In this document: in pieces, positions 1-64,000 of the stretch
Layout: each line of letters begins with the position of its first letter
Position numbering within the stretch: the first letter of the stretch is position 1
NCBI GenBank assembly: GCA_023301565.1
Contig: JALZUO010000034.1
Span: forward strand, 3,621-67,620
Length of the DNA: 64,000 nt
Direction of reading: 5' to 3'
DNA from: Oligoflexales bacterium
Lineage (GTDB): Bacteria; Bdellovibrionota_B; Oligoflexia; Oligoflexales; JALZUQ01
Position numbers and translations under genes: made by a program
The notes under the pieces: generated by a model
Databases searched by the model: none
The model's input: the letters and a program-made list of their open reading frames with translations, nothing else
What the model was told of the DNA's origin: nothing

Positions 1-474
1 GCTGTTACATCGACCAAAGACGTTGTTAAATTTTCTATTAGTGGTAGCGAACTGGACTTTGCGACGGTGGATTCTGTTTTCACTCTTTTAGGCGATCAGG
101 GTATTAACTTAGATATCATCGTGCACAACACGGAAACTAAGACAATCGGTGGGCAGGTTGGTGGTTGGCTTGGGTTTTCTTTGGATGCTGCTGATAAGAA
201 ACAAGCTGAAAAAACAGTCGTGGACTTTGCTAAGCAAAGGGGATTTGAGGCAACCATGGAAGAAGGTTTTGCAAAAATATCTGTAGTTGGGTTGGGGATG
301 CGTTCTGCTAGTGGAGTTGCAGCCAAAACCTTTTCTATTTTAAGTAAAGCTAGTATCCCAGTTCAAATGATTTCAACTTCTGAAATAAAAATCTCATGCT
401 TGGTACCAATGGCTGATCATGATAGAGGTGTAAAAGCCTTACATACTGCATACTTTGACTCTGTGAGCTCATAG
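1..474 (+). CDS. lysC: Aspartate kinase, C-terminal ACT-domain portion (5' end lies outside the window)
   Basis: Frame 1 is open from base 1 (AVTSTKDVVKFSISG...) into the 67..474 ORF. The segment ISVVGLGMRSASGVAAKTFSILSKASIPVQMISTSEIKISCLV is the typical aspartokinase regulatory C-terminus. Confidence 0.85.
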   Translation, partial: AVTSTKDVVKFSISGSELDFATVDSVFTLLGDQGINLDIIVHNTETKTIGGQVGGWLGFSLDAADKKQAEKTVVDFAKQRGFEATMEEGFAKISVVGLGMRSASGVAAKTFSILSKASIPVQMISTSEIKISCLVPMADHDRGVKALHTAYFDSVSS

Positions 475-662
475 CTAGCAAGGGTAAAGAAAAAGTTTTG
501 TCGAGCGAATCGGCAGAGCAGTATTTTTGTTCTTGGCAAAAGACCTCCTAAACATCTGTAACCACACACTTTTTTAAAGATTCTGAATTCACGCTAATTA
601 CAGTCGATAACTCTATCACGTTGATGATTGTGTCGACGCTGTATATATAGAGGAGAATACAG

Positions 663-1445
663 ATGTACAAGCTAGAACTCAAAGGGCTTCTGCTGGCCGG
701 GTTGTTTATGACTTATGGTTGTGGGGCAGATAACCCAGGAAATATTACTGCTGTTGAAGACTCTGCCGAGAGCACTGTAGAGGAGCTTTCCACGAGTTTG
801 ACTTCCGATGAGCGCAACACCGTGATTCTGGCTGAGGTTTCAAAGAACCTACCTACGCTCGCACTTGGCGATGACGATATTCATAATGTCAGTGACATCA
901 AAAAAGTATTAGTAAGCTACGGTGTGAGTGCTGATTATTTAGAGGATGAAGAGACGCGCAAGCAGTTGTTTACGTTTATCGTTCAGCTTTATCCAATATT
1001 TAAGGGTGGCTTTACAGACGAGCAAAAAAAAGGATTACTTGATTCAACCGTTCTTTTTGGAGCCGGAGCAATCAGCTCGGCAACAGGACTTCCTTCGGGC
1101 GTTATTCTTGCTATCCTTCAGACTATTGTAGATGTGGCCTGGGACAGATATCAGCAAAGGCAAATCGAAGACCCTGAAGCCCAAGCTAAGAAAGAGAAGG
1201 CCAGCAGGCGCCGCAAAGCCCTAGAAGATAAGGTTAGTGTCGTCGGTGATGGTGAGGGAGACGGGATTGTTCGTGAGTTTATCCGCCGGTTTATGGAAGA
1301 GGCAGGAATTGATAAAGAAGAACTAGTAGGAAAGCTTCGCGAAGAAATTGAAAGCATACGTACTGATTTTGAAGAGCGCCTAAAAGAATTGTCAGAGCAA
1401 GCGATGCAGTTTATTGAAGACAAACTTGCGGAGTTAAGAGACTAG
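663..1445 (+). CDS. Hypothetical lipoprotein with a glycine-rich hydrophobic segment and a charged coiled-coil-like C-terminus
   Basis: Signal peptide plus lipobox (LLLAGLFMTYGC). GGAG-type RBS (agaggag) upstream of the ATG at 663. The E/K/R-rich C-terminal half has no recognisable catalytic motif. Confidence 0.6.
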   Translation: MYKLELKGLLLAGLFMTYGCGADNPGNITAVEDSAESTVEELSTSLTSDERNTVILAEVSKNLPTLALGDDDIHNVSDIKKVLVSYGVSADYLEDEETRKQLFTFIVQLYPIFKGGFTDEQKKGLLDSTVLFGAGAISSATGLPSGVILAILQTIVDVAWDRYQQRQIEDPEAQAKKEKASRRRKALEDKVSVVGDGEGDGIVREFIRRFMEEAGIDKEELVGKLREEIESIRTDFEERLKELSEQAMQFIEDKLAELRD

Positions 1446-2173
1446 AATCGTTTTTTGAAGTTTTTCAAAAAAAAGAAAAACTTATAAAGCAAATGTCGAA
1501 CGGGGTGGTTTTTTATCACCTCGTTTCTCTCTTTTCGGATCGCGCTGTTTTTGAGGTGCCGGGCGCCCCAGTCTAGATGAAACCATTCGGTGATCTTAGA
1601 GGTGATCCAAAAAGGTGCTTTTTTTAAAAGAGCGTCTATAACAGCAAGCTTGCCGTTTTTATCAAACAAAAAGTTTTGCACGTAAGGGTCTCCGTGCAAG
1701 AAACCGCGACCATGAACGTCTTTTACAAGGTTTACAATCTGCTCCGACTGCTCGTTGGTGGGAGTTTCACATTGCTTAAACTCTTCTAGATGTTCCATTA
1801 GTAAAAAAGATTCTACCGCTATGCCAAACCTTCTGCGTGAGCCAAAGGCTAGAACTTCAGGAGTTTTGTACCCCCAAGAGCTCAAAGTAAGAAGGCTTTG
1901 CGCCTGCCTTTGGGCGTAGGAGCTTTTAAAAAACAAGCTACGGATTCGCATGCTCGACTTTTTATCGCCGCCAACAGGAAACTTCACAACCACCCGCTTA
2001 TTCTCGATCTTTGCTATGTAAACCCTTGACCTTGAGTCGTTCTTTAGAGTCGTCAAAAATTCAGACTTGTTTAATATATTTTGAATGGGTGCTAAATTTT
2101 TTACTTCACAAAAAACCGCCCACCTCTTTTGGCTGCTTTCTGTTACAAGATGCATCTTTAACTTTTTAGTCAT
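1442..2173 (-). CDS. Lipopolysaccharide kinase (Kdo/WaaP/RIO-like) family protein
   Basis: Kinase catalytic-loop-like HGDPYVQNFLF, and a glycine-poor N-lobe with VVVKF. The start is placed at ATG 2173, 2 nt after the upstream stop; the ORF extends to 2209. Confidence 0.55.
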   Translation of the reverse strand: MTKKLKMHLVTESSQKRWAVFCEVKNLAPIQNILNKSEFLTTLKNDSRSRVYIAKIENKRVVVKFPVGGDKKSSMRIRSLFFKSSYAQRQAQSLLTLSSWGYKTPEVLAFGSRRRFGIAVESFLLMEHLEEFKQCETPTNEQSEQIVNLVKDVHGRGFLHGDPYVQNFLFDKNGKLAVIDALLKKAPFWITSKITEWFHLDWGARHLKNSAIRKERNEVIKNHPVRHLLYKFFFFLKNFKKRF

Positions 2174-2945
2174 AGCTAAGCATAACCCGGTGAAACTGTT
2201 TTGCCTCATCTAAAAGCAGGCAACTTGGCTTGTCCCAAGAGTGCATCGATAAGAGTTTTGTGTTTGTACTGCCGATAGCCCTGCTGTCATCAAATGGGTA
2301 ATGAAAGTGTCCAAACACCATGGCGCTTGGCTTAAAGCTTGTATTTGACAGATATTTGGCCGCTGAAGCCAAGATCTCTTCTTTGTTAATCTTGCGGTAG
2401 TGATCCATTTTTCTGGATGACCCCGAATGGAGCCATGCATAGGCATCTAGCGCCCATCCTGGAATAAACCAAACAAGGCGCCGCAGCCAATCACTTTTGA
2501 TGGTTCTGCGAAACCATAGGTAGCGGGCTGGAGCAGCAAAAAGATCGCCGTGTGCGACTGCCACATCCAATGTCTTTAGATAAGAAATATGTGTCTTAAT
2601 GCCTTCTATTGGGACGGTGGTTGGGTAGCACTGCATTCCAAATTCATGGTTTCCCTCGACAAACACTACATGCTTGCCGTCTACTTTTAGTTGTTCGAGC
2701 TTCGAAAATATAGGTTCAAACTTTTTGTGAAACCTTGCGTGTGTGCCCAAACAAAAATCGAAGATATCTCCTAGTAGGAAGAACCCTTGGACACCGGCTT
2801 TTTCGGCCTCTTCGAGGACTTCCAAAAGAAGCTTGGCGCGCTCGTCTGTGCCGCTGACAATATGCACATCAGAGACAAACAGGGCCTTCCAGTTGCCTTC
2901 TGGTAAGTGTTGTGACTCATGGGCGTTCAGGTGTTTTGTGCTCAA
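2166..2945 (-). CDS. lpxH: UDP-2,3-diacylglucosamine hydrolase-like metallophosphoesterase
   Basis: Calcineurin-like motifs in order: SDVHI, LGDIFDF, GNHEF, GHFH. Size and N-terminal layout resemble LpxH, and the gene neighbours an LPS-kinase gene. Confidence 0.65.
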   Translation of the reverse strand: MSTKHLNAHESQHLPEGNWKALFVSDVHIVSGTDERAKLLLEVLEEAEKAGVQGFFLLGDIFDFCLGTHARFHKKFEPIFSKLEQLKVDGKHVVFVEGNHEFGMQCYPTTVPIEGIKTHISYLKTLDVAVAHGDLFAAPARYLWFRRTIKSDWLRRLVWFIPGWALDAYAWLHSGSSRKMDHYRKINKEEILASAAKYLSNTSFKPSAMVFGHFHYPFDDSRAIGSTNTKLLSMHSWDKPSCLLLDEAKQFHRVMLSYD

Positions 2946-3108
2946 ACTGGGGCCTCCAAGCTGGCAGCTTCAAATGGTTCTGCCCCAATCCCTGTAATCT
3001 GCTTAAGAAAGGCGCAGCATTATTTTGGCTTATTCCAGCAGTTAGGTAAAGGTATGTCTGAAGAATGCCACCCTCACTGGTGGCCAGAGATTTGAGGAGA
3101 GGTTAGAT

Positions 3109-3351
3109 ATGACTCCAGAAGAAGTAAAATCACAGGTAACTGAGATTGTTGTTAAAAATTTAGGTGTAGATGCTGGTTCCGTTACTGGTCCTGCAAAGTT
3201 TATCGAAGATCTCGGTGCAGACTCTCTCGATATCGTTGAGCTTGTTCTAGACATGGAAAAAAAGTTCGACATTGAGATACCTGAAGAAGAAGCTGAGAAC
3301 ATTCGTACGGTTGATGATGCCATTAACTACATTGCGAAGAATAAAAAGTAA
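3109..3351 (+). CDS. acpP: Acyl carrier protein
   Basis: 80 aa. Phosphopantetheine attachment motif LGADSLDIVELV with an acidic helix II/III. RBS gaggagag upstream. Confidence 0.9.
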   Translation: MTPEEVKSQVTEIVVKNLGVDAGSVTGPAKFIEDLGADSLDIVELVLDMEKKFDIEIPEEEAENIRTVDDAINYIAKNKK

Positions 3352-3813
3352 GTGACCGAGTCACTACTTCGAAAAAACTGGGCGGGCTCTCTGGTCATTG
3401 GTTGTGACCATGCGGGCCCGCCCTTGGTTTCGTCCTTAAAGCTGCTTTTTGCGCCAGACATCCGAATTTTAGATGTTGGTACGCACGGCAGCGCTTCTGT
3501 GGATTACCCTGACTTCGCCAAGCAAGTGGCAGAACTTGTAAGCTCAGGTGAGTTTGACGCTGGTATTTTGATTTGTGGGTCTGGCATCGGCATGTCGATG
3601 GCAGCAAACAAAGCCAAAGGCGTGCGAGCTGCTTTGGTTTATGAGCCTGAATTGGCAATGCTTACGCGTCAGCATAACGATGCCAATGTGTTGTGTTTAG
3701 GTGCGCGGTTTACAAACCCTCTTGTTGCAACAGAGATAGTAAAGAATTTTTGGTTGACCTCTTTCGAAGGTGGTCGCCATCAAAATAGAGTAGATAAAAT
3801 CGCAGTTGATTAG
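3352..3813 (+). CDS. rpiB: Ribose-5-phosphate isomerase B
   Basis: Motifs GCDHAG, LICGSGIGMSMAANK, HNDANVLCLGAR. The GTG start directly follows the acpP stop and is the only start codon available in frame. Confidence 0.85.
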   Translation: MTESLLRKNWAGSLVIGCDHAGPPLVSSLKLLFAPDIRILDVGTHGSASVDYPDFAKQVAELVSSGEFDAGILICGSGIGMSMAANKAKGVRAALVYEPELAMLTRQHNDANVLCLGARFTNPLVATEIVKNFWLTSFEGGRHQNRVDKIAVD

Positions 3814-3841
3814 ACCTTTTTTAAAGTAAGGGATTTTAGTG

Positions 3842-5119
3842 ATGGAAGTATCTTTCCCCAAGCCGTGGCTAGCACTTAAAAACCATGATCCAGAAGTTTT
3901 TGCTTGCATAGAAGCTGAGCTTGGCCGCCAGCAGCGTGGCATAGAGCTTATTGCCTCTGAAAACTTTGCTTCCGCGCAGGTAGTAGCTACCGCTGGAAAT
4001 ATCATGACAAACAAATACGCCGAAGGCTTGCCGAAAAAGCGTTACTACGGCGGCTGTGAACATGTGGACACCGTCGAACAGCTTGCAATCGACAGGGCCA
4101 AGAAAATTTTTGGCTGCTCTTTTGCTAATGTTCAGCCGCATAGTGGGGCGCAGGCAAACGCTGCTGTCTTTCTTGCGTTGCTTAACCCAGGAGATACGAT
4201 CCTAGGCCTTGATCTTTCGCACGGTGGGCATCTTACTCACGGAAGTAAAGTGAACTTTTCTGGAATACAGTTTCAAAGCGAGTTCTATCGGTTGGATCCT
4301 AAGACAGAACGGCTTAACTACGATGCCATCGCTGAAAAGGCTCTAGAGTGTAAGCCCAAAGTTATCATTGCTGGTGCTAGTGCTTATTCACGCACGATAG
4401 ATTTTGCACGTTTTCGAGAAATTGCCGACAGCGTCGGAGCCTATCTTTTTGTAGACATGGCACATATAGCGGGACTCGTAGCTGCGGGCGAACACCCATC
4501 TCCTATCCCTTATGCAGATGTTGTGACCACAACAACACACAAATCACTTAGGGGCCCAAGAGGTGGACTTATTCTGTGGAACCGCGAAGACTTGAATTTC
4601 AATAAAGCTGTTTTCCCTGGAACCCAGGGTGGGCCGCTCGAACACATTATTGCAGCTAAAGCAGTGTGTTTTGCTGAAGCATTGAAGCCTGAGTTTAGAA
4701 CCTATCAAAAGAACATTGTTGAAAACTGCGCGGCTCTTTGTGAAGGCCTTAAAAAAAATGGGTTTAAGCTTGTATCAGACGGTTCGGACAACCATCTTTG
4801 TCTGATTGACCTTAGCGAGAGTGAGGTTACGGGCAAGCAAATGGAAAAGGCATTAGGAGCTGTAGAGATCACCGTAAATAAAAATACGGTGCCGCAAGAA
4901 AAACGCAGCCCTTTTGTAACTAGTGGAATTCGTTTAGGAACTCCAGCTGTTACCTCCAGAGGTATGGGCCCTAAGGATATGCATGCAATTGCTGACTTGA
5001 TTGGCAGCGTATTTGAGCATATGAAAAGTGAAGAAGTATTTGCTGGGAAGGCCCCGGCTTTGAAAGAAGAAGTAGAAAAGTTGGCTCTTAAGTTCCCACT
5101 TTACAAAGGTTGGGAATAG
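3842..5119 (+). CDS. glyA: Serine hydroxymethyltransferase
   Basis: Motifs [32 protein letters not shown] (PLP lysine). The ATG at 3842 follows an in-frame GTG at 3839. Confidence 0.95.
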
Positions 5120-5182
5120 TTAGCTCCGAGGGGTTTTCTGTCAGCTTTTAGAAGCTAACCAAAGAAGGCGGTTTTTTGAGAC

Positions 5183-5647
5183 ATGCGTTGTTCGCAGTGC
5201 CTATCCGAAAACATCAAGGTCCTGGAGAGTAGAGCTCACCAGGATGGGCGCGCTATTCGCCGCCGCCGAAAATGTCAAGACTGTGACCACAGGTTCACAA
5301 CCTACGAGCGTGAAGAAGAAGTACAGATCCGGGTAGAAAAGAAAGATGGTCGGTTTGAAGATTTTTCACGCGATAAGATCCTGAGAAGCCTACAGATTGC
5401 TTGCCAGAAAAGGCCGATAAAGCCAGCGCAGCTTGACCGCATCGTAGTAAGGGTCGAAAGGTTTATCCAAGACTCAGCCGATCGCAGCATTACAAGTCGT
5501 AGGATTGGGGACTTGCTGATGGAAAACCTTCAGGGCTTAGATCACGTCGCTTATGTGCGCTTTGCTTCTGTTTATAAGGATTTTGCAGACCCAGACGAGT
5601 TTATCAACGAACTTAAAAACCTAAAGACCACACCAGCGAGGCTTTGA
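5183..5647 (+). CDS. nrdR: Transcriptional repressor NrdR
   Basis: N-terminal zinc ribbon MRCSQC...CQDCDHRFTTYE followed by an ATP-cone region (VYKDF). Confidence 0.9.
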   Translation: MRCSQCLSENIKVLESRAHQDGRAIRRRRKCQDCDHRFTTYEREEEVQIRVEKKDGRFEDFSRDKILRSLQIACQKRPIKPAQLDRIVVRVERFIQDSADRSITSRRIGDLLMENLQGLDHVAYVRFASVYKDFADPDEFINELKNLKTTPARL

Positions 5648-5648
5648 T

Positions 5649-6242
5649 TTGTTTACAGGTTTAGTGCAGGCCGTAGGAACGGTTGAAAAGTTAGAGCTTC
5701 TAGAAAATAAATCTAAGCGGTTTTGGATTCGGCCAAGTTGGAAGGAGACAGACTTAAAGCTAGGCGAGAGCATAGCTGTAAGCGGATGCTGCTTGTCTCT
5801 GGTAGAAGAAAAAGGCCCGCTTCTGGGGTTTGATCTTGGTCAAGAAACTTTGGATGTCACAAGGTTTAAGTCGACTCGCGAGAACGAAAAAGTAAACCTG
5901 GAACGCAGCTTGCGTTTGGGCGACCGTTTGGGCGGACACTTTGTTACGGGGCATGTCGACACTGTTTGCGCACTGCAGTCAGTAGAAGACAGCGATGGTA
6001 GCTGGGTGTTGTGGTGGAAGATGTCAGATTCTGCCGCCCGGAACTTACTCGTAGAAAAAGGCAGCATTTGCATCGACGGTATATCACTGACCGTAAACGA
6101 AATTAGTGGTGGCAGCTTTAGTGTTTGCATCATCCCGATTACCTGGCAGGAGACGAACCTCTCTTATTTTGGCGTTGGCGACCATGCACACCTCGAGTTT
6201 GACTTGCTGGCTAAGCATGTTGCGAAGCTTGTCTCTAAGTAG
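5649..6242 (+). CDS. ribE: Riboflavin synthase (alpha chain)
   Basis: MFTGLVQAVG N-terminus, duplicated lumazine-binding repeats (GESIAVSGCCLS / GSICIDGISLTV). The TTG start is 1 nt after the nrdR stop. Confidence 0.9.
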   Translation: MFTGLVQAVGTVEKLELLENKSKRFWIRPSWKETDLKLGESIAVSGCCLSLVEEKGPLLGFDLGQETLDVTRFKSTRENEKVNLERSLRLGDRLGGHFVTGHVDTVCALQSVEDSDGSWVLWWKMSDSAARNLLVEKGSICIDGISLTVNEISGGSFSVCIIPITWQETNLSYFGVGDHAHLEFDLLAKHVAKLVSK

Positions 6243-6389
6243 TTGATAAATATAGATTAAATTATTACGACCCAGGGCTTTGCAAGAGCCAATGGGCTGG
6301 TAAAAAAATAGGCATTATGCTAGTTTCGCCTCGATATCAATACGGTTTGGAAGCAAGATCCGAACCTATCTTTTTGGAGGCCTAAGCCG

Positions 6390-7577
6390 TTGTTAAAAAT
6401 GGATCCAAACTCAGTCAGGCAAAGAGTTGATGCAGCTACTGCCGCCATCAAAGCCGGTGGCATGGTCGTGATGGTCGACGATGAAAACAGAGAAAACGAG
6501 GGCGACCTTGTATTCGCTTCTGAACATTGTAGCCCCGAAAAAATAAATTTTATGGCCAAAGAAGCACGTGGCTTAATTTGCCTTAGTATGCCCGGCCCTA
6601 GGCTCGATCGCCTAAATCTGCCGTTGATGCGGGGGCAAGTCGGATCGCGTGGATCAAGCTCTACAGCTTTTACGGTAAGCATAGAGGCGGCCGCGGGCGT
6701 CACAACTGGCATATCAGCTGCCGATCGTTCTAAAACAATTGAAGTTGCAACTTCTCCGGACGTGCAAAGCCATGACATTGTTGTTCCAGGCCACGTGTTT
6801 CCGTTGCGTGCCGAATCGGGCGGGGTTCTTACCCGGGCCGGTCATACAGAAGGCTCTATGGACCTGGCAAAAATTGCAGGTTTTAGTGGGTGTGCAGTTA
6901 TTTGCGAAATCATGAAAGATGATGGAACGATGGCTAGGCTGCCTGATTTGCAGGTGTTTGCAAAGAAGCATGGCCTTCCGATTGTCTCTATCGCAGACCT
7001 TATTCAGCACCGTTTAGACAAGGGAAGTTTTCTAAAGCTTGTGCATCAAAAACCTTGCACTATTGCAGGGGTAGCGGGTGAGGGAAGCGAAGCAGTGCAG
7101 CTCTCTTTGTTTAAAAGTGAAATAGATCACAGCTTCCACTTTGCTTTGTGTAAAGGAGCGGGTCAGTTTTCTGGCCTTACAGACAAACCTGCAACGGTCG
7201 ATGTCAGAGTGATCTCGGGAAGACCGCTACAAGACCTACTGTCTGTGATTACAGGCGAGGCTGGGTCGAAACTACAAAAAAGCCGAGAGCTTTTTGCGCA
7301 ACATGAAAACGTCGTGGTCTTATATTTAAATAACTTTTCAGAAGAAGATATTTTAAACGACGCTTCGCTTTTAATGGATCAAGGGTCGAAAAAAGTCCAA
7401 AACTCTGCCATGAACTTTAAGCAGTACGGAACCGGAGCGCAGATTTTGCGTATGCTCGGAGTAAAGAAAATGCGTGTGCATACTTCTTCCCCCCGCTCGA
7501 TGGCAGGCCTTACAGGGTTTGGCCTAGAGCTTGTTTCAAGCGTAGATTTGGAAACAAGTGCAGGTCCGGAGGCGTGA
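6390..7577 (+). CDS. ribB: 3,4-dihydroxy-2-butanone-4-phosphate synthase fused to a degenerate GTP cyclohydrolase II-like domain (RibBX-type)
   Basis: The N-terminal DHBPS motifs are intact (DDENRENEGDL, GHTEGSMDLA). The C-terminal domain keeps the RibA-like tail (YGTGAQILRMLGVKKMRV) but lacks the Zn cysteines. GGAGG lies 9 nt before TTG 6390. Confidence 0.85.
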   Translation: MLKMDPNSVRQRVDAATAAIKAGGMVVMVDDENRENEGDLVFASEHCSPEKINFMAKEARGLICLSMPGPRLDRLNLPLMRGQVGSRGSSSTAFTVSIEAAAGVTTGISAADRSKTIEVATSPDVQSHDIVVPGHVFPLRAESGGVLTRAGHTEGSMDLAKIAGFSGCAVICEIMKDDGTMARLPDLQVFAKKHGLPIVSIADLIQHRLDKGSFLKLVHQKPCTIAGVAGEGSEAVQLSLFKSEIDHSFHFALCKGAGQFSGLTDKPATVDVRVISGRPLQDLLSVITGEAGSKLQKSRELFAQHENVVVLYLNNFSEEDILNDASLLMDQGSKKVQNSAMNFKQYGTGAQILRMLGVKKMRVHTSSPRSMAGLTGFGLELVSSVDLETSAGPEA

Positions 7578-8062
7578 TGAAAAAGATTGTTTTTGTAAAC
7601 AGCGAGTTTAACAAAGTTTATGTCGACGCGCTCCATACTGCCGCCAAGGATTATTTCGTGGCTAAAGGAACCGATGCAGCTAAGCTTGAAACCATCTGGG
7701 TGCCTGGTGCACTTGAGATACCAGCGATTGTCTCGCGGCTAATTGAAAGCGATCAGGTTGATATCATTATCACTCTTGGCGCGGTCATCAGAGGCGAAAC
7801 CACGCACTATGAGCTGGTTTCAGAAAACTGCGCCTCGAGAATTTCAGAGCTATCAACTGTTTCAAGAGCGCCGATTATTTTCGGAGTACTGACAACAGAA
7901 AACGATACGCAGATGAAGCAAAGGTGTGGAATGTTAGAAAAAGAAGACCCGATTTCGGGTAAGTCCGTGATTGAAAATCACGGAGAATATTTCGCAGATG
8001 CAGGCCTTAAAATGCTCAGCTCTTTGAGCCGTGCTACAGAGTTAAGAATGGAGCAAAGCTAG
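7574..8062 (+). CDS. ribH: 6,7-dimethyl-8-ribityllumazine synthase
   Basis: Motifs VPGALEIP, LGAVIRGETTHYE, FGVLT. The start (GTG 7574 or ATG 7577) overlaps the ribB stop. Confidence 0.9.
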   Translation: MMKKIVFVNSEFNKVYVDALHTAAKDYFVAKGTDAAKLETIWVPGALEIPAIVSRLIESDQVDIIITLGAVIRGETTHYELVSENCASRISELSTVSRAPIIFGVLTTENDTQMKQRCGMLEKEDPISGKSVIENHGEYFADAGLKMLSSLSRATELRMEQS

Positions 8063-8064
8063 TT

Positions 8065-8505
8065 ATGATTGCATCACCAACCGTGGCGACCCGTGAGATC
8101 AAACACCCAAACACCATTATGCGAAGAATTGTTTTTCAGCATTTGTATCAGTCAGACGCGCGTAGGGTTTTGTTTGCACAAGAAAATGAATTTATAGACC
8201 AGTGTGACCGTGAGGGTTTAGATAAAAAACTTTCTGATCGCGGATGGAAGCACGTGGGCCTTGTTTTTGAAAAACTAGATATCGTTGACGATGTAGTTTC
8301 TACCCATCTAAAGGGGTGGACTCTTGCTAGAATTGCCAAGGTAGATAAAGCGATTCTACGTATGGGCGTAACCGAGCTTTTGTATATGGACACACCGCCA
8401 AGCACAGTGATGGACGAGTGCGTAGAGATCGCAAAGCTTTACTGTGAGTCCGAATCGCCGGCTTTTATCAACGCTGTTTTAGACAGGGTTTCAAAAGCTC
8501 ATTAG
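8065..8505 (+). CDS. nusB: Transcription antitermination factor NusB
   Basis: Size, position after ribH, and the NusB-type C-terminus (ILRMGVTELLYM...INAVLDRV). Confidence 0.85.
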   Translation: MIASPTVATREIKHPNTIMRRIVFQHLYQSDARRVLFAQENEFIDQCDREGLDKKLSDRGWKHVGLVFEKLDIVDDVVSTHLKGWTLARIAKVDKAILRMGVTELLYMDTPPSTVMDECVEIAKLYCESESPAFINAVLDRVSKAH

Positions 8506-8634
8506 TGGGTCTGCCAAAGCTCGGTGAGACTGCTTGAGTTCCCTGCATCCTGGAGCGCAAGGCTTTTGGTTATTTGTTAAAATTAAGTATAATCTCCATA
8601 CTCTCTTGAATTGTTGATACCATTTGTAAAAGGA

Positions 8635-9882
8635 ATGCGTGTAATGAATAGAGTTCGTTTGGCTGGATTTTTCTTTTCTATGTTTTTTTTGATGTTTTGC
8701 ATCTCAAACTGTAAAACGCTTGAATCTTCTTCTGCACTCAGCGCATTCGGTGATCAGATAATGCTGGATGGGCAATCTGTCACTCCGCTTTATTTAAAAC
8801 ATGTCATCCGCGGCAACGACGATACGATAGGGGCTACTCCTGAGTCGCAACATGAGACAGCTCTTTTAGAGTTTGCCATCTATGATAAAAGCGGTGAGCT
8901 GTGGATGGACTATACCTTCTTCTCTCCTGCTATCCCGGAGGTCCGAAGACAAGTTGAAGTGGGCATCACCTCTAGATTTGGTATTAGGCAGGTTGCAAAT
9001 CAAAATTTTCTTGCTGAAATCCCTTCAATTCAAGGCGATATTTTATTTTATGAAAATCTACTAAGCAGTGAAATATTGCAAGGTACTTCGCGAAGTTTTG
9101 TGACCTGGGAAAATCGTCGCCGAACCAGGAAAATACGAAATGGATTTGCGAGTATGCAGCAGCTTGGCTTAGTAGATTCTTTTAAAGTTACCGATAGAGG
9201 TCCTGTTTTTCTGAAGTTTGTGCATGAAAAGTGGAGCCATCTAAACACACCTGAACAATACAGCAACCTAGTGTCTATCACGCCACCTGAGGAGTTTACG
9301 GCTGCAGATGGCGCGAGGGCTTTTAGGTTTCAACTGCAAGGTGCGGCTAGCCTTAGAACATCGGAGTATTATCATAAAAGTTATACTGCACGTATAAAGC
9401 TGGCTGGACGTGGCTATCAAAGCAAGCAGCTTGGTGGGAGTTTTGTCGCTCAAGCGGGATCTGTTTTTAATGCCAATGCAACTTTGTTTGGCGAAAAAGT
9501 TAAGGGAATTTACAAGGCAATTGACTTAAATCAGGTGAAAAATGGAATTTCTGATCAGATCGTTAGGCAACTAGTAAACTGGAGCTACCAAGTAAAGAAA
9601 ACTGAGAGCAATGTAGGTATGAGCAGCATGGTAGAAATTAAAGTAGATCCATTTATGTTAAGTATGGCAGCTCAAGGCAGAGCGGCACCAAACCAGGATC
9701 TAACCGGAAACGGGAATACAGCAGGTGTCTTTAGTACGGACGCATCTGAAAAAGCTAAAATGGCAAAAAGTTTTTATCCACCTGCAAATCAAACTCAAAG
9801 GCAGCGGTTGAACGAAACCAGCGCTTGGTATGAAGATATGCTTCGCAGGGACGAAGAGCGCTATCGAAGCCAGGTGCAGTAA
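8635..9882 (+). CDS. Hypothetical secreted protein or lipoprotein
   Basis: Hydrophobic signal sequence ending FCISNC, with no recognisable domain. The start is ambiguous (TTG 8611, ATG 8635 or ATG 8644). Confidence 0.5.
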   Translation: MRVMNRVRLAGFFFSMFFLMFCISNCKTLESSSALSAFGDQIMLDGQSVTPLYLKHVIRGNDDTIGATPESQHETALLEFAIYDKSGELWMDYTFFSPAIPEVRRQVEVGITSRFGIRQVANQNFLAEIPSIQGDILFYENLLSSEILQGTSRSFVTWENRRRTRKIRNGFASMQQLGLVDSFKVTDRGPVFLKFVHEKWSHLNTPEQYSNLVSITPPEEFTAADGARAFRFQLQGAASLRTSEYYHKSYTARIKLAGRGYQSKQLGGSFVAQAGSVFNANATLFGEKVKGIYKAIDLNQVKNGISDQIVRQLVNWSYQVKKTESNVGMSSMVEIKVDPFMLSMAAQGRAAPNQDLTGNGNTAGVFSTDASEKAKMAKSFYPPANQTQRQRLNETSAWYEDMLRRDEERYRSQVQ

Positions 9883-9889
9883 TAGATCT

Positions 9890-10900
9890 CTACGCCAGCA
9901 AATACGGCAAGCTTACATCAAAGCGGTAGTCTGTCCCCGAGTGGTTGTCGTTGAACTCTTCAAACCTGTGTGGGACAGAGCCTAGCTGCGCATGTAGCTG
10001 GCGCGCACCGTACAGAAGCGAGTACTGATCGCGGGTTCCGCATTCCACGTATATTTTTGGGACGCTTTTTAGGTTGGCTATTTTTGTCTGCAGGCGCTTT
10101 ACCGGATCGTGCTCTAGCCAGCGCTTCCATACGTCTTCTTTTACAGCGCCGCTATATAGATCTACCGGTATGTCAAAGCCGCACTCGGACTCTTGATTAG
10201 GCGAATAAAACCCAGATAGGCCCAGCACCATCATCGCCTCTAGCCAGTGGCCGGGTACTTTGGGTTTGGACCACGCAGCTTCTTGAAACTTTTGCACGCT
10301 ACCCTCAAACTTCATTAAAATATCGGATAGAGACGTGAGGTCTTTTCTCATGCTGATATCAAAAGCTGCATCACCCGAATGACAAGCAAAGCCTTCTAAA
10401 AGACCGGGGTAGTCTAGCCCTAAGCGAAAGGCACCAAAACCACCTGAGGATCGGCCCAGCGCATAGATTTTCGATTGCTCTGAAACAGAAGCGACATTTT
10501 TGGATAGATAAGAGACAAGATCTTTGGCAAGAAAGTCCCCGTGGTTACCAAAAAAACTAGAGTTCACATATTGAGATCCACCATAAGGGGTAAACATCTG
10601 CGGAAACACAGCGATGGCAGGAGGAATTACTTTTTCTTTGATCAGCCTGTCGATTCTCTGTGGAAAACTTTCTTTGAAAGCTCGCCAAGTCATCATCTCA
10701 AGGCCGCCGCCTAGCCAAGGAGCTAGTACAAGCAGCACGGGTAGGTTTGTATGTTGCCCAGGAGGCTTGTAAATACCTGTAAATACATGATTTTGACCCA
10801 TTTCAGCTTTAGCCAGGGAGGGGCTTTGGACTTTGAGTAGTTCAAGGCTACCGCCGATATCATAAAACTGTGGGAGTGTGCTAATCATAGGGATCTCCAT
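9890..10900 (-). CDS. Putative esterase (alpha/beta hydrolase, esterase-D/enterochelin-esterase-like)
   Basis: Nucleophile elbow GRSSGG, a downstream acidic residue and an HSG region. Length is typical of the putative-esterase family. Confidence 0.6.
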   Translation of the reverse strand: MEIPMISTLPQFYDIGGSLELLKVQSPSLAKAEMGQNHVFTGIYKPPGQHTNLPVLLVLAPWLGGGLEMMTWRAFKESFPQRIDRLIKEKVIPPAIAVFPQMFTPYGGSQYVNSSFFGNHGDFLAKDLVSYLSKNVASVSEQSKIYALGRSSGGFGAFRLGLDYPGLLEGFACHSGDAAFDISMRKDLTSLSDILMKFEGSVQKFQEAAWSKPKVPGHWLEAMMVLGLSGFYSPNQESECGFDIPVDLYSGAVKEDVWKRWLEHDPVKRLQTKIANLKSVPKIYVECGTRDQYSLLYGARQLHAQLGSVPHRFEEFNDNHSGTDYRFDVSLPYLLA

Positions 10901-10966
10901 TGGTTAGTTGGAGTATAGGGCAGATTGCCTCATGAGTGAAAAACCCAAAGTAGATTTGGTGAGAAA

Positions 10967-11725
10967 ATGGCCAAAAAAAAAGACAAACAAGCACTTCCTA
11001 AGCACGTTGAAAGTGTATTGCCGATTTTTAACTTTTTAAAGCAGTATCACGAATATGAAGTCAAGGGCTTAGCCGGCATTCCTAAAGAAGGCCCTGTGAT
11101 CATCGCATGCACGCATGCTTTGGCGACTTACGACATGCCTCTTCTGGCAAGAGAAATCTTTGAGAACCACGGACGACTTTGCAAGTTTTTAGTAGACCGT
11201 AATTTTTTTAAAATTCCTTATGTAGGCGAGCTCATGGAAGCCTTTGGCTCGGTTGAGGCCGGCCCTAAAACAGCAAAAAAGCTACTTGCGAAAGGCGAAA
11301 TCATTGTCGTTGCGCCAGGTGGTACGCGGGAACTTTTAAGGCCTTCTGGAGAGCGCTACCAGTTTTTGTGGGAAAACCGCAAAGGCTTTGTGAAGCTGGC
11401 GATGGAGTCGGGTGCCCCCATTGTTTTGGCTGCCTGCCCCAAAGCAGACGATGTTTTTACAGTTTATAAAAATCCAATCACAAAGTTTTTTTATGAGAAG
11501 TTTCGTTTTCCCGTATTTATTGCAAGGGGCTTGGGCCCCAGCCCTTTTCCGAGAAAGATTCGCCTAACGCACTTCTTGTCTAGGCCCGTACTTTTAGAAA
11601 AACTTCTAGAGAGCAGAGACCCTGAGCTGTTTGAGGCCCAGTTAGAAAAAAACCATCGATCGATCGTAAAAAAAATGGAAAACTTAGTAGCAAAAGCTAT
11701 TCGATATAGGCCAGAAGATTCATGA
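10967..11725 (+). CDS. Lysophospholipid/glycerolipid acyltransferase family protein
   Basis: Acyltransferase blocks CTHALATYD (His/Asp block, one residue longer than classical HX4D) and VVAPGGTRE. No transmembrane segment is obvious. Confidence 0.6.
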   Translation: MAKKKDKQALPKHVESVLPIFNFLKQYHEYEVKGLAGIPKEGPVIIACTHALATYDMPLLAREIFENHGRLCKFLVDRNFFKIPYVGELMEAFGSVEAGPKTAKKLLAKGEIIVVAPGGTRELLRPSGERYQFLWENRKGFVKLAMESGAPIVLAACPKADDVFTVYKNPITKFFYEKFRFPVFIARGLGPSPFPRKIRLTHFLSRPVLLEKLLESRDPELFEAQLEKNHRSIVKKMENLVAKAIRYRPEDS

Positions 11726-13119
11726 AAAAAATTCTCGAAGAAAAGTTAACTGCAGCAAAGATAGAGTTCAGCAGTCAGCAAGAAAGCCTTGAAAAACACT
11801 CTTCGGACTGGAGCAAGTATTCTAACGAGCTGCCTATGCTTGTTGTTTTTCCGGCATCTACTGAGCAGGTTTCTACCGTAGCAAAGATTTGCAGCGGGCT
11901 CAGTGTGGCCATGGTTCCTGTAGGCGGCCTTACCGGGCTTGCAGGCGGTGCTAATGCACAGCCGGATGCAGTAAGCATAAGCTTTGAGCGCCTAAATAAA
12001 ATCATCGAGTTTGATGCCGTTGGAAAATCTTTGCATTGCGGTGCAGGGGTTATCACTGAAGAGCTTATCGAAAAATGTTCTACAGAGGGCTACCGGTTTC
12101 CTATTGACCTAGCCGCTAAAGGCAGCTCTCAAAACGGAGGCAATGTAGCAACCAATGCTGGTGGGTTAGAGGTAGTTCACTACGGCATGACCCGGGCAAA
12201 TGTTTTGGGCTTAAAAGTTGTTTTGGCTAACGGGGATGTTTTAGATCTGACCCGAAAGCTTGAAAAGCATAATGTGGGTTACGACTTAAAGCAGCTTTTT
12301 ATAGGTTCCGAAGGTACCCTGGGTATGATTACAGAGGTAGTGTGGAGGGTGCATCCCAAGCCACAATCGAGTCTGCACGTGATGCTTCCATTGCAAAACC
12401 CAGAGAACGTCTCTGAGCTGCTTACGCAAATTCATGTTTCAGGTATGAACGTGCAGCGCTTTGAACTCGTAGATTTAAACTCTGTACGGCTTGTGGAGTC
12501 TCTGCACGACGGAGTAAAATGTCCTCTTAGCTTAGACAAAGAGTTTGGCTGCGTCCTTTTAGAGTTTTTTGACGAAAGCCAAGAACGGGTAGAAGCGTGG
12601 CTGGGTGATCTCATGGAGGCCAGGCTGATCGAAGACGCTGTTCTTCCCAAAAGCTCTGCTGAAATAGCGAATATATGGCAAGTAAGAGAGCTTGTGTCTG
12701 AGTCTTTATCTGCGGGAAAACATCTATGGAAAGAGGATTTGAGCGTGCCTTTAGCCAAATTAGGCGAATTTATTGGCTGGCTTGACAAGGAGCTTGGCTC
12801 CAAAATCACGTCTGGAAAACTCTACTTGTTTGGTCACGTAGGAGATGGCAACGTGCATGTAAACATTGGTAGTAAAGAAGAAGACGATGCTTTTGCCGAC
12901 CAGAAAAAAAACCTGCGCCCAGACCTGATGAGGTTTGTACACTCATTGAATGGCTCTCACAGTGCAGAGCATGGGGTAGGGATTTTGAAAAGAGATCTTT
13001 TTTCTACTTATTTATCAGAGACTGAAAAAACAACTATGGCCCTGATTAAAAAATCTATGGATCCAAAGAATTTGCTGAATCCAGGTAAGCTTTTTTTAGC
13101 CACCGAAATATCTGGTTAA
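11722..13119 (+). CDS. FAD-linked oxidase (GlcD / D-lactate / D-2-hydroxyacid dehydrogenase family)
   Basis: PCMH-type FAD-binding region (PVGGLTGLAGGA, GSEGTLGMITE) and C-terminal SAEHGVGILK. Overlaps the upstream gene by 4 nt. Confidence 0.75.
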   Translation: MKKILEEKLTAAKIEFSSQQESLEKHSSDWSKYSNELPMLVVFPASTEQVSTVAKICSGLSVAMVPVGGLTGLAGGANAQPDAVSISFERLNKIIEFDAVGKSLHCGAGVITEELIEKCSTEGYRFPIDLAAKGSSQNGGNVATNAGGLEVVHYGMTRANVLGLKVVLANGDVLDLTRKLEKHNVGYDLKQLFIGSEGTLGMITEVVWRVHPKPQSSLHVMLPLQNPENVSELLTQIHVSGMNVQRFELVDLNSVRLVESLHDGVKCPLSLDKEFGCVLLEFFDESQERVEAWLGDLMEARLIEDAVLPKSSAEIANIWQVRELVSESLSAGKHLWKEDLSVPLAKLGEFIGWLDKELGSKITSGKLYLFGHVGDGNVHVNIGSKEEDDAFADQKKNLRPDLMRFVHSLNGSHSAEHGVGILKRDLFSTYLSETEKTTMALIKKSMDPKNLLNPGKLFLATEISG

Positions 13120-13128
13120 GGCAGAGCC

Positions 13129-13938
13129 ATGCTAAAGCTTGAATCAGAGTTTTTTAACGTATCAAAAGATGTCCAGCTTCATTACTCATTTGTAAACAAA
13201 GATGCGGCCAAGGATGCAGCCAAGACTGTACTGCTGCTGAACGGCTTTAGCAGGCCTTTGTCCGACTTTCGCAGCTTGGCTGCCAAACTGGTGGATAAAG
13301 ACATTTCTGTTTTATTGGTTGACGTGCGCGGTAGCGGTAAAACCAAGTGGCAAGGATCGTTCGAGATGAAAGATTTAGTCTCCGACCTGATTTTGCTAGT
13401 AGATCATCTCGGTATAAGCAGGCTGCATATAGCAGGTGTGTCGATGGGAGGGATGGTCGCTCAATGCATTGCAATCGAAAACCCCTCTTTTCTAGCGAGT
13501 CTAACTCTGGTTTCGACAGCCCCTAGTCAAAAGTATTTGGTTGGACCTAGGTCGTGGCCAACCGAAGAGAAGGCTTTTTTAGAAAGCGTCGAGCAGTATT
13601 TTGCACCAGATTTTGCAAAGAAGAATAGGATTTTGATCAAAGGGTTTGCCAAGAGCATCCGTATGAAAATAGTCGAGGAAGCTTCTACAATTCAGAGCAG
13701 CAATCAAAGTGGCCTGGTAGAGCAAAGGAAAATGCTTGCTGATATAGAGCTTGAAGATAAGCTTGCTAAGGTTTTAGTGCCTACCCAAATCATTCATGGC
13801 TGTGAAGATCGAATCATTTTGCCAGAAGCGGCCAATAGCTTGCATAAAAAAATACCCAACTCGACGCTTTATTTAGACGTAGGAGTAGGGCATTTATATC
13901 TTGCGGAAAACCTTGGTTTACTCGCGCAAAGAATTTAA
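13129..13938 (+). CDS. Alpha/beta-fold hydrolase
   Basis: Oxyanion-region LLNGF, nucleophile elbow GVSMGG, C-terminal His region GVGHL. Confidence 0.75.
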   Translation: MLKLESEFFNVSKDVQLHYSFVNKDAAKDAAKTVLLLNGFSRPLSDFRSLAAKLVDKDISVLLVDVRGSGKTKWQGSFEMKDLVSDLILLVDHLGISRLHIAGVSMGGMVAQCIAIENPSFLASLTLVSTAPSQKYLVGPRSWPTEEKAFLESVEQYFAPDFAKKNRILIKGFAKSIRMKIVEEASTIQSSNQSGLVEQRKMLADIELEDKLAKVLVPTQIIHGCEDRIILPEAANSLHKKIPNSTLYLDVGVGHLYLAENLGLLAQRI

Positions 13939-14474
13939 TTCTCTGAATTACTTAAAATGTAGTTTTGAATAACCTCTTCATCGGCCGGGTCAATGTTTAC
14001 AATTTGTATTAAAACGTCTTTTTTTCGCCCGCGAACCGAATGACGGTTAACTTCGACGACTTTTCCGAGAGCCTCTAAATCACGCGGAGTTTCGATGCAG
14101 TGGTAGTCGACTACCTCCGACTTTAAGTTCCAATAGTCTGGCAGGCGGATCGCAAGTCGTAGCACTTGGTCTTGGTGTAAATCTTTTGTGGTGACAATTT
14201 CTATGCCAAAAGGGCTAAGAAGTTTTGTTTTTGCCCTGTTTGCTTCAGCCGCTCCGTCAATCATGTAGCCTTCGAAAAAGACAGTAACGCGTTGCTCACA
14301 CCCAGGATAGTCGCGGACCATTTCCGGATAGAACCTAAAGACGCTACGCTTGCGCTTTGGACGCTCAAGTACTGGCTCTAAGGTTTGCTCAGATATAGGC
14401 CGATTCTCAAGCCCATTTTCGGTTTCACCTAGTTCGATTGCATCGATGTTCCATTTTTTTTCATTCATAGTCAT
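13935..14474 (-). CDS. PilZ-like domain protein (possible c-di-GMP effector) downstream of fliA
   Basis: RxxxR element (RSVFR at aa 43-47) and, about 40 aa later, LLSPFG resembling the D/NxSxxG motif with the first residue not conserved. Overlaps fliA by 14 nt. Confidence 0.4.
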   Translation of the reverse strand: MTMNEKKWNIDAIELGETENGLENRPISEQTLEPVLERPKRKRSVFRFYPEMVRDYPGCEQRVTVFFEGYMIDGAAEANRAKTKLLSPFGIEIVTTKDLHQDQVLRLAIRLPDYWNLKSEVVDYHCIETPRDLEALGKVVEVNRHSVRGRKKDVLIQIVNIDPADEEVIQNYILSNSEN

Positions 14475-15237
14475 AATCCGGCATTTTCTTTTTTAGTTTG
14501 CTTTTTAATCTTTCGAGGGCTTGCGAATGTAGTTGGCTTACCCGACTTTCGGTGACGGCAAGGATTTTACCTATTTCCCGCAGGTTCAGCTCCTCATAAT
14601 AGTAAAGAGAAAGAACCAGCTTTTGTCGCTCTGGCAGCTCGTTGATGTTTTGAAGCATCATGTTCTTCATGGACTTGCTTTTGATCTGATGGAGCGGGTT
14701 GATTGAAGTCGGGTGCTCTAACGATTCTAAAAGTGTTTTTTTGTCATTATAATATTGTCCATAACTGTCGTCGACGCTCACAAGAGAAGTTGATTTTACC
14801 TTTGCCACCATCGATTGGTACGTATCAAGGTCAATCTCTAACCTTGCTGCTACTTCAATTTCGGTAGGGGTTCGCCCTAGCTCTTGCTCAAGCGCAAGGG
14901 CCGCACGGTCAATTCTTTTTGCTTTATCGCGGACAGACCGGGGGATCCAATCTTGGTTTCGAAGCTCATCAAGCATGGCACCACGGATACGGAACTCCGC
15001 ATATGTTTTAAATTTATTGTCCCTGCTAGGATCGTACTTTTCGATCGCATCCATAAGACCGATTACGCCTGCACTGGTCAGGTCGTCGATATCAATATTA
15101 GCTGGTAAACGAGCAATGATTCTTTGTGCTACGAATCGAATCAGTGGAGAGTAGTCCATGATCAGTTGATCTCGCAGCTTACCGTCTACGCCTGCTGTAT
15201 CTTGTTTATACCTCTTAACGAGGCCCTTCATCGCCAT
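14461..15237 (-). CDS. fliA: RNA polymerase sigma factor FliA (sigma-28)
   Basis: Sigma-70 family regions 2-4 (DLTSAGVIGLMDAIEKYDP; YAEFRIRGAMLDELR; LREIGKILAVTESRVSQLHSQAL). The size (258 aa) and lack of region 1 are typical of FliA/WhiG. Confidence 0.85.
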   Translation of the reverse strand: MAMKGLVKRYKQDTAGVDGKLRDQLIMDYSPLIRFVAQRIIARLPANIDIDDLTSAGVIGLMDAIEKYDPSRDNKFKTYAEFRIRGAMLDELRNQDWIPRSVRDKAKRIDRAALALEQELGRTPTEIEVAARLEIDLDTYQSMVAKVKSTSLVSVDDSYGQYYNDKKTLLESLEHPTSINPLHQIKSKSMKNMMLQNINELPERQKLVLSLYYYEELNLREIGKILAVTESRVSQLHSQALERLKSKLKKKMPDYDYE

Positions 15238-15472
15238 AGGGCTCTATCTCCTGTTGCCTTGCTGTAAAGACTTTCCATTACTATGCACGGAGATCGTTGG
15301 TTAAAAAATAAGCAATTCTTGCACTGCAGTTTTGCTAAGTAACTAGTTAAAATCATTGAATTGTATTCTTTGCCCCTGCCTGTCAAATATTTGATGAAAC
15401 TGTTGGGAGAAGGTATCTTTACCGTGCTTTTCGCGTCGTTTTTCGTGGATAAAGCCTTTTACCGGAGTTTTC

Positions 15473-15994
15473 ATGCGCTACTTAAAAATCATTCTTTCGA
15501 CTCTAACACTGCTCGGCCTGGCTGGGTGTTTAACCGGGTGTTTGGAGCAATACAACCCACGCGAAGATTGGGCTACCTTCAGAAAAGAGCGAGAGACTGC
15601 ACATGAAAACCAGCTGCAGCTAAACGATGACGGATCAAAGCCAGATATCAACCAAGTAAGAGAAGATGCAAAAGCTGCTCTTGCAGGTGGCGGAGCAGGC
15701 GGGATAGCGAAAAAATACGAAACCTTTTGTGTCTCTTGTCACGGAGCAAAAGGTGATGGGATGGGTCTTGCAGGTGCAGCATTAAATCCAAAGCCAAGGA
15801 ACTTCACAGATACGTCTTGGTGGGATGCCGGCAATGGTAAAAAGAAAGAACGGCTATATGCTGTTATTAAACTTGGCGGAGCAGGTACCGACTATGGAGT
15901 TGCTGCAACAATGTCTGCATGGGGCGGCGCACTTAGCGATGATGAAATCACTGAGATGGTCGCTTACTTAGAAGAGGCCTTCAAAGGCAAGTAA
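15473..15994 (+). CDS. Monohaem c-type cytochrome, lipoprotein-anchored
   Basis: Signal plus lipobox (LLGLAGC), haem-binding CVSCH, distal Met region (TMSAWGG). Confidence 0.8.
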   Translation: MRYLKIILSTLTLLGLAGCLTGCLEQYNPREDWATFRKERETAHENQLQLNDDGSKPDINQVREDAKAALAGGGAGGIAKKYETFCVSCHGAKGDGMGLAGAALNPKPRNFTDTSWWDAGNGKKKERLYAVIKLGGAGTDYGVAATMSAWGGALSDDEITEMVAYLEEAFKGK

Positions 15995-16019
15995 AAACCT
16001 ATGCAGTGCATAATGCTCT

Positions 16020-16940
16020 TTAAATATAAAGCTCTCCAGAAAAAGTCATCTCCGTAGGGCCCATCAATTCTATATCTTCGCCTTGAGCTTTTTGCCTAAC
16101 CCACAGAAGGCCACCTGGCATTTTTACTTCTACCCACTCCCCATAGTCCGCTTCAAATTCAGCATAAGCATGAGCTGCTACCGCACAAGCACCACTGCCA
16201 CAGGCATTTGTGGGCCCAACGCCTCGCTCCCAGACCCATACGTTTTTATGTCCGTGTTCAGCCATGTTTCTCAAACGACTATTTGTTTCAGGTGTGTGCT
16301 TAGACACGATATGCAGATTAATCCCCTTTGACCCTTCGCACTCAAATTCTTGCAGCTTACTAGCTACCGAGTAGAGGTGGGCGTTGCTTCCAGTCCACTC
16401 AGCAATCGCATGCGGGTTGCCTATGCTAAAGCAATTTAGGACTTTTATATCTTTTGAAACTTCAGCCGCAAAGGTTGTGAACGCACTACTCCAAGTTGAG
16501 GCTACAGGTGCAGGCATAGACACAGCGACTTGCTGAAGAGAGGGGGTTAAGAATTCTTTAGGTAAGGCTTTTAGGTAGCGGCCGTAGAAAGTATTATCTT
16601 CTACGCTTAACTCAACCAGTGAGTCAGCGTCTATGCTTTCATTGAGTACGGTGCTTCTTCGCCAAATGCTACCCATAACACAACGAAGGCCATTTCCGCA
16701 GTTTTTTGCAATGCTTCCATCGGAGTTTATGATAGTCACTTTTGTTGGGAAGACATTTTTTTTTTCAGCTGTACACACAAGAATTCCATCAGCGCCTACG
16801 TGTCCATAGTCGCGGCGACAAAGTAACGAAGCATTTTTTTTGAGGGATAGAAAAAGTTCTTTGGAGGTAGGTTCTAGCCAAATAACGATAAAATCGTTTC
16901 CTAGTCCGTGCCATTTTTCAAAGTCTATGTGCATAAACAC
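16020..16940 (-). CDS. dapF: Diaminopimelate epimerase
   Basis: Motifs HGLGNDFIVI, NCGNGLRC and ACGSGACAVA (the two catalytic Cys). Confidence 0.9.
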   Translation of the reverse strand: MFMHIDFEKWHGLGNDFIVIWLEPTSKELFLSLKKNASLLCRRDYGHVGADGILVCTAEKKNVFPTKVTIINSDGSIAKNCGNGLRCVMGSIWRRSTVLNESIDADSLVELSVEDNTFYGRYLKALPKEFLTPSLQQVAVSMPAPVASTWSSAFTTFAAEVSKDIKVLNCFSIGNPHAIAEWTGSNAHLYSVASKLQEFECEGSKGINLHIVSKHTPETNSRLRNMAEHGHKNVWVWERGVGPTNACGSGACAVAAHAYAEFEADYGEWVEVKMPGGLLWVRQKAQGEDIELMGPTEMTFSGELYI

Positions 16941-17048
16941 CTTCTCTCGCTTGTCTTTTGTCTTTATCTGCTTTCGTTGCTTGGACTCGCATTATAACTC
17001 GAGTAAAATGAAGATAACACCTTTTCTAAAAATGCCAAGGAGGGCCTT

Positions 17049-17621
17049 ATGCGAGAAATACTAAACAAAATCAAGCCATTACTTAGCAGCATGAAAACAG
17101 CTAACCCTCCAAGCTCTGGCCGTCAGGTAAACCTTGTTCTTTTGGAAAATGTCGCTTCCGGGGAGTGCCCCTTTTGGTTTGGTTTGTTTGCTCCCGGTAA
17201 GTACAAGTCCAAAGATTTGATGAGCCTAGAAAGGGTTGAAGACGTATTTTATCAGGTGAATGTAAACGGCCTAGACGAAACGGTCCCTACCCTCGTTTCT
17301 ATTCCAGATAAGAAAAGCCGTAAAACTATTTACCTCGTGCCACGTACAGATAATACTTCTTTTCGAGAATACACTGTTTGGCTTTCGGATATAGCGCGCA
17401 GTATTTTTGATCTGGGTACTACCAAGATTGGATTTTGTCTTAGCAGCGATTTTTACAATGAAATGTTTGAAGAGATCATCCGCAACTTGATTGTTTCTAC
17501 AAAAGTAGAAACTGTTTACCTACTGACGGGAAACTCAAACAAGACACATATTTTGAAAGAAGCCCGTAGCCTCAAAGAAGACCTTAAGGGTACAGGCTGT
17601 GATCTAACTATTTTTCACTAA
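17049..17621 (+). CDS. Hypothetical protein
   Basis: Clean 190-aa ORF with RBS aaggagg 6 nt upstream. No recognisable motif. Confidence 0.5.
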   Translation: MREILNKIKPLLSSMKTANPPSSGRQVNLVLLENVASGECPFWFGLFAPGKYKSKDLMSLERVEDVFYQVNVNGLDETVPTLVSIPDKKSRKTIYLVPRTDNTSFREYTVWLSDIARSIFDLGTTKIGFCLSSDFYNEMFEEIIRNLIVSTKVETVYLLTGNSNKTHILKEARSLKEDLKGTGCDLTIFH

Positions 17622-17628
17622 AAGATAG

Positions 17629-18777
17629 CTAGAGATACCTAGAAATAACTAAACGTTGAATCTCACTGGTCCCCTCACCAATTCGTAGCAGGGCAGCATC
17701 CCTATAGTGCCGTTCAATTGTGTACTCTTTCATAAGGCCATAGCCGCCGAATATTTGCTGTCCTTCACGTGCACAGAACTCAGCGGTTTCAGAAGCATAC
17801 AGTTTTGCCATGGCTGCTTCCTTGGCAAATGGTTTGCCCTGATCTCTCAGCCAGCAAGCCTTGTAGAGCAACATTCTAGATGTTTCAACTTTGGTTGCCA
17901 TGTCGGCTAGCTTAAAACCTACAGCTTGATGCTTAATGATCTGTTTACCAAATGTTTTACGCTGTTTTGCATATTCAACGGCAAGATCTAAGGCGCCTTG
18001 CGCAAGGCCTACACCCATCGCCGCTATCGACAACCTACCACCGTCGAGGGTTTGCATCATAATCTTAAACCCTTGGCCTAGCTGCCCAAGAATAGCGTCT
18101 TTACCTACTTCGACGTCATCAAAATAAAGCTCTCCAGTGTTTGAGGCACGCCACATCATTTTGCCATGCATGACCTTTGCCGCGACACCTTTAGCTCCGG
18201 CCGGAACAAGAAAGCAGCTCAGCTCATTTTTGCCGGATTCTGTTTTTCCTGTAACCGCTTGCATTGTATAACCTCGCGTTAGCTCGCTTGCCGAGTTCGT
18301 GATCCACAGTTTTGAACCGCTTATAGACCACAAGTCATTTTTTTTAGTAGCCCTAGTCTTACTAGCCTGCGCATCGCTCCCAGCATCAGGCTCTGTTAGT
18401 CCAAAAGCCCAAAGCCCACCACCCGAAGTAACAGATGGAAGAAAGTTCTGCTTTTGCTCTTCTGTTCCAAAATAATACAAAGGCCCACAGCCCAAGCTAT
18501 TGTGAGCTGCAATAGTCGCAGCGTGAGAGCTATCTACTCGGGCCAGTTCCTCGACGATGATGGCATAAGAAAGGTAATCCATTCCTTGGCCACCGTATTT
18601 TTCATCTACAAATATTCCAAAAAATCCCATTTCAGCCATAGCTTTTGCAGTGTCTAGGGAGAACTCTTCTTTTGCGTCGAGCTCCTCGGCTTTTGGCGCA
18701 ATTTCTTGCGTTGCAAATTCACGCACGGCATCACGTAGTGCCTTTTGATCGTCCGTATCAAAAAAAGAGTAAGCCAT
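17629..18777 (-). CDS. Acyl-CoA dehydrogenase (short/branched-chain type)
   Basis: Full-length ACAD architecture with the catalytic-base region YRDAALLRIGEGTSEIQRLVISR and the GLTEPDAGSD motif. Confidence 0.9.
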   Translation of the reverse strand: MAYSFFDTDDQKALRDAVREFATQEIAPKAEELDAKEEFSLDTAKAMAEMGFFGIFVDEKYGGQGMDYLSYAIIVEELARVDSSHAATIAAHNSLGCGPLYYFGTEEQKQNFLPSVTSGGGLWAFGLTEPDAGSDAQASKTRATKKNDLWSISGSKLWITNSASELTRGYTMQAVTGKTESGKNELSCFLVPAGAKGVAAKVMHGKMMWRASNTGELYFDDVEVGKDAILGQLGQGFKIMMQTLDGGRLSIAAMGVGLAQGALDLAVEYAKQRKTFGKQIIKHQAVGFKLADMATKVETSRMLLYKACWLRDQGKPFAKEAAMAKLYASETAEFCAREGQQIFGGYGLMKEYTIERHYRDAALLRIGEGTSEIQRLVISRYL

Positions 18778-18841
18778 ATATATCTCCTAACTTAAATTCA
18801 TTTAACTTAAAAACGTACTACTATTGGACCCTCTGTCACTT

Positions 18842-19801
18842 TCAACCTTCGCACTCGCCGATAAGCGATACATAGCTTTTATAGCGCCATTCGGGCAGCT
18901 GGCCTTCACTGACCGCCTGCTTGATTCCGCATTTATGTTCAGAAATATGCAAGCAGTTTCTGAATTTACAACCTTGCGCAAAGCCTTCGAATTCCCTAAA
19001 ACCCCAGCGTAACTCTTCTCTCTCGTAGCCTTTCAGGGTTAGAACTTGGATTCCTGGAGAGTCTACCATCCAGCCGCCAGAATTTATTTTATGCATAGAG
19101 GCATAGGAGGTTACGTGCCTTCCAAAATTGTTACTTCTTAGCTCGTCGGTTGCTTGGATAAGCTTAGGTCCCAACGCGTTTAAAAGAGAAGATTTTCCTA
19201 CCCCTGACCTACCCACTAAGACATGCACACCTGAAGTTGTTAGCTCGGTTAGCTTTTCAAAGTCACCTGACTTTGTCGTGGCAGAAAGCCTTAGACACAT
19301 GATGCCAACACTTTCTAAATAGCTAAGGCTGTCGTCCCCTTTTGCTTCAATATCAACTTTGTTTCCAACCACAACGCAGTTGACGCCTTGAAGCTCAGCT
19401 AAGCACAAGTAGCGACACAAAAAACCACGGTTCAAGTTTGAAAGATCTTCAAGAATTAAAAGATTTTCAAAATTAACCGCAAAATCTTTGGGAGATCTTT
19501 TTGTTGGTTTAACAAGTGCATTTTTTCGGCTATCTACAGACAAAATTTTAGCTGTTGGCAGATCAAGTCCGGTTGAGTCTGTTCCGGATGAAGGCGTGAA
19601 CTCTACGTAGTCGCCAACAGAGATGTTGTGAAAAGGCTTTGGTTTTTGAAAGTTACTTTTGGTAGGTGCGAGCCAAATCTCGGACTCCAGTATATCGATG
19701 ATCTCTTCGCTGTGGTTTGGGCCAAGCTCGCAAATGAACACAAAGCCCTTTTGGCATTCAACGACGATCCCTCTGTTTTTTTGTTGGTTTTGGATTTTCA
19801 T
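18842..19801 (-). CDS. rsgA: Ribosome small-subunit-dependent GTPase A
   Basis: Circularly permuted GTPase (NKVD before GRSGVGKSSLLNAL) and a C-terminal zinc knuckle CKFRNCLHISEHKC. Confidence 0.9.
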   Translation of the reverse strand: MKIQNQQKNRGIVVECQKGFVFICELGPNHSEEIIDILESEIWLAPTKSNFQKPKPFHNISVGDYVEFTPSSGTDSTGLDLPTAKILSVDSRKNALVKPTKRSPKDFAVNFENLLILEDLSNLNRGFLCRYLCLAELQGVNCVVVGNKVDIEAKGDDSLSYLESVGIMCLRLSATTKSGDFEKLTELTTSGVHVLVGRSGVGKSSLLNALGPKLIQATDELRSNNFGRHVTSYASMHKINSGGWMVDSPGIQVLTLKGYEREELRWGFREFEGFAQGCKFRNCLHISEHKCGIKQAVSEGQLPEWRYKSYVSLIGECEG

Positions 19802-22137
19802 ACAAACATACCTGCTGCGGATATGGCCTGTTTTCCCCTAGGGGTAAGCCTTTCGCTGTCGTCTAGAAATCCTGCTTTTTGCCATTGGGTAAGTGTTTTT
19901 TTTGTATTAAAAAATTTGAGGTAAGTAGATTCTTCCTCTGAAACATATTCTTCTTCAGCTGCAGTTTTTATGTTGTTTATCTTTGCTTCAAATTCCAGGT
20001 GGTTAAATTTGCTAGTTAGAGATACCGAGCGCAATACTTCAGCGTAAAACCTTTGAGCGTTTAAAGTGAATTTGCTTAGGCTAAAGAGGGTTTGTTTATG
20101 GCTTTTGCTAGTCGCTATCTGAATTCTTTCGTCGTCATAATGCAGGGCGCCTACCTCATGCAGGCCAGTCAATAGGTTGCTAAGTATCTTTTTTGTATGC
20201 TCAGGATTACAGTTTAAATGAAAGTCAGAGCCAAAAAGCTGTACCCATGAGCAAACATAACGCTGTAAATCTACCAAGGTAGGCTGGCTCGCAGAAGTTA
20301 AATATTGTGCCGCAAGGCTTGGGATCAAAAGCAGGTGAATTGCCTCGTTTCGGTAAAATCGAAGGATAAGATGATAGTCTTCACTTCCACGGTAATATGA
20401 TTTTTGGTTGATAGAAAATTTTTTCAAAATCCCCATTGATCGTCCGTGACCGATAATTTCTTTCGCTGTCATGCTTTGATTTATCACTGCGGTATTTGCC
20501 CAGGTTTTCTCAACTACGAGCTTCGTGTCTTCTAAAGCACTGATAAGTTCGCATTCTTCTTTGTCACCCATGTCAGCTAGTAAAATAAAACTAAGAAGGC
20601 CTACAGCCGAGAGTACTGCAGACTCGGCTATTCTTTGCATTACTTTTGACCCAAGATCATTGGTAAAGTTAACAAAGTCGTTTGTTTTGCATGTATTCAG
20701 TAGGATAGGCTCGCCGAAATTAAAATAAGCGTTTCCGTAGTCTTTTTCAAAAATTTTCCATACCTTCAGGAATTCAAAGAAGTTTTCTTTTCTTTTTGAC
20801 TCTCCCGCCAGCTCTTTTAGATAGCTTCGAATCTCAGGCACCCTGTCGTAGCCGATATAAAGTGGAATAAAAGCAACTTTAGGGCTTTGGCCAAGTTCAG
20901 AGTTTTTAAGAACCATGCTGAGCATGCCAGTCTTAGGTTGCATCAAGCGCCCAGTTCGAGTGCGCCCCCCCTCTGGAAAAAAGGCAACATGAAACTTATG
21001 TTCAAGTAGGTAACGCAAGTATGCATTGAATGCGGTGGAGTATAATTTGTCGCCTTTGAACTTTCTTCGCAAAAAGAACGCGCCACCGCGGCGCAAAATC
21101 CCACCTATGGGAAAAAAATTAAGGTTTTCACCTGCTCCGATATAAGGGGGAGGCAGGTCATTTTTATGGGTCAAAAAAGCTAACATAAGGTAGTCTAAGT
21201 GGCTTTTATGGCAGGGTAGATAAATAATTTCATGTGTCTTTGATATTTCACGCACTCTTTCAGCGTTGTAAACTTCGTACTTATGAAAAAGCTTACGGAA
21301 TGCCCAATCAAGAATCATTTCACAGAATCGAACAGTGCTAAACTGCTGGTCCGCAGAAATTTGGTACAGATACTTTTTTGCTGTGCTTTTAACCTTGTGA
21401 AGATCTTTTCCGCTAGCTCTAGACTCTTCTTTGATAGCTGATTGAACTGCCGGTGTGCGAATTACCGAGCGGACAACTCTTTCGCGTGAGGCGGTTTCAG
21501 GCCCTATGACCTGGGTACGGACTTTTTGAAAATGAACCCGGAAGATTCTTCGCATTTTTTTGGCAAGCTCTTGTGGGTCGTTAGTTTGTCGCAGCTGCTC
21601 TCTTAGTGAAACTTTTTTTCCAATCTCTACATACGTGCTTCTGCCGTTGACGATGCTGATCAATAGTTTCTGAAAGATTCCAGCTCTTTGATCGTCTGCA
21701 AACAAAAGCCTAAACCAAGAAACCTCTTTGCTATCTGGGCCAAGACCCCAAATAGTTGTAACAGGCACCATCCATATGTCTTCAAGCTCAGGGTTGGACT
21801 TTAGGTCTTCAGCCATCCCTTGAATCGACGAGGGTGGGTTGATGGTACGGCTTTGGCTAAAAAAGCCTAAGCGGATCAGGTATCCGATAGAAACCTGCCT
21901 TGGCTGCTTTAGGCCGTTGGGCCAAGCATTTACCACTGGAAGTCTAAACTTTCGTGTGACCCAATCTAGAATGAGTGCATCTAAAAGAGAGCGTGAGCGG
22001 ATGATGTAGCAAACAGAGCATTTTTTTTTCCCTGCAGCAGCGATCTCTTCACGATCGACAAAACGCACCTTGGGGTACACCCAAAGTTTAACGATGAACC
22101 GAAGCGCTCTAAAGATGAAAAAAATACGGTGAAACAT
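19798..22137 (-). CDS. plsB: Glycerol-3-phosphate 1-O-acyltransferase
   Basis: 779 aa. HX4D block PCHKSHLDYLML and FFPEGGRTRTGR block, matching the PlsB pattern. The rsgA start overlaps its 3' end by 4 nt. Confidence 0.9.
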   Translation of the reverse strand: MFHRIFFIFRALRFIVKLWVYPKVRFVDREEIAAAGKKKCSVCYIIRSRSLLDALILDWVTRKFRLPVVNAWPNGLKQPRQVSIGYLIRLGFFSQSRTINPPSSIQGMAEDLKSNPELEDIWMVPVTTIWGLGPDSKEVSWFRLLFADDQRAGIFQKLLISIVNGRSTYVEIGKKVSLREQLRQTNDPQELAKKMRRIFRVHFQKVRTQVIGPETASRERVVRSVIRTPAVQSAIKEESRASGKDLHKVKSTAKKYLYQISADQQFSTVRFCEMILDWAFRKLFHKYEVYNAERVREISKTHEIIYLPCHKSHLDYLMLAFLTHKNDLPPPYIGAGENLNFFPIGGILRRGGAFFLRRKFKGDKLYSTAFNAYLRYLLEHKFHVAFFPEGGRTRTGRLMQPKTGMLSMVLKNSELGQSPKVAFIPLYIGYDRVPEIRSYLKELAGESKRKENFFEFLKVWKIFEKDYGNAYFNFGEPILLNTCKTNDFVNFTNDLGSKVMQRIAESAVLSAVGLLSFILLADMGDKEECELISALEDTKLVVEKTWANTAVINQSMTAKEIIGHGRSMGILKKFSINQKSYYRGSEDYHLILRFYRNEAIHLLLIPSLAAQYLTSASQPTLVDLQRYVCSWVQLFGSDFHLNCNPEHTKKILSNLLTGLHEVGALHYDDERIQIATSKSHKQTLFSLSKFTLNAQRFYAEVLRSVSLTSKFNHLEFEAKINNIKTAAEEEYVSEEESTYLKFFNTKKTLTQWQKAGFLDDSERLTPRGKQAISAAGMFV

Positions 22138-22171
22138 GCGGCTCTTTTCTTAGCATGCTTGCAGAGCTTAA

Positions 22172-23008
22172 CTATATTTCAATATTATCGATCAATCGCG
22201 CTTTGCCTAAAAAAGCAGCAACAAGCGCTACCATTGCTCCAGGCTGTGTTTTTTTGGGCTCTTTGAGGTTCGTGCGAAGCCTTAACTCGGCGTATTGCGG
22301 TTTTATGTTAGGCGACTTGCTGAGATCTTCAAATAGCCTTCTTGATGCGGAATGGGCGTCTTGCCCTTCCTTCATGCGGTCTTTTAGAGCAAGCAAGCAT
22401 GTGCGAATATGGCCTGCCTCTTTCAGCTGGTCGGCATTGAGGTATTGGTTTCTGCTGCTCAAAGCCAGACCGTTGGCATTTCGCTGAGTTTCTACTCCGA
22501 CTACCTTCACGGCTAAAAACAGATCTTTGACCATCTGCTTTACGATAGTGAGCTGTTGGTAGTCTTTTTTGCCAAGGTACAAAGTGGTTGGCTCTACGAG
22601 CTGCAGCAAAAGAAAGACAACGGTTACGACCCCGTCAAAGTGTGGGGGACGGTACTCACCGCATAGCTCTTTTCCTAAGTTTCCCGAGGATAAGTGAGTA
22701 GCAAAATTTGGAGCGTAGACGGTAGCTGCGCTAGGAGCAAAGACGACATCAGCTGCCCCTCTTACAGCTCTAAGGTCCGCCTCTAGTGTGCGCGGATAGG
22801 CTTCAAGGTCTTCTCCTTGGGCAAACTGTTTTGGGTTCACGAATATACTTACGACCGTGTGATCGTTTTGCTTTTTTGCTTCAGAGGCAAGAAAAACATG
22901 TCCGGCATGTAAACTCCCCATTGTTGGAACAAAGCCAACAGACCCCGTTATGGATTTTTTCCACTCGTCCACTTCATTCTTTGTTTTCAATAGCAGCGGA
23001 AGTTTCAT
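22172..23008 (-). CDS. panC: Pantoate--beta-alanine ligase
   Basis: Motifs PTMGSLHAGH, VSIFVNPKQF, ALSSRN. Confidence 0.9.
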   Translation of the reverse strand: MKLPLLLKTKNEVDEWKKSITGSVGFVPTMGSLHAGHVFLASEAKKQNDHTVVSIFVNPKQFAQGEDLEAYPRTLEADLRAVRGAADVVFAPSAATVYAPNFATHLSSGNLGKELCGEYRPPHFDGVVTVVFLLLQLVEPTTLYLGKKDYQQLTIVKQMVKDLFLAVKVVGVETQRNANGLALSSRNQYLNADQLKEAGHIRTCLLALKDRMKEGQDAHSASRRLFEDLSKSPNIKPQYAELRLRTNLKEPKKTQPGAMVALVAAFLGKARLIDNIEI

Positions 23009-23010
23009 GA

Positions 23011-23883
23011 CTACTCTTCGGTGCTTGAATTGAAAACAAAGCGCTTATCGTCAAGGCCTTTTTCAAGCTCTACGACTTCAACTCCATTTTGTAACCAAGT
23101 CAAACGTTTGTAGTCTGTACAAAAAACTTCAATAACTTTTTTGAACCCAACAGATAGCTCTGATGTGACTAGCGCCAGTTCGAATTCGCCTTCTTTGTCT
23201 ATGCGGTAGACAATCTCGACAGGCCCGTCTTTTAAGCGAACGGTTAATTTGTTTTTTCCATCTATAGCAGCTGCTGTAGCAACTTTTTTTTCTTCTTTTT
23301 CAGGTATTTCAAATTCTATTTTTTCTTTTTCTGTATCCTCAGCTGGGGCAGGTTCTGTATCTGAAGTTGGCCCATTTGGCATCTTTACTTCAGCTGATTG
23401 CGGTTGCTCTAAAGAGTCTATTTCTTCACCGGATATATCAAGCAAATAAGAGCTTAAAAACAGTAAGGTTATAATTGCAAAGGCTGCAAGCAAAGTGATT
23501 GGAATAAAAGACTTGCGATTATTCTTTCCAATAGAAGGTAGCAGGATTTCACTATCCATCCCTTTGGTTCTATTGCTGATCAACGGCGCATTGGTTGTAG
23601 AAAGATCAAAGTTATCCCTAACCTCTTTCTGCGATACTCCCAACACTTTTGCGATCGAAGATACGTAACCTTTTAAGAAAATATTTGAAGGCAGCTTCTC
23701 TGTTTCTGCAGTCTCTATGTAACGAATGTAGTCCGCATTTATTTTTGTAATCTTAGAAATTTCTTCAATTGTTTTTCCACTGCGCTCACGTGCTCTTTTT
23801 AACAACTTGCTTATTTTAAAGTCACCTTCAGATTTGCCATCGAGGCCTTGCTCTGCTTGGGGTGCTTGCGTTTCCTTTGTCAT
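23011..23883 (-). CDS. rodZ: RodZ-like cytoskeleton protein (HTH, one TM, acidic linker)
   Basis: XRE-type HTH (LLKRARERSGKTIEEISKITKINADYIRYIE), conserved FLKGYVSSIAKVLG, and a single TM (IPITLLAAFAIITLLFL). AAGGAG RBS lies 7 nt before ATG 23883; the ORF extends to 23940. Confidence 0.7.
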   Translation of the reverse strand: MTKETQAPQAEQGLDGKSEGDFKISKLLKRARERSGKTIEEISKITKINADYIRYIETAETEKLPSNIFLKGYVSSIAKVLGVSQKEVRDNFDLSTTNAPLISNRTKGMDSEILLPSIGKNNRKSFIPITLLAAFAIITLLFLSSYLLDISGEEIDSLEQPQSAEVKMPNGPTSDTEPAPAEDTEKEKIEFEIPEKEEKKVATAAAIDGKNKLTVRLKDGPVEIVYRIDKEGEFELALVTSELSVGFKKVIEVFCTDYKRLTWLQNGVEVVELEKGLDDKRFVFNSSTEE

Positions 23884-23999
23884 CCATAAACTCCTTGCCG
23901 ACAGTGATATAATCCTAAAGTAGGTGGGCACCCTAATCAAAAAACATTATGCCCTTTAGAGCTAACCACTCTCCACCAAGGCTAAGGAGGATTCGCACT

Positions 24000-24761
24000 A
24001 TGCGGTATATGTATTTTATTTTTACTGTCCTGATTGTTTTATCCTCATGCAAAACCGGCAAAGTCCGAAAAGGGTCCAAAAAGGATCTGCTTGCAGAGAA
24101 GGGAATCATCGCTAGCTACCTCAATGCTGGAAGATTCCAGAACGTACAAAAGCGGCTTCAAGACAGCATGTTGAAGCACCCTCGAGACGCAGACTTTCCA
24201 CTTCTGATGGGGTTGGCTCAAATGGCTTTGACCAACTCTGGCGTTGCCGAGACCTACTTCCGTAAATCTTTAGATCTTAAAAAAAGCTTTGCCGCTGAGC
24301 TAAACTTAAGCTCAGCACTGATCGAGCAAAAAAAGTATAAAGAGGCAAAGTCAATCTTGGACAAGCTTGTTGCAAACGAAGATTATCGCCACAAAGAAAG
24401 AGCTTTTCACAACCTGGGCTATCTTTTTCAGCGTGTTCATAGGCATAAAGCAGCTGTTACCTATTTTGCAAAAGGTCTTAAGAAGAATCCGACTTATCAC
24501 GTAAGTTGGCAAGCAAAAGCAAAAAGCCATCTCAGGTTAAAAGAAGACAAGATGGCTTACAAAGCTTTAAAAAATGCTCGCCAAAACTGCAATGCTTGTT
24601 ATGCACCGGTATCTGCTATGGTTGATTTCTTTATCGCCAAAAGAAACAAAGATCTTGCTTCAAAGGTTTTGAGTGACTATTTGAGTACAGCCGGAATCAA
24701 TCCGACCCAGGCTGAAGTAGCAAAAAAACGACTGGCGAAGATACAAAGAAACTATTTATGA
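24000..24761 (+). CDS. TPR-repeat lipoprotein
   Basis: AAGGAGG lies 9 nt before ATG 24000. Signal plus lipobox (VLIVLSSC), then several TPR-like repeats (e.g. AETYFRKSLDL, AVTYFAKGLKKNP). Confidence 0.7.
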   Translation: MRYMYFIFTVLIVLSSCKTGKVRKGSKKDLLAEKGIIASYLNAGRFQNVQKRLQDSMLKHPRDADFPLLMGLAQMALTNSGVAETYFRKSLDLKKSFAAELNLSSALIEQKKYKEAKSILDKLVANEDYRHKERAFHNLGYLFQRVHRHKAAVTYFAKGLKKNPTYHVSWQAKAKSHLRLKEDKMAYKALKNARQNCNACYAPVSAMVDFFIAKRNKDLASKVLSDYLSTAGINPTQAEVAKKRLAKIQRNYL

Positions 24762-25930
24762 TAAAAAAAGTTTTTCTTTTTATCTTTGTCCTTTCTTCTG
24801 TGGGCTTTGCTGCCTCTGTGGACAAAGAGACTTTAAAGGGTGAGTCGTTTAAGTCGTTTCAAACTTTAGCCAAAGGCCTGTTTCTTTTGGAGTCCTTGTA
24901 TGTTGAACAGTCAAAGTCAAAACTTTTTTCTTTGGTAGAAAATGCTTTGCGTGGTGCTGCACGCGGACTAGACCCTCACTCTAACTATTTAGGCCCAGAT
25001 GCTTTAAAGCAATTTCGGGTCAACACTAAAGGGAAGTTTGGTGGTATCGGTGTGATCGTCACGCAAAAAAACCAACGCTTGGTGATCGTTAGGGTTGTCG
25101 ATGGGTCTCCAGCGATGCGTGCTGGCATAAAAAAGGGCGATCAAATTATTGCAATCAATAAAACAAAGGTAGAAAACCTTGGGGATCCAATGAAGGCAAT
25201 GCAAGGTGCTGTTGGTTCAAAAATAGGCCTTTCAGTCTTAAGGTCTTCAGCCCAGCGTCCACTGGAATTCTCCGTACGCAGGGAGATTGTAAAGCTAAAA
25301 TCTGTTGTTGCGAGTGAGCTTTCCGAAGGCCTTATTCGCCTAAAGGTAAACAGCTTTCAAGAAGACACGTCAATAGCCATTTCACAAGCGATCTCAAGGC
25401 TTGGGTCCAAAGCTCGCGGGGTTCTTGTCGACTTGCGCGGTAACCCGGGCGGCCTTTTAAGTAAATCTATTGAGATCATGGATATGTTTTTAGCGTCGGG
25501 TGTGATTTTGTTTACAGTGGGGCGAGGAAAAGGAAATGTTCAGGTAGAATACGCATCTTCTACAGCTCCATTTTCTCGAATCCCAGTAGTTGTCTTGGTA
25601 GACGGAGCGTCCGCATCTGCTTCAGAGATTGTTGCTGGCGTTTTTCAAGACTACAAAAGAGGGCTCGTGATGGGGGAAAAAACCTTTGGCAAAGGCTCCG
25701 TTCAGACGCTGGTGGGCCTTCCCAATGGCGGAGGGCTAAAAGTTACAGTTGCTAAGTATCGCCTACCATTAGATAGAACGGTTCAAGGCGTTGGCCTTAT
25801 GCCAGATGTTGATTTAACGAAGATTCCTAAAAAGAACTGGCTGAATACAGCGCACAAAGCCTTGGTGTCAATGTCACAGCTAAGACCACAGGCAAAGACT
25901 TATAAGGTGCCGCCACAGTTTTATAATTAA
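24758..25930 (+). CDS. ctp: C-terminal processing peptidase (S41 family) with PDZ domain
   Basis: PDZ segment (GSPAMRAGIKKGDQIIAIN) and S41 motifs DLRGNPGG, GASASASEI, TFGKGSVQ. Overlaps the upstream gene by 4 nt. Confidence 0.9.
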   Translation: MIKKVFLFIFVLSSVGFAASVDKETLKGESFKSFQTLAKGLFLLESLYVEQSKSKLFSLVENALRGAARGLDPHSNYLGPDALKQFRVNTKGKFGGIGVIVTQKNQRLVIVRVVDGSPAMRAGIKKGDQIIAINKTKVENLGDPMKAMQGAVGSKIGLSVLRSSAQRPLEFSVRREIVKLKSVVASELSEGLIRLKVNSFQEDTSIAISQAISRLGSKARGVLVDLRGNPGGLLSKSIEIMDMFLASGVILFTVGRGKGNVQVEYASSTAPFSRIPVVVLVDGASASASEIVAGVFQDYKRGLVMGEKTFGKGSVQTLVGLPNGGGLKVTVAKYRLPLDRTVQGVGLMPDVDLTKIPKKNWLNTAHKALVSMSQLRPQAKTYKVPPQFYN

Positions 25931-25935
25931 TTTTT

Positions 25936-26232
25936 TTAATGAGAGTAGGGGTTGAATACGATTGTATAGTGTCCTGCAAAAAAACCAGTAAAAGTCGTTC
26001 TGTTTCTGGATTCACAGAATTTTAAATAATTATCGAAGCGCCTTTTCTCTTGATAGCACTTAATCAACATTTTACACGTATCGCAAACCATCATCTTATT
26101 GTGGGTAACATGTTCTTCTATGGTTATCTTACAGCACTGTTTAACAAGGCACTTCTTTTGTCCATCTAGCTCACTGCTATCTGGTGACTTGCTAGTAGTA
26201 TCTTGAATGATATTTTTATCTTCATGTGGCAT
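25936..26232 (-). CDS. Small cysteine-rich hypothetical protein
   Basis: 98 aa with 7 Cys in a 47-aa span (CLVKQCC...CDTC...C...C). Lies 9 nt downstream of lipB on the same strand. Coding status is not certain. Confidence 0.4.
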   Translation of the reverse strand: MPHEDKNIIQDTTSKSPDSSELDGQKKCLVKQCCKITIEEHVTHNKMMVCDTCKMLIKCYQEKRRFDNYLKFCESRNRTTFTGFFAGHYTIVFNPYSH

Positions 26233-26241
26233 GACAAAATA

Positions 26242-26925
26242 CTACTTTAAAATATTTGCTATGTCGATTGTTTCCGGCACGTGATTAAAAGATTTTGCAA
26301 TAAGTTCCGTGGCTACATCTGCTACCTCGGACAGTGATGGGCCGTCAGCGCCTAATATTCTTTCCATGCTTGTGACGTGGTCACTAGAATACCCACAAGG
26401 GTTGAACCCTTGAAAAATTTCTAAGTTGTTTCGGATATTTATCGCAAATCCATGGGAAGACACACCCTCACTTACTCTGAACCCAAGAGCTGCGACCTTT
26501 TTATCGTCAACCCAAACTCCCGGCTTATCTCTGAAAACTTCAGAATCAATTTTAAACCGTTTAAGGGTGTCTTGAAGCGCCAACTCAATTTTAGTGACAA
26601 AGTCACGGGTTCCCAGAGCGTGCTTTTTAATATCGAAGATAGGGTAGCCTACCAATTGCCCAGGGTTGTGGGCAGTAAGCTTGCCGCCTCTCTCTGTTGA
26701 AACAATCTCGATCGAACGTTTTTCTAATTCATTCTGGCTCCATATAAGGTCCTGATCAGTTGCATTTTTTCCTAAGGTGATGGTGGGCAGGTGTTCTAGG
26801 ACAAGAAGAATGTCATAGTTTTCCTTTTTGACTATCTCAATGCAGTCGCGTTGAATCTTCAGGCCTTTTTTGTAAGAAATAGTCCCTAAAGGTGCTACAC
26901 ACAGTTTTCTTTTTGCTTCTATCAT
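26242..26925 (-). CDS. lipB: Lipoyl(octanoyl) transferase
   Basis: Motifs RGGKLTAHNPGQLVGYP, KKVAALGFRV (Lys), NPCGY (Cys). Confidence 0.9.
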   Translation of the reverse strand: MIEAKRKLCVAPLGTISYKKGLKIQRDCIEIVKKENYDILLVLEHLPTITLGKNATDQDLIWSQNELEKRSIEIVSTERGGKLTAHNPGQLVGYPIFDIKKHALGTRDFVTKIELALQDTLKRFKIDSEVFRDKPGVWVDDKKVAALGFRVSEGVSSHGFAINIRNNLEIFQGFNPCGYSSDHVTSMERILGADGPSLSEVADVATELIAKSFNHVPETIDIANILK

Positions 26926-28439
26926 TAATATATTTTAATCCGTTCATTGTTGTAATCTTGTTGGTTCAAGCTTTTTGCAAAAGGCTGTAAAGACTTTTTA
27001 TAAACTGTAACTTCTACGGTTTTACTTATGTTTTGCTTAGCTGTAAATTTTTTTGCGACTCTTTGTCTTTTTTTAGTCCGTCTGTTGAGTGTGTATTGCG
27101 CAATTTCATATGTGCCTGTAAACAAAGTCATCTTATTTTTTTTATCAAAAGAAAGATCAAAAGAGCTCCCGTTCATTGACTTTTCAACGGGTTCAATTCT
27201 TGCAAACTCCGTCTCCAAGTAGTCGTTTTGCTTTATGTTTAGTTTTACCGCAATATTTGCAAGTTTTTCTTCTGTAATTTCTTTGTTCGTCTCTACTTTT
27301 TTTCTTAATGCAAATGTGCCCAAATTCGCAACCTCTAAATTTGGTTCGTTGAAAAAATAAAGAAACGATTCTGAAGATCCTCGTGCGAATGGGTATCTGG
27401 TGTTTCGCTTGAATAGAGCAAACTTTTTATGATGTTTGCATTCCAGTTCCCAGGGCGGGCATTTTTGCAGCGCTGTAATTGCATTTACCACAAATTCATG
27501 TCTGCTTTTAGGCATGCCAACATAGTGTGGGTAAGACTTTTCATTTCCAGCAAAGGAAATATTGTGAGTTCCAGAGAATACCAGGTATTCTTCCCCAAAC
27601 TTTAGCTCTGCTGTATTGTTTAAAAAATAGAATTTATCGTATGTAGCATCTGTATTTCCTGCGGTAGGAGTCCCCCCTTTAAGAGAAAACAACTTGAGCT
27701 GTAGGAGCGGGCTTTTATCTTGAACATCAAGCGTCCGTCTAGTTCCGTGTAGTTCAAAGTTGTATGAGCCTTTTGGTAGAAGTAAAGTTTTTCCTATTTC
27801 AAAACTCTCTGTCACCTGAAGGCCAGTTAGGATTTTTGGAAAGTAGTAGCCAAAGGTTTTACCGCTAAACTTTTCTGGGGGCACAAGGGAAACTGGTTTA
27901 AGGCTGAGCTCTGTTAGCACTCCGTCAAAGGTGACTTTCTTAAGCCCAACGTAGCCATGCATTTTTTTTGGCGAGAACAAGGCAACTATTTTGTTTCCAA
28001 ATTTGCCTCGAGATGTTTTGCCAACCATATTTTTTGATTGATCGATTTCGCATTTTACAGACAGAGCTAACCTTGCCCGCGCATCTTGTACCGGCAACCT
28101 CATCAGCAGCGTTTTTAGGTTTAGGCTTGTCGTTTTATTTTTTTTTATCTCAAAAGATTCTGTATTACATGCTAACTCCAGGTGGTACCTTCCCGGGGGC
28201 AGCAAAAGGGGCTCAAGGAGGAATTTGCTTAGATGAACCCAGCGTGAGGCTTTTCCAGGTCCGCGTAATAGCGACCTGCTGTTTAAAAAGTGAACAGATT
28301 CTGGATTCTGACTAAGTAAGGCTATAGACCTCGGTACTTGTAGTACAAGAGTACCCTTTGAATTTCTTGGTGCACTACAGGCATTTAGAAATAAAACGGC
28401 AAATATAATCAGGCAAGTTGTAGACTGGGTTAACTTCAT
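26925..28439 (-). CDS. Hypothetical lipoprotein with repeated beta-sandwich-like modules
   Basis: Signal plus lipobox (VLFLNAC). Recurrent G-x-Y/H-x-hydrophobic-E motif (PPGRYHLEL, LPKGSYNFEL, FSGTHNISF, FTGTYEIAQY). Visibly AT-rich. The stop overlaps the lipB start (TAATG). Confidence 0.6.
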   Translation of the reverse strand: MKLTQSTTCLIIFAVLFLNACSAPRNSKGTLVLQVPRSIALLSQNPESVHFLNSRSLLRGPGKASRWVHLSKFLLEPLLLPPGRYHLELACNTESFEIKKNKTTSLNLKTLLMRLPVQDARARLALSVKCEIDQSKNMVGKTSRGKFGNKIVALFSPKKMHGYVGLKKVTFDGVLTELSLKPVSLVPPEKFSGKTFGYYFPKILTGLQVTESFEIGKTLLLPKGSYNFELHGTRRTLDVQDKSPLLQLKLFSLKGGTPTAGNTDATYDKFYFLNNTAELKFGEEYLVFSGTHNISFAGNEKSYPHYVGMPKSRHEFVVNAITALQKCPPWELECKHHKKFALFKRNTRYPFARGSSESFLYFFNEPNLEVANLGTFALRKKVETNKEITEEKLANIAVKLNIKQNDYLETEFARIEPVEKSMNGSSFDLSFDKKNKMTLFTGTYEIAQYTLNRRTKKRQRVAKKFTAKQNISKTVEVTVYKKSLQPFAKSLNQQDYNNERIKIY

Positions 28440-28542
28440 GATCGTATGTTAAAATGACAGTAGTTTCTTGACTATGGAAAAACGCATGGTAGGACGTTAT
28501 CTGCGTACTTTTTAAAGTGTATTTATTTATTGAGAGAATCAC

Positions 28543-29139
28543 ATGCCGAAAAATGCAATTGCCAACGAGCGAAAAAATCAAATCGTCAAAGCGACAGTCG
28601 ATTGTATCACTAGTTTTGGCTACCATAACTTTTCAATGCAAGACGTCGCTAAAAAAGCAGGAGTTAGTAAAGGAATCATCCATTACTACTTTTTGAATAA
28701 AGATGATTTGATGATGTCAGTGCTTGATCGAGTTGCAGGCGACATCGAGACGATGTTGAAAGAAAAGATGGACCAAGCAAAGCTTGTTCATGAAAAAATG
28801 GAAATATTCATCGAAGTAACCATGAATGTAGTCAGAGATAGCAAAGAGTACTATCAGGTGAACATGGACTTTTGGACTCAGATAAATCAAAAAGAAGAGG
28901 TTCGCTCTGTTATTGCAAGTCACTACGGAAAGTTTCGAGAGACATGCGGTATCATTCTAGCAGAAGGCGTCGCCAATGGAGAGTTTGTAGATGTTCCAAT
29001 TAAAGAAACATCTGCTGCAATTGTCGGAATGCTTGATGGTCTGAGCCTTCAATGGCTGTTTGATGAAAATGAATTTCAGATTGACAGGATATTGAATCAT
29101 AGCAAGAAAATGATCTTCTCGTTTTTGGAGAGCAAGTAA
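28543..29139 (+). CDS. TetR/AcrR family transcriptional regulator
   Basis: N-terminal HTH FSMQDVAKKAGVSKGIIHYYFLNKDDL; about 200 aa. Confidence 0.9.
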   Translation: MPKNAIANERKNQIVKATVDCITSFGYHNFSMQDVAKKAGVSKGIIHYYFLNKDDLMMSVLDRVAGDIETMLKEKMDQAKLVHEKMEIFIEVTMNVVRDSKEYYQVNMDFWTQINQKEEVRSVIASHYGKFRETCGIILAEGVANGEFVDVPIKETSAAIVGMLDGLSLQWLFDENEFQIDRILNHSKKMIFSFLESK

Positions 29140-29157
29140 CAGAGCGAGGCAGGATTT

Positions 29158-30216
29158 GTGCAGGAACATATAGAAAGACTGCGTAGCGAATCTTTTGAGG
29201 CTGCTACTGAGCAAAATAGTTTTGTAGAGTTAGCCGAGCTTGAGTGTTGGTCTGCTTTAGAAGAGATCCTTCAATTTAATCCAGATCTTTCCGTTACAGA
29301 AAACAAGTCAAGACAGCTAACGCTACTCTTGCTGTCTATCGAATTTCGGATGCCTACCGACTTTATTCAGGCCCCCTTATTGACGCTTGTTTCAAAAACA
29401 CAAATGTCTTATGACGAGGTTGAAACATCCGTACTTGAAAAGTTAAGGCTTTCTAGGAGTTGGAAGTTAGAATCTGACTTGCTTCATGCGGTATACGAGT
29501 CTTTCGCAGAGCATCAAAGCCAAGTAAAAAGCCTGGAGAGAGTTTGTTTTTTACTCGAAAAAAATGGGTATGCTGGTATAGATCTACCAAAATACTATGA
29601 GTCCTTGTTGAGGTTGAGTCCGTCGAGTAAACAAGCTCTAAATTTTTTTAAGGTCTTTTTCTTGCAAGAAAAGCGGTACAAAGAGGCCAAAGCAGTTTCA
29701 GAAAGATTGATTGGATCGCTTGGTAGCCCTGTTGCTAAGGCGACCGAAATACATGATCTATGTGGTATTTTGCTGCATAAATTAAATGAGCCAGAGCAGG
29801 CTCTTGAAGTTTTAGAAAGCATTCCGAAAACTGCTGGCTTAGACAGTTCTGGTCTGCGTTTTGATTGCTTTGTTAGTTTGGGTAGTTACGATGAAGCAGA
29901 AGAAATCCTCTTGGACGCCATCTCAGCTGTTCCAGAGAGTGAGCCAGGGCAAAAGCTTTTACTAAGAAGGCGGCTGCTTGGGCTGTACGAACTTAGCAAA
30001 CGGGAAAAAGACGCATTAGTAGTTGCAGAACACCTAATGGAAGAAGAGTCTTTAGAGATGAAAGCACTTGAATACTTGGTGAGCCATAGTTTAGAAGGGA
30101 AAAAATGGCCTAGGGTGGATTTTTTACTACAGAGCTTAAAGAAGAGCTTAGGTACTGATAGAAAAAAAAGACAGATCGAGATCACCTTAAAAAGACTTCA
30201 GGACTCTCTTGTATGA
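29158..30216 (+). CDS. Hypothetical helical-repeat (TPR-like) protein
   Basis: GTG start 19 nt after the tetR stop. All-helical, with TPR-like stretches (EKRYKEAKAVSERL, PEQALEVLESI, GSYDEAEEILLDAI). No signal peptide or TM. Confidence 0.55.
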   Translation: MQEHIERLRSESFEAATEQNSFVELAELECWSALEEILQFNPDLSVTENKSRQLTLLLLSIEFRMPTDFIQAPLLTLVSKTQMSYDEVETSVLEKLRLSRSWKLESDLLHAVYESFAEHQSQVKSLERVCFLLEKNGYAGIDLPKYYESLLRLSPSSKQALNFFKVFFLQEKRYKEAKAVSERLIGSLGSPVAKATEIHDLCGILLHKLNEPEQALEVLESIPKTAGLDSSGLRFDCFVSLGSYDEAEEILLDAISAVPESEPGQKLLLRRRLLGLYELSKREKDALVVAEHLMEEESLEMKALEYLVSHSLEGKKWPRVDFLLQSLKKSLGTDRKKRQIEITLKRLQDSLV

Positions 30217-31067
30217 AGAGAGTCTGCGGCTTGCTCCCAAGCGCATATAGAACCGAGCAAAATACTCTAAGCCTCTTGATGCAAGCTAAATCTTTATTAG
30301 GCGGTTTTCCAAGAGTCAGGTTTGATGGTCGAGTAGCTCAAGACCACAAGAAGATTGTGTCAGAAATAAACGAAATAGGCTGGCATACCCCCGGGCTTTT
30401 GGAGAGTGAAGACTTTCAAAAAGCATATGAACTCGAAGACTTTCAATGTTTTCAAGAGTCAGGTCAATACTTTTCATCTGTTAAAGATCTTTTGAGTCCC
30501 CAGGTAGAGAGTTTGAACGGCTGCTACTTAGATGCTTTGGAGCTTTTTCGTAGCGAAATTGAGTTGCTAGAAAAAAGCGTGCGATTGATTTTAAATTTTC
30601 CAGTTGTGAGCGCAGGCAAGCAGTTCTTTTCATCTCCCCAAGAGATTCTACTTGAAGAAATTACGCTGCATCTAAAAAAGCCACTTAGAAAATCACCTCT
30701 AAAGTCCCAAGCTCACTTTATTGCAGCGCTAGATTCTTTTCGCAGGTTTGAAGATGCTTTTTACTCATCACTTTTTCTGCTATACCCTTTGCATAAAAAC
30801 CTGGAATCTACCAGGCGGTTTGGTCCCTATAGCGATGGGGATGTCAACTTTTCTGACCTTGCAGAGTTCAGTAAATACGAGCTTTCTAAGCCAATATTAG
30901 CTTCTAGTTTTTCGCAGATACTAATGCTCCGTGTTGCCTTTTTAGGGAAGCTTGAGCAGGAAATTATCTATATTCCGCGGGTGCTTGCCGATCAAGAGCG
31001 CTTTGCGCCGAAAGACGGGTTTTGGATTGTTTCTGCAAAAGGGATTGAGGAGATCACTGCGTTATGA
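30213..31067 (+). CDS. Hypothetical protein
   Basis: ATGA overlap with the upstream ORF (translational coupling). No recognisable motif. Confidence 0.55.
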   Translation: MKRVCGLLPSAYRTEQNTLSLLMQAKSLLGGFPRVRFDGRVAQDHKKIVSEINEIGWHTPGLLESEDFQKAYELEDFQCFQESGQYFSSVKDLLSPQVESLNGCYLDALELFRSEIELLEKSVRLILNFPVVSAGKQFFSSPQEILLEEITLHLKKPLRKSPLKSQAHFIAALDSFRRFEDAFYSSLFLLYPLHKNLESTRRFGPYSDGDVNFSDLAEFSKYELSKPILASSFSQILMLRVAFLGKLEQEIIYIPRVLADQERFAPKDGFWIVSAKGIEEITAL

Positions 31068-32722
31068 CTAACCGTGGAGTACTCGATCTGAGTATGTGTC
31101 CGTCTAGCCTGTATTCATCACAGGGTATGCGGTGGCTAAAGCCTCGGCTGGCTGAGCTTGAAGGTGCCGAGTATGTGTTGATACATGCGCCAAAATCCTG
31201 TGGTGATCACTCTTCTAGCTGGATCAATTGGCTGGAAAATAAAGCTGACAGGCACCTTTTGCAAAAAGACCTAGGCGAGTTGCGTGGTCGACTGCGCGAA
31301 TTTTTTTCTCAGCGCAGCGTTATTGGTTTTGTTGAAGGGTCGGTAACGGGAAGTTTTTTTGACTTACTTCTTTTTTCACAGGCAATTCTAACAAAGTCCA
31401 CCAACTTCCATCTGGGGTTCCCGGCAGCAAAAGTCGGGACTTTTCCTGCATTAGGTGGGTTAGAGGTTTCGTCGATTAAAGGGGTTCGGGCCTTAGCGTG
31501 GGAAAAGTCTCCAACCACAGCGGAGTTGGTGAAAAAAAGAATAGTACTACACAACCCGTTTGCGAGTTTGGATTGGGACTTCCAGTCTTTTGTGCCTGAA
31601 TATAAGAATTCTGAAAAGAAAAAGTGGTTTGGGCAATTACGGCAAAGCAAGAGCAAAGATTTGCCAAATGAATTGGGTACTGACTCCTTATGGAGCCACA
31701 AATCGGCAATATATAGGAAAACAAAATTTTCGAAAGTGCATCAAGATGAGGGTGTTTATCAAAAGTTATTAGTCAGCCAGTTTTTTCAAAATAAATATCA
31801 GTCTTTTTTAAGCCGCTTTATTTCTCAGGAGCAAGATAGTGAGGATCGCAGGCCTATCTCAGTACAGGTAGCTGTAGATTCAGCCGCGATACCGCGTAGG
31901 TTTTTGAAACTATTTTTTGTTTCCCCCATGTGCAGGCAAGTATATTTTCATGCTGGCGATACTCAAACCTTATCTGAGAGCGTGTACTTTTTGCGAGAAA
32001 GGTACGACGAGAAAAGCTCTGGTGGTCAGTCGATTTGGAGAAAAAAAGCGTCTTTTTATGTCGGCTCAGACATCAACGAAAATATTCCTAACTTTATTTG
32101 GAGCTCATCCGGGCATTTTGTCGTTCAGCAAAACGGAGAACATGTTCAGTTTTATCACTTAGACCCGACCGGATCTTTGGTGGAGGTGATAGATTCATCT
32201 GAAAATCCCAAACAGCTTTTTTCTTTGCTTAAATCAATAGGTATCCAGAATATTCAGGTGCCGAATTTGATTGATGGCCTGCCGCTCACTGTGTTAGCTC
32301 AGTCTGCTGTGTTTCAGTCACTAAGCGAGCTGTCTCAAAACACGGGCCTGCCGTTCTCATTTTTTGTTAAACAGTTGAAGAGCCGTGAGTGGAAGCTTGC
32401 CGGGTCTTTGCGCCAGTGGTCAACTTTTTTGAACAGGCGTTTTTTGTATTTTAGTCACTTTAGAGATAATCCAAAGCTTGCCGATTTTGGTTTAGATGCT
32501 GCTCTTTTCGAAAAGGATTATGTGGACAATTTACGCCCCAAAAGTATTAGCGACGAAGAGGCCAGCCGCTGGAACCCGTATAGAATTGAAACGTGCGTTG
32601 TTAAAGATCTTGCCAAAAAAATTGGAAGAAAAATGAATCATAGCTATAAAGACCTGGGCTTACTTTCGATTGCTGCGGGGATACCGGTGGATTCTGGAAG
32701 GCTTATTCATGAGCTCTGGTAA
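31064..32722 (+). CDS. Hypothetical protein with a divergent crotonase (enoyl-CoA hydratase)-like N-terminal segment
   Basis: ATGA overlap with the upstream ORF. Residues ~85-135 (VIGFVEGSVTGSFFDLLLFSQAILTKSTNFHLGFPAAKVGTFPALGG) follow the crotonase-fold pattern but with a non-canonical oxyanion segment. The remaining ~380 aa are unassigned. Confidence 0.5.
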   Translation: MTNRGVLDLSMCPSSLYSSQGMRWLKPRLAELEGAEYVLIHAPKSCGDHSSSWINWLENKADRHLLQKDLGELRGRLREFFSQRSVIGFVEGSVTGSFFDLLLFSQAILTKSTNFHLGFPAAKVGTFPALGGLEVSSIKGVRALAWEKSPTTAELVKKRIVLHNPFASLDWDFQSFVPEYKNSEKKKWFGQLRQSKSKDLPNELGTDSLWSHKSAIYRKTKFSKVHQDEGVYQKLLVSQFFQNKYQSFLSRFISQEQDSEDRRPISVQVAVDSAAIPRRFLKLFFVSPMCRQVYFHAGDTQTLSESVYFLRERYDEKSSGGQSIWRKKASFYVGSDINENIPNFIWSSSGHFVVQQNGEHVQFYHLDPTGSLVEVIDSSENPKQLFSLLKSIGIQNIQVPNLIDGLPLTVLAQSAVFQSLSELSQNTGLPFSFFVKQLKSREWKLAGSLRQWSTFLNRRFLYFSHFRDNPKLADFGLDAALFEKDYVDNLRPKSISDEEASRWNPYRIETCVVKDLAKKIGRKMNHSYKDLGLLSIAAGIPVDSGRLIHELW

Positions 32723-33581
32723 CAGTTTTTTCTCAAAGTTAGAGGCACTACAAGCTAAAAATAAGTCGCACCTTATGGTCGGGATCGACCCGAGAGTTCC
32801 TAGTGATAGCGAGGCGTTTCTTAAGAGCGAATGGGTTCGACTTGGTGTTTATCAATATCTTAAGCAGTTTGTAAAAAGTATTGTCGACGCGTGTAGGGGA
32901 GAGGCGGCATCTGTAAAGATGCAAAGCGCTTTTTTTGAAATGCATGGGGTGGATGGGGTACGGGCTCTGTTGGAGGGTGTTGAATTCATCCATGACAGAG
33001 GCATGCTTGTTCTTTTAGATGCCAAGCGTGGTGATATAGCAACTACGATGGAGGCATACTACAAGGCTAGTTTTGATCAGCTAAAAGCAGACGCCCTTAC
33101 AGTCCAGCTGTATATGGGGACGGATGTACTGAAACCTTTTTTTGACTCGGGTTTTTGGAAGAATTACGGCGTGTATGTAGTTTTGTATTCTTCGAATCCA
33201 TCTGCAAAAGAGCTGCAGAGGCAAACGCTTCTTTCTGGCAAAAGCTTTTTAGGGCATTTCACAGAGGCTATTAGTGCTTGCTGTCAGGGCGATGTCGACA
33301 AACTTAAATCTGTCGGTTACGTAGTCGGAGCAACAAATCCGGTAGAGTCATGGGCTAGTTTAGGGCTGGAAAAAAGCTCTTTGCTGCTGCCGGGGGTGGG
33401 GGCACAAGGAGGCAGCATAACTAAAAAGACTTTTGAACATTGCTATGGCCCTTCTACAAGCGTTCCTGTTTCTCGCGGGCTTCTTGCCGGCACTGGCAGC
33501 GCTGACTCGTGGGAGCACTTTCAAGCTCAGGTAAAGAAAAATGCAAAGAGCTTGAAGGCAAAAATAGGTTATTGTTTCTAA
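32709..33581 (+). CDS. pyrF: Orotidine 5'-phosphate decarboxylase (type 2)
   Basis: Motifs LMVGIDP, LDAKRGDIATT, LPGVGAQGG. ATG 32709 overlaps the upstream gene by 14 nt; the ORF extends to 32670. Confidence 0.85.
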   Translation: MSSGNSFFSKLEALQAKNKSHLMVGIDPRVPSDSEAFLKSEWVRLGVYQYLKQFVKSIVDACRGEAASVKMQSAFFEMHGVDGVRALLEGVEFIHDRGMLVLLDAKRGDIATTMEAYYKASFDQLKADALTVQLYMGTDVLKPFFDSGFWKNYGVYVVLYSSNPSAKELQRQTLLSGKSFLGHFTEAISACCQGDVDKLKSVGYVVGATNPVESWASLGLEKSSLLLPGVGAQGGSITKKTFEHCYGPSTSVPVSRGLLAGTGSADSWEHFQAQVKKNAKSLKAKIGYCF

Positions 33582-33746
33582 AGCGAGGTAGAAACGACAC
33601 CGCCCTGTGGTAAATCAGCTACAGCAAAGTTTCTCTTAATCCCATAGTCTTTGAAAATAGCCTTTTGACACTCGATCAACACTCGTAAAACTCTTTTGTA
33701 AAAGTGTGGAAAAGGTTAAAAGACTTTTTTGCCACTAAAAAGGACG

Positions 33747-34637
33747 ATGGCCTTGTTGTTTAAGCTTTCTCAGTATCAATCGACTGTCTCGAGCCCCCTT
33801 GTGTTTCGTGGGGTTGGGGTCCATTCAGGCCATGTGTCAGAGCTACATGTGCTCCCAGCTGAACCAGGTAGCGGCATTGTATTTGAGCGTGGTGACTTGT
33901 CAGCAAAAAATTCTGAATTAAAAGGTTTTTCAGCTAGCGCAAAACACATTTTGTCGACAACCATGTGCACCACGGTTGGCTTAGACGCTGAGTATAAAAT
34001 TTCCACCGTAGAACACTTGCTTGCTGCCGTAAGTGGCGCGCAAATTGATAATATAAAAGTGATTGCGTCAGGCCCAGAAATCCCTGTATTGGACGGAAGC
34101 TCCAAAGAGTTTTTTTCTAGGCTTTCTGCGGCAAGAAAAATCCAGGACCCGCACAAAAGAAAATACTACCGCCTCAAAAAACAGGTCGCGCTTTCTCAGG
34201 GGCAAAGTACTCTAAAAGCAAAACCCGGCGACGCCTTGCGAATTCACTGTGTCATTGAATTTGAAAGTGCGAAAATTGGCAGACAAGAGCTCGTGTTTGG
34301 CGAAAGCAACAACCCGTTTGCAGAGGTAGCCTACGCCCGCACTTTTTGTAGTTTAGGCGATTTTGAAAAGCTAAAAGCCGCTGGTTTGGGCAAGGGTGGG
34401 TCCCTTGATAACGCTGTGGTTGTAGACGGCGACCATGTGCTTAACGAGGGTGGTCTGCGTAGTAATGACGAATTTGTCCGCCATAAAGTACTCGACGCTG
34501 TAGGAGATTTTTATCTTTTGGGTGCACCCTTGCTCGCTGATGTCTATTTGGAGCGCCCCGGTCATGGTCTGAACGCGCTTTTTACGAAGACGCTTTTAGA
34601 AAACAAAGATGATTACCTAGAAGAAATAGAGATTTAA
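33747..34637 (+). CDS. lpxC: UDP-3-O-acyl-N-acetylglucosamine deacetylase
   Basis: Motifs GVGVHSG, STVEHLLAA, EIPVLDGSS, HKVLDAVGD. An alternative TTG start lies at 33729. Confidence 0.9.
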   Translation: MALLFKLSQYQSTVSSPLVFRGVGVHSGHVSELHVLPAEPGSGIVFERGDLSAKNSELKGFSASAKHILSTTMCTTVGLDAEYKISTVEHLLAAVSGAQIDNIKVIASGPEIPVLDGSSKEFFSRLSAARKIQDPHKRKYYRLKKQVALSQGQSTLKAKPGDALRIHCVIEFESAKIGRQELVFGESNNPFAEVAYARTFCSLGDFEKLKAAGLGKGGSLDNAVVVDGDHVLNEGGLRSNDEFVRHKVLDAVGDFYLLGAPLLADVYLERPGHGLNALFTKTLLENKDDYLEEIEI

Positions 34638-34693
34638 ACCGGGTATATTTCTCCATGAAATGACCTCTTTACTTTCCAACGCGTCTATCCGAT

Positions 34694-34715
34694 GATTAAA
34701 TCATATGATCTAATC
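34694..34715. promoter_or_regulatory. 22-bp near-perfect palindrome (GATTAAATCAT|ATGATCTAATC) 13 nt upstream of the fic start; candidate operator
   Basis: The reverse complement of the left half differs from the right half at 1 of 11 positions. Read directly from the sequence. Confidence 0.4.
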
Positions 34716-34728
34716 ACGAGGGCTTTTA

Positions 34729-35694
34729 TTGTATAAACCACCCATCAACATTACACCTGATATTCTTTCTATTTGCTCTAAGATTGAGAAATTACTAGGT
34801 AAATATGAGGGGCTCGGCTGCCCTCAGCCAAAGCCTCAACTTAGGCGTTCTCACAAAATAAAGACTATTTGGTCAACGGTATCAATAGAGGGAAACAACC
34901 TTTATGAACATCAAGTAGAAACGGTGCTTGATGGTAAAAAAGTGGTTGGCCCAGACAAAGACATCCTTGAAGTAAAGAATGCTTTTGCCTGCTACGAAGA
35001 ATCAAAGTCCATGTCGCCAACTCTAGAAAAAGACTTCTTAAAAGCTCACAGAATCATGATGAAAAACCTCATCAACGATGCAGGTAAGTATCGAAATAAA
35101 AACGTCGGAATTTTAGGCAAGGGCGGAGTGCGACACATCGCCCCAAAACCTACTCTTGTTCCAAAACTAATGTCTGACCTTTTTAATTTTACCCAGGAAA
35201 ATAAAAACCTAAGCCCACTTGTGTTGTCCTCTGTGATGCACTATGAAATTGAATTCATTCACCCCTTCCAAGACGGCAATGGCCGGATGGGGCGATTTTG
35301 GCAACACCTACATTTGATAAAGTATCACGCTGCTTTTGACTTTGTACCTGTTGAATCACTGATATATGAGAGTCAAAAACAATACTACGAGGCACTTGCT
35401 AAATCCGATAAGGCTGGCGAAGCAACGGTATTTGTCCTCTATATTCTTGAAAAGATACATCACGGCTTAGACCTCTTTATAGCCAACGCAAATCGAATCA
35501 AGCACACAACCGAAAGTAGGTTGGAGGAGGCTTCTCAAAAATTGGGAACGGAATGGTTCAGTCGAGGGGCTTACAACAAGCTTCATAGTCAGGTCTCTTC
35601 AGCGACTGCTACTAGAGATCTGAAGGTTGGCGTAGAGTCAGAATTACTTGAGAGTAAAGGAAGCCTAAGGCTTGCGAAGTACCGATTTAAGTAA
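34729..35694 (+). CDS. fic: Fic family protein (class II, built-in inhibitory helix, C-terminal winged-helix-like tail)
   Basis: Fic motif HPFQDGNGRMGR (nt 35260-35295). N-terminal inhibitory motif TVSIEG matching (S/T)xxxE(G/N) (nt 34876-34893). TTG start. Confidence 0.85.
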   Translation: MYKPPINITPDILSICSKIEKLLGKYEGLGCPQPKPQLRRSHKIKTIWSTVSIEGNNLYEHQVETVLDGKKVVGPDKDILEVKNAFACYEESKSMSPTLEKDFLKAHRIMMKNLINDAGKYRNKNVGILGKGGVRHIAPKPTLVPKLMSDLFNFTQENKNLSPLVLSSVMHYEIEFIHPFQDGNGRMGRFWQHLHLIKYHAAFDFVPVESLIYESQKQYYEALAKSDKAGEATVFVLYILEKIHHGLDLFIANANRIKHTTESRLEEASQKLGTEWFSRGAYNKLHSQVSSATATRDLKVGVESELLESKGSLRLAKYRFK

Positions 35695-35835
35695 TGCTAT
35701 CGTGGGTAATTGCGTAGATTTAGTGATCTACAAAAAGGAGCAAGCGATGGGAATATGCACGTTCTGAAAAGGATTGAACTCCGTTCATGGGCCACGACAC
35801 TTGAAGACATATAGAATCAGCTGCAACCTCAGAGC

Positions 35836-36963
35836 GTGGCTGATTCTTTTGCATTTGGTATATCTGTCCTGCTGCTTTCGAGTGTTTTCTGCGCCGACCA
35901 GCATGTTGCTGTAGGTGTTTACCTCTCTGTGCCTCTGCTCTGTTTTTTTGTTACCCGGTTAAGGGTTATTTCCCCCGTTTTCTATCTGCTGCCTTTTTGC
36001 TTCTTTTTGGCTGTGCAAAGCGACTATAATTTTCCAGTGTTGGGGCAGATTTTTTCTCAAAAGACACATCTTGGGCTTATCTCTTTAATGAGACTGCATA
36101 CAAAACAGCTTCTTTCAGAGTTTGTGCATCAGTCGGAGGTAGGCGGAAAGTTCCTTAGCGCGTTTATGGTAGGCACCTCTTTAGACCCTGCCTCAAACGA
36201 ACTCTTTAAGCAGCTAGGCATTTACCACTTGGTAGTTGTATCAGGGCTTCACGTGCAGTTTTGTGCTTCTTTTATGCGGGCAGTGCTAGCTCCTATCAAC
36301 GTTTTTTTAAAGAACTCTAGGTCTAGGGTGCATTTGCGTGGTTTGGCGACTTTTTTAATCTGCTTGTTTTGCCTCTATTTTGTTTTTCTTTCCGAGGGCA
36401 GGGCTTCGGCAAAAAGGGCGCTTATTCTCCTAGCCTCAAAAGAGCTTTCAGACATTTTTTTTCCCGGCTTAAACCAAGTCCGGCTCTTTGTTTTTGTGTT
36501 TTTGATGCAGGCTAGTTTCTTTCCAGCCGATTTTTTTTCACTAGGGTGCCTTTTAAGTTGGAGTGCTTATTTTTTACTTTGGACTTCGCGCAAAGGGTGG
36601 AAGGGGCTGCTGGTTACAAACATCTGGCTGAGTCTTTTGGGGTTTTGCTTCTTTGGAGCCCTGCACCCGCTTTCGTTTTTGTGGAATTTTTTTATCACGC
36701 CTATTTTCAGTATTTTATTTTCGCTATCTTGGGCCGTATTTTTTTTAGAGGTTTTTTTTGAGCCACGACTGGTTTCCTGGTTTATGGGTCTTCCGGAGGT
36801 TGTTTTGACTGCTTTAGGCAGCCTCCATTCCTGTACAAGCTGGATGAACATTGGGCCTCAAGACCAGGCGTTCTTAGCAGTCCCGAGAGTCGCTTTTGCA
36901 GCCATCTTGTCGGCGGTGGCCTGTTATAGGGTTAATTATTTAAGTAAAAACGGGCAATTATAA
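35836..36963 (+). CDS. ComEC/Rec2-family membrane protein, competence-domain core only
   Basis: Polytopic membrane protein with the conserved ComEC block LFKQLGIYHLVVVSGLHV. Only 375 aa, with no beta-lactamase-fold C-terminal domain. GTG start. Confidence 0.65.
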   Translation: MADSFAFGISVLLLSSVFCADQHVAVGVYLSVPLLCFFVTRLRVISPVFYLLPFCFFLAVQSDYNFPVLGQIFSQKTHLGLISLMRLHTKQLLSEFVHQSEVGGKFLSAFMVGTSLDPASNELFKQLGIYHLVVVSGLHVQFCASFMRAVLAPINVFLKNSRSRVHLRGLATFLICLFCLYFVFLSEGRASAKRALILLASKELSDIFFPGLNQVRLFVFVFLMQASFFPADFFSLGCLLSWSAYFLLWTSRKGWKGLLVTNIWLSLLGFCFFGALHPLSFLWNFFITPIFSILFSLSWAVFFLEVFFEPRLVSWFMGLPEVVLTALGSLHSCTSWMNIGPQDQAFLAVPRVAFAAILSAVACYRVNYLSKNGQL

Positions 36964-36968
36964 CAGGC

Positions 36969-36996
36969 TTGACACTGCCTCTGAGAGACTTATGTT
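36969..36996 (+). promoter_or_regulatory. Sigma-70-type promoter candidate for dnaK (TTGACA-16 nt-TATGTT)
   Basis: Perfect -35 hexamer at 36969-36974 and TATGTT at 36991-36996, about 55 nt upstream of the dnaK ATG. Confidence 0.4.
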
Positions 36997-37051
36997 TGCT
37001 CAGTAAAGGTCCACCCGATAGGACTGCGGTGGAAGGATAAAGAGGAGAATC

Positions 37052-38947
37052 ATGGGTAAAGTTATAGGTATAGACTTAGGTACAACAAACTCGGCTGTTG
37101 CGGTTATGGAGAATGGTCAACCGAAAATTATCGCAAATGCAGAGGGTCAAAGAACGACACCATCTGTTGTAGCCTTTGGTAAAAATAACGAAGTTTTGGT
37201 AGGTGACACGGCTCGGCGCCAGGCAGTGACAAACCCAGAGAAAACCATTTATTCAGCTAAGCGGTTTATGGGTTGTACCTTTGCCGAGCGAAAAGACGAA
37301 GCTTCTCGGATGCCATACAAAGTTATTTCTGGAAAAAACGGAGTCGTTAACTTTCAAATAGACGATGATAAATACACGCCGCAAGAAATTGCAGCAAAGG
37401 TATTGGCCAAGCTAAAGCAATCTGCTGAAGACTATCTTGGTACCGTTGTAACTGAGGCTGTAATTACGGTCCCTGCATACTTTAACGACTCGCAGCGCCA
37501 GGCAACCAAAGATGCCGGAAAGATTGCAGGCCTTGAAGTAAAGAGGATCATCAACGAGCCGACGGCTGCAGCACTTGCTTACGGGCTAGACAAAAAGAAA
37601 GATGAGAAAATCGTTGTTTATGACTTTGGAGGCGGTACGTTTGACGTGTCTATTCTAGAGGTTGGCGAAGACGTTGTTCAGGTACTTGCAACAGGCGGAG
37701 ACAACCACCTTGGTGGTGATAACATCGATGAAGTCTTGATTGATTTTCTAGCAGCTCAGTTCAAGCAAGATACAGGTATCGACGCATCTTCTGATCCGAT
37801 GGCTATGCAGCGTTTAAAAGATGCAGCCGAAAAAGCAAAAAAAGAACTTTCAACGGCGCAGAGCACAGAAATCAACCTTCCATTTTTAAGTGCAGATCAA
37901 ACCGGCGGAAAACACCTTGTGGTGAACCTGAACCGAGCTAAGTTTGATCAAATGATCGAAGGGATTATCGAAAGAACCATGCAACCTTGCCGCCAGGTAA
38001 TGAAAGATGCTGGTCTTTCTAGCCGTGATCTTCATGAAGTGGTGCTTGTTGGTGGTTCGACTCGAATTCCTTTAGTGCAATCAAAGGTAAAAGAGTTTTT
38101 CGGCAAAGAGCCAAACAAAACAGTTAACCCTGATGAAGTTGTATCTCTTGGTGCAGCCGTTCAAGGTGGTGTCATTGGTGGTGATGTAGATAACATTGTC
38201 CTTCTTGACGTAACGCCATTATCTCTTGGGATTGAGACGCTTGGTGGCGTCATGACCAAGATGGTTGAGCGAAACACAGCTATTCCAACGGAAAGAAAAG
38301 AAGTGTTCTCTACAGCGGCAGACAACCAAACCTCTGTAGATATCCGGGTCCTTCAAGGTGAGCGTGAGATGGCAAGCGGCAACCGCGAGCTTGCTCGTTT
38401 TAATCTGGTTGATATTCCGCCAGCACCTAGAGGTGTTCCAAAAATCGAAGTGAAGTTTGATATTGACGTAAACGGAATTGTTTCTGTATCGGCAAAAGAT
38501 GTAGGGACTGGCAAAGAGCAAAAAATCACTGTCGAAGCACCTACAAGACTATCTGATGATGAAATTGATCAGATGGTGAAAGACGCTGAAGCGCATGCAG
38601 AAGAAGACAAGAAACTCAAAGAAAAAGTCGAAGCCCGCAATGCTCTTGACAGTATGATCTTTGGCCTAGAAAAAACCGTCAAAGATAACCCTGAAAAAGT
38701 GGACGAAGCTCTTAAGACAGAAGTTGAAGCAGCGGTTAAAGATGCCAAGGAAAAACTAGAGACAGCCGACGTAGAAGAGTTAAACACTTTGCGCGAAGGT
38801 CTAGAAAAGCATTCGCATAAAATTGCTGAGATCCTTTATAAGAACGCTCAAACTGAACAGGCCACTGGCGGCCAGACAGGCGAAGCAGGGGCGAGCGAAA
38901 CGAAAGAAGACCCAGAAATTGTCGACGCTGAGTTTGAAGAGAAGTAA
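37052..38947 (+). CDS. dnaK: Molecular chaperone DnaK (Hsp70)
   Basis: Motifs [29 protein letters not shown] and the EEVD-like acidic tail. RBS agaggag. Confidence 0.98.
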
Positions 38948-38987
38948 CTTGCTTTTTACCGAGTAGGCAAGCTTGTAGACAAAAAAA

Positions 38988-39015
38988 GAAAAGCGCCTGT
39001 TTAGGGCGCTTTTTT
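38988..39015 (+). terminator. Rho-independent terminator after dnaK
   Basis: Stem AAGCGCC/GGCGCTT (38991-38997 / 39005-39011), 7-nt loop, then a T-run. Confidence 0.75.
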
Positions 39016-39347
39016 GCTTTATCTTTGGGTGTCTTTCGGTAAAAGAACAAGCGGAACAGTCGCTAGCTTCCAGCCATTTTTTTCATGTAGGACTCTCTTT
39101 TTTTGGTTAAAAAAGTGTAGCTACTTTGAGGTCTTCTTCAAACACTCGTAACCATTGGAAGTAATTTCTTTCTTTCCATTGCCCCCGGAAATAATTGCCC
39201 AGAAACTTTAAAAAATTATCGAGGGGGAATCAACTATTACCTTTTTATAATTTATGTCTTTCTCCAGTTTGGTCGAACAGAGAGTACTATGGATAATCGC
39301 GCTTACTTTTTTAGAAGGTGCGTCAATTTTTGAGATTAGGAGTTATA

Positions 39348-40835
39348 ATGAAAAAGTTTAGAATTGCAACAAGCGCACTGCTGGCGATTTTCTTGACTGG
39401 AGGGTGTGGAGAAAACTCTCACTTAAGCTTAGAGAACCTTATTAGTGCAACGCAGGGAATTGAGCCAGAAGTTGCAGCGGTCGATCTAGACCTTTCTGCA
39501 GGGGTAGGACTAAACACCCCAACAAACCTAACCGGTGCTTGTTCACCAGTAGGGTCAGCAATTAGTATTGCTAGTCCGGATATGACTCCTAGCCCAGTGA
39601 GTGGGGCCTGCGGCAGTGGCGGAGTGTTTACCATTTCAACTTCCGTTGTATTTGACGGAACAGGTCAAAACGGTTCAAGCCCTGTTTTGGCTACTACGCT
39701 TACCAGTCCTGATGGGGTCACGGCGCAAGACATGGATACAACCGCCTTTGTTCCGGTTGCTGAAATCACTACAGATTTACAACCAGATGGTTCGTCAAAC
39801 TTAGGCCTATCTTTAACTGATGCTAACGGAGCGCCTTTGGCTCCAGGTGACACAGTCATGTTTACGGTGCGAGATAGTGCAACAGGTGCAGCAATCGAGA
39901 TTCTTACGGGAGATTACGGCCAACCTCTAACAGGTTATGCAACAGATGAAGCAGTTGCTGCTAATAGCATCCAAAGTTATATCACTTCTCCGGGAGACAA
40001 TATTACAGACGGTGGAGCGCTTGAATTTGATAAGCTCGCTTGGGCCAAAGCTACTGGCAACATTGGTGTTAATAAAGGTATCAAGCTTCAATTTGATCTA
40101 GCTGCTACTGATGCCTCTGCCGGAACGACTTCTATAACTGATAGCGCTACCATTGGTAAAGGTTTCTTGAAGTTAGACGGGGCACTTGGGGTGACTGTCG
40201 CCGCCAGTTCATTAAATGCTCCGTACAATTGCCCTGATAATACTCGTTTTGTAGCAGGAAACACGGCTGTATCAGAGCTTGTTGACTCTAGTATGGCAGA
40301 AACAAGTGAAGATGGGTTTACATGGGTATCAAAACCTTCTGTCGCTGTAGGCACTTCAACAGCTTTTTGTTCAGATGCACAGCCTGGCACAGTAAACAGT
40401 ACCTGGGGTAGAGTTGCATTAAAGGAGCCGTCCTTTGCTCCCGGTTCATTTGATGGGGCATCGTACTATGCGCTTCAAAAATTAGAGAGAGGAAGTCTTG
40501 GTAATTTTTACGCAGTAAGATCTTTCATTTTATCTGGAAATGCAAATAACCTAGATGTTACCAATACATTGGTAGATATAGAATCTCAAACTCGTACGCA
40601 GTCCCTTAATGGTACGACCTTCTCTAACATGTTTATTGAAGCAAATCCTGGTGTTGGTCTACCAGCAGCGGCAACGTTCAACCCGCCTTTTGACAACAAT
40701 AACAACAGCAGCATTGTTACGACTGAAACCCATGATTTCAATGGCGGCGAAGGCGTTTACCACATTCGAACCGAGCTTGGCGGTGGACCGCATTCTTCTG
40801 AGCAGGATATGTATCTGCTACTCATTAGTTTCTAG
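39348..40835 (+). CDS. Hypothetical surface lipoprotein, Thr/Ser/Gly/Ala-rich
   Basis: AGGAG lies 5 nt before ATG 39348. Signal plus lipobox (IFLTGGC). Low-complexity T/S/G/A-rich sequence without recognisable domains. The ORF extends to 39318. Confidence 0.6.
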   Translation: MKKFRIATSALLAIFLTGGCGENSHLSLENLISATQGIEPEVAAVDLDLSAGVGLNTPTNLTGACSPVGSAISIASPDMTPSPVSGACGSGGVFTISTSVVFDGTGQNGSSPVLATTLTSPDGVTAQDMDTTAFVPVAEITTDLQPDGSSNLGLSLTDANGAPLAPGDTVMFTVRDSATGAAIEILTGDYGQPLTGYATDEAVAANSIQSYITSPGDNITDGGALEFDKLAWAKATGNIGVNKGIKLQFDLAATDASAGTTSITDSATIGKGFLKLDGALGVTVAASSLNAPYNCPDNTRFVAGNTAVSELVDSSMAETSEDGFTWVSKPSVAVGTSTAFCSDAQPGTVNSTWGRVALKEPSFAPGSFDGASYYALQKLERGSLGNFYAVRSFILSGNANNLDVTNTLVDIESQTRTQSLNGTTFSNMFIEANPGVGLPAAATFNPPFDNNNNSSIVTTETHDFNGGEGVYHIRTELGGGPHSSEQDMYLLLISF

Positions 40836-40862
40836 CAGCCAATTCCTTCAGGTTTAAAACTT

Positions 40863-40900
40863 CCCCCGCTTACTACCACAGATTAGGGACGGAGCGGGGG
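40863..40900 (+). other. Hairpin (perfect 8-bp GC-rich stem CCCCCGCT/AGCGGGGG, 22-nt loop) just after the 39348-40835 gene
   Basis: Read directly. Followed by TATCTTTT. The loop is large for a canonical terminator. Confidence 0.4.
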
Positions 40901-41031
40901 TATCTTTTAGGTCGCTAGGTTTCTGTACCCATAGGGGCACAGCGCGCTCTGCGCTGGCTGTTAGCGTTTTTTTTAACAGTTGGCACCACCGATTGAAGTT
41001 CACAGCTTATTTTCCCGGTTTTAAAAAACTT

Positions 41032-41057
41032 AAACTCTTTCTTTTTTGAAAGAGTTT
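41032..41057. other. Perfect 10-bp hairpin AAACTCTTTC-TTTTTT-GAAAGAGTTT in the intergenic region upstream of the OmpA-family gene
   Basis: Read directly. AT-rich stem followed by TGCTTT. Confidence 0.4.
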
Positions 41058-41158
41058 TGCTTTAGGTGAGAAGTGTTGATTCTAGCGCCTATATTCAACT
41101 CTTTGCTTAAAAAGCTGCTATCCTTATTAGAGATTTTTCTTTTTTTTGGGAGACTGTT

Positions 41159-42583
41159 TTGAAAACTGCATGGATTTTTATTTTTTTTATTATTTCATCT
41201 TCTGCGTACTCCGTAGATGTTCAACATTTTAAGCGAACGAACTCGTTTGGGTTTGAAAATTTAGAATCTGCTAGAATGACAGACTCTCTTTATCCAAATG
41301 ACTACAGGTTCTTGTTTAATTTAGGGCTTAGCCTTGTCGATGAGCCGTTGACAATTAAGACTCCAAACAATGATGAAAAAACAGATGTTGCAATCGATCA
41401 ATTTTTAAATGTACATGTTGGTTTGGGCTTCTACTTGAGCGAGCGTCTTTGGCTCGGAGCGACGACCTCTTATGTTTTCGCTGGAAACAACCTTGATTTT
41501 GGCAGTACCCTTTCTGGACGTGACTGGGCTTTTACCCAAGAAGATAAGTCTAGTGGTATAGAAGATATTTCTATAGAGGCTTCTTATGATCTAGTTAAAA
41601 AAGAACGTTGGGGTTTAGCTCTGATTCCTGAGCTCTACATTCCTACTGGTGACAAGGACAAATTTATTGGTGACGATGCGGTTGGGTATGGATTGACAGT
41701 CGCTTATGAAAAGCGCTTCGAAGCTTGGCAACTTGCAATGAACTTGGGCTACCGATATTCGCCTGATGCCGAACTATCTGGACTAAGCATAGATTACCGA
41801 AATAGGGTTAACACCAGCATCGGGGCTATTTTTAGACTTTACAAAGAAAAACTTTTTCTTAACGCGGAATATCGACGTTTTTGGATGTTGCCAGTGGAGA
41901 GCGATCAGAATCCCAATGAAGGATACCTCGGCTTGAGATTGCGTTTGTCAGAGTCCTTTGCCGCTTTCGGTGGTGCTAGCCTAGGAAACTTTGAAAGCTC
42001 AGACGGGAACACTTTGCGTTATTCAGGTGGTATTAAATGGTTTTACAAAGCTAAAGATCAGATTGCAGCAAAAAAAGATTTGGTCCGAAAAATAGCAATG
42101 CCTGATCCTATAGTTGAGACGGTAGTTGACGCAGTGGTTGAACCTGTAGTTGTGCAGTCTGTCGCACCGAGGGAAGCCCCAAAAGTTGATTGCAACCTGA
42201 TGAAGGGTTTAGGGTCGAACAACAAGGCTATTATTCAATTTGCGCATGACGGGTCTCAAGGCCATCAAAAAACTGTCAGTCATTTTGACGCAGTAGCTAG
42301 CATTGTTCTGGCCAATAAAGACAAAATTAAAGCTGTTTATGTTGGTGGCCATACATCTAAAGTAGGCGATGCCAGCTATAATATGCAGCTTTCAAAAAAA
42401 CGAGCTAAAGTTGCTGCCAACAGGCTTATAGCAGCTGGAGTCAGTCGCTCTATGATCAGCACACGAGGTTTTGGAGAAACAAAACTGTTGAATCCCGGTG
42501 ATAGTAAAGATGCTCACGCCGCGAACCGTAGAACAGAAGTTCAAATCGTCCCGACCAAGGCTTTCAGGGCATCATGCCAGTGA
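41159..42583 (+). CDS. Outer-membrane protein: N-terminal beta-barrel-like region plus C-terminal OmpA-like peptidoglycan-binding domain
   Basis: Signal peptide (IFIFFIISSSAYS) and alternating aromatic/glycine beta-strand pattern in the N-terminal ~300 aa. C-terminal OmpA_C motifs (GHTSKVGDASYNMQLSKKRA, NRRTEVQIV). TTG start with GGGAG RBS. Confidence 0.8.
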   Translation: MKTAWIFIFFIISSSAYSVDVQHFKRTNSFGFENLESARMTDSLYPNDYRFLFNLGLSLVDEPLTIKTPNNDEKTDVAIDQFLNVHVGLGFYLSERLWLGATTSYVFAGNNLDFGSTLSGRDWAFTQEDKSSGIEDISIEASYDLVKKERWGLALIPELYIPTGDKDKFIGDDAVGYGLTVAYEKRFEAWQLAMNLGYRYSPDAELSGLSIDYRNRVNTSIGAIFRLYKEKLFLNAEYRRFWMLPVESDQNPNEGYLGLRLRLSESFAAFGGASLGNFESSDGNTLRYSGGIKWFYKAKDQIAAKKDLVRKIAMPDPIVETVVDAVVEPVVVQSVAPREAPKVDCNLMKGLGSNNKAIIQFAHDGSQGHQKTVSHFDAVASIVLANKDKIKAVYVGGHTSKVGDASYNMQLSKKRAKVAANRLIAAGVSRSMISTRGFGETKLLNPGDSKDAHAANRRTEVQIVPTKAFRASCQ

Positions 42584-42644
42584 TTCCTAGCCTTTTGTTT
42601 GGAGAGGGCTCAAGCACATGAATGCTTCGAGTACTTAGCTAGCA

Positions 42645-42680
42645 TAAAAAAAAGCGCCTTTTTTGTAAGGCGCTTTTTTT
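42645..42680. terminator. Bidirectional rho-independent terminator between convergent genes
   Basis: Perfect 9-bp stem AAGCGCCTT/AAGGCGCTT (42652-42660 / 42667-42675) flanked by an A-run and a T-run. Confidence 0.8.
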
Positions 42681-42706
42681 AATTTCAGTTGTCCGCAGTA
42701 TGTTAT

Positions 42707-43093
42707 TTATAATAAAGGGGATTTCGTGCACCCTTTAAGGCTCGCTTGGCCAGATACTATTTCGTTCTCTCTAAAGGCCCCTTGGAAAATTATCTTTAGA
42801 TTTCCTATTTTTTGAAGATCGTCATTTATAGCTGTTTTTGCATCTTCGAACTCAACGGTATTTGGCATGATTGCAATTTTCGAAGCCAAGTCATTATGTT
42901 GAGCAAGTATGTTTTGAGCTGCTAAGGCTTCTGAAAATTTAGAATTAGATATTTTTGGAATTTCTGCAAAGCACTCAATCTTGTAAAATCCGGCACTATC
43001 TGCTTTCAGCGCACTCTCTTCAAATCTTACACGGCAAGAAAATATTGTTACTAAAACTAGTCCTGATACGGCTAAAGTCATGGATTTTTTCAT
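42707..43093 (-). CDS. Hypothetical small lipoprotein
   Basis: Signal plus lipobox-like (LVTIFSC). 128 aa with no motif. Confidence 0.5.
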   Translation of the reverse strand: MKKSMTLAVSGLVLVTIFSCRVRFEESALKADSAGFYKIECFAEIPKISNSKFSEALAAQNILAQHNDLASKIAIMPNTVEFEDAKTAINDDLQKIGNLKIIFQGAFRENEIVSGQASLKGCTKSPLL

Positions 43094-43167
43094 AAAGAGC
43101 CCCTTCTATTTAAAAACCAAAAAACACGTGAATAGAGCATAGATTGTAACATAGGTGGCTGCCGTCT

Positions 43168-43551
43168 TCAGTGAATGCAGCTTTTCAAAAAGCTCCAAAG
43201 CATCTTTTTTTGCTCAGCATCAGATACAAGCTGGCCCAAAGAGCAGCACTGGTAAGCTGGTTTGTGCCCACCAAGGTTTGTAAAAGACACGATGGTATCT
43301 GTTTCCAATAGTTCGGCAGGGCTGGTTACAACAATAAAGCGTTTTGCTGCAGAGTGAACTTTTTGAAGAAGCTGCTTTTCTTGTTCGGTTAGGCTTGAGC
43401 CCACAAAAAGCACCAGTCTTTTTGCTTTTACTGGGTTAGGTGCAATCTTTGGCTGGTCGGGTTTGTTGGGTTGGCTAGGTTCGGGCCATAACGCGCCTGT
43501 TAGGCCCCTTTCGTTGTACCAATTTTGCAAGGCAAAGAACTTATTTACCAT
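43168..43551 (-). CDS. Hypothetical protein
   Basis: 127-aa ORF starting 2 nt after the upstream gene's stop, in the rny operon direction. No secure motif. Confidence 0.5.
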   Translation of the reverse strand: MVNKFFALQNWYNERGLTGALWPEPSQPNKPDQPKIAPNPVKAKRLVLFVGSSLTEQEKQLLQKVHSAAKRFIVVTSPAELLETDTIVSFTNLGGHKPAYQCCSLGQLVSDAEQKKMLWSFLKSCIH

Positions 43552-43553
43552 TG

Positions 43554-44288
43554 CTAAACGTCACTGCCTTGGATCGCTGCAATATTTTTTTCTAGGATAG
43601 TTAGATGGGGCCCGTCCTTTTGTGCAAGCTCTTCTCCTAGGTTCATGCGGACAATAGCTCGAAGCTCCTTGGCTTCTTGCGACAAAGGCTTCTCAAGTTC
43701 TTCAATAGATTTGGCTACGCTGCTGGCCCGGTTCCAGTCGCCTAGCTCGATCAACGCTTTGGTTTTTAGCTTTAGCGAGCTTATTCGGTTGTTCTTACTC
43801 CCTAAAATCGTGGCTAAGACTGCAATGGCTTCGTCTGCTTGGCCAGACTCAATAAGAGAGGCAGCGAATTTTTCGCGGTGTATGGTTTTAGATTCGTACT
43901 GCAAGTTTTTTTCTGCACCTTCACGCTGCTCAAACTTTGCTTCTAGCTCAGCGGCGCTCACCGCAGCGTCTTCGAACTCACCAAAATCATTTAAGGCGAA
44001 AATTTCACATAAAATTACTTCTGGGTCTTTGGGGTTACACTTTTGTTTTACAGCTTTAAGAGTCCGGTGGGCTTCAATGAAGTCGCCTAGCTGATAAAAA
44101 CAAGAAGCTAGCTTTAGGCCGCACTCCAGACCTGCAGGTGTTTTACATAAGCTGCCGTGAATAGCTCTGGCCCATAAGGACTTCAGGGTAGGCAGGACAT
44201 AGGCATACTGCTGGTTTTGATAAAAAACTTTCGCTTTTTCGAGGTCTTCGTTCAAATGCCTTAAATGCTGTGAATGTTCCATTGCCAA
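43554..44288 (-). CDS. Hypothetical TPR-like helical protein
   Basis: 244-aa all-helical ORF downstream of rny with TPR-like repeats (LASCFYQLGDFIEAHRTLKAV, LIELGDWNRASSVAKSI). Confidence 0.5.
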   Translation of the reverse strand: MAMEHSQHLRHLNEDLEKAKVFYQNQQYAYVLPTLKSLWARAIHGSLCKTPAGLECGLKLASCFYQLGDFIEAHRTLKAVKQKCNPKDPEVILCEIFALNDFGEFEDAAVSAAELEAKFEQREGAEKNLQYESKTIHREKFAASLIESGQADEAIAVLATILGSKNNRISSLKLKTKALIELGDWNRASSVAKSIEELEKPLSQEAKELRAIVRMNLGEELAQKDGPHLTILEKNIAAIQGSDV

Positions 44289-44313
44289 GTCTCTCCATAT
44301 ACTTGTTTTCTGC

Positions 44314-45879
44314 TTATGCTACGGCCGAAGCTTCAAATCTTCTTGTAAGTAAAACCTTGATCTGCCCCGGGAATGCCACGTCTTGCTCAATCTTGCGAGC
44401 AATAGCTTCGGTCAGTTCTTTGATTTGATGTTCGCTGACTTTACCAGGCTTTACCTCGACGTGAACCTCGCGGGCACCGTTCATAATAAAGACCTTATCA
44501 ATGCCCTGAAAACTGCGAATTGCTGTCTCTAGATCCGCCAGGCGCATTTGGTAACCCTCTTCTAGGTTTACGCGCGCACCAGGGCGAGCGCCAGAGAGCG
44601 TGTCCGCTGTTTTTAAAACATAAGCGAGCGGTGTTTCTACTATGAGTTCATCATGATGCGACATAACCGTGTCGCAGATTTCCTGGGACTCACCAAAACG
44701 GTCTGCATAGTCGCCGCTAATAACCGCATGGCCTAAAGGTATATTATAGTCGATGCTTTTTCCGATATCGTGCATCAGGCCGCAGCGCCGCGCTTTTTCT
44801 GCATCCATTCCAAGCTCTTCACCGAGGATCCCTGCTATTTTGGCAACTTCAAAGGTGTGGAGGTATTGGTTTTGGCGGTAGCTGGTTCTCCAGTTTAAAA
44901 AGCCAACCATACGCTGAATCTCTTCGTGTATTTCAGAAATTCCAAGGTGCCTTACTGCCCGGTTTCCAAGCTGTAGCGCATGGTGCCATAGTTTCTGACG
45001 ATACTTCTCGTAGGAGTCATCTATTTTTTGCCACTGTGAAATTGTACCCTGCGTAGTCTCGATGATGGCAAGTCTTGCGGCTTCTCTTTTGATGCCCATT
45101 CCACCGCTAAGCTTGATGAGCCCAGGTCTTTTTTCTTGCTGCTCTTGAAATTCAATATCTATCTCAGCAAGCTCTCTTAGCCTGTCCAGCTCGGGCTGGT
45201 GCTCAAGCTTAAACATCATTGTGTGTGGAGATTGGCCGAGCTCTACTACGTTGGAGCTTTTTGGCCAAAAGAAGTTTGGCTCATAACGCGTTAAGACTTG
45301 GTGCAACGAACGGCGCGCCTGTTTTTTTGAAGACTCTTTAAAGTGGGTGACTATGTCTTCATAGTGGCGCACGGCTTCTCTGTGCCGGTTGTCAGCTAGC
45401 TGCTCTTTGATTTTTTCTTGCAGCTTCGAGACGTCTTCGCCAGCAATCTTGGAAAGCTCAGACTCGATGACTCCGTCGATGGTTGTTACTTTTTCACCGA
45501 TTGCTTGCGACTCGCTTTGAATGATCGAAATCTGCCCTTGCCGGTAGTTCACTTCTTCTTGAAAGCCTTCAAGGCGGACTTGTTCGCTTTTTAAAAAATC
45601 ATCCTGGCGGCTTAAGTCTTCTTCTTTGTTACTTGCGCTATCTAGGCTTTCTTCCGAAAGCTCTTGTTCGCTTTCTTTGAGCCTTCTTAGTTTGCGCTTT
45701 TGGTATTCCGTTTCTTTACGTTTTAGGTGGCGCATCCTTTTTTCTTTGCGGTGCTTAGCGCCCTCTAATTTTGCGCCAAGCTCCTGGTGCTTAAGACCGT
45801 TTTGTAAAAAATAGAGTGCCCACGGGATGAAGATTCCGACAGCTGCTCCAGCAAGAATAAAAATGTATAAAGAACTCAT
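44314..45879 (-). CDS. rny: Ribonuclease Y
   Basis: N-terminal TM (LYIFILAGAAVGIFI), long coiled coil, KH region, and HD domain (HSHFVAK-equivalent region plus GLMHDIGK). An alternative start lies at 45903. Confidence 0.9.
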   Translation of the reverse strand: MSSLYIFILAGAAVGIFIPWALYFLQNGLKHQELGAKLEGAKHRKEKRMRHLKRKETEYQKRKLRRLKESEQELSEESLDSASNKEEDLSRQDDFLKSEQVRLEGFQEEVNYRQGQISIIQSESQAIGEKVTTIDGVIESELSKIAGEDVSKLQEKIKEQLADNRHREAVRHYEDIVTHFKESSKKQARRSLHQVLTRYEPNFFWPKSSNVVELGQSPHTMMFKLEHQPELDRLRELAEIDIEFQEQQEKRPGLIKLSGGMGIKREAARLAIIETTQGTISQWQKIDDSYEKYRQKLWHHALQLGNRAVRHLGISEIHEEIQRMVGFLNWRTSYRQNQYLHTFEVAKIAGILGEELGMDAEKARRCGLMHDIGKSIDYNIPLGHAVISGDYADRFGESQEICDTVMSHHDELIVETPLAYVLKTADTLSGARPGARVNLEEGYQMRLADLETAIRSFQGIDKVFIMNGAREVHVEVKPGKVSEHQIKELTEAIARKIEQDVAFPGQIKVLLTRRFEASAVA

Positions 45880-45985
45880 GGTATAAACTCGAATTGAAAT
45901 CATTGAAAATGGCTACAACACCGACTGGGTAGCCTCTTGCAGAATAGGATAGTATAAATCGGCAAGTACCGAAAGATGACACACC

Positions 45986-46714
45986 ATGGCTTTTAGCAAT
46001 TTAAATCATCATCTCAGCCTCTCACAGTTGCCAGGCTGGTTTCTGGGGCTACTCATTTTTTTAGGTGGTTTCACGACATGGGCAAGCTCAGAAACAGTAA
46101 AACCTGCTGCATTTTTAGAGGTCGTCTGCAGCTCTAATGAGCAGGGGCCATTGGTGCTCTTTGATTGGGCAGCACATAAATTTATAAAGAAGAGCCAGTC
46201 AGATAATCTCAAGCCTTGCCTTAGCGGTCTTAAGGCCTGGCTGACTAAATACGAGCTAGATTGGATGTCTCTTGTAGGTTCTGAGCAAGACATTCTCAGC
46301 TGCCTTGTAAGCAATAGTTCTGGCTGCGGGGTATCACCCTCCGGGATTCAGTACCCAGAGCGAAGCCGCAAACAGGCAGCTCTCAGCAAAAAGAAAAGCA
46401 AAGGTGTGGTTTTTGAAGTACCAGGTTCAGTGTTAAAAAACCTAAAAAAACAAGGCTTTACAGTTCTTCTTCAGGACCAAAATAAGTGGCCGCTCAAAAG
46501 CAGACGGCAACTGGGGGCCGGAGTAGGGCTGTTTTTGCGTTGGGGCGAGCCTTTGCTAAAAAAGCATACAAACTGGGTTCGCGTGCCGCTGACGCATATA
46601 AAAAGTAATCTCTTTCAGCTAGACCGCAGCGTCTGGCTAGCTTTAAGAGGGGGGCTGCCTGAGATGGAAAAAAATGGCCGTATTTGGATAAGCGGGCCTG
46701 CTCCAAAACCTTGA
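45986..46714 (+). CDS. Hypothetical secreted or membrane-anchored protein
   Basis: N-terminal hydrophobic segment (GWFLGLLIFLGGFTTWA). No motif. Confidence 0.45.
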   Translation: MAFSNLNHHLSLSQLPGWFLGLLIFLGGFTTWASSETVKPAAFLEVVCSSNEQGPLVLFDWAAHKFIKKSQSDNLKPCLSGLKAWLTKYELDWMSLVGSEQDILSCLVSNSSGCGVSPSGIQYPERSRKQAALSKKKSKGVVFEVPGSVLKNLKKQGFTVLLQDQNKWPLKSRRQLGAGVGLFLRWGEPLLKKHTNWVRVPLTHIKSNLFQLDRSVWLALRGGLPEMEKNGRIWISGPAPKP

Positions 46715-46852
46715 TGGTATATATGGTTCAGCCGCCTGATAAGTTTCAATCGAGTCTTGAATCAATGGTGGGTGCATGCTACAAAGTCGGGCTAGAGCGG
46801 GCCTATCTATATTTTGTGGTTTGTCTGCGATCTAAAAAAAGAGGTGAGTAAG

Positions 46853-47056
46853 ATGCCGAAAATAAAGACAAAAAAAGCTGCTGCGAAGCGATTCAAAGCT
46901 AGAGCTTCTGGTTCGATCAAAAGAGGCAAAGCGAACAAAGGCCATATATTGACCAAAAAAGAGCGTTCGCGAAAAAATAGGCTTAAAAAATCAACACAAG
47001 TCCATGCTGCAGATGTCGTTTTAGTACAGCGATGCTTGCCGTATTTGTGGAAATAA
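46853..47056 (+). CDS. rpmI: 50S ribosomal protein L35
   Basis: MPKIKTKKAAAKRFK... The GAGGTGAG RBS precedes ATG 46853; the ORF track's upstream TTG extension was rejected. Confidence 0.9.
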   Translation: MPKIKTKKAAAKRFKARASGSIKRGKANKGHILTKKERSRKNRLKKSTQVHAADVVLVQRCLPYLWK

Positions 47057-47096
47057 TAAAACCCTCTCGGTGTGAACCGTTTTTTAGGAGATTGTG

Positions 47097-47453
47097 ATGG
47101 CGCGAGTAAAACGTGGCTTTAAAGCAAGAAGAAGAAGAGCAAAAATCCTAGACCTTGCAAAAGGTTTTAGAGGCTCTCGTAAGAACAGATTCCGTACTGC
47201 AGTGCATGTGGTGCGTAAGGCTCTTACTTATGCTTATAGAGATAGAAAAGTTAAGAAAAGAGAGTTCCGCAGACTTTGGATCACTAGAATCAATGCTGCA
47301 GCTCGTGCAAATGGCTTGAAGTACAGTCAGTTCATGTACGGCTTAAAGCAAAAAGGTGTTGAGCTAGACCGCAAAAGCTTGGCGTACATTGCTTTCCAGG
47401 ACCCAGCTACTTTTAAAAATATCTGCACTGAAGCTAAGTCTGCTTTAGCCTGA
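47097..47453 (+). CDS. rplT: 50S ribosomal protein L20
   Basis: [18 protein letters not shown]...[22 protein letters not shown]. Confidence 0.95.
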
Positions 47454-47501
47454 TATTCTTTTCACAGTTTATCCCCATAGACTGATGTAAAAATAAACAA
47501 T

Positions 47502-47531
47502 CCCGTAAGCCTTCCAGCTACGGGGTTTTTT
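47502..47531 (+). terminator. Rho-independent terminator after rplT
   Basis: Stem CCCGTA(A)GC / GCTACGGG with a 6-nt loop, followed by GTTTTTTA. Confidence 0.7.
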
Positions 47532-47654
47532 ATGGTGCGTCTAAAATACAGACGGGACCTGTATGGAAAATAGTCAAAAAATTGTGGAAAAGTTATTTAG
47601 ACAATGAAGAGTCGAGACGCTTATCATGCACAGAATTAGAACGGTGTGCAAGCT

Positions 47655-47700
47655 TTGATCCCTGCTTTGAAACAAATATAATCAGTACATTGTTTCAAAG
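47655..47700 (+). promoter_or_regulatory. Predicted top6B promoter (TTGATC-16 nt-TATAAT) embedded in a perfect 11-bp inverted repeat CTTTGAAACAA-N14-TTGTTTCAAAG
   Basis: -35 at 47655-47660, consensus -10 at 47677-47682. Inverted-repeat arms at 47665-47675 and 47690-47700. The right arm abuts the RBS. Confidence 0.5.
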
Positions 47701-47710
47701 GAAAATTTGC

Positions 47711-49645
47711 ATGGCAAAAACAAAGACAAAAACACGTGCGCGTTCCGGGCGGATTACCAAAAGTAGTACGGCTGAATACTTTTCAAAAAACTTACAGCAA
47801 GTAGGTTTTTCATCTCCGACTAAAGCAGTTCTTACTACGTTAAAAGAAGCTGTCGATAACGCGCTTGATGCCTGCGAAGATCACGGCATATTGCCAGACC
47901 TTCGTATTGAAATAGAAAAGCTTGGCGCGGGCTCGCTAAAAAACACAGATCAAATACGGGTTCTTGTCAGTGATAACGGGCCGGGTATCGGCCCTGATGA
48001 TGTGCCAAGAGTTTTTGGTGAGTACCTTGCCTCTTCAAAGTTCGGACGTGGACGGTGTTCTCGAGGGCAGCAGGGTATTGGTATTTCTGCAGCGACAACC
48101 TGGGCTCAGCAAACAACTGCTACTGGTGCCCGGGTGATATCTAAAACATCGAGCATGCGTAAAGCTGTTTCTTATCTTGTTGAAGTTGATCTAAAAGGAA
48201 ACAAAGGCAGGATTAAAGAAAAAGAAACCGTAGAATGGGACCGAAAAAACGGTACCAGCGTCGAGTTTATTTTTGACGGCAGGTTGCAGTACAACGGAGA
48301 GGCTGGACTGCACGCCTTTATAAATGGAAATATTTTAGTAAACCCGCATATGAAGCTTGTTTATAAGCTTCCTGCCGGCGAAGAGGTAACAGTAGAGAGG
48401 GTAAGCGAAGAAATCCCTCGCATCCCCGAAGCTGTAGATCCTCACCCTCACACAATGAAACTAGGTGATTTTATAGGCCATGCAGGACTGTTTGGCCCGG
48501 ACAAAACAACTACTTGGTTAAAAAATGGTTTTTCAAGAGTGTCGCCTTCAGCCATTAAAGAGCTCGGGGGTATTCTTGGACCCGAAAAAGGAATCCTTAA
48601 TGGGAAGGTTAGCGCCCTTAAAGAGGCGCAGATTAAAAAGCTTTATACGTCTATCCAAAAAACCAGCCTTAAAGCTCCAGCAACTTCCAGTGTTTTAGCC
48701 GTGGGCGAAAGCAGCCTGGCAAAAAGCATCCGCCGACTTGGCGAGGTTGACTTTATTTCTGTGCACACAAGAAAGCCAACCATATGCGATTTCAAACCCG
48801 TTCAGGTCGAGGTTGCAATTGCTAGGCTTAAAGGTAGCAACTCCGAATCAGAGTCTAGTGTTTCGGTTATTCGTTTTGCAAACCGGGTTCCTTTGCAGTT
48901 TGATAAGGCTTCTTGCGCTATCGTAAAGTCGATTCAATCGGTTAACTGGAAAACTTACGGACTTAGGCAGAGCAAGGGAAGCTTGCCGCAAGGGTCTTTT
49001 ATTTTAGCGGTTAGCGTTGTCTCGCCTTTTATTAAGTTTAAGAATGCTTCGAAAGAAACCATCGATGCTTCAGATGAGCTGGTAGAAGAGCTTCGGAGGG
49101 GGTTGATGAAGGCCGGGCAGAAGCTCTCTCGCCACCTTAAGCGTGAGAAAAAAGCAGAGGAGCTGACCAATAAGATTCAGCACATAGAATCTTTTGCACC
49201 TATTCTCGTTAATATTCTTTGCAGAATCACAGAAGCACCAAATAAAAGAAAAGAAGCTGCGGCTGCCGGTCTGCAAAAAATTCTTGATCGAGACATGAAA
49301 AAAGCAAAGGTCCAATACGACGATGCTGCAGCAAATCTAGAGCAGCACCTAAGCTCGCAGCTTGAGGCCATGCCAGATGTCTTCAGAACCTATAAAGACC
49401 CAAAGAAGACAGTCGAGGAAGCGCAAGAAACTAAGCTGGGTGCAAAAGACGCTGAGATTGCAAAGCTGCAAGATGAAGCCGAAGAAAACGCAAACTCTTC
49501 TAAAACTAAAATAAAAAAGAAGTCTAAAGGCAAGAAGACAGCGAAGAAAAAAAACACTAAAAAAGTCGCTAAGAAAACAGCCAAAAAGAAGAAGACAGTT
49601 CGTAAAAAAGCTACGAAAAAAAGCAAAACGAAGAGAAGAAGGTAG
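47711..49645 (+). CDS. top6B: DNA topoisomerase VI subunit B (GHKL/Bergerat ATPase, H2TH, transducer) with a C-terminal polylysine tail
   Basis: Bergerat motifs EAVDNALDA (nt 47846-), DNGPGI (nt 47972-) and GQQGIGISAA (nt 48065-). An H2TH-like segment (LGDFIGHAG...FSRVSPSAIKEL) precedes a transducer-length region. AAGGAAAA RBS lies before ATG 47711. Confidence 0.85.
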   Translation: MAKTKTKTRARSGRITKSSTAEYFSKNLQQVGFSSPTKAVLTTLKEAVDNALDACEDHGILPDLRIEIEKLGAGSLKNTDQIRVLVSDNGPGIGPDDVPRVFGEYLASSKFGRGRCSRGQQGIGISAATTWAQQTTATGARVISKTSSMRKAVSYLVEVDLKGNKGRIKEKETVEWDRKNGTSVEFIFDGRLQYNGEAGLHAFINGNILVNPHMKLVYKLPAGEEVTVERVSEEIPRIPEAVDPHPHTMKLGDFIGHAGLFGPDKTTTWLKNGFSRVSPSAIKELGGILGPEKGILNGKVSALKEAQIKKLYTSIQKTSLKAPATSSVLAVGESSLAKSIRRLGEVDFISVHTRKPTICDFKPVQVEVAIARLKGSNSESESSVSVIRFANRVPLQFDKASCAIVKSIQSVNWKTYGLRQSKGSLPQGSFILAVSVVSPFIKFKNASKETIDASDELVEELRRGLMKAGQKLSRHLKREKKAEELTNKIQHIESFAPILVNILCRITEAPNKRKEAAAAGLQKILDRDMKKAKVQYDDAAANLEQHLSSQLEAMPDVFRTYKDPKKTVEEAQETKLGAKDAEIAKLQDEAEENANSSKTKIKKKSKGKKTAKKKNTKKVAKKTAKKKKTVRKKATKKSKTKRRR

Positions 49646-49652
49646 ATAACTC

Positions 49653-50816
49653 ATGGCAAGACTACAAACATCCAAAAAATCAAAAGATGAAATACCAAAG
49701 ATTAGCAAAGCCTTGTGTGAGAAGATGATTGCTGACCTGGAAAAGGCCAGAAGGCCTGTTCTTCAAGCAACCAAATGCTCGCTAGACAACTCTATTTATA
49801 GCCCTGGAAAAGGCTACCTCACGCCAGGACCCAAAAAAGTAAGTAGTGAGCTGAACGTAAGTTCGGTAAAGAAAATCTCGAGATCTATTTTTATGCTAGA
49901 GATTCTTCTTAGAAACATTGATACCGGCAGCGTAAACACAAAGCGTGAGCTTTACTACATGGCTAAAGGTGAAGTGAAGCACAATAAGGATCTTAGGGTT
50001 CTGGATTTTAAAGATCAGGACGAGTCGGACTCGATCGTAGATTTTTTGTGCGAGATGATCGAGTGTTACAGAGAAGACATGAACTGCTACGCAAACGACC
50101 GGGGTGGTCAAACCTTCTCGCAGTGTTTGGTTGTGCACGAAACTATGCCTGACGGCAAAAAAGCGGTGATTGATTTAAGTAAGCTCGGTACCTCGCCGTT
50201 TCAGCCAAAGAACAGGCCACAAAATCTAACTCTTAAGGCTAAAAAGAAAATTGATTTTTGTTTGGTTATTGAGTCTGAAGGTACCGCTAACACTTTGGTT
50301 TCAAATGGGATCTGCAAGAGGAATAACTGCATAGTTGTTGGCTCGCAAGGGGTTCCTTCGAATGCAGTGCGAGGCTGGGTCAAAAGGATTCAAGAGCAAC
50401 TAAAAGTACCTATCTACTTTTTTGGTGACTTGGATGCTTATACTATCCAAAATATTTTTCGTACTCTTAAGGCTGGCTCTGCAGCATCGCTCATCCGCAA
50501 TGCTGACTATAGCGCTCCAGAGGTTCGTTTTTTGGGCGTGCTTCCAGAGGACATCAAAAAGTATGATCTTGCTGATTACACGGTTAAAAGTGACAACGCT
50601 AGCGATCTTAGAGCTCTGAAGAAAGCAAAAGATATTTTAGCTAACGACCCGTTTTTCAAATCACCGAAAAATAAAAAGTTAGCTTCGATTTTGCATTGGC
50701 TGATTAAAGAAAAGAGGCGCTGCGAACAGCAGGCTTTGTTTACCGTAAATCCGCGGGATCCGATCATGCCAGAGAAAATTATTTTAGAGAAAATAAAAAA
50801 GAAAAGTTATATTTAA
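49653..50816 (+). CDS. top6A: DNA topoisomerase VI subunit A (Spo11-type 5Y-CAP plus Toprim)
   Basis: KRELYYMAKG with the catalytic-Tyr-type YY at aa 101-102. Toprim acidic motifs LVIESEG (aa 205-210) and FGDLDAY (DxD, aa 259-261). Starts 7 nt after the top6B stop. Confidence 0.85.
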   Translation: MARLQTSKKSKDEIPKISKALCEKMIADLEKARRPVLQATKCSLDNSIYSPGKGYLTPGPKKVSSELNVSSVKKISRSIFMLEILLRNIDTGSVNTKRELYYMAKGEVKHNKDLRVLDFKDQDESDSIVDFLCEMIECYREDMNCYANDRGGQTFSQCLVVHETMPDGKKAVIDLSKLGTSPFQPKNRPQNLTLKAKKKIDFCLVIESEGTANTLVSNGICKRNNCIVVGSQGVPSNAVRGWVKRIQEQLKVPIYFFGDLDAYTIQNIFRTLKAGSAASLIRNADYSAPEVRFLGVLPEDIKKYDLADYTVKSDNASDLRALKKAKDILANDPFFKSPKNKKLASILHWLIKEKRRCEQQALFTVNPRDPIMPEKIILEKIKKKSYI

Positions 50817-50819
50817 CCA

Positions 50820-50845
50820 TAGGGGCTCTAAGCCCCTATATTTTT
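50820..50845. terminator. Terminator hairpin between convergent top6A and the HAD hydrolase gene
   Basis: Perfect 8-bp stem TAGGGGCT/AGCCCCTA with a 3-nt loop, followed by TATTTTT. Confidence 0.7.
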
Positions 50846-50873
50846 GTCTGTAAGTTGACTCTATAAATTAACT

Positions 50874-51518
50874 CTATAAATCAAAGTACTCGCGCACACT
50901 TTCAACACACTGCACCGCGCCTGCAGACATCAGAGATCCATGTTCGTGCTTGGGGGCAACGCCGATGCCTTGCATGCCAGCTGTAACTCCAGCTTTCAGT
51001 CCGTGCAGCGAGTCTTCGAAAAAAATCACTTTTTTAATTTGCTGTTTAGTTACGCCAATCTTTTCGGCGGCGTTTAGGTAAGCCAGAGGGCTTGGTTTAG
51101 GTATAGGGTGATCTTCTCGGGCGAAAACCGGAAAAGGCGTTTCGCCCTTAAACGCTTTTGCAAGGTGGGTGTGGGCAAACTGCCGGGGAGCGTTGGTGAC
51201 GATAGCAGTAGGCGCAATGGAGCATGCTTTTTCTAAACTTTCTAAAGCGCCGGGAAAGTAAATAGCATCTTTTTGGTTTACTATTTTTATTTTAAGCTGA
51301 TAAATTTCTGTTTCATTTAAGTTTGGCAAATAAAACTCTTTGATTTTTGGCGCAATTTGTTTGACCGATAAACCGCGTATTGAATCTAGAAAAGCCGCAT
51401 CCGGCTTGCTCCCACCTAGCATGACGATGGCCTCTTTCCAGGCAGTTACATGTGCTTCCATGCTATCTAAAAGAACACCATCAAAATCAAATAAATAGGC
51501 TGGAGGGGCTATCTTCAT
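50874..51518 (-). CDS. HAD-superfamily hydrolase (beta-phosphoglucomutase/phosphatase-like)
   Basis: Motif I FDFDGVLLDS, motif II VTNA, motif III/IV K...FEDSLHGLKAG. Start ATG 51518 has an AAGGGA RBS; the ORF extends to 51575. Confidence 0.8.
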   Translation of the reverse strand: MKIAPPAYLFDFDGVLLDSMEAHVTAWKEAIVMLGGSKPDAAFLDSIRGLSVKQIAPKIKEFYLPNLNETEIYQLKIKIVNQKDAIYFPGALESLEKACSIAPTAIVTNAPRQFAHTHLAKAFKGETPFPVFAREDHPIPKPSPLAYLNAAEKIGVTKQQIKKVIFFEDSLHGLKAGVTAGMQGIGVAPKHEHGSLMSAGAVQCVESVREYFDL

Positions 51519-51754
51519 AAGGTTTTTCCCTTGTAGTGGCTGGTTATCATGGGTTCCAATCATAACACAGTTCAAATATCCCCTGTTTTTCCTCGAAGTA
51601 AAAATTTTCTTAGATAAGCGCAGCTAATTAGACCCATTGTGAACTGCTATTTTTCAGATGAAGGCTTTGTGGCGATACTATTTAACAAGAACTTACGGGT
51701 TTATAAAAACTTTCCAAAGTGGCTACGAATTTCGAATGATAAAGGAAACGCATC

Positions 51755-52447
51755 ATGGCTAAGCAAAAAAAAGATGGTTTAACACGACGGGGCCTTTTAG
51801 GGCTTGCAGGGTCGGCAACGGTGCTGTCAGCAACAGTAGGCGCATCAAGACTTTTGGGTCAGGGTAGCAGCGATGTGACGCCCCCACAAACAGAAGGACC
51901 TTTTTTTCCAAAAGATACTAGCACTGAAAGCGATGCAGACCTTACAAGGCTAGGGCAGAGCCCGATTGCCGCCGAAGGCAGAAGGGTTCGAATCAACGGG
52001 TTGGTTTTGGGCAAGGACGGAAACCCCCTACAAGGCGCAGCTGTTACCCTTTGGCAGGCTTGTCATACAGGGAAGTATAACCACCCGAGCGACCCAAACA
52101 AGGCGGCATTGGACCCACACTTTCAGTATTGGGCTGCTCTTGAAACCACAGATGAAGGTGAGTTTTCGGCACTTACGGTTGAGCCTGGTGCGTATCCGGC
52201 TACTAGCAATTGGGATAGGCCGCCACACGTGCACTTTCGGGTAGAACACGGCGGCACCAAGCTCACCACGCAGATGTATTTTAAAGGCAACCATCTAAAC
52301 AAAAATGATAAGCTACTTGTAGATACCAGAAGAGATTTTGGAGACGAGGCAGCAGATTCACTTATTGTTGAATTTAAGAAAGGCCCTGACGGGGTGGCCG
52401 AAGGCTTGTTTGTCATACGCCTAGGAACTACGGTAGCCTTGGATTAG
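51755..52447 (+). CDS. Intradiol ring-cleavage dioxygenase family protein with twin-arginine signal
   Basis: Tat-type signal LTRRGLLGLAGSATVLSA. Dioxygenase core TEGPFFP, LWQACHTGKYNH, RPPHVHFRV. Confidence 0.75.
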   Translation: MAKQKKDGLTRRGLLGLAGSATVLSATVGASRLLGQGSSDVTPPQTEGPFFPKDTSTESDADLTRLGQSPIAAEGRRVRINGLVLGKDGNPLQGAAVTLWQACHTGKYNHPSDPNKAALDPHFQYWAALETTDEGEFSALTVEPGAYPATSNWDRPPHVHFRVEHGGTKLTTQMYFKGNHLNKNDKLLVDTRRDFGDEAADSLIVEFKKGPDGVAEGLFVIRLGTTVALD

Positions 52448-52484
52448 CTGGATTGATCCAGCAAAACCTAAAGTTGAGGTTTGT

Positions 52485-53222
52485 ATGCACTCATATGTAT
52501 ATGGCGAGCTCGAGGTAGTCCAGCTACTAGCCTTTGCAGACAACTACTTATACCTAATATCTAGTGATAGCAGGCAGACTTGGACGGCCATTGATCCTGG
52601 CGATGCTGGTGTGATTGAGCAGGCTTTAGAGCAACTTGGCGGAAGATTGACTCGCATTTTAGCCACTCACCATCATGTGGATCATGTTGGTGGAATAGCC
52701 AAGCTAAAAGATCTTTTTGGCGCAAAGGTTTACGGGCCGCAAAACTGTAAAAAAGACTGCAGGGTAGGGATCAGCTCGCTTGATAAAGACTCTAGCGAGC
52801 TCGAAGATCACAGGATTCGTTTGCTTGAGGTTCCTGGACATACGGCCTGCCATGTAGCTTATTATTTTGCAGAGCACTCGTGCGTCTTTGTAGGGGACGC
52901 TCTTTTTGCTATGGGCTGCGGCCGTCTGTTTACGGGGACAATGGAAAATCTACATGCATCCGTGCAAAACCTGCTAAGCCTTCCAGAGAAGACCCAGGTT
53001 TTTTGTGCGCATGAGTACACGTTAAGAAATTTTGAATTTGCCGAGAGTCTAGGGCGCTTGTCCCCGGAGCAGAAAGCTAGAAAAAACAGAGTTCTAACAC
53101 TGCGCAAAGATGAGCTTCCAACCGTCCCGTTTTTAGTGGCCGATGAAAAGGCTACATCGCCTTTTTATACGAGTTCGCTGGCGAAGTTTAAAGAGTGCAG
53201 GCTTCTGCGGGATATTTTTTGA
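52485..53222 (+). CDS. gloB: Hydroxyacylglutathione hydrolase (glyoxalase II)
   Basis: Metallo-beta-lactamase motif THHHVDHVGG, then PGHTACH, GDALFAMGCGR, CAHEYT. Confidence 0.85.
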   Translation: MHSYVYGELEVVQLLAFADNYLYLISSDSRQTWTAIDPGDAGVIEQALEQLGGRLTRILATHHHVDHVGGIAKLKDLFGAKVYGPQNCKKDCRVGISSLDKDSSELEDHRIRLLEVPGHTACHVAYYFAEHSCVFVGDALFAMGCGRLFTGTMENLHASVQNLLSLPEKTQVFCAHEYTLRNFEFAESLGRLSPEQKARKNRVLTLRKDELPTVPFLVADEKATSPFYTSSLAKFKECRLLRDIF

Positions 53223-53378
53223 GTTTTTAAGGTGCTGGAATTAATGAGAATAACTCATCCTTTTCCTAAGTGCTGGGCTTGGGAACGCTTAAACTTGAGA
53301 TTCCTTGGGTCAACAGGTAAATCAGTGTAGTGACGCTGAAACTTCGGGCCGTACCCAACTCTTTGGAGCTTAGCAAAA

Positions 53379-54131
53379 ATGAAAAAAATCAGAATGCCAA
53401 AAGTTGAGATAAGCGGTTTTGTACCAACGCTTAATAAAACTGGATATATGACCTCAGGTTTAGACGAATACTCCCAAGCTTTTGTCGACTCTACGGCTTC
53501 TTTTGCAGGCCAAGAAAAAGCTCTAGAGGTCGGTGCAGCCTACGGTGTTTCAACGTTAGAAGTCCTCGGCCGAGGACAGCGCATTTTAGCAAATGATTTG
53601 GACCAACAGCACTTAGAAATTCTTCGGCAGCGTGCACAAAAAATGAATGTAAAATTGGATAAACTGGAGACAGTCCCAGGTGATTTCTTGTCTGTGTTAG
53701 ACGATGATCGATATAAAGAAAAGTTTTCATCGTTGCTTTGCTGCAGGGTTTTACATTTCCTAAAGCCAAGCGGGATCGAAAAAGCTTTCTCTCTTTTTGC
53801 TAAGCTTCTTGAACCGGGCGGGTTGCTGCATATTGTCAACGAAACTTGCTATCTGAAAAATTTTCAGGGTTTTATCCCTACTTATGAAAAGCTTCTTGCG
53901 CAAAAAGGAGTTTTTGCTGGTTTTATTGAAGATGTAAAATCTGTTGATCCAAACCGAGGAAAAAATCTTCCAGAGTTTATGACTTTTTTCGATGTAGACA
54001 CTCTTGAATTTCTTGCGGAAAAGTATGGGTTTAAGGTCATAAAATGCGGTACTTTTGCTAGGCCAGAGTTTCCGGAAGATATTAGACTTGATGGTAGAGA
54101 AAGCGTTGGCCTCATTGCACAAAAGATTTAA
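53379..54131 (+). CDS. Class I SAM-dependent methyltransferase
   Basis: Motif I-like ALEVGAAYGVST, acidic loop ILANDLD, motif IV-like LLCCRVLHFL. Confidence 0.65.
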   Translation: MKKIRMPKVEISGFVPTLNKTGYMTSGLDEYSQAFVDSTASFAGQEKALEVGAAYGVSTLEVLGRGQRILANDLDQQHLEILRQRAQKMNVKLDKLETVPGDFLSVLDDDRYKEKFSSLLCCRVLHFLKPSGIEKAFSLFAKLLEPGGLLHIVNETCYLKNFQGFIPTYEKLLAQKGVFAGFIEDVKSVDPNRGKNLPEFMTFFDVDTLEFLAEKYGFKVIKCGTFARPEFPEDIRLDGRESVGLIAQKI

Positions 54132-56352
54132 GGTTTTATTTTTAATAATTGTCACGTGGTTAGGGGGCTCTTTAGCCGCAAAAGCTCACGAAGGTGACCT
54201 TTCTGGCAATTGGGAAAGGTGCTCTTTAAGCTCCTTTGATAATATACACAGTTTGAGTGTCTGTGATTGGTCTCAGACCATACTCCCCAATAGCAAAGAA
54301 GCTGGAAACACCTCTACCCCTTGGCTTATATATAGAAAAACCTTAGCAAAAATGCCGCAGTACTGTTCTTCTACCGGCTGTACGCTCGTTGCGGGCGAGG
54401 TTGGAGATGTAGCAATTGTTTACCTTAATGGCAAAGAGCAGGGTAGGCACGGTGGTTTGCCGCCTATGTTTTCGTACAGAAAAAATCACACCTTAACTGT
54501 AAACATGCCGCGTTTGTTGGTTTTAAACCAGGGATTTCATCATCAGCTTACTATCGCCACCTATTCTCCCAAAAAATCTCAGGTAGGGGTTAGAGCTGGA
54601 CCACTTGGGCTTTTTCCGGATTCTAAAGCTAGCTCCATTGCTGTCACTCGAGATACCTTTAATGTCAATGTCCCCCTAAGCCTAGGTGTTCTTTGTTTTT
54701 TTCTAGGGCTTCTCTCTGTGCTAGTTAACGGCTCTTCCAGACTAGTGCAGAAACTTTCTAGTAGGCCAACTTTATATATGTTTTCCTCCTCTCTATTTCT
54801 TATAAGTTTTTCTGAGGTTCCTAGGCAGTTTGTTTCGCTTGACTATGCTGGGCCCATTCACTTTTTACTCCGTGTCTTACATGATTTTTCTTTGTGTGCC
54901 GTCGTAGTTAAGCTCTTTGAGTTGGCAGAGTTCAAAAGATGGATTTTTGCAAAAGGCCTGTATGTTGCTTCTATGTTGCTGTTTGTCGCCGGTAGTTTTA
55001 GCTCAATATCGGAGCTCGTTGGTTTGGGCTCCTTTGATGTTTCCTATGTGGTTATGCGCGGGTCATTTTTACTCCTTTTACTTCCTTATGTGATGTTTTA
55101 TTTTAGCCCCTCTTCACGGCAACATTTTTACTTCGGCCTAGCATTGCTTTTAACCACCCCCATGGTTGTTTCTGATATCTTAGTTTTTCACGGAATGATT
55201 GAATTACCTTATTTCTGCAAGTTCTACCCTGTATTTATCTCTCTTGCCTTATTTTGGCATCTAGTAAGTGATTTTCACCTTGAGCAAGCAGAATCTTCTT
55301 TTGTTAAGACGAGAAACGAATTTTTAGAAAATCAATCGGACTTGTTCAGGCAGATTAGCCATGACCTGAGGTCTCCGATGGCAGCACTAGCAGCCTCTTT
55401 AAGGCTGAAAGGTAGAGATGCAGCCAGAGATAGCCTGCAAAGAAAGTCTGTGCAAAGACTTCATAGACTACTTGGCGAGCTTTCTAAAAAAATGTCTGGG
55501 AAACAAGAAAGTATGTACATGTTCCCTGTTCATGCTCTGAGCGAGATCTGCTCGGCCAAAGAAATCGAAGCTCAGGCATCTGATATTATCCTTCGTAAAA
55601 ACTTCAGAGCGAGCACGGTTCGACTTTGCTTTGGTGGTAACGAAGAGTCTATCTGCCGGGTTTATGAAAATATATTAAAGAATGCGTTTGAGTCCAAAGA
55701 TGGCTCCCGAGCTCTAGTAGTTAGTGTCTCTGCCGTAGAAGTTGAAGGTTCACTGAAAATTGTATTTAAAGACAACGGCAGGGGTATAGCGAAAGAAAAC
55801 CTGGAAAAAATTTACGACAAAGGCTTTACGGTAGGCAAGGCAGAAGGTACAGGCCTTGGCCTTGCCTTTGTTAAAGAAGTGGTAGAGTCTTTTGGCGGCC
55901 GTTTATCTGTATATTCTCAGGTTAGCCATGGAACCACAGTTGAAATTTTGTTTCCCAGGCCACTTGAGATAAGCAGCAGTTTTTCAAAAGCTATGATTCA
56001 AGAGGATTTTCAAAAAGTTGCTTTGATCGACGATGATACTTCCATTCAAAAGTATTTTGAACACAAATTGAATGAAGGTTATTTTAAAGGCTTTGAAAGC
56101 ATCGCCGATTTTGAATCAGCAAGAATTACTTCTGCAGGCGACTGGTTTTTCTTCGTCGACTACAATTTTTGGGGTGAAAAGAAAAAAGGCACAGAAGTAA
56201 TTGCTGACTCTAATCTGTTACATAAAAAAAACACCGTCTTGCTAACCAGTGATTTTTTTCTGCCTGAAGTTCAAATGTTTTCAAAAAAAACAGGGATCAA
56301 GGTGTTGCCTAAAAAATTGATCAGTTCGATGTTTCTAGAAAAAGATCTATAA
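54091..56352 (+). CDS. Hybrid sensor histidine kinase with 7TMR-DISM-like sensor, HisKA/HATPase_c core and C-terminal receiver-like domain
   Basis: Signal sequence, ~170-aa periplasmic region and seven predicted TM helices. H-box ISHDLRSPM, G1 DNGRGI, G2 GTGLGLAFV. The C-terminal IDDD...FFFVDYNF...LLTSD...PKK follows the REC pattern. The start is the only ATG that gives a signal peptide, and it overlaps the methyltransferase gene by 41 nt. Confidence 0.8.
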   Translation: MVEKALASLHKRFKVLFLIIVTWLGGSLAAKAHEGDLSGNWERCSLSSFDNIHSLSVCDWSQTILPNSKEAGNTSTPWLIYRKTLAKMPQYCSSTGCTLVAGEVGDVAIVYLNGKEQGRHGGLPPMFSYRKNHTLTVNMPRLLVLNQGFHHQLTIATYSPKKSQVGVRAGPLGLFPDSKASSIAVTRDTFNVNVPLSLGVLCFFLGLLSVLVNGSSRLVQKLSSRPTLYMFSSSLFLISFSEVPRQFVSLDYAGPIHFLLRVLHDFSLCAVVVKLFELAEFKRWIFAKGLYVASMLLFVAGSFSSISELVGLGSFDVSYVVMRGSFLLLLLPYVMFYFSPSSRQHFYFGLALLLTTPMVVSDILVFHGMIELPYFCKFYPVFISLALFWHLVSDFHLEQAESSFVKTRNEFLENQSDLFRQISHDLRSPMAALAASLRLKGRDAARDSLQRKSVQRLHRLLGELSKKMSGKQESMYMFPVHALSEICSAKEIEAQASDIILRKNFRASTVRLCFGGNEESICRVYENILKNAFESKDGSRALVVSVSAVEVEGSLKIVFKDNGRGIAKENLEKIYDKGFTVGKAEGTGLGLAFVKEVVESFGGRLSVYSQVSHGTTVEILFPRPLEISSSFSKAMIQEDFQKVALIDDDTSIQKYFEHKLNEGYFKGFESIADFESARITSAGDWFFFVDYNFWGEKKKGTEVIADSNLLHKKNTVLLTSDFFLPEVQMFSKKTGIKVLPKKLISSMFLEKDL

Positions 56353-57156
56353 GATTTTGTTTTTTGGGCTTTTACTTTGGAACCTAAATAGCAGCCTGAC
56401 AAACCATGGTACGTATCGCTTTAGGTATATGGCAACAATCCCGTGATAGGTGATGATCTTTTCTTTTTTTCGGCGTTCTATGGCCCGGGCGATTTGTTTG
56501 GCAGCCTTGTCTGTGGGCATTGCAAGGTTCGCCGCAAAGTCTTTTTTGTCTTCTACAACATTGCCATGGTTGTCCTTTAAGCGGATCACAGATTTTACAA
56601 ACCCCGGGTAGATCATAGATACGCTTACACCCTTAGGTGATAGCTCATAGGTGATCGCTTCGCCGAGTGCACGAAGTGCATACTTAGACATGCTGTATGC
56701 AGAGTTTGTTGGGACCGAAAGGTAGCTGTTGACGCTGCCTATAAGAGCTAGCTTGCCTTTGGACTTTTTAAGCGCATCCAGGCAAGGGTAGATTGTGTGC
56801 AAAACCCCAAACACATTGGTTTCCATTTGCTTGCGGTAGATATCTACGGAAATCTTTTCAAGCGGCCCGCCAGAGGCATACCCAGCGTTCGCAACGACAA
56901 CATCGAGCCTTCCGAGCTCGCTGTTGCTCAGGGTCCTATTTATCATCTCTTTCATGCCCTGCTCGTCGTTTACGTCGACCAGTTCTGGCTGAACAAGTAT
57001 CTTTGGGAACCTCGAGTTGCACCGGTTTTTTACAGCATCTAGTTTTTGATCTCTTCCGGTCAGTACAAGCCTGTAGCCTAGCTTTGCGTATTCATAGGCC
57101 AGATACTCGCCAATCCCTGAAGAGGCCCCTGTGATCAAGCAGACTTTATGGCTCAT
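56347..57156 (-). CDS. Short-chain dehydrogenase/reductase (SDR)
   Basis: Motifs TGASSGIGE, NAG, YSMSKYAL (YxxxK). Confidence 0.85.
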   Translation of the reverse strand: MSHKVCLITGASSGIGEYLAYEYAKLGYRLVLTGRDQKLDAVKNRCNSRFPKILVQPELVDVNDEQGMKEMINRTLSNSELGRLDVVVANAGYASGGPLEKISVDIYRKQMETNVFGVLHTIYPCLDALKKSKGKLALIGSVNSYLSVPTNSAYSMSKYALRALGEAITYELSPKGVSVSMIYPGFVKSVIRLKDNHGNVVEDKKDFAANLAMPTDKAAKQIARAIERRKKEKIITYHGIVAIYLKRYVPWFVRLLFRFQSKSPKNKIL

Positions 57157-57364
57157 TTGGCGCTCCCTAGATTGAGGTGTACTGCTTCGTTGAAATACCG
57201 TCGTATCATTCTAATGGCTTTCACTTAAGTTTCAGTAATAAAAGGTTCTTTTGCCTTCAAAAAGGGCCAGAGCATGCTTTGCCAGTGTGAAGAAGTTTTT
57301 AAGTATAAGCCTTTATTTTTAATTGTTTTTCAAACAATGGAACCCTATCTTCTAAAGTGTTAGT

Positions 57365-58603
57365 TTGCCTATCAAACTGACTCCGGCATTGTTTGGCCGC
57401 AAAAGGGTAAACGTGAGCATTGAAGATCTTAAAAAATTACCTTTAGACGAGCTTTCTGCAGCTTCTGTTTCTTACTTGGATAGCGGTGAAAAAGCTGACC
57501 CTCAATCAGCTGTATTTTTGTGCCAAGCTATTGCTGGTATGGGCATAGGCTGGACAAGTCCAAACCCTTGCGTCGGGTCTGTGATTTGCAGCAATGACGG
57601 AGAGGTGCTCGGTTACGGTTGGCACAGGCGGCACGGCGAGGCGCACGCAGAAAAAAATGCTATTGAAAATGCCAGTACTAAAGGAAACAAAGCGAAGCTT
57701 AGCGGTGCGACTATTTATGTTTCCTTGGAGCCCTGCAATCACCAGGGAAGTCAGCCGCCTTGCTGTAGCCTGATTGTAGAAGCTGGCATCAAACGTGTCG
57801 TGTATGTTTGGCCGGATCCTAACCGCCAGATTACCGAAAACGGTAAACCCACTGAGTTTCTTGCTGCACAAAGCGTTGACGCCTCTATGGCAGAACCTGG
57901 CTTAAGGCTGCAGCTTCCCTGGCTTGATCCATTTATAAAGTCTTTTTCTCTTGAGCAGAGGCCGTACATCTGCCTAAAGGCAGCGGTAGACCCTAGGTTT
58001 TGCATGGGCTCTAGCACAGGAGAGCCTACCAAAATAACAGGAGCGCGTTCGCAAAGGTTCGGACATTTTTTGCGCCAGTGTTTCGACGGAATTTTAGTCG
58101 GAAGAAAAACACTTTTACAAGACCGACCGCAGCTGAGCGTTCGCACGTTAGAAAATAAAAACCTGGAAAAAAGAGACCCTGCTGTCTTTGTTGCTGGCTC
58201 TTCGTGGTGTGACAAAAGCATTCTGGCGTTGAATAAACTTGCTTCCATCAAGAGTCGAAAAGTAATTGCTAGCTGTTTGAATAAAGACCTCCTAAGCATT
58301 GATGGTCACGGCAGCTTGATCGATTGGATTTCCGGAGATAGCCCAGAGGAGTTGATCCCGCTTTTGCTTAAAGCTGGAAAAGAGCAGGGTATGCAAAGTA
58401 TTTTGGTTGAGGGCGGAAGCTCTGTGCAAAAATCTATGTACGCTCTCGGTGTGGTAGACCGGCTTTTTTTGATGACAAGCAGGAGAAAGCAGGCGGTAGA
58501 AAGACCCACTTTTTTTCCCATAAAAGATCACAAAGCCGCGAAAGGCCTGCAGCTAAGAGCTCTCACCGGATTTGATCAAGAGCTCGTCTCAGACTTTCAT
58601 TGA
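57365..58603 (+). CDS. ribD: Bifunctional riboflavin biosynthesis protein RibD (deaminase/reductase)
   Basis: CMP/dCMP deaminase zinc motifs HAEKNAI and PCNHQGSQPPCC. Reductase-domain C-terminus (ILVEGGSSVQKSM). TTG start with a ~45-aa N-terminal extension of uncertain reality. Confidence 0.8.
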   Translation: MPIKLTPALFGRKRVNVSIEDLKKLPLDELSAASVSYLDSGEKADPQSAVFLCQAIAGMGIGWTSPNPCVGSVICSNDGEVLGYGWHRRHGEAHAEKNAIENASTKGNKAKLSGATIYVSLEPCNHQGSQPPCCSLIVEAGIKRVVYVWPDPNRQITENGKPTEFLAAQSVDASMAEPGLRLQLPWLDPFIKSFSLEQRPYICLKAAVDPRFCMGSSTGEPTKITGARSQRFGHFLRQCFDGILVGRKTLLQDRPQLSVRTLENKNLEKRDPAVFVAGSSWCDKSILALNKLASIKSRKVIASCLNKDLLSIDGHGSLIDWISGDSPEELIPLLLKAGKEQGMQSILVEGGSSVQKSMYALGVVDRLFLMTSRRKQAVERPTFFPIKDHKAAKGLQLRALTGFDQELVSDFH

Positions 58604-58652
58604 GCCCTAAAACCACCTAAAATAAAGACATCACTACTCACGCGAGATAACT

Positions 58653-60098
58653 ATGTCAAAACCTTGGAATACAGAAGGTAGGTCTGCCGGCGACCTGCTA
58701 GTTGAACTGGAAAAATTAAAATCTAGCGATATAGAATGGAAGAACGGAAAAAGTTTTTGTTTGAGCTATTACGGAGGTGACGATGTCTATCCGATGCTGG
58801 AAAAAGCTAATGCAATGTTTATGAGTGAAAACGCGCTAAACCCAACCGCTTTTAAAAGTCTTCGCAAGATGGAAAATGACGTTGTGTCCATGCTAAGAGA
58901 TTTACTTGGCAGTGGCCCTGAAAACCGCGGGACGATGACCACGGGCGGTACCGAAAGTATTTTGATGGTAGTCAAGGCTGCAAGAGAGTGGGCGAGTTCC
59001 GCGCTGCCTCGTTTGCCCAAAGGCACAAAACCTAAAATGATTCTTCCGACTACGGCTCACCCGGCTTTTGATAAAGCCGCGCACTATTTTGGTGTGGAAA
59101 TGTGCAAGATCCCTGTTTCTGGCCAAAGTTTTCGGCCGGACCCAGAAGACTACAAAAAAAATATTTGCGAGCGCACGATTCTACTGGTTGCCTCTGCGCC
59201 GAGTTATCCGCATGGGGTCGTTGACCCTGTTGAGCAGGTCGCAGCGCTTGCTGCAAAAAATAAAATCTTATGTCACGTGGATGCATGTATTGGGGGGCTT
59301 GTACTTGGGTTTTGGCGAGAAGCTGGCCTTAAGGTCCCCGGCTTTGATTTGAAGGTCCCAGGGGTGACCTCTATCTCGGTTGATTTGCACAAATATGGTT
59401 TTTGCCCAAAGGGGGCAAGCGTGGTTTTGTACAAAAATGGAAAGCTTCGGCGTAAGCAGTTTTTTTGCTGCACAGGATGGGAAGGTGGCGTTTACATCTC
59501 AACGACCGTGCTGGGTTCAAAGTCTGGAGGCCCCATTGCTGCTGCTTGGGCTTGCTTGCAGTATTTCGGAAAAGATGGCTACGTGCAAAAGTTTAACTTA
59601 GTACATGAGCTTACCTGCAGGTTTTTAGAGCGTATTGAAGCGACAGAAGGCGTTTACTCTATCACCAAAGAAGTAGAATCGAGCATTCTAGCTATTGCGT
59701 CAAAAGAGCTAGATATTTATAAGGTTGCCGACCGTATGCAAGATAAAGGTTGGACCTTTGATCGCAACACCACGCCGCCAAGCATTCATTTGTCGGTAAT
59801 GCCTGTACACGCTGTTTCGATAGGTCTTTTTTTCACAGACCTTGTCGATTCCATAACCCTTGCTCGCAAAGAGGACTCGAGTGGCAAAAAGATTTTAGGT
59901 GCGATTGCAAACGCTGCAATTAAGCTAACGCCCAAATCCATCATCCAAAAAGTCGCGCGCTCTCAAACAAAGGCTTTGGGTGACTCTTCTGAAAGAACAG
60001 AAACTGCATCTATTTATGGGATGATGGGAACTCTCGAAAAAAAAGGCGCCTTGGGTGAGGTGGCTTTAGATATTTTAGACAATTTCTACGACCAGTAG
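58653..60098 (+). CDS. PLP-dependent group II decarboxylase-fold enzyme, sphingosine-1-phosphate-lyase-like
   Basis: PLP-lysine block SVDLHKYGFCPKGASVVLYK closely follows the S1P-lyase signature (..HKYGFAPKG.S..LY). TGGTESI is upstream. No N-terminal TM helix. Confidence 0.65.
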   Translation: MSKPWNTEGRSAGDLLVELEKLKSSDIEWKNGKSFCLSYYGGDDVYPMLEKANAMFMSENALNPTAFKSLRKMENDVVSMLRDLLGSGPENRGTMTTGGTESILMVVKAAREWASSALPRLPKGTKPKMILPTTAHPAFDKAAHYFGVEMCKIPVSGQSFRPDPEDYKKNICERTILLVASAPSYPHGVVDPVEQVAALAAKNKILCHVDACIGGLVLGFWREAGLKVPGFDLKVPGVTSISVDLHKYGFCPKGASVVLYKNGKLRRKQFFCCTGWEGGVYISTTVLGSKSGGPIAAAWACLQYFGKDGYVQKFNLVHELTCRFLERIEATEGVYSITKEVESSILAIASKELDIYKVADRMQDKGWTFDRNTTPPSIHLSVMPVHAVSIGLFFTDLVDSITLARKEDSSGKKILGAIANAAIKLTPKSIIQKVARSQTKALGDSSERTETASIYGMMGTLEKKGALGEVALDILDNFYDQ

Positions 60099-60114
60099 GT
60101 AAGTAGGCCTGCAG

Positions 60115-60951
60115 CTAATCTTTGATGGATATTTTGGGCAAGGCATCTAAGCCTTGCTCAACCAAGTCGCTTCTTTTTTGAAGTTTGTCTAGGTATTGCC
60201 TCAAGGCTCGGGGCTCGTTTGTGCAAAGCCCGTTTACTCCAAGCTCTATAAGTTCGCCCCACAGCTTTTCACGGTTTTCTTGCTCGTCGGCCATCGCACA
60301 CCATGGATACACTAGCCAGCCGCTGTTTTTGGCAAATTCCATCAAAGGCCTATCAACCATCTCTGCTTTAGGGTGAAAGATGCTAAGCCCATATTTGTGC
60401 ATGCATACCTGCGGCGAAAAATGACTGATGGGGTGTTCGGCCATGTTGAGCTGCTCTAACCCCCAAAGAAAAGCAACGGTCTCCGCTGGAAAGTGCTGCT
60501 TGAGGTGGCCAAGGGCTTTTCCATAAAAACTGGAGAAAACTATTTTTTCTAAATTTTTATTTTTCGTGTAGTCAGCAAGTACTTCCACGGTTCTCTTGTC
60601 TGTAGGTTTTATCTCGATGTTTAGTTCAACCCGGTCTAGCAGCTTGAGGGCTACGTCAAGAGTTGCAATCTTGCTGCCGTCACTTAGCTCGTGCTTACTT
60701 AGCTGAGAGTAGGTAGTGTCTGCAATTTTTTTACCCGCGACCTCAAAGTCATGATAGAGAACAAGTGCATCATCAGCCGTGCGGTGCACGTCTAGCTCAA
60801 TGCGGTCACAGCCGCTATCGATGGCAGCCTCAAACGCAGCCAGCGTGTTTTGCAGAGCCTCCCTGTTTGCACCGCGGTGGGCTATGACCTTAAACAATTT
60901 CATATTGCATGCATTCAACAATTGCTCCTGTTTACCTGTATTTTCCGACAT
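60115..60951 (-). CDS. Glycerophosphodiester phosphodiesterase family protein
   Basis: GDPD motifs IAHRGA, RIELDVHRTADDALVLYHD. The start is ambiguous (60951 or 60903). The full ORF to 61032 would overlap the divergent asnS start. Confidence 0.75.
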   Translation of the reverse strand: MSENTGKQEQLLNACNMKLFKVIAHRGANREALQNTLAAFEAAIDSGCDRIELDVHRTADDALVLYHDFEVAGKKIADTTYSQLSKHELSDGSKIATLDVALKLLDRVELNIEIKPTDKRTVEVLADYTKNKNLEKIVFSSFYGKALGHLKQHFPAETVAFLWGLEQLNMAEHPISHFSPQVCMHKYGLSIFHPKAEMVDRPLMEFAKNSGWLVYPWCAMADEQENREKLWGELIELGVNGLCTNEPRALRQYLDKLQKRSDLVEQGLDALPKISIKD

Positions 60952-61019
60952 TTGTTTAAGAGTATAGTTTAAAGTAGAGTTGGGCACGATACAATACGGC
61001 AAAAAAGGAGTAGAGGCGT

Positions 61020-62393
61020 ATGCTAAAAGCAACTATCCAAGAGATTTTGGCCGGTGCCAAAGCTGGTCAAAGCGTAGAGGTCTATGCATGGGTTCGCAGT
61101 AAGCGCGAAAGCAAAGCGTGTGCCTTTTTGGCTATGGGTGATGGCAGTTTTCAAGGGACTTTGCAGTGCGTGGTCGACAGGGAGCTTGGCTGTTTTGCAA
61201 ACCTTGGCGATGTCCAAACGGGGACCTGCCTAAAAGTTGTGGGTGAAATCAAAGAGTCACCGGCAAAAGGGCAAAGCTGGGAAGTGGCCGCGTCAGGCTT
61301 TGAGGTCATTGGATCTTGCCCGACCGACTATCCGCTCCAGAAAAAAGGCCACACTTTAGAGTTTTTAAGAGAGATACTACACCTACGGCCTCGTACAAAT
61401 ACGCACAACGCTGTTTTTAGAATTCGCAATACAATTGCGCAAGAAATTCATCAGTTTTTCCGCCAGCAAGGTTTTGTTTGGGTGCATACACCTATTATTA
61501 CTTCTAGCGATGCCGAAGGTGCCGGGGAAATGTTTCGGGTCACTACCTTTCCGGTCAAGGCAGAGGGTTTGAAGTATGATTCTTCGAGAGATTTCTTTGG
61601 CAACGATTCTTTTTTAACGGTTAGCGGGCAGCTGCAGGGTGAGGCCTTTGCGCATTCGCACTCACGTATTTATACTTTTGGCCCAACCTTTAGAGCTGAA
61701 AACTCCAATACCTCTCGCCATCTCGCAGAGTTTTGGATGGTAGAGCCAGAGGTGGCTTTTGCAGATTTGCAGGATGTTAAAAATCTGGCTTTTGCGCTGC
61801 TTCAACATGTCTTTAAGCGCGTAGCTGAGTTGCACCCAGAAGAGATGCAGTTTTTCAAAAAGTTTTACAAAGGAAAGTCCTCCGAGGATTTATTGGCGCT
61901 GGCTAGTGCAAAGCTAGAGACGGTTACTTATACGGACGCAATAGATCTACTGGCTAAAAGTAGTAAGAAGTTTGAGTTCGAGCCAAAGTGGGGCAGCGAT
62001 CTCCAGACGGAACATGAACGGTATTTGTGCGAAGAAGTTTTTAAGGGCCCGATCGCAGTGATCGACTACCCGGCAGATATCAAAGCATTTTATATGCGGA
62101 TGAACGAAGACGGCAAAACAGTTGCTGCCATGGATGTTCTCGTGCCAGGAGTGGGCGAGATTATTGGCGGCTCCCAAAGGGAGGAACGCCTGCCGCAGCT
62201 AGTCGAGAGAATGAAGGCAATGTCTGTTTCGCCTGAGCACCTTGATTGGTACCTGGATCTGCGTAAATTTGGTACATGTCCGCATGGTGGCTTTGGCTTA
62301 GGATTCGAGCGTATTGTCCAGTATGTGACCTCTATGGCTAATATCAGAGACGTGATTCCGTTCCCACGTACCCCGGGTTCCATATATTATTAA
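61020..62393 (+). CDS. asnS: Asparagine--tRNA ligase
   Basis: OB-fold N-terminus. Class II motifs with the AsnRS signature [21 protein letters not shown] and the C-terminal [11 protein letters not shown]. Confidence 0.92.
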
Positions 62394-62483
62394 TGATTTC
62401 AGAACCTTAAAGTTTTTTGAATTCTGGTTGCCATTTTCTGGGGGCCAGCCTTTGTATGCCTATGAGTACTGGGGACATTAGCA

Positions 62484-62512
62484 TTGACCTCGCGGGGCGC
62501 TTGAGGGATAGT
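62484..62512 (+). promoter_or_regulatory. Sigma-70-type promoter candidate for rplM-rpsI (TTGACC-17 nt-GATAGT)
   Basis: Hexamers at 62484-62489 and 62507-62512, leaving a ~115-nt leader before rplM. Confidence 0.35.
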
Positions 62513-62631
62513 GGGGAGCTCAAAGTGACTGGGGAGAGCCCCTTCTACTTTGAAAGACTGTTTTTTAAGACCGGTAGAGGCTCAAGCTAAAAAGCCATAG
62601 ACCACAAATTTAGGAAGTTAAGGGTTCTATC

Positions 62632-63078
62632 ATGAAGCAAACCCCACATTTAAATCCGCAGACAGTTGACCGCAAATGGGTCCACTTCGATGCTAACGGA
62701 AAAGTAGTTGGAAGATTGGCTACAGAGATTTCTCGCGTTTTACGCGGCAAAGACAAGCCGACGTTTAGCCCGCACGTTGCTGGCGGAGATCATGTTGTTG
62801 TTACAAACGTAGAAAAAATGGTTTTTACAGGTGGTAAAGCAAAACAAAAACTCTACCATAAGCATTCAGGTTATATGGGCGGTCTAAGGTCAACCCGTGC
62901 TGATGTTGTGATGGAAAAAAATCCAGAGAGAGTTTTGTTTTCAGCTGTAAAAGGCATGCTTCCTAAAAACAAGCTAAGCAATCAGTTGTTAAAGCACCTT
63001 CGCGTCTATGCTGGACCAGAGCACGGACAAGAAGCACAAAAGCCAGTGGCAGCAGAGCCTAGGCTTGCGAAATCATAA
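62632..63078 (+). CDS. rplM: 50S ribosomal protein L13
   Basis: Motifs W.HFDANGKVVGRLATEIS..LRGK, HSGYMGG. Confidence 0.95.
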   Translation: MKQTPHLNPQTVDRKWVHFDANGKVVGRLATEISRVLRGKDKPTFSPHVAGGDHVVVTNVEKMVFTGGKAKQKLYHKHSGYMGGLRSTRADVVMEKNPERVLFSAVKGMLPKNKLSNQLLKHLRVYAGPEHGQEAQKPVAAEPRLAKS

Positions 63079-63104
63079 GTAGATAGAACGTAAGGAAACG
63101 ACAA

Positions 63105-63500
63105 ATGGCAGCAGCAAAGCAAAAACATACTGTAGGTAAGCGTAAGACTTCTATCGCAAGACTCTATGCAACACCTGGTAGTGGACTAATTAAAATCAAC
63201 AAACGTGACATGGATGACTATTACAAAAGAGAGACGTCGAAAATGATCGTGCGTCAACCTTTAGAGCTAACAAGCTCGCTTGGAAAGTTTGATATCCACG
63301 TACGAGTCGTTGGTGGAGGGCTTCAGGGCCAAGCCGGTGCTATTCGGCATGCTCTATCAAAGCTCCTAGCAGCTGAGAACCCAGAGCATCGAAGCGTGTT
63401 AAAAGCCAAAGGGCTTATCACTCGCGATGCGAGAAAGAAGGAAAGAAAGCTATACGGCCAAAAAGGTGCGCGGGCTCGCTTCCAGTTCTCAAAACGTTAA
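63105..63500 (+). CDS. rpsI: 30S ribosomal protein S9
   Basis: Motifs [29 protein letters not shown], and the C-terminal RFQFSKR. Confidence 0.95.
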
Positions 63501-63520
63501 TATTTTATTTTCAGATATAT

Positions 63521-63558
63521 ACCCCCTCGAAACTTTTGGGTTTCTTGGGGTTTTTTTT
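63521..63558 (+). terminator. Rho-independent terminator after rpsI
   Basis: Interrupted stem (ACCCC...GAAAC / GTTTC...GGGGT) followed by T8. Confidence 0.65.
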
Positions 63559-63660
63559 ATTTATTCAAAACTCTAGCAAGCTCTCTGAATATATATGAGA
63601 AATTTGCTGTATTTTGCTAGAAGAGCCAAGTGGATCGTGCGAAAATTAGGTGCGGTTTCT

Positions 63661-63688
63661 TAAACCACCTTGGCCAATGCGCCGAAGA
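63661..63688 (+). promoter_or_regulatory. Sigma-28 (FliA)-like promoter candidate upstream of the bactofilin gene (TAAA-N16-GCCGAAGA)
   Basis: Compared with the enteric consensus TAAA-N15-GCCGATAA, 6 of 8 positions in the -10 element match and the spacer is one nt longer. Lies 30 nt upstream of the ATG. Confidence 0.3.
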
Positions 63689-63717
63689 GTAGGGTAAGCC
63701 AAGTCGAGGAGATTATT

Positions 63718-64000
63718 ATGTTTGGAAAGAAGACAACGTCTAATACGAACGCCGGAGCGCCAACAAGGCCTGCGGTTACACCTAGACGTGGAAACGATAC
63801 AACAGTAACTATTCTTACTACTGGTTGTAACTTTGTTGGTAAACTTTACTGCCAAGGTTCAACAAGAATTGCCGGAGAGATCGACGGAGAAGTTATTTCG
63901 GAAGGTTTGCTCGTAGTCGAGCAGACGGCTTTGATCAAAGGTGACATTACAGCGGACGAAGTTGTGGTTCACGGTAGAGTAGAGGGTTCAATCAAGTCAA
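63718..64000 (+). CDS. Bactofilin-family cytoskeletal protein, 5' portion (runs off the window end)
   Basis: Not in the ORF track because no stop falls inside the window. GAGGAG lies 7 nt before ATG 63718. The translation MFGKK...TILTTGCNFVGKLYCQGSTRIAGEIDGEVISEGLLVVEQTALIKGDITADEVVVHGRVEGSIKS has the bactofilin beta-helix repeat pattern (G.l....l.I.G.v.G.i). Confidence 0.75.
   Translation, partial: MFGKKTTSNTNAGAPTRPAVTPRRGNDTTVTILTTGCNFVGKLYCQGSTRIAGEIDGEVISEGLLVVEQTALIKGDITADEVVVHGRVEGSIKS

Follow-up and report, generated by a model that had tools for sequence, protein, structure and literature searches.

A pair of adjacent genes in the window, by which is meant the whole 64-kb stretch of DNA analysed here (64,000 nucleotides), raises the question of whether an uncultured member of the Bdellovibrionota carries a complete topoisomerase VI (Topo VI) and, if so, whether the enzyme is a long-standing part of the chromosome and what it does there. 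Topo VI, studied mainly in archaea and plants, uses ATP to untangle DNA. The reading we favour, with a probability of roughly 0.85, is that the pair encodes a working type IIB topoisomerase that has long been resident on the chromosome of a member of the Bdellovibrionota near Oligoflexales/Oligoflexus.

Organisation of the locus

The ORF list and direct translation both placed top6B (bases 47711–49645, plus strand) and top6A (bases 49653–50816, plus strand) on one strand with 7 nt between them, as a preliminary description of this DNA had reported. The B subunit (644 aa) is built of GHKL ATPase, H2TH and transducer domains and a stalk helix, with one more helix and a basic, disordered tail. 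In the A subunit (387 aa), a winged-helix segment bearing the catalytic tyrosine precedes a Toprim domain. The start codon of top6B is the ATG at 47711, with an in-frame TTG further upstream at 47582, and genes called independently on the source contig likewise included a protein of 644 aa. The genes for ribosomal proteins L35 and L20 (rpmI-rplT) were found directly 5′ of top6B, again as described previously, and the other neighbours of the pair encode a HAD hydrolase and a dioxygenase.

A hairpin followed by a U-run was found after rplT (bases 47490–47535, plus strand; −16.5 kcal/mol, z=−3.6 relative to shuffled sequences in RNA folding) and is likely to be an intrinsic terminator separating the ribosomal-protein genes from top6B. 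A GC-rich hairpin with a U-run directly after the top6A stop codon (bases 50819–50839, plus strand; −14.3 kcal/mol, z=−3.7) is likewise likely to terminate the two-gene top6B-top6A unit. The 257 nt between rplT and top6B hold two pairs of sigma-70-like hexamers on the plus strand (TAGACA-18-TATCAT and TTGATC-16-TATAAT, within bases 47598–47682), and it is plausible from the sequence that top6B has a promoter of its own here. These sites can be considered only as a candidate promoter, the region containing eight promoter-like sites compared with 5.4±2.1 in shuffled sequence, which is no excess. Of the promoter and terminator that had been claimed for the pair, the terminator is likely and the promoter plausible. 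Neither regulatory RNAs nor tRNAs were detected anywhere in the 64-kb window when it was searched with Rfam at the gathering threshold and with ARAGORN.

The B subunit

The Bergerat/GHKL motifs that had been quoted for the first ORF were all present, with EAVDNALDA at protein position 46, DNGPGI at 88 and GQQGIGISAA at 119. Top6B matched the NCBIfam equivalog model for the Topo VI B subunit (NF003218) with 494 bits against a cut-off of 274, as well as the Pfam families Topo-VIb_trans (PF09239, E=6e-44, full length) and HATPase_c (E=1e-09). Residues 18–497 aligned to Top6B of Methanosarcina mazei (E=5e-82). An AF2 model of the protein had a confident core, and the best 16 fold matches to it in the PDB were all Topo VI-B structures (E 1e-35 to 6e-26), followed after a large gap by GyrB at 1e-08. 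In the fold alignment, the M. mazei and window proteins shared 31% identity with TM-scores of about 0.6–0.7.

The ATP-binding core (aa 42–130, bases 47834–48100, plus strand) contains E46, N50, D88–G92 and the glycine loop G119–A128, with E46 and N50 aligned to E44 and N48 of M. mazei Top6B. In 73 sequences from the clade the ATP-site residues were 99–100% conserved; the glycine loop was invariant, as was the NASKE motif of the transducer, and the E/N box and DNGPG were conserved at 99%. An H2TH domain between GHKL and transducer is specific to type IIB enzymes. The segment of this kind that had been proposed was recovered both in the alignment with M. mazei Top6B, which is continuous across residues 245–320, and as a helical segment at 251–317 in the AF2 model. 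Among the three residues of the M. mazei H2TH domain that contact DNA, the equivalents of R263 and K268 keep their charge (K271 and R276, respectively), whereas K308 is replaced by S319 and loses it. The transducer, also part of the earlier proposal, covers aa 323–487 (bases 48677–49171, plus strand; PF09239, E=6e-44). It includes a WKxY motif, W413-K414-T415-Y416, corresponding to W400-K401-x-Y403 of M. mazei, and K448 in the NASKE motif is the candidate switch lysine. NASKE aligns with SAGKE of Saccharolobus shibatae Top6B, the switch lysine of which we take to be K427. Two further M. mazei residues, K399 and R457, are replaced by N412 and Q470. The Ig-like C-terminal domain of the M. mazei protein is absent from the window Top6B, which instead has an extra helix (511–553) and a disordered lysine-rich tail in the AF2 model.

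Two features set this B subunit apart. The loop at aa 191–199 (RLQYNGEAG, bases 48281–48307, plus strand) aligned to the ‘crossing sensor’ loop of M. mazei Top6B, KGRR at 186–189, which has been reported to be essential for the M. mazei enzyme (PMC5922973). The four KGRR residues are replaced by Y194-N195-G196-E197, none of which is basic, and the sole basic residue in the loop is R191, three residues before YNGE. Basic residues at this position were kept in three archaeal sequences; their absence from the window Top6B depends on the alignment, in which this block has no gaps. The clade consensus is DGR[IV]QLNGE[AG]GL, with R191, Q193, G196 and G199 invariant. As the loop is not basic here, the way in which the sensing of DNA crossings is coupled to the ATPase may differ. 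The second feature is the low-complexity C-terminal tail (aa 596–644, bases 49496–49642, plus strand), which is predicted to be disordered and contains 25 lysines and 4 arginines in 49 residues with no acidic residue. This stretch of top6B accounts for a spike in AT skew at 49–50 kb. About a third of the Top6B homologs, including the one in the window, have a tail of this type, and it would probably provide additional non-specific affinity for DNA. Together, the DGRxQLNGE loop in place of KGRR and the lysine-rich tail appear from the sequences to be clade-specific features that are, as far as we are aware, new.

The A subunit

All three motifs claimed for the second ORF were present in Top6A, namely RELYY at 98–102, IESEG at 206–210 and DLD at 259–261. 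Top6A matched the Pfam families TOP6A-Spo11_Toprim (PF21180, E=2e-39) and TP6A_N (E=3e-14), and scored 386 bits over residues 5–387 with the Topo VI A model NF003335, slightly below its cut-off of 424. The best match among solved structures was Top6A of Methanocaldococcus jannaschii (PDB 1D3Y; E=2e-34, 33.5% identity), and M. mazei Top6A gave a weak match (E=3e-18).

The TP6A_N winged-helix segment (aa 73–144, bases 49869–50084, plus strand) contains R98-E-L-Y101-Y102, which aligns to REAYY in M. jannaschii and RDLYY in S. shibatae and does not vary among the 81 sequences of the clade. Y102, encoded by bases 49956–49958, is predicted to be the DNA-cleaving tyrosine. The Toprim domain (aa 202–366, bases 50256–50750, plus strand) carries the metal-binding residues E207, D259 and D261, IESEG aligning with IETSG and DLD with DGD of M. 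jannaschii, and all of these are invariant in the clade. E358, in a CEQQ motif in the same domain, is a candidate partner of R98. A comparison with the M. jannaschii and S. shibatae proteins, a check that had been proposed for Y101/Y102, E207 and D259/D261, found these residues and R98 in register in the catalytic columns, and all of them, together with E358, were invariant among the 81 clade Top6A sequences. About 44% of the Top6A columns were conserved in at least 98% of the sequences.

Assignment to Topo VI and related families

The profiles and solved structures placed the window pair in Topo VI proper. The profile searches that had been suggested for the two proteins returned full-length Topo VI matches, with scores well outside what chance would give, and the description of the locus as a complete Topo VI, B then A, stood, with both subunits found and the named catalytic residues in place. 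Domain order and catalytic residues are the same as in M. mazei Topo VI (PDB 2Q2E, 9O0G, 9O8P), and the M. jannaschii and S. shibatae (PDB 2ZBK, 1MX0) enzymes are archaeal relatives at about 27–34% identity. Profiles, structures and a plasmid search, set against placement in Topo VIII, mini-A or JetD, all favoured Topo VI. Topo VIII was rejected because the two genes are separate, with a stop codon between them, and have no homolog on bacterial plasmids, and mini-A because a full B subunit is present. An apparent B-A fusion in one related locus (L067) came from a tblastn alignment that continued past the stop, and it was also discarded: on translation the two genes proved to be separate, with a stop codon at 9998–10000 and top6A starting at 10001.

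It is extremely improbable that the pair is like Topo VI in fold but acts as a DNA-breaking nuclease without strand passage, in the manner of Spo11/TopoVIBL or of a JetD- or MksG-like defence system. Top6A-like Toprim dimers do serve as nucleases in Wadjet, MksBEFG and Gabija (PMC13040014), the Toprim core gave weak matches to JetD profiles, and the KGRR sensor loop is altered. The PADLOC JetD match, however, reached only 19.6 bits over about 70 residues (204–274) compared with 386 bits for the Topo VI A model, Top6B had no PADLOC match, and no JetABC or SMC-type genes adjoin top6B and top6A. The B-like subunits of meiotic complexes are degenerate (PMC5922973), whereas here the GHKL site, the switch lysine and WKxY are intact and invariant, and the organism is bacterial. 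Judged from its sequence, the pair is very probably a genuine, active Topo VI.

Distribution and conservation in the Bdellovibrionota

Topo VI in the Bdellovibrionota has already been published (PMC11302465, PMC11318664), Bdellovibrio bacteriovorus encodes it as Bd2864/Bd2865 (PMC11318664), and the genes of the relatives found here are already annotated as Topo VI. The window pair is a further case of an enzyme already known in the Bdellovibrio group, ordinary but solid. The B. bacteriovorus enzyme shares with the window pair its phylum, its tight sequence clade and the layout of two neighbouring genes, and the two are presumably one and the same enzyme, orthology being inferred through MAG loci labelled Bdellovibrio. 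Loci labelled Bdellovibrio or Bdellovibrionia were 73–76% identical to the window in Top6A. The window differs from B. bacteriovorus in its lineage, which is near Oligoflexales/Oligoflexus, and in the neighbourhood of the pair, with rpmI-rplT upstream.

All 80 related loci examined in Bdellovibrionota genomes had the B-then-A order, and Top6A identity across them was 72–79%. The pair looks clade-wide, and the statement in the preliminary description that Topo VI occurs only sporadically in bacteria understates the situation in this phylum. Relative to the nearest genome (L001), Top6A was 79% identical and has diverged no faster than DnaK (76%), L35 (70%), L20 (67%) or RNase Y (55%). In a neighbour-joining tree of A plus B within the clade, which is coarse and includes noisy MAG labels, the window grouped with Oligoflexales, Oligoflexus and Pseudobacteriovorax, and the Pseudobdellovibrionaceae fell together. 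The Bdellovibrionota Topo VI clade is an isolated, tight group. The nearest full-length relatives in a library of 50%-identity representatives were 53%, then 34%, then about 30% identical. The deep placement of the clade is taken from PMC11302465, according to which bacterial Topo VI derives ultimately from archaea by transfer and one bacterial Topo VI-A cluster lies near Methanococcales; the best solved match of the window Top6A, in M. jannaschii, agrees with this.

When the ORFs of 81 loci were clustered in a search for a conserved accessory partner gene, only B and A were widely common. By eye, neighbours resembling FKBP-type isomerase, permease, citrate synthase, UvrD-like helicase, ProC, RmuC and UppP were conserved in subsets of the loci.

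A probably resident chromosomal gene pair

In the 64-kb window and 10 kb past each end (~84 kb in total), no integrase, transposase, plasmid or phage genes were found. The surroundings contain housekeeping genes only, and the neighbours of the pair in other genomes are also housekeeping genes. The reported absence of mobile-element genes thus extends to the 10 kb beyond each end, the flanks in which an integrated element was to be looked for. The reported lack of a composition break was also borne out, the GC, GC3 and codon usage of both genes lying within the window background; 46 and 44, respectively, of 52 background genes deviated more in codon usage than the two genes. A search of a plasmid collection revealed no homolog on bacterial plasmids, the only three matches being to large haloarchaeal replicons at 24–29% identity.

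A recent horizontal acquisition on a mobile or integrated element, as in a Topo VIII or plasmid scenario, would place the pair outside the core genome. The archaeal origin of bacterial Topo VI by transfer (PMC11302465) and the sharing of flank synteny with only the closest genome point in this direction. Against it are the ~84 kb free of mobile-element genes, a composition inside the host distribution, the lack of a homolog on bacterial plasmids, subunits that are separate, unlike the fused Topo VIII, and the presence of the pair in all 80 related loci among housekeeping neighbours. We consider such a recent acquisition very improbable. As synteny is limited to the closest genome, vertical descent rests on composition, conservation and the coarse tree, and on these grounds the pair is quite probably a vertically inherited core gene of the clade. 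Conservation, invariant catalytic residues and housekeeping flanks support the original view of a resident, probably functional enzyme.

Possible mechanism and role

The mechanism outlined here is that of the archaeal enzymes, with only the residues taken from the window proteins. Two A and two B subunits would form an A2B2 complex in which the A dimer holds the gate DNA segment. Y102 would attack each strand, aided by Mg2+ on E207, D259 and D261, opening a transient double-strand break whose 5′ overhangs are 2 nt long. Binding of ATP at the GHKL site (E46 as general base, N50, D88 and the glycine loop) would cause the B subunits to dimerise around a second duplex, and the transducer (K448, WKxY and the stalk helix) would pass the signal to the A subunits. 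The second duplex would then cross the break, which would be resealed. In the cell, this activity would serve to unlink replicated chromosomes and relax supercoils, and the most likely role is that of an A2B2 ATP-dependent strand-passage enzyme, both decatenase and relaxase.

Topo IV (ParC/ParE) belongs to type IIA; its fold is organised differently, it has three gates and it leaves 4-nt overhangs. To the window pair it is only a functional analogue, the proposed shared job being to decatenate and relax DNA by ATP-dependent passage of one duplex through another; sequence matches are limited to the common GHKL and Toprim modules, and the two are not homologous in architecture. Topo VI is described as a preferential decatenase (PMC8837201). 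B. bacteriovorus has GyrA but no ParC in a classification based on the GyrA box (Allen and Maxwell 2024, PMC11302465, Supplementary Figure 6), and for this reason Topo VI probably stands in for Topo IV. The conditional proposal in the preliminary description, that Topo VI would be the decatenase if the genome lacks Topo IV, draws its support from this analogy. No gyrase or Topo IV genes were present in the visible ~84 kb of the window and its extensions. That Topo VI is the main decatenase in place of Topo IV in this genome is the role we somewhat favour.

Alternatively, the enzyme may be real but a third type II topoisomerase beside gyrase and Topo IV, with a specialised job such as dealing with the many chromosome copies of filamentous growth. 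Seven other bacteria that have Topo VI also have ParC (PMC11302465), and a FEMS review gives ‘Top IV (Bd0005)’ for B. bacteriovorus. The label in the review is likely to be an annotation artefact, as annotation sources call Top6A ‘topoisomerase IV subunit A’. With no ParC assigned to B. bacteriovorus by Allen and Maxwell (PMC11302465), and with very strong conservation of the pair that fits a non-redundant role, a third enzyme seems unlikely. Replacement of Topo IV could be part of a broader picture, put forward only tentatively, in which the Bdellovibrionota have had Topo VI since their common ancestor, inherited vertically as a core enzyme and serving as their sole dedicated decatenase, with DNA sensing rewired by the change from KGRR to DGRxQLNGE and, in many lineages, by a histone-H1-like lysine-rich tail on the B subunit.

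Significance

With this pair, the Topo VI family gains another well-supported member from bacteria, where its role has yet to be settled (Allen and Maxwell 2024, PMC11302465). The frequent labelling of Top6A as ‘topoisomerase IV subunit A’ is a trap that can corrupt inventories of type II topoisomerases based on text. As natural variants, the altered KGRR loop and the optional lysine-rich tail could help to probe models for the recognition of DNA crossings. In the Bdellovibrionota the pair looks clade-wide and is conserved on a par with core housekeeping proteins and, as B. bacteriovorus is genetically tractable, the phylum is suited to asking what Topo VI does in bacteria and whether it replaces Topo IV.

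A complete topoisomerase VI gene pair

Two ORFs on the forward strand, 7 nt apart in the ORF list and on direct translation, encode the B and A subunits of a DNA topoisomerase VI (Topo VI), in agreement with the preliminary description. The first, top6B (positions 47711–49645), encodes a protein of 644 aa and the second, top6A (49653–50816), a protein of 387 aa. The start codon of top6B is an ATG with AAGGAAA in front, and independent gene calling on the contig of the source metagenome gave the identical start. All of the motifs originally quoted were found by translation, at the following protein positions: EAVDNALDA at 46, DNGPGI at 88 and GQQGIGISAA at 119 in Top6B, and RELYY at 98, IESEG at 206 and DLD at 259 in Top6A.

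Profile searches matched both proteins to Topo VI models. In Pfam, Top6B matched HATPase_c and full-length Topo-VIb_trans (E=6e-44), and Top6A matched TP6A_N and TOP6A-Spo11_Toprim (E=2e-39). Top6B scored 494 bits over residues 11–546 with the NCBIfam equivalog for Topo VI subunit B (NF003218, cut-off 274 bits), while the best Topo VI subunit A model for Top6A, NF003335, gave 386 bits over residues 5–387, just under its narrow cut-off of 424 bits. Among solved structures, Top6B matched those of Methanosarcina mazei (E=5e-82, residues 18–497) and Saccharolobus shibatae (E=2e-59) Top6B. Its E46 and N50 align with E44 and N48 of the M. mazei protein, and W413-K414-x-Y416 aligns with the M. mazei WKxY motif. 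The best solved match for Top6A was Methanocaldococcus jannaschii Top6A (E=2e-34, 33.5% identity), followed by those of S. shibatae and M. mazei. The catalytic columns are in register with the solved archaeal Top6A, RELYY aligning with REAYY or RDLYY, IESEG with IETSG and DLD with DGD.

In an AlphaFold2 model of Top6B, built from an alignment of 50 sequences, the GHKL, H2TH and transducer domains were predicted with confidence (pLDDT about 70–94), together with a long stalk helix (residues 455–507), a further helix (511–553) and a disordered end (560–644). Topo VI-B chains took the first 16 places among the PDB matches to this model (E values 1e-35 to 6e-26), and the first match of another kind was the GyrB ATPase (E=1e-08).

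Topo VIII, mini-A and Wadjet JetD, the alternative identities raised in the preliminary description, were each rejected. The subunits are separate rather than fused, which rules out Topo VIII, and the presence of a complete B subunit rules out mini-A. For JetD, the PADLOC match covered about 70 Toprim residues of Top6A at just 19.6 bits, and Top6B had no match in the PADLOC search. The observation of a complete Topo VI pair, B then A, is confirmed and its interpretation is supported.

Genomic neighbourhood

The genes for ribosomal proteins L35 and L20 are immediately upstream of top6B, with those for RNase Y, an OmpA-family protein and DnaK farther upstream. Downstream of top6A are genes for a HAD hydrolase, a dioxygenase, a glyoxalase II-like hydrolase, a methyltransferase and a histidine kinase. 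The remaining genes in the window are ordinary chromosomal genes, including those for RpiB, SHMT, NrdR, riboflavin synthesis, a sigma factor, DapF, RsgA, PlsB, PanC, LipB, PyrF, LpxC and a class II tRNA synthetase. Housekeeping genes were also found in the 10 kb past each end of the window in the 202-kb source contig (L13, S9, bactofilin, DHQ synthase and MurB at one end; LysA, aspartokinase, TatA and an ABC-F protein at the other). No integrase, transposase, plasmid or phage genes were detected in the window or in these flanks, which extends the earlier statement that mobile-element genes are lacking nearby. The absence of a composition break also held, as neither gene fell outside the range of 52 background genes in GC, GC3 or codon usage; codon-usage deviation was greater in 46 of the 52 than in top6B and in 44 than in top6A. 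The sole local anomaly, an AT-skew spike at 49–50 kb, is due to the lysine codons of the Top6B tail.

Of the promoter and terminator previously assigned to the pair, the terminator is likely, hairpin-plus-U-run terminators being found after top6A and also after rplT. Two promoter-like hexamer pairs are present in the 257-nt gap upstream of top6B, but the scan count was not above that in shuffled sequence, making an independent promoter no more than plausible. Rfam and ARAGORN searches across the window gave no match.

Several other features of the window were recorded. The rpmI-rplT genes (45986–47453 region) have no infC in front, unlike the arrangement in many bacteria, and the 242-aa ORF upstream of them (45986–46714) has no family match. 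Four large ORFs of 423–552 aa (8611–9882, 26925–28439, 31064–32722 and 39318–40835) had no Pfam match at E<=1e-5, and the last, of 505 aa, also had no NCBIfam match; they may encode lineage-specific proteins. A gene for a 321-aa Fic/DOC-domain protein (34729–35694), located between those for LpxC and a ComEC-like competence protein and 12 kb away from top6B and top6A, stands alone among the genes of the window as possibly toxin-like.

Distribution and conservation among relatives

When one genome per GTDB species was scanned, relatives were encoded in 343 stretches. Bdellovibrionota-type genomes account for all of the best 80, among them Oligoflexus tunisiensis, Pseudobacteriovorax, Bdellovibrio, Bacteriovorax and many MAGs, and top6B was directly 5' of top6A in every one of the 80. 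In these 80 loci, Top6A shared 72–79% identity with the window protein and Top6B 53–68% by tblastn, or 59–68% where the locus holds the full gene. An apparent B–A fusion in one locus (L067) was discounted, as the tblastn alignment had run through the top6B stop codon, which abuts the top6A start codon with zero gap (9998–10001 in that locus).

Among the best 80 loci, the flanking genes were shared only with the closest genome, an Oligoflexales MAG (L001). Identities to this genome were 79% for Top6A and 67% for Top6B, a divergence similar to or below that of DnaK (76%), L35 (70%), L20 (67%) and RNase Y (55%). Elsewhere the pair is found among other housekeeping genes, with synteny kept within sub-clades. 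In a neighbour-joining tree of concatenated A and B sequences, the window pair was next to that of L001 and near those of Oligoflexus and Pseudobacteriovorax, and the Pseudobdellovibrionaceae grouped together; the tree agrees with the taxonomy at a coarse level, within the limits of noisy MAG labels. The catalytic residues of Top6A were invariant in 81 sequences, and about 44% of Top6A columns were at least 98% conserved. In 73 Top6B sequences the glycine loop and NASKE were invariant, and the E/N box and DNGPG were 99% conserved.

Protein searches (E<=1e-10) returned 2604 relatives of Top6A and at least 7812 of Top6B, many of which already carry the name 'DNA topoisomerase VI' from NCBI or JGI. 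In a library of 50%-identity representatives, the identity of the nearest full-length relatives dropped from 53% to 34% and then to about 30%, indicating that the clade is tight and isolated. Nine distant representatives of 830–950 aa (P0169, P0173, P0175, P0179, P0180, P0191, P0206, P0209 and P0236) matched Top6A in two separate stretches, with the best match N-terminal in some and the Toprim part near residue 700–900 in others. They are possibly type IIB-like proteins with a fusion or some other unusual feature. No homolog was found on bacterial plasmids in a plasmid search.

Variant features of Top6B

In M. mazei Top6B, the KGRR loop (residues 186–189) was reported to be a DNA-crossing sensor that activity cannot do without (PMC5922973), and basic residues are kept at this position in M. 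mazei, S. shibatae and one haloarchaeal Top6B. KGRR aligns without gaps to YNGE (194–197) in the window protein, within an altered loop at residues 191–199 (48281–48307, forward strand). In contrast to the basic loop of M. mazei, DGRxQLNGE is conserved in its place throughout the Bdellovibrionota clade, with the consensus DGR[IV]QLNGE[AG]GL in which R191, Q193, G196 and G199 are invariant. Two of the three basic stalk/WKxY residues of M. mazei are also not conserved (K399 is N412 and R457 is Q470), and the neighbouring stalk residues of Top6B are basic.

The C-terminal tail of Top6B (residues 596–644; 49496–49642, forward strand) is predicted to be disordered and resembles histone H1 in being lysine-rich, its 49 residues including 25 lysines, four arginines and no acidic residues. 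Among the 120 closest Top6B homologs, which range from 547 to 715 aa, a similarly basic end was found in 41, the tail was shorter than 30 residues in 58, and tails of up to about 180 aa occur. The tail may supply general DNA affinity.

Naming and proposed role

Topo VI has been reported in 17 bacterial families, including that of Bdellovibrio bacteriovorus (Pseudobdellovibrionaceae, Bdellovibrionota), with the bacterial proteins falling inside the archaeal clade in two clusters that the authors explain by two or more transfers (Allen and Maxwell 2024, PMC11302465). In a review of chromosome biology in B. bacteriovorus, Bd2864 is given as Topo VI, beside 'Top II (Bd2865)' and 'Top IV (Bd0005)' (PMC11318664). 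The window pair is thus a Topo VI of a kind already published, and unsurprising to a specialist. Bd2865 adjoins Bd2864 and is very likely the Topo VI B subunit.

Several NCBIfam models for Top6A (NF003332–NF003337 except NF003335) and RefSeq records carry the name 'DNA topoisomerase IV subunit A'. The label was also found at 3456–4547 in one related locus (L082) and on plasmid matches, and is used even where the adjacent gene is called 'DNA topoisomerase VI subunit B'. This mix-up of IV and VI, which may explain the Bd0005 and Bd2865 labels in the review, can mislead text-based inventories of Topo IV, and claims drawn from them need care.

The domain set is complete, the invariant catalytic residues are intact and the Top6B fold matches solved Topo VI-B. 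By analogy with archaeal Topo VI (PMC5922973, PMC13040014, PMC8837201), an A2B2 enzyme would cleave the gate duplex through Y102, with the Mg2+ for cleavage held by E207, D259 and D261. A second duplex would be captured by ATP-driven dimerisation of the GHKL domains and passed through the break, which would then be resealed, and the net activity would be preferential decatenation together with relaxation. All of the bacteria reported to have Topo VI have GyrA and just seven have ParC, B. bacteriovorus not being among the seven (PMC11302465). Extrapolating from B. bacteriovorus only, Topo VI may stand in for Topo IV in the source genome. The remaining interest of the pair lies in the loop and tail variants of Top6B and in the apparent clade-wide, core-gene status of Topo VI in the Bdellovibrionota.

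Follow-up and report, generated by a model that had tools for sequence, protein, structure and literature searches.

A real, in-frame polycationic tail extends the B subunit of topoisomerase VI in Bdellovibrionota

The Top6B subunits of archaeal topoisomerase VI described for M. mazei (2Q2E and the 9O-series cryo-EM structures) and S. shibatae (2ZBK) combine a GHKL ATPase domain, an H2TH domain and a transducer carrying a WKxY motif with a stalk and a C-terminal hairpin, beyond which the S. shibatae protein ends in a short helix and the M. mazei protein in a globular Ig-like C-terminal domain (CTD). In M. mazei the Top6B hairpin binds the winged-helix domain (WHD) of Top6A, and the DNA arms touch the stalk as far as its C-terminal end (PMC13040014). 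The model enzyme from archaea works puzzlingly slowly and in a distributive manner, the latter being documented for M. mazei topoisomerase VI (PMC5922973). Eukaryotic topoisomerase VI requires the DNA-binding accessory proteins RHL1 and BIN4, and what the enzyme does in bacteria has yet to be settled (PMC11302465). Here we describe a bacterial Top6B, encoded within a 64 kb window (the whole stretch of DNA that was analysed), which shares the archaeal architecture and, unlike the solved archaeal enzymes, adds 116 residues that end in a disordered tail of charge +29. Its nearest named homologues assign it to Bdellovibrionota/Oligoflexia.

The top6B gene (47711..49645, + strand) encodes 644 aa plus stop, and was identified through Pfam matches to Topo-VIb_trans (7e-44) and HATPase_c (1.3e-9) and through a match of residues 18–497 to PDB chain 2q2e_B (E=4.7e-82). 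Translation likely starts at the ATG at 47711 rather than at an upstream TTG at 47582, and the resulting 644-aa product is identical to database protein P0001. As judged from alignment with 2q2e and 2zbk, together with AlphaFold2 (AF2) helices at residues 455–507 and 511–553, the conserved core (residues 1–528; 47711..49294, + strand) comprises the GHKL ATPase, H2TH, transducer, stalk helix and C-terminal helical hairpin. Within this core, the GHKL (Bergerat) ATPase domain is confirmed by residues E46, N50, D88 and G90/G92, all of which are invariant in alignment A1, and the transducer by the sequence NWKTYGL, which aligns with the IKWKQYGL of M. mazei (WKxY motif), and by the AF2 stalk helix at 455–507.

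As in archaeal topoisomerase VI, the gene for the catalytic subunit is adjacent: the ATG of top6A (49653..50816, + strand; 387 aa; Pfam TP6A_N 2.8e-14, TOP6A-Spo11_Toprim 1.9e-39) lies 7 nt past the top6B stop, and its translation contains the catalytic Tyr and Toprim motifs (RELYY, ESEG, DLD). This gene order is common to the loci L081, L082 and L083. The final codons of the tail (Arg-Arg) form part of a Shine-Dalgarno-like purine run, GAAGAAGG (49635..49642, + strand), which is placed 10 nt upstream of the top6A ATG and is a putative ribosome-binding site for that gene; the arrangement of AGAAGGTAG, 5–7 nt and an ATG is conserved across the window, L081 and L082. The neighbouring genes code for DnaK, RNase Y, L35, L20, a HAD hydrolase, a dioxygenase, GloB, RibD and a class II aaRS. 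A mobile-element or defence context was rejected, since these neighbours are housekeeping genes and synteny is kept in L082.

Three segments make up the 116-residue extension. The first is a clade-specific helix extension (residues 529–560, MKKAKVQYDDAAANLEQHLSSQLEAMPDVFRT; 49295..49390, + strand), which AF2 models as helical to residue 553 with falling confidence, and of whose 32 residues the two closest orthologues share 28–30. The second is a weakly acidic linker (residues 561–597; 49391..49501, + strand), with 10 D/E and 6 K/R (net -4), which is predicted to be disordered and which is poorly conserved in the orthologue alignment, where it is marked by in-frame indels. The third is the polycationic tail, KTKIKKKSKGKKTAKKKNTKKVAKKTAKKKKTVRKKATKKSKTKRRR followed by the stop (the last 47 residues, 598–644; 49502..49642, + strand, translated in the Top6B frame over 49502-49645), which was delimited by its composition, AF2 disorder, lack of a domain or tandem DNA repeat, and the K/R counts of relatives. 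Disorder prediction, a check proposed along with the sequence-only reading of this locus, gave AF2 pLDDT values <50 for residues 560–644, with no secondary structure after 574 and no folded domain past residue 553–573. That reading had also described the linker as coiled-coil-like; AF2 yields a short, low-confidence helix at 564–573 and coil afterwards, and the coiled coil was therefore discarded. Pfam searches gave no match to the 47-aa tail at E<=10 and sub-threshold noise alone for the 116-aa extension, results that led us to reject a hidden domain (H1, Hc1 or other) in tail or linker and that reduce the earlier label "Histone-H1-like" to a statement about composition, with no linker-histone or Hc1 domain behind it. 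An Ig-like CTD of the M. mazei type was likewise not found, the match to 2q2e_B stopping at chain residue 484 of 621.

The tail contains 25 Lys and 4 Arg, or 29 K/R in 47 residues, exactly as had been counted from the sequence, and the residues quoted ahead of it (..EEAQETKLGAKDAEIAKLQDEAEENANSS) agree with the translation. Acidic residues are absent, so that the net charge is +29; the composition is 53% K, 15% T, 8.5% A and 8.5% R. Set against a K+R background of 12.3% in 17 long ORFs of the window, this density has a binomial probability of P = 1.7e-15. At 18 K/R per 30 residues the tail also exceeds every other stretch of that length in the 64 kb window, read in all six frames, where only L20, L35 and the N-terminus of RNase Y approach it (13–15 K/R per 30 aa); lysine-rich tails are thus no general habit of the genes in this window.

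A polylysine tail on Top6B is real and in frame, as several lines of evidence confirm. Over 3,935 nt the sequence matches, at 100% identity, a scaffold deposited separately in ENA, whose record names the sample SAMN23429950, and the exact 644-aa protein is recorded for 5 contigs. In a DNA alignment with the two closest orthologues (90–92% core identity), the differences in the tail are indels, all multiples of three, and each coding indel is divisible by 3. Of the two alternative frames across the tail, one is full of stops and the other is interrupted by a stop close to where the tail starts. The worry that a frameshift or read-through had produced the tail is removed by the scaffold, by the frame-preserving orthologue indels and by these stops. 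The AAA/AAG ratio among Lys codons is 15/10 for the tail and 39/22 elsewhere in top6B; since these ratios are similar, the tail bears no signature of poly-A slippage. TRF found no tandem repeats in the tail DNA at a score of at least 30, which, together with the codon usage, excludes recent tandem duplication or slippage as the tail's origin.

To what extent is the tail conserved? In six relatives with 68–92% core identity, the last 47 residues hold 29, 29, 29, 27, 27 and 28 K/R, while tail identity is 55–68%; the charge of the tail therefore holds up in orthologues, and the orthologue check suggested with the sequence-only reading was passed. All 25 tail Lys codons are one mutation from a stop, and the frame is nonetheless open. 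Furthermore, K-rich tails are found in loci with a GC content of 0.34 to 0.57. Such comparisons provide evidence that the charge of the tail, rather than its sequence, may be under selection.

We also compared the extension across a wider set of Top6B proteins. The helix extension at 529–560 is present in 154/154 sequences of the Bdellovibrionota clade and absent from an outgroup of 41 Top6B sequences drawn from other bacterial phyla and DPANN archaea, 36 of which end 2–4 residues past the conserved hairpin (the position homologous to residue 528). K/R density reaches at most 8 per 30 aa in the 41 outgroup sequences and 13 per 30 aa outside the clade among 73 family-wide representatives. Judged from the sequences, the 116-residue extension as a whole is confined to Top6B of the Bdellovibrionota clade. 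Within this clade, extension length ranges from 23 to 192 aa, some basic tails being much longer than the one described here, and an acid-then-base order of blocks is general, with one subclade carrying about 27 acidic and about 27 basic residues. Pseudobacteriovorax antillogorgiicola, for instance, has an extension of 169 aa, and Bdellovibrio bacteriovorus a short tail. A density of at least 15 K/R per 30 aa is seen in only 15 of 145 unique clade sequences. Homologues number ~7,800 in all; of the 120 closest, roughly half stop ~30–45 aa past the hairpin in a slightly acidic terminus that carries no basic block, which implies that the core enzyme can do without the tail. In the family as a whole, a tail may be acidic, of mixed charge or missing.

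The sequence-only reading had held that canonical Top6B lacks such a tail, and this proved correct, as homology to 2q2e and 2zbk ends at query ~497–513 and the tail is missing from the 41 outgroup sequences. Its further claim of a new architectural variant stands in so far as the tail is absent from every studied topoisomerase VI, but dozens of public Bdellovibrionota Top6B sequences have basic tails. A literature search found no paper describing a Top6B polylysine tail. Most likely, the tail evolved within the Bdellovibrionota topoisomerase VI clade.

Lysine-rich, low-complexity C-termini that also contain acidic residues are found on actinobacterial topoisomerase I, TopA (Streptomyces, Mycobacterium), and the tail in the window resembles these lysine-repeat tails in being C-terminal, lysine-rich and lineage-conserved. 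In TopA, the repeats make the complex with DNA more stable and the enzyme more processive (PMC5714199), and this domain is the best functional analogue of the Top6B tail. TopA is, however, a type IA enzyme in which acidic residues come after the lysine repeats, whereas they precede them in the window; because there is no homology and the catalytic domains are unrelated, the resemblance is convergent. The CTD/ChT domain of eukaryotic topoisomerase IIα is likewise disordered and basic, lies at the C-terminus of a type II topoisomerase, and is reportedly dispensable for catalysis and in control of residence time on chromosomes. It differs in being part of a type IIA enzyme and much longer, in its regulation by phosphorylation and SUMO, and in its binding to nucleosomes. 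Chlamydia Hc1, mycobacterial HupB, Streptomyces HupS and AlgP are examples of H1-like, lysine-rich proteins or tails in bacteria. With these the tail shares K with A/T/S/P spacers and KKxAKK-type patterns, a compositional resemblance alone, whereas homology and a globular DNA-binding domain are lacking. Moreover, a cell would be expected to contain far fewer copies of a topoisomerase than of a protein that structures the nucleoid. In plant and other eukaryotic topoisomerase VI, extra non-catalytic DNA-binding capacity is supplied by RHL1 and BIN4 (PMC11302465), but these are separate polypeptides found only in eukaryotes, whereas the basic module described here is fused to Top6B. Finally, the lineage-specific Ig-like CTD of Top6B in gyrase-encoding archaea is attached at the same place, behind transducer and hairpin, in a host that also has gyrase (PMC9348778), but is folded and globular where the window's extension is disordered and polycationic; most other gyrase-containing topoisomerase VI bacteria in the outgroup have no extension.

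On balance we lean towards the reading that this genuine, translated, disordered polycationic tail would bind duplex DNA electrostatically as a built-in tether, a function made plausible by the tail's location and by the precedents of the Streptomyces TopA lysine repeats and the Topo IIα chromatin-tether domain. The tail begins just past the C-terminal hairpin, which would be docked on the Top6A winged-helix domain, so that an A2B2 enzyme would carry two flexible +29 tails on leashes of ~70 residues, sitting where the bent G-segment would exit the Top6A channel and follow the Top6B stalk. From this position, the tails could make sequence-independent electrostatic contacts with duplex DNA, either the arms of the G-segment or a nearby second duplex. 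Such contact may lower the off-rate and retain the enzyme on the nucleoid, and an otherwise distributive type IIB enzyme might gain DNA affinity, salt tolerance, processivity or better capture of DNA crossings. We infer both DNA binding by the tail and an effect on catalysis; DNA is only the likely partner, since polycations bind any polyanion (RNA, polyphosphate, acidic proteins). Counting against a tether, length and charge density vary widely in the clade, as they do in weakly constrained low-complexity sequence.

It is possible, if rather unlikely, that the tail serves targeting or regulation instead of aiding catalysis, and would act through retention on the compacted, histone-bearing nucleoid, co-condensation with nucleic acids, or binding of another polyanion or partner, with the acidic block as an intramolecular mask. 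The general acid-then-base layout, with its ~27 residues of each kind in one subclade, is consistent with such a role, but in the window a linker of only net -4 faces a tail of +29, and intramolecular masking would be weak for this reason. Similarly, invariant DDILSVFAPEK-type motifs in the tails of a sister subclade point to partner binding, but the ILSVF-type motif is absent from the window Top6B. The presence of histone-based chromatin in Bdellovibrionota (PMC11390915), and the proposal that the Ig-like CTD of archaeal Top6B targets a partner or cell region (PMC13040014, PMC9348778), would also fit a targeting module.

We regard it as improbable that the tail is weakly constrained low-complexity sequence with no specific function, tolerated because a free Top6B C-terminus accommodates charge and drifting between acidic, mixed and basic states via small in-frame indels. 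This idea draws on the C-terminus being the most variable part of the Top6B family (PMC9348778), on the acidic, mixed-charge or absent tails elsewhere in the family, and on the 23 to 192 aa range of the clade's extension, many members of which have no basic block. However, drift of this kind is difficult to reconcile with a K/R count that stays at 27–29 of 47 in six lineages despite sequence change, with 25 Lys codons that remain open although each is a single step from a stop, with acidic and basic residues that occupy separate, unmixed blocks, and with basic tails that persist over GC 0.34–0.57.

A role at the level of the mRNA, in which the A- and purine-rich 3' end of top6B would serve as an unstructured leader and ribosome-binding region coupling top6A translation and the lysines would be a by-product, is very improbable. 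The 7 nt between stop and ATG, the retention of AGAAGGTAG, 5–7 nt and ATG in three close relatives, and the purine richness of acidic and basic blocks alike are in keeping with it, but tail-less orthologues couple top6A equally tightly (from overlap to a few tens of nt), a Shine-Dalgarno sequence needs the last 2–3 codons only, and a purine constraint would neither sort Glu and Lys codons into blocks nor fix the K/R count. An assembly or annotation artefact, in which a homopolymer indel in the A-rich tract caused false read-through, can be dismissed: the tract does contain A runs of 5–8 bases, but the separately deposited scaffold is identical, orthologues on unrelated contigs share the frame and the stop-to-ATG junction, and both other frames carry stops.

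The Bdellovibrionota enzymes also differ from M. mazei topoisomerase VI in the T-segment cavity, where a basic KGRR loop is essential in M. mazei, though not universal in the family. This loop aligns to N195-G-E-A198 in the window Top6B, which is thus not basic here; the position reads N/K-G-E/D-A/G in 154/154 clade members, and most of the 41 outgroup sequences have a basic loop there, while some archaeal representatives similarly do not have a KGRR loop. The tails of one sister subclade contain invariant short motifs such as DDILSVFAPEK, and a Φ-x-Φ-F pattern is enriched in sister subclades, with 41 occurrences versus 2.9 expected. One sister-subclade peptide reads KKKSKDDILSVFAPEK, and the ILSVF-type motifs of these lineages resemble the bacterial clamp-binding motif QL[SD]LF. 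A clamp-binding-like motif in the window Top6B itself was ruled out, as its MPDVF does not fit Φ-x-Φ-F. A bolder and doubtful proposal is that Bdellovibrionota topoisomerase VI is a rewired type IIB enzyme, which would have lost the KGRR crossing-sensor loop clade-wide and acquired, at its C-terminus, a helix followed by an acidic block and a disordered basic module; this module might act as a chromatin tether and second-duplex catcher in lineages like the present one, and ILSVF-type motifs might in addition attach the enzyme to the sliding clamp of the replisome in sister lineages. If true, a distributive enzyme would have become a processive, nucleoid-resident decatenase, which would suit organisms in which many copies of a histone-coated chromosome are resolved simultaneously.

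With its tail, the Top6B described here is a genuine and new form of an established enzyme. Should the tail prove to have no effect, it would be merely one more lineage-specific low-complexity extension. Related Top6B proteins nevertheless form a series, from no tail through mixed-charge tails to polylysine tails of +29 up to about +65, which amounts to a natural experiment on non-specific tethering of a type IIB topoisomerase and could give a more active, easier-to-study topoisomerase VI. A tether role would extend the use of disordered basic tails in setting DNA residence from type IA (TopA) and type IIA (Topo IIα CTD) enzymes to type IIB.

The plus-strand open reading frame ending at 49645 was identified as Top6B by its Pfam matches (Topo-VIb_trans, 7e-44, together with HATPase_c), and its best match amongst solved structures is the M. 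mazei subunit 2q2e_B (E=4.7e-82, query residues 18-497). Public gene calls and the N-termini of homologues place the start at ATG 47711, giving a protein of 644 residues, the same as database entry P0001. Translation of its last 47 residues (598-644; 49502-49642, plus strand; KTKIKKKSKGKKTAKKKNTKKVAKKTAKKKKTVRKKATKKSKTKRRR) yielded 25 Lys, 4 Arg and no acidic residues, reproducing the count of 29 basic residues made in the sequence-only reading. Given a K+R background of 12.3%, taken from 17 long ORFs within the window, the binomial probability of such a composition is 1.7e-15, and the tail holds the densest K/R 30-mer across all six frames of the window, followed by the RNase Y N-terminus, L20 and L35. 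Two minus-strand ORFs (49349-49708 and 49390-49626) were rejected as genes, being Phe/Leu-rich mirrors of the A-rich sense strand. Next in basicity within the window comes KLEGAKHRKEKRMRHLKRKETEYQKRKLRR (15 K/R in 30 residues), just past the N-terminal hydrophobic segment of the RNase Y-like, HD-domain protein (44314-45903, minus strand).

The conserved Top6B domains (residues 1-528) end in a helical hairpin and are followed by a helix extension specific to Bdellovibrionota (529-560), an acidic linker (561-597, net charge -4) and the basic tail (net charge +29). AlphaFold2, run on an alignment of 41 sequences (mean pLDDT 72.7), modelled the core well, with a stalk helix at 455-507 and a second helix at 511-553, while residues 560-644 had pLDDT values below 50, with secondary structure absent beyond residue 574. 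The tail is therefore predicted to be disordered. A Pfam search with the 47-residue tail gave no match at E<=10, and one with the 116-residue extension gave nothing more than sub-threshold noise. Thus, of the proposed acidic, coiled-coil-like linker the acidity holds and the coiled coil is unsupported, and the label “Histone-H1-like” describes composition only.

Identity to the two closest relatives is about 89-92% in the core, 55-68% in the tail and 27-62% in the linker. Nevertheless, the charge of the tail is retained: across orthologues with core identities down to 68%, the last 47 residues contain 29 K/R in P0001, P0002 and P0003, 28 in P0007 and 27 in P0004 and P0005. Conservation therefore lies in charge, with the sequence drifting.

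A protein search returned 7,812 Top6B homologues, the best 120 of which were nearly all from Bdellovibrionota/Oligoflexia MAGs, together with Pseudobacteriovorax antillogorgiicola, and were 547-715 residues long. A scan of GTDB species genomes identified 38 loci of this clade at 56-67% identity and 42 further loci at ~35% identity from Planctomycetota, Acidobacteriota, Myxococcota, Gemmatimonadota, other bacterial phyla and DPANN archaea. When extension lengths were measured from the homologue of residue 528 in an alignment of 195 sequences, 36 of 41 outgroup proteins were found to end 2-4 residues past the hairpin (…LERSRKM), bearing out the earlier statement that canonical Top6B lacks such a tail; the other five run on for 12-49 residues, three of them as acidic DPANN tails. 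All 154 clade proteins, by contrast, continue for 23-192 residues, on a common plan in which the helix is prolonged and followed, usually after an acidic block, by a basic one. Amongst 145 unique extensions, 56 reach at least 11 K/R per 30 residues, 15 at least 15, and 12 at least 18, the level of the window protein. In about half of the closest 120 homologues the chain stops once the helix is complete, its terminus slightly acidic. The window protein falls in a group of similarity clusters whose members all have very dense tails. The extensions of P0082 (Pseudobacteriovorax; 169 residues, 70 K/R) and P0090 (192 residues, 82 K/R) are longer still. When 1.84 billion 50%-identity representatives were searched exhaustively with HMMER, 311 matches were obtained at E<=1e-30; amongst the 73 listed representatives covering the C-terminus, none outside the clade exceeded 13 K/R per 30 residues, a value found in P0142, an independent PAK-rich tail in an unrelated lineage of ~35% identity. 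In many archaeal Top6B proteins the C-terminus is a low-complexity, strongly acidic tail (for example …EPEEDEESEEDEE), opposite in charge to those of Bdellovibrionota; these include DPANN loci L065, L071, L074 and L078 and several HMMER representatives. Charged disordered tails appear to have a hotspot at the C-terminus of Top6B.

The window protein gave positive results in all tests for Top6B core membership other than that for the basic KGRR loop, and negative ones for linker-histone/Hc1 families and for an Ig-like CTD. In M. mazei the KGRR loop senses the T-segment or crossing, and strand passage is lost when its charge is neutralised or reversed (PMC5922973). The equivalent position reads N195-G-E-A198 (48293-48304) in the window and N/K-G-E/D-A/G in 154/154 clade proteins, and K/R-G-R/K-R/Q/H in most outgroup bacterial and DPANN proteins. 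Thus the clade whose Top6B carries the new C-terminal module has also lost a DNA-sensing element essential in the model enzyme, a loss that is not unique, since some archaeal representatives likewise have no basic residues there.

In published work the G-segment is sharply bent and its arms follow the outer edge of Top6B, passing residues close to where the stalk ends at its C-terminal side (PMC13040014), and M. mazei topo VI is a distributive enzyme that favours crossings and bends (PMC5922973). The C-terminus is the most variable Top6B region and, in archaea that contain gyrase, bears folded extensions specific to particular lineages (PMC9348778), and bacterial models lack the Ig-like CTD (PMC11302465). 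The tail would emerge where subunits A and B meet, next to the G-segment exit, with ~25 helical and then ~45 disordered residues as its leash; an A2B2 enzyme would carry two tails (+58 in total), each able to neutralise ~14-15 bp of duplex. The simplest consequence would be non-specific electrostatic tethering to DNA, bringing a slower off-rate, movement between crossings by sliding or hopping, and possibly a bridge to a second duplex. We lean, with some reserve, towards this DNA-tether mechanism.

It is somewhat unlikely that the tail serves instead as a localisation or partner-binding module. Sister subclades (L001, L007, L038, P0053-P0115) have invariant hydrophobic motifs inside their variable charged tails: DDILSVFAPEK between K-rich segments (17 unique sequences), KKRLKAF(R/K)DEDD at a fixed site ~29 residues past the hairpin, after the helix. 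Related forms are QVSLFEEDD (L014), QTELFPE (L023) and C-terminal QAALFAD (L020). Shuffled sequences predict 2.9 occurrences of the Φ-x-Φ-F pattern; 41 were observed, in sequences that are mutually related. The pattern is reminiscent of QL[SD]LF, the motif by which bacterial proteins bind the sliding clamp. In the window protein its sole counterpart is a divergent MPDVF at the site of the first motif (EAMPDVFRTYK, 49364-49396).

That the tail is weakly constrained low-complexity sequence we consider unlikely. Each of its 25 Lys codons is a single transversion from a stop, and that the frame has stayed open across the divergence of these orthologues argues for purifying selection against truncation. 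Locus GC in relatives with K-rich tails spans 34% to 57%.

That the tail acts at the mRNA level, by coupling top6B to top6A, is highly improbable, as tail-less orthologues are coupled just as tightly. Top6A (TP6A_N and Toprim) begins at 49653, 7 nt after the top6B stop. Within 49635-49655, the terminal Arg codons AGA AGG and the TAG stop make up a purine run like a Shine-Dalgarno sequence (GAAGAAGG plus TAG), 10 nt upstream of the top6A ATG; since AGAAGGTAG followed by 5-7 nt and ATG is kept in the two closest orthologues, these codons may have a second role besides coding. The surrounding genes are ordinary chromosomal housekeeping genes, with DnaK, an OmpA-family protein, a TPR protein, RNase Y, L35 and L20 upstream, and a HAD hydrolase, dioxygenase, GloB-like hydrolase, methyltransferase, histidine kinase and SDR, then RibD, a PLP decarboxylase, GDPD and a class II aaRS, downstream; nothing around top6BA in the window points to a mobile element or defence island. 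The order rny…rpmI-rplT-top6B-top6A-HAD-dioxygenase-gloB recurs in L082. Two sizeable plus-strand ORFs near the ribosomal-protein and top6 genes lack Pfam matches: 45986-46714 (242 residues, with a hydrophobic, signal-peptide-like N-terminal segment) and 39318-40835 (505 residues); L082 has a 254-residue ORF without a Pfam match at the equivalent position.

An assembly or annotation artefact can be virtually dismissed, as the closest orthologues differ by frame-preserving indels and L083, a separately deposited ENA scaffold, matches the window at 100% identity over 3,935 nt. The exact protein is recorded on five contigs, which, like the scaffold, could share source reads. The orthologue comparison is more decisive: P0002 (L081) and P0003 (L082) sit on unrelated contigs with the same gene order, and over the last ~500 nt all coding indels are multiples of three (9, 9, 15, 3, 36...), with 1-nt gaps confined to sequence past the stop codon. 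The tail is therefore genuine, settling the earlier concern over a frameshift or read-through in the A-rich tract. The tract is also unlike a product of recent poly-A slippage, given that its AAA/AAG ratio (15/10) is like that of the rest of top6B (39/22) and that Tandem Repeats Finder reported no tandem repeats in it.

A full-text literature search on topo VI/Top6B tails and Bdellovibrio/Oligoflexia found no description of the lysine tail; the sole C-terminal remark in published modelling of bacterial Top6B concerns the missing Ig-like domain, and the homologues are already public, labelled plainly “DNA topoisomerase VI subunit B”. The closest functional resemblance, a convergent one, is to the lysine-repeat tail of actinobacterial TopA, whose processivity is needed at sporulation, when many chromosome copies are handled (PMC5714199). 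Further parallels are RHL1 and BIN4, DNA-binding accessory proteins of eukaryotic topo VI, and the Topo IIα chromatin-tether domain (PMC3824022). Bdellovibrio carries multiple chromosome copies in its filament before synchronous septation and has histone-based chromatin (PMC11318664, PMC11390915). The Top6B lysine tail is real and testable and, because charged disordered topoisomerase tails are already a familiar theme, moderately rather than highly surprising.
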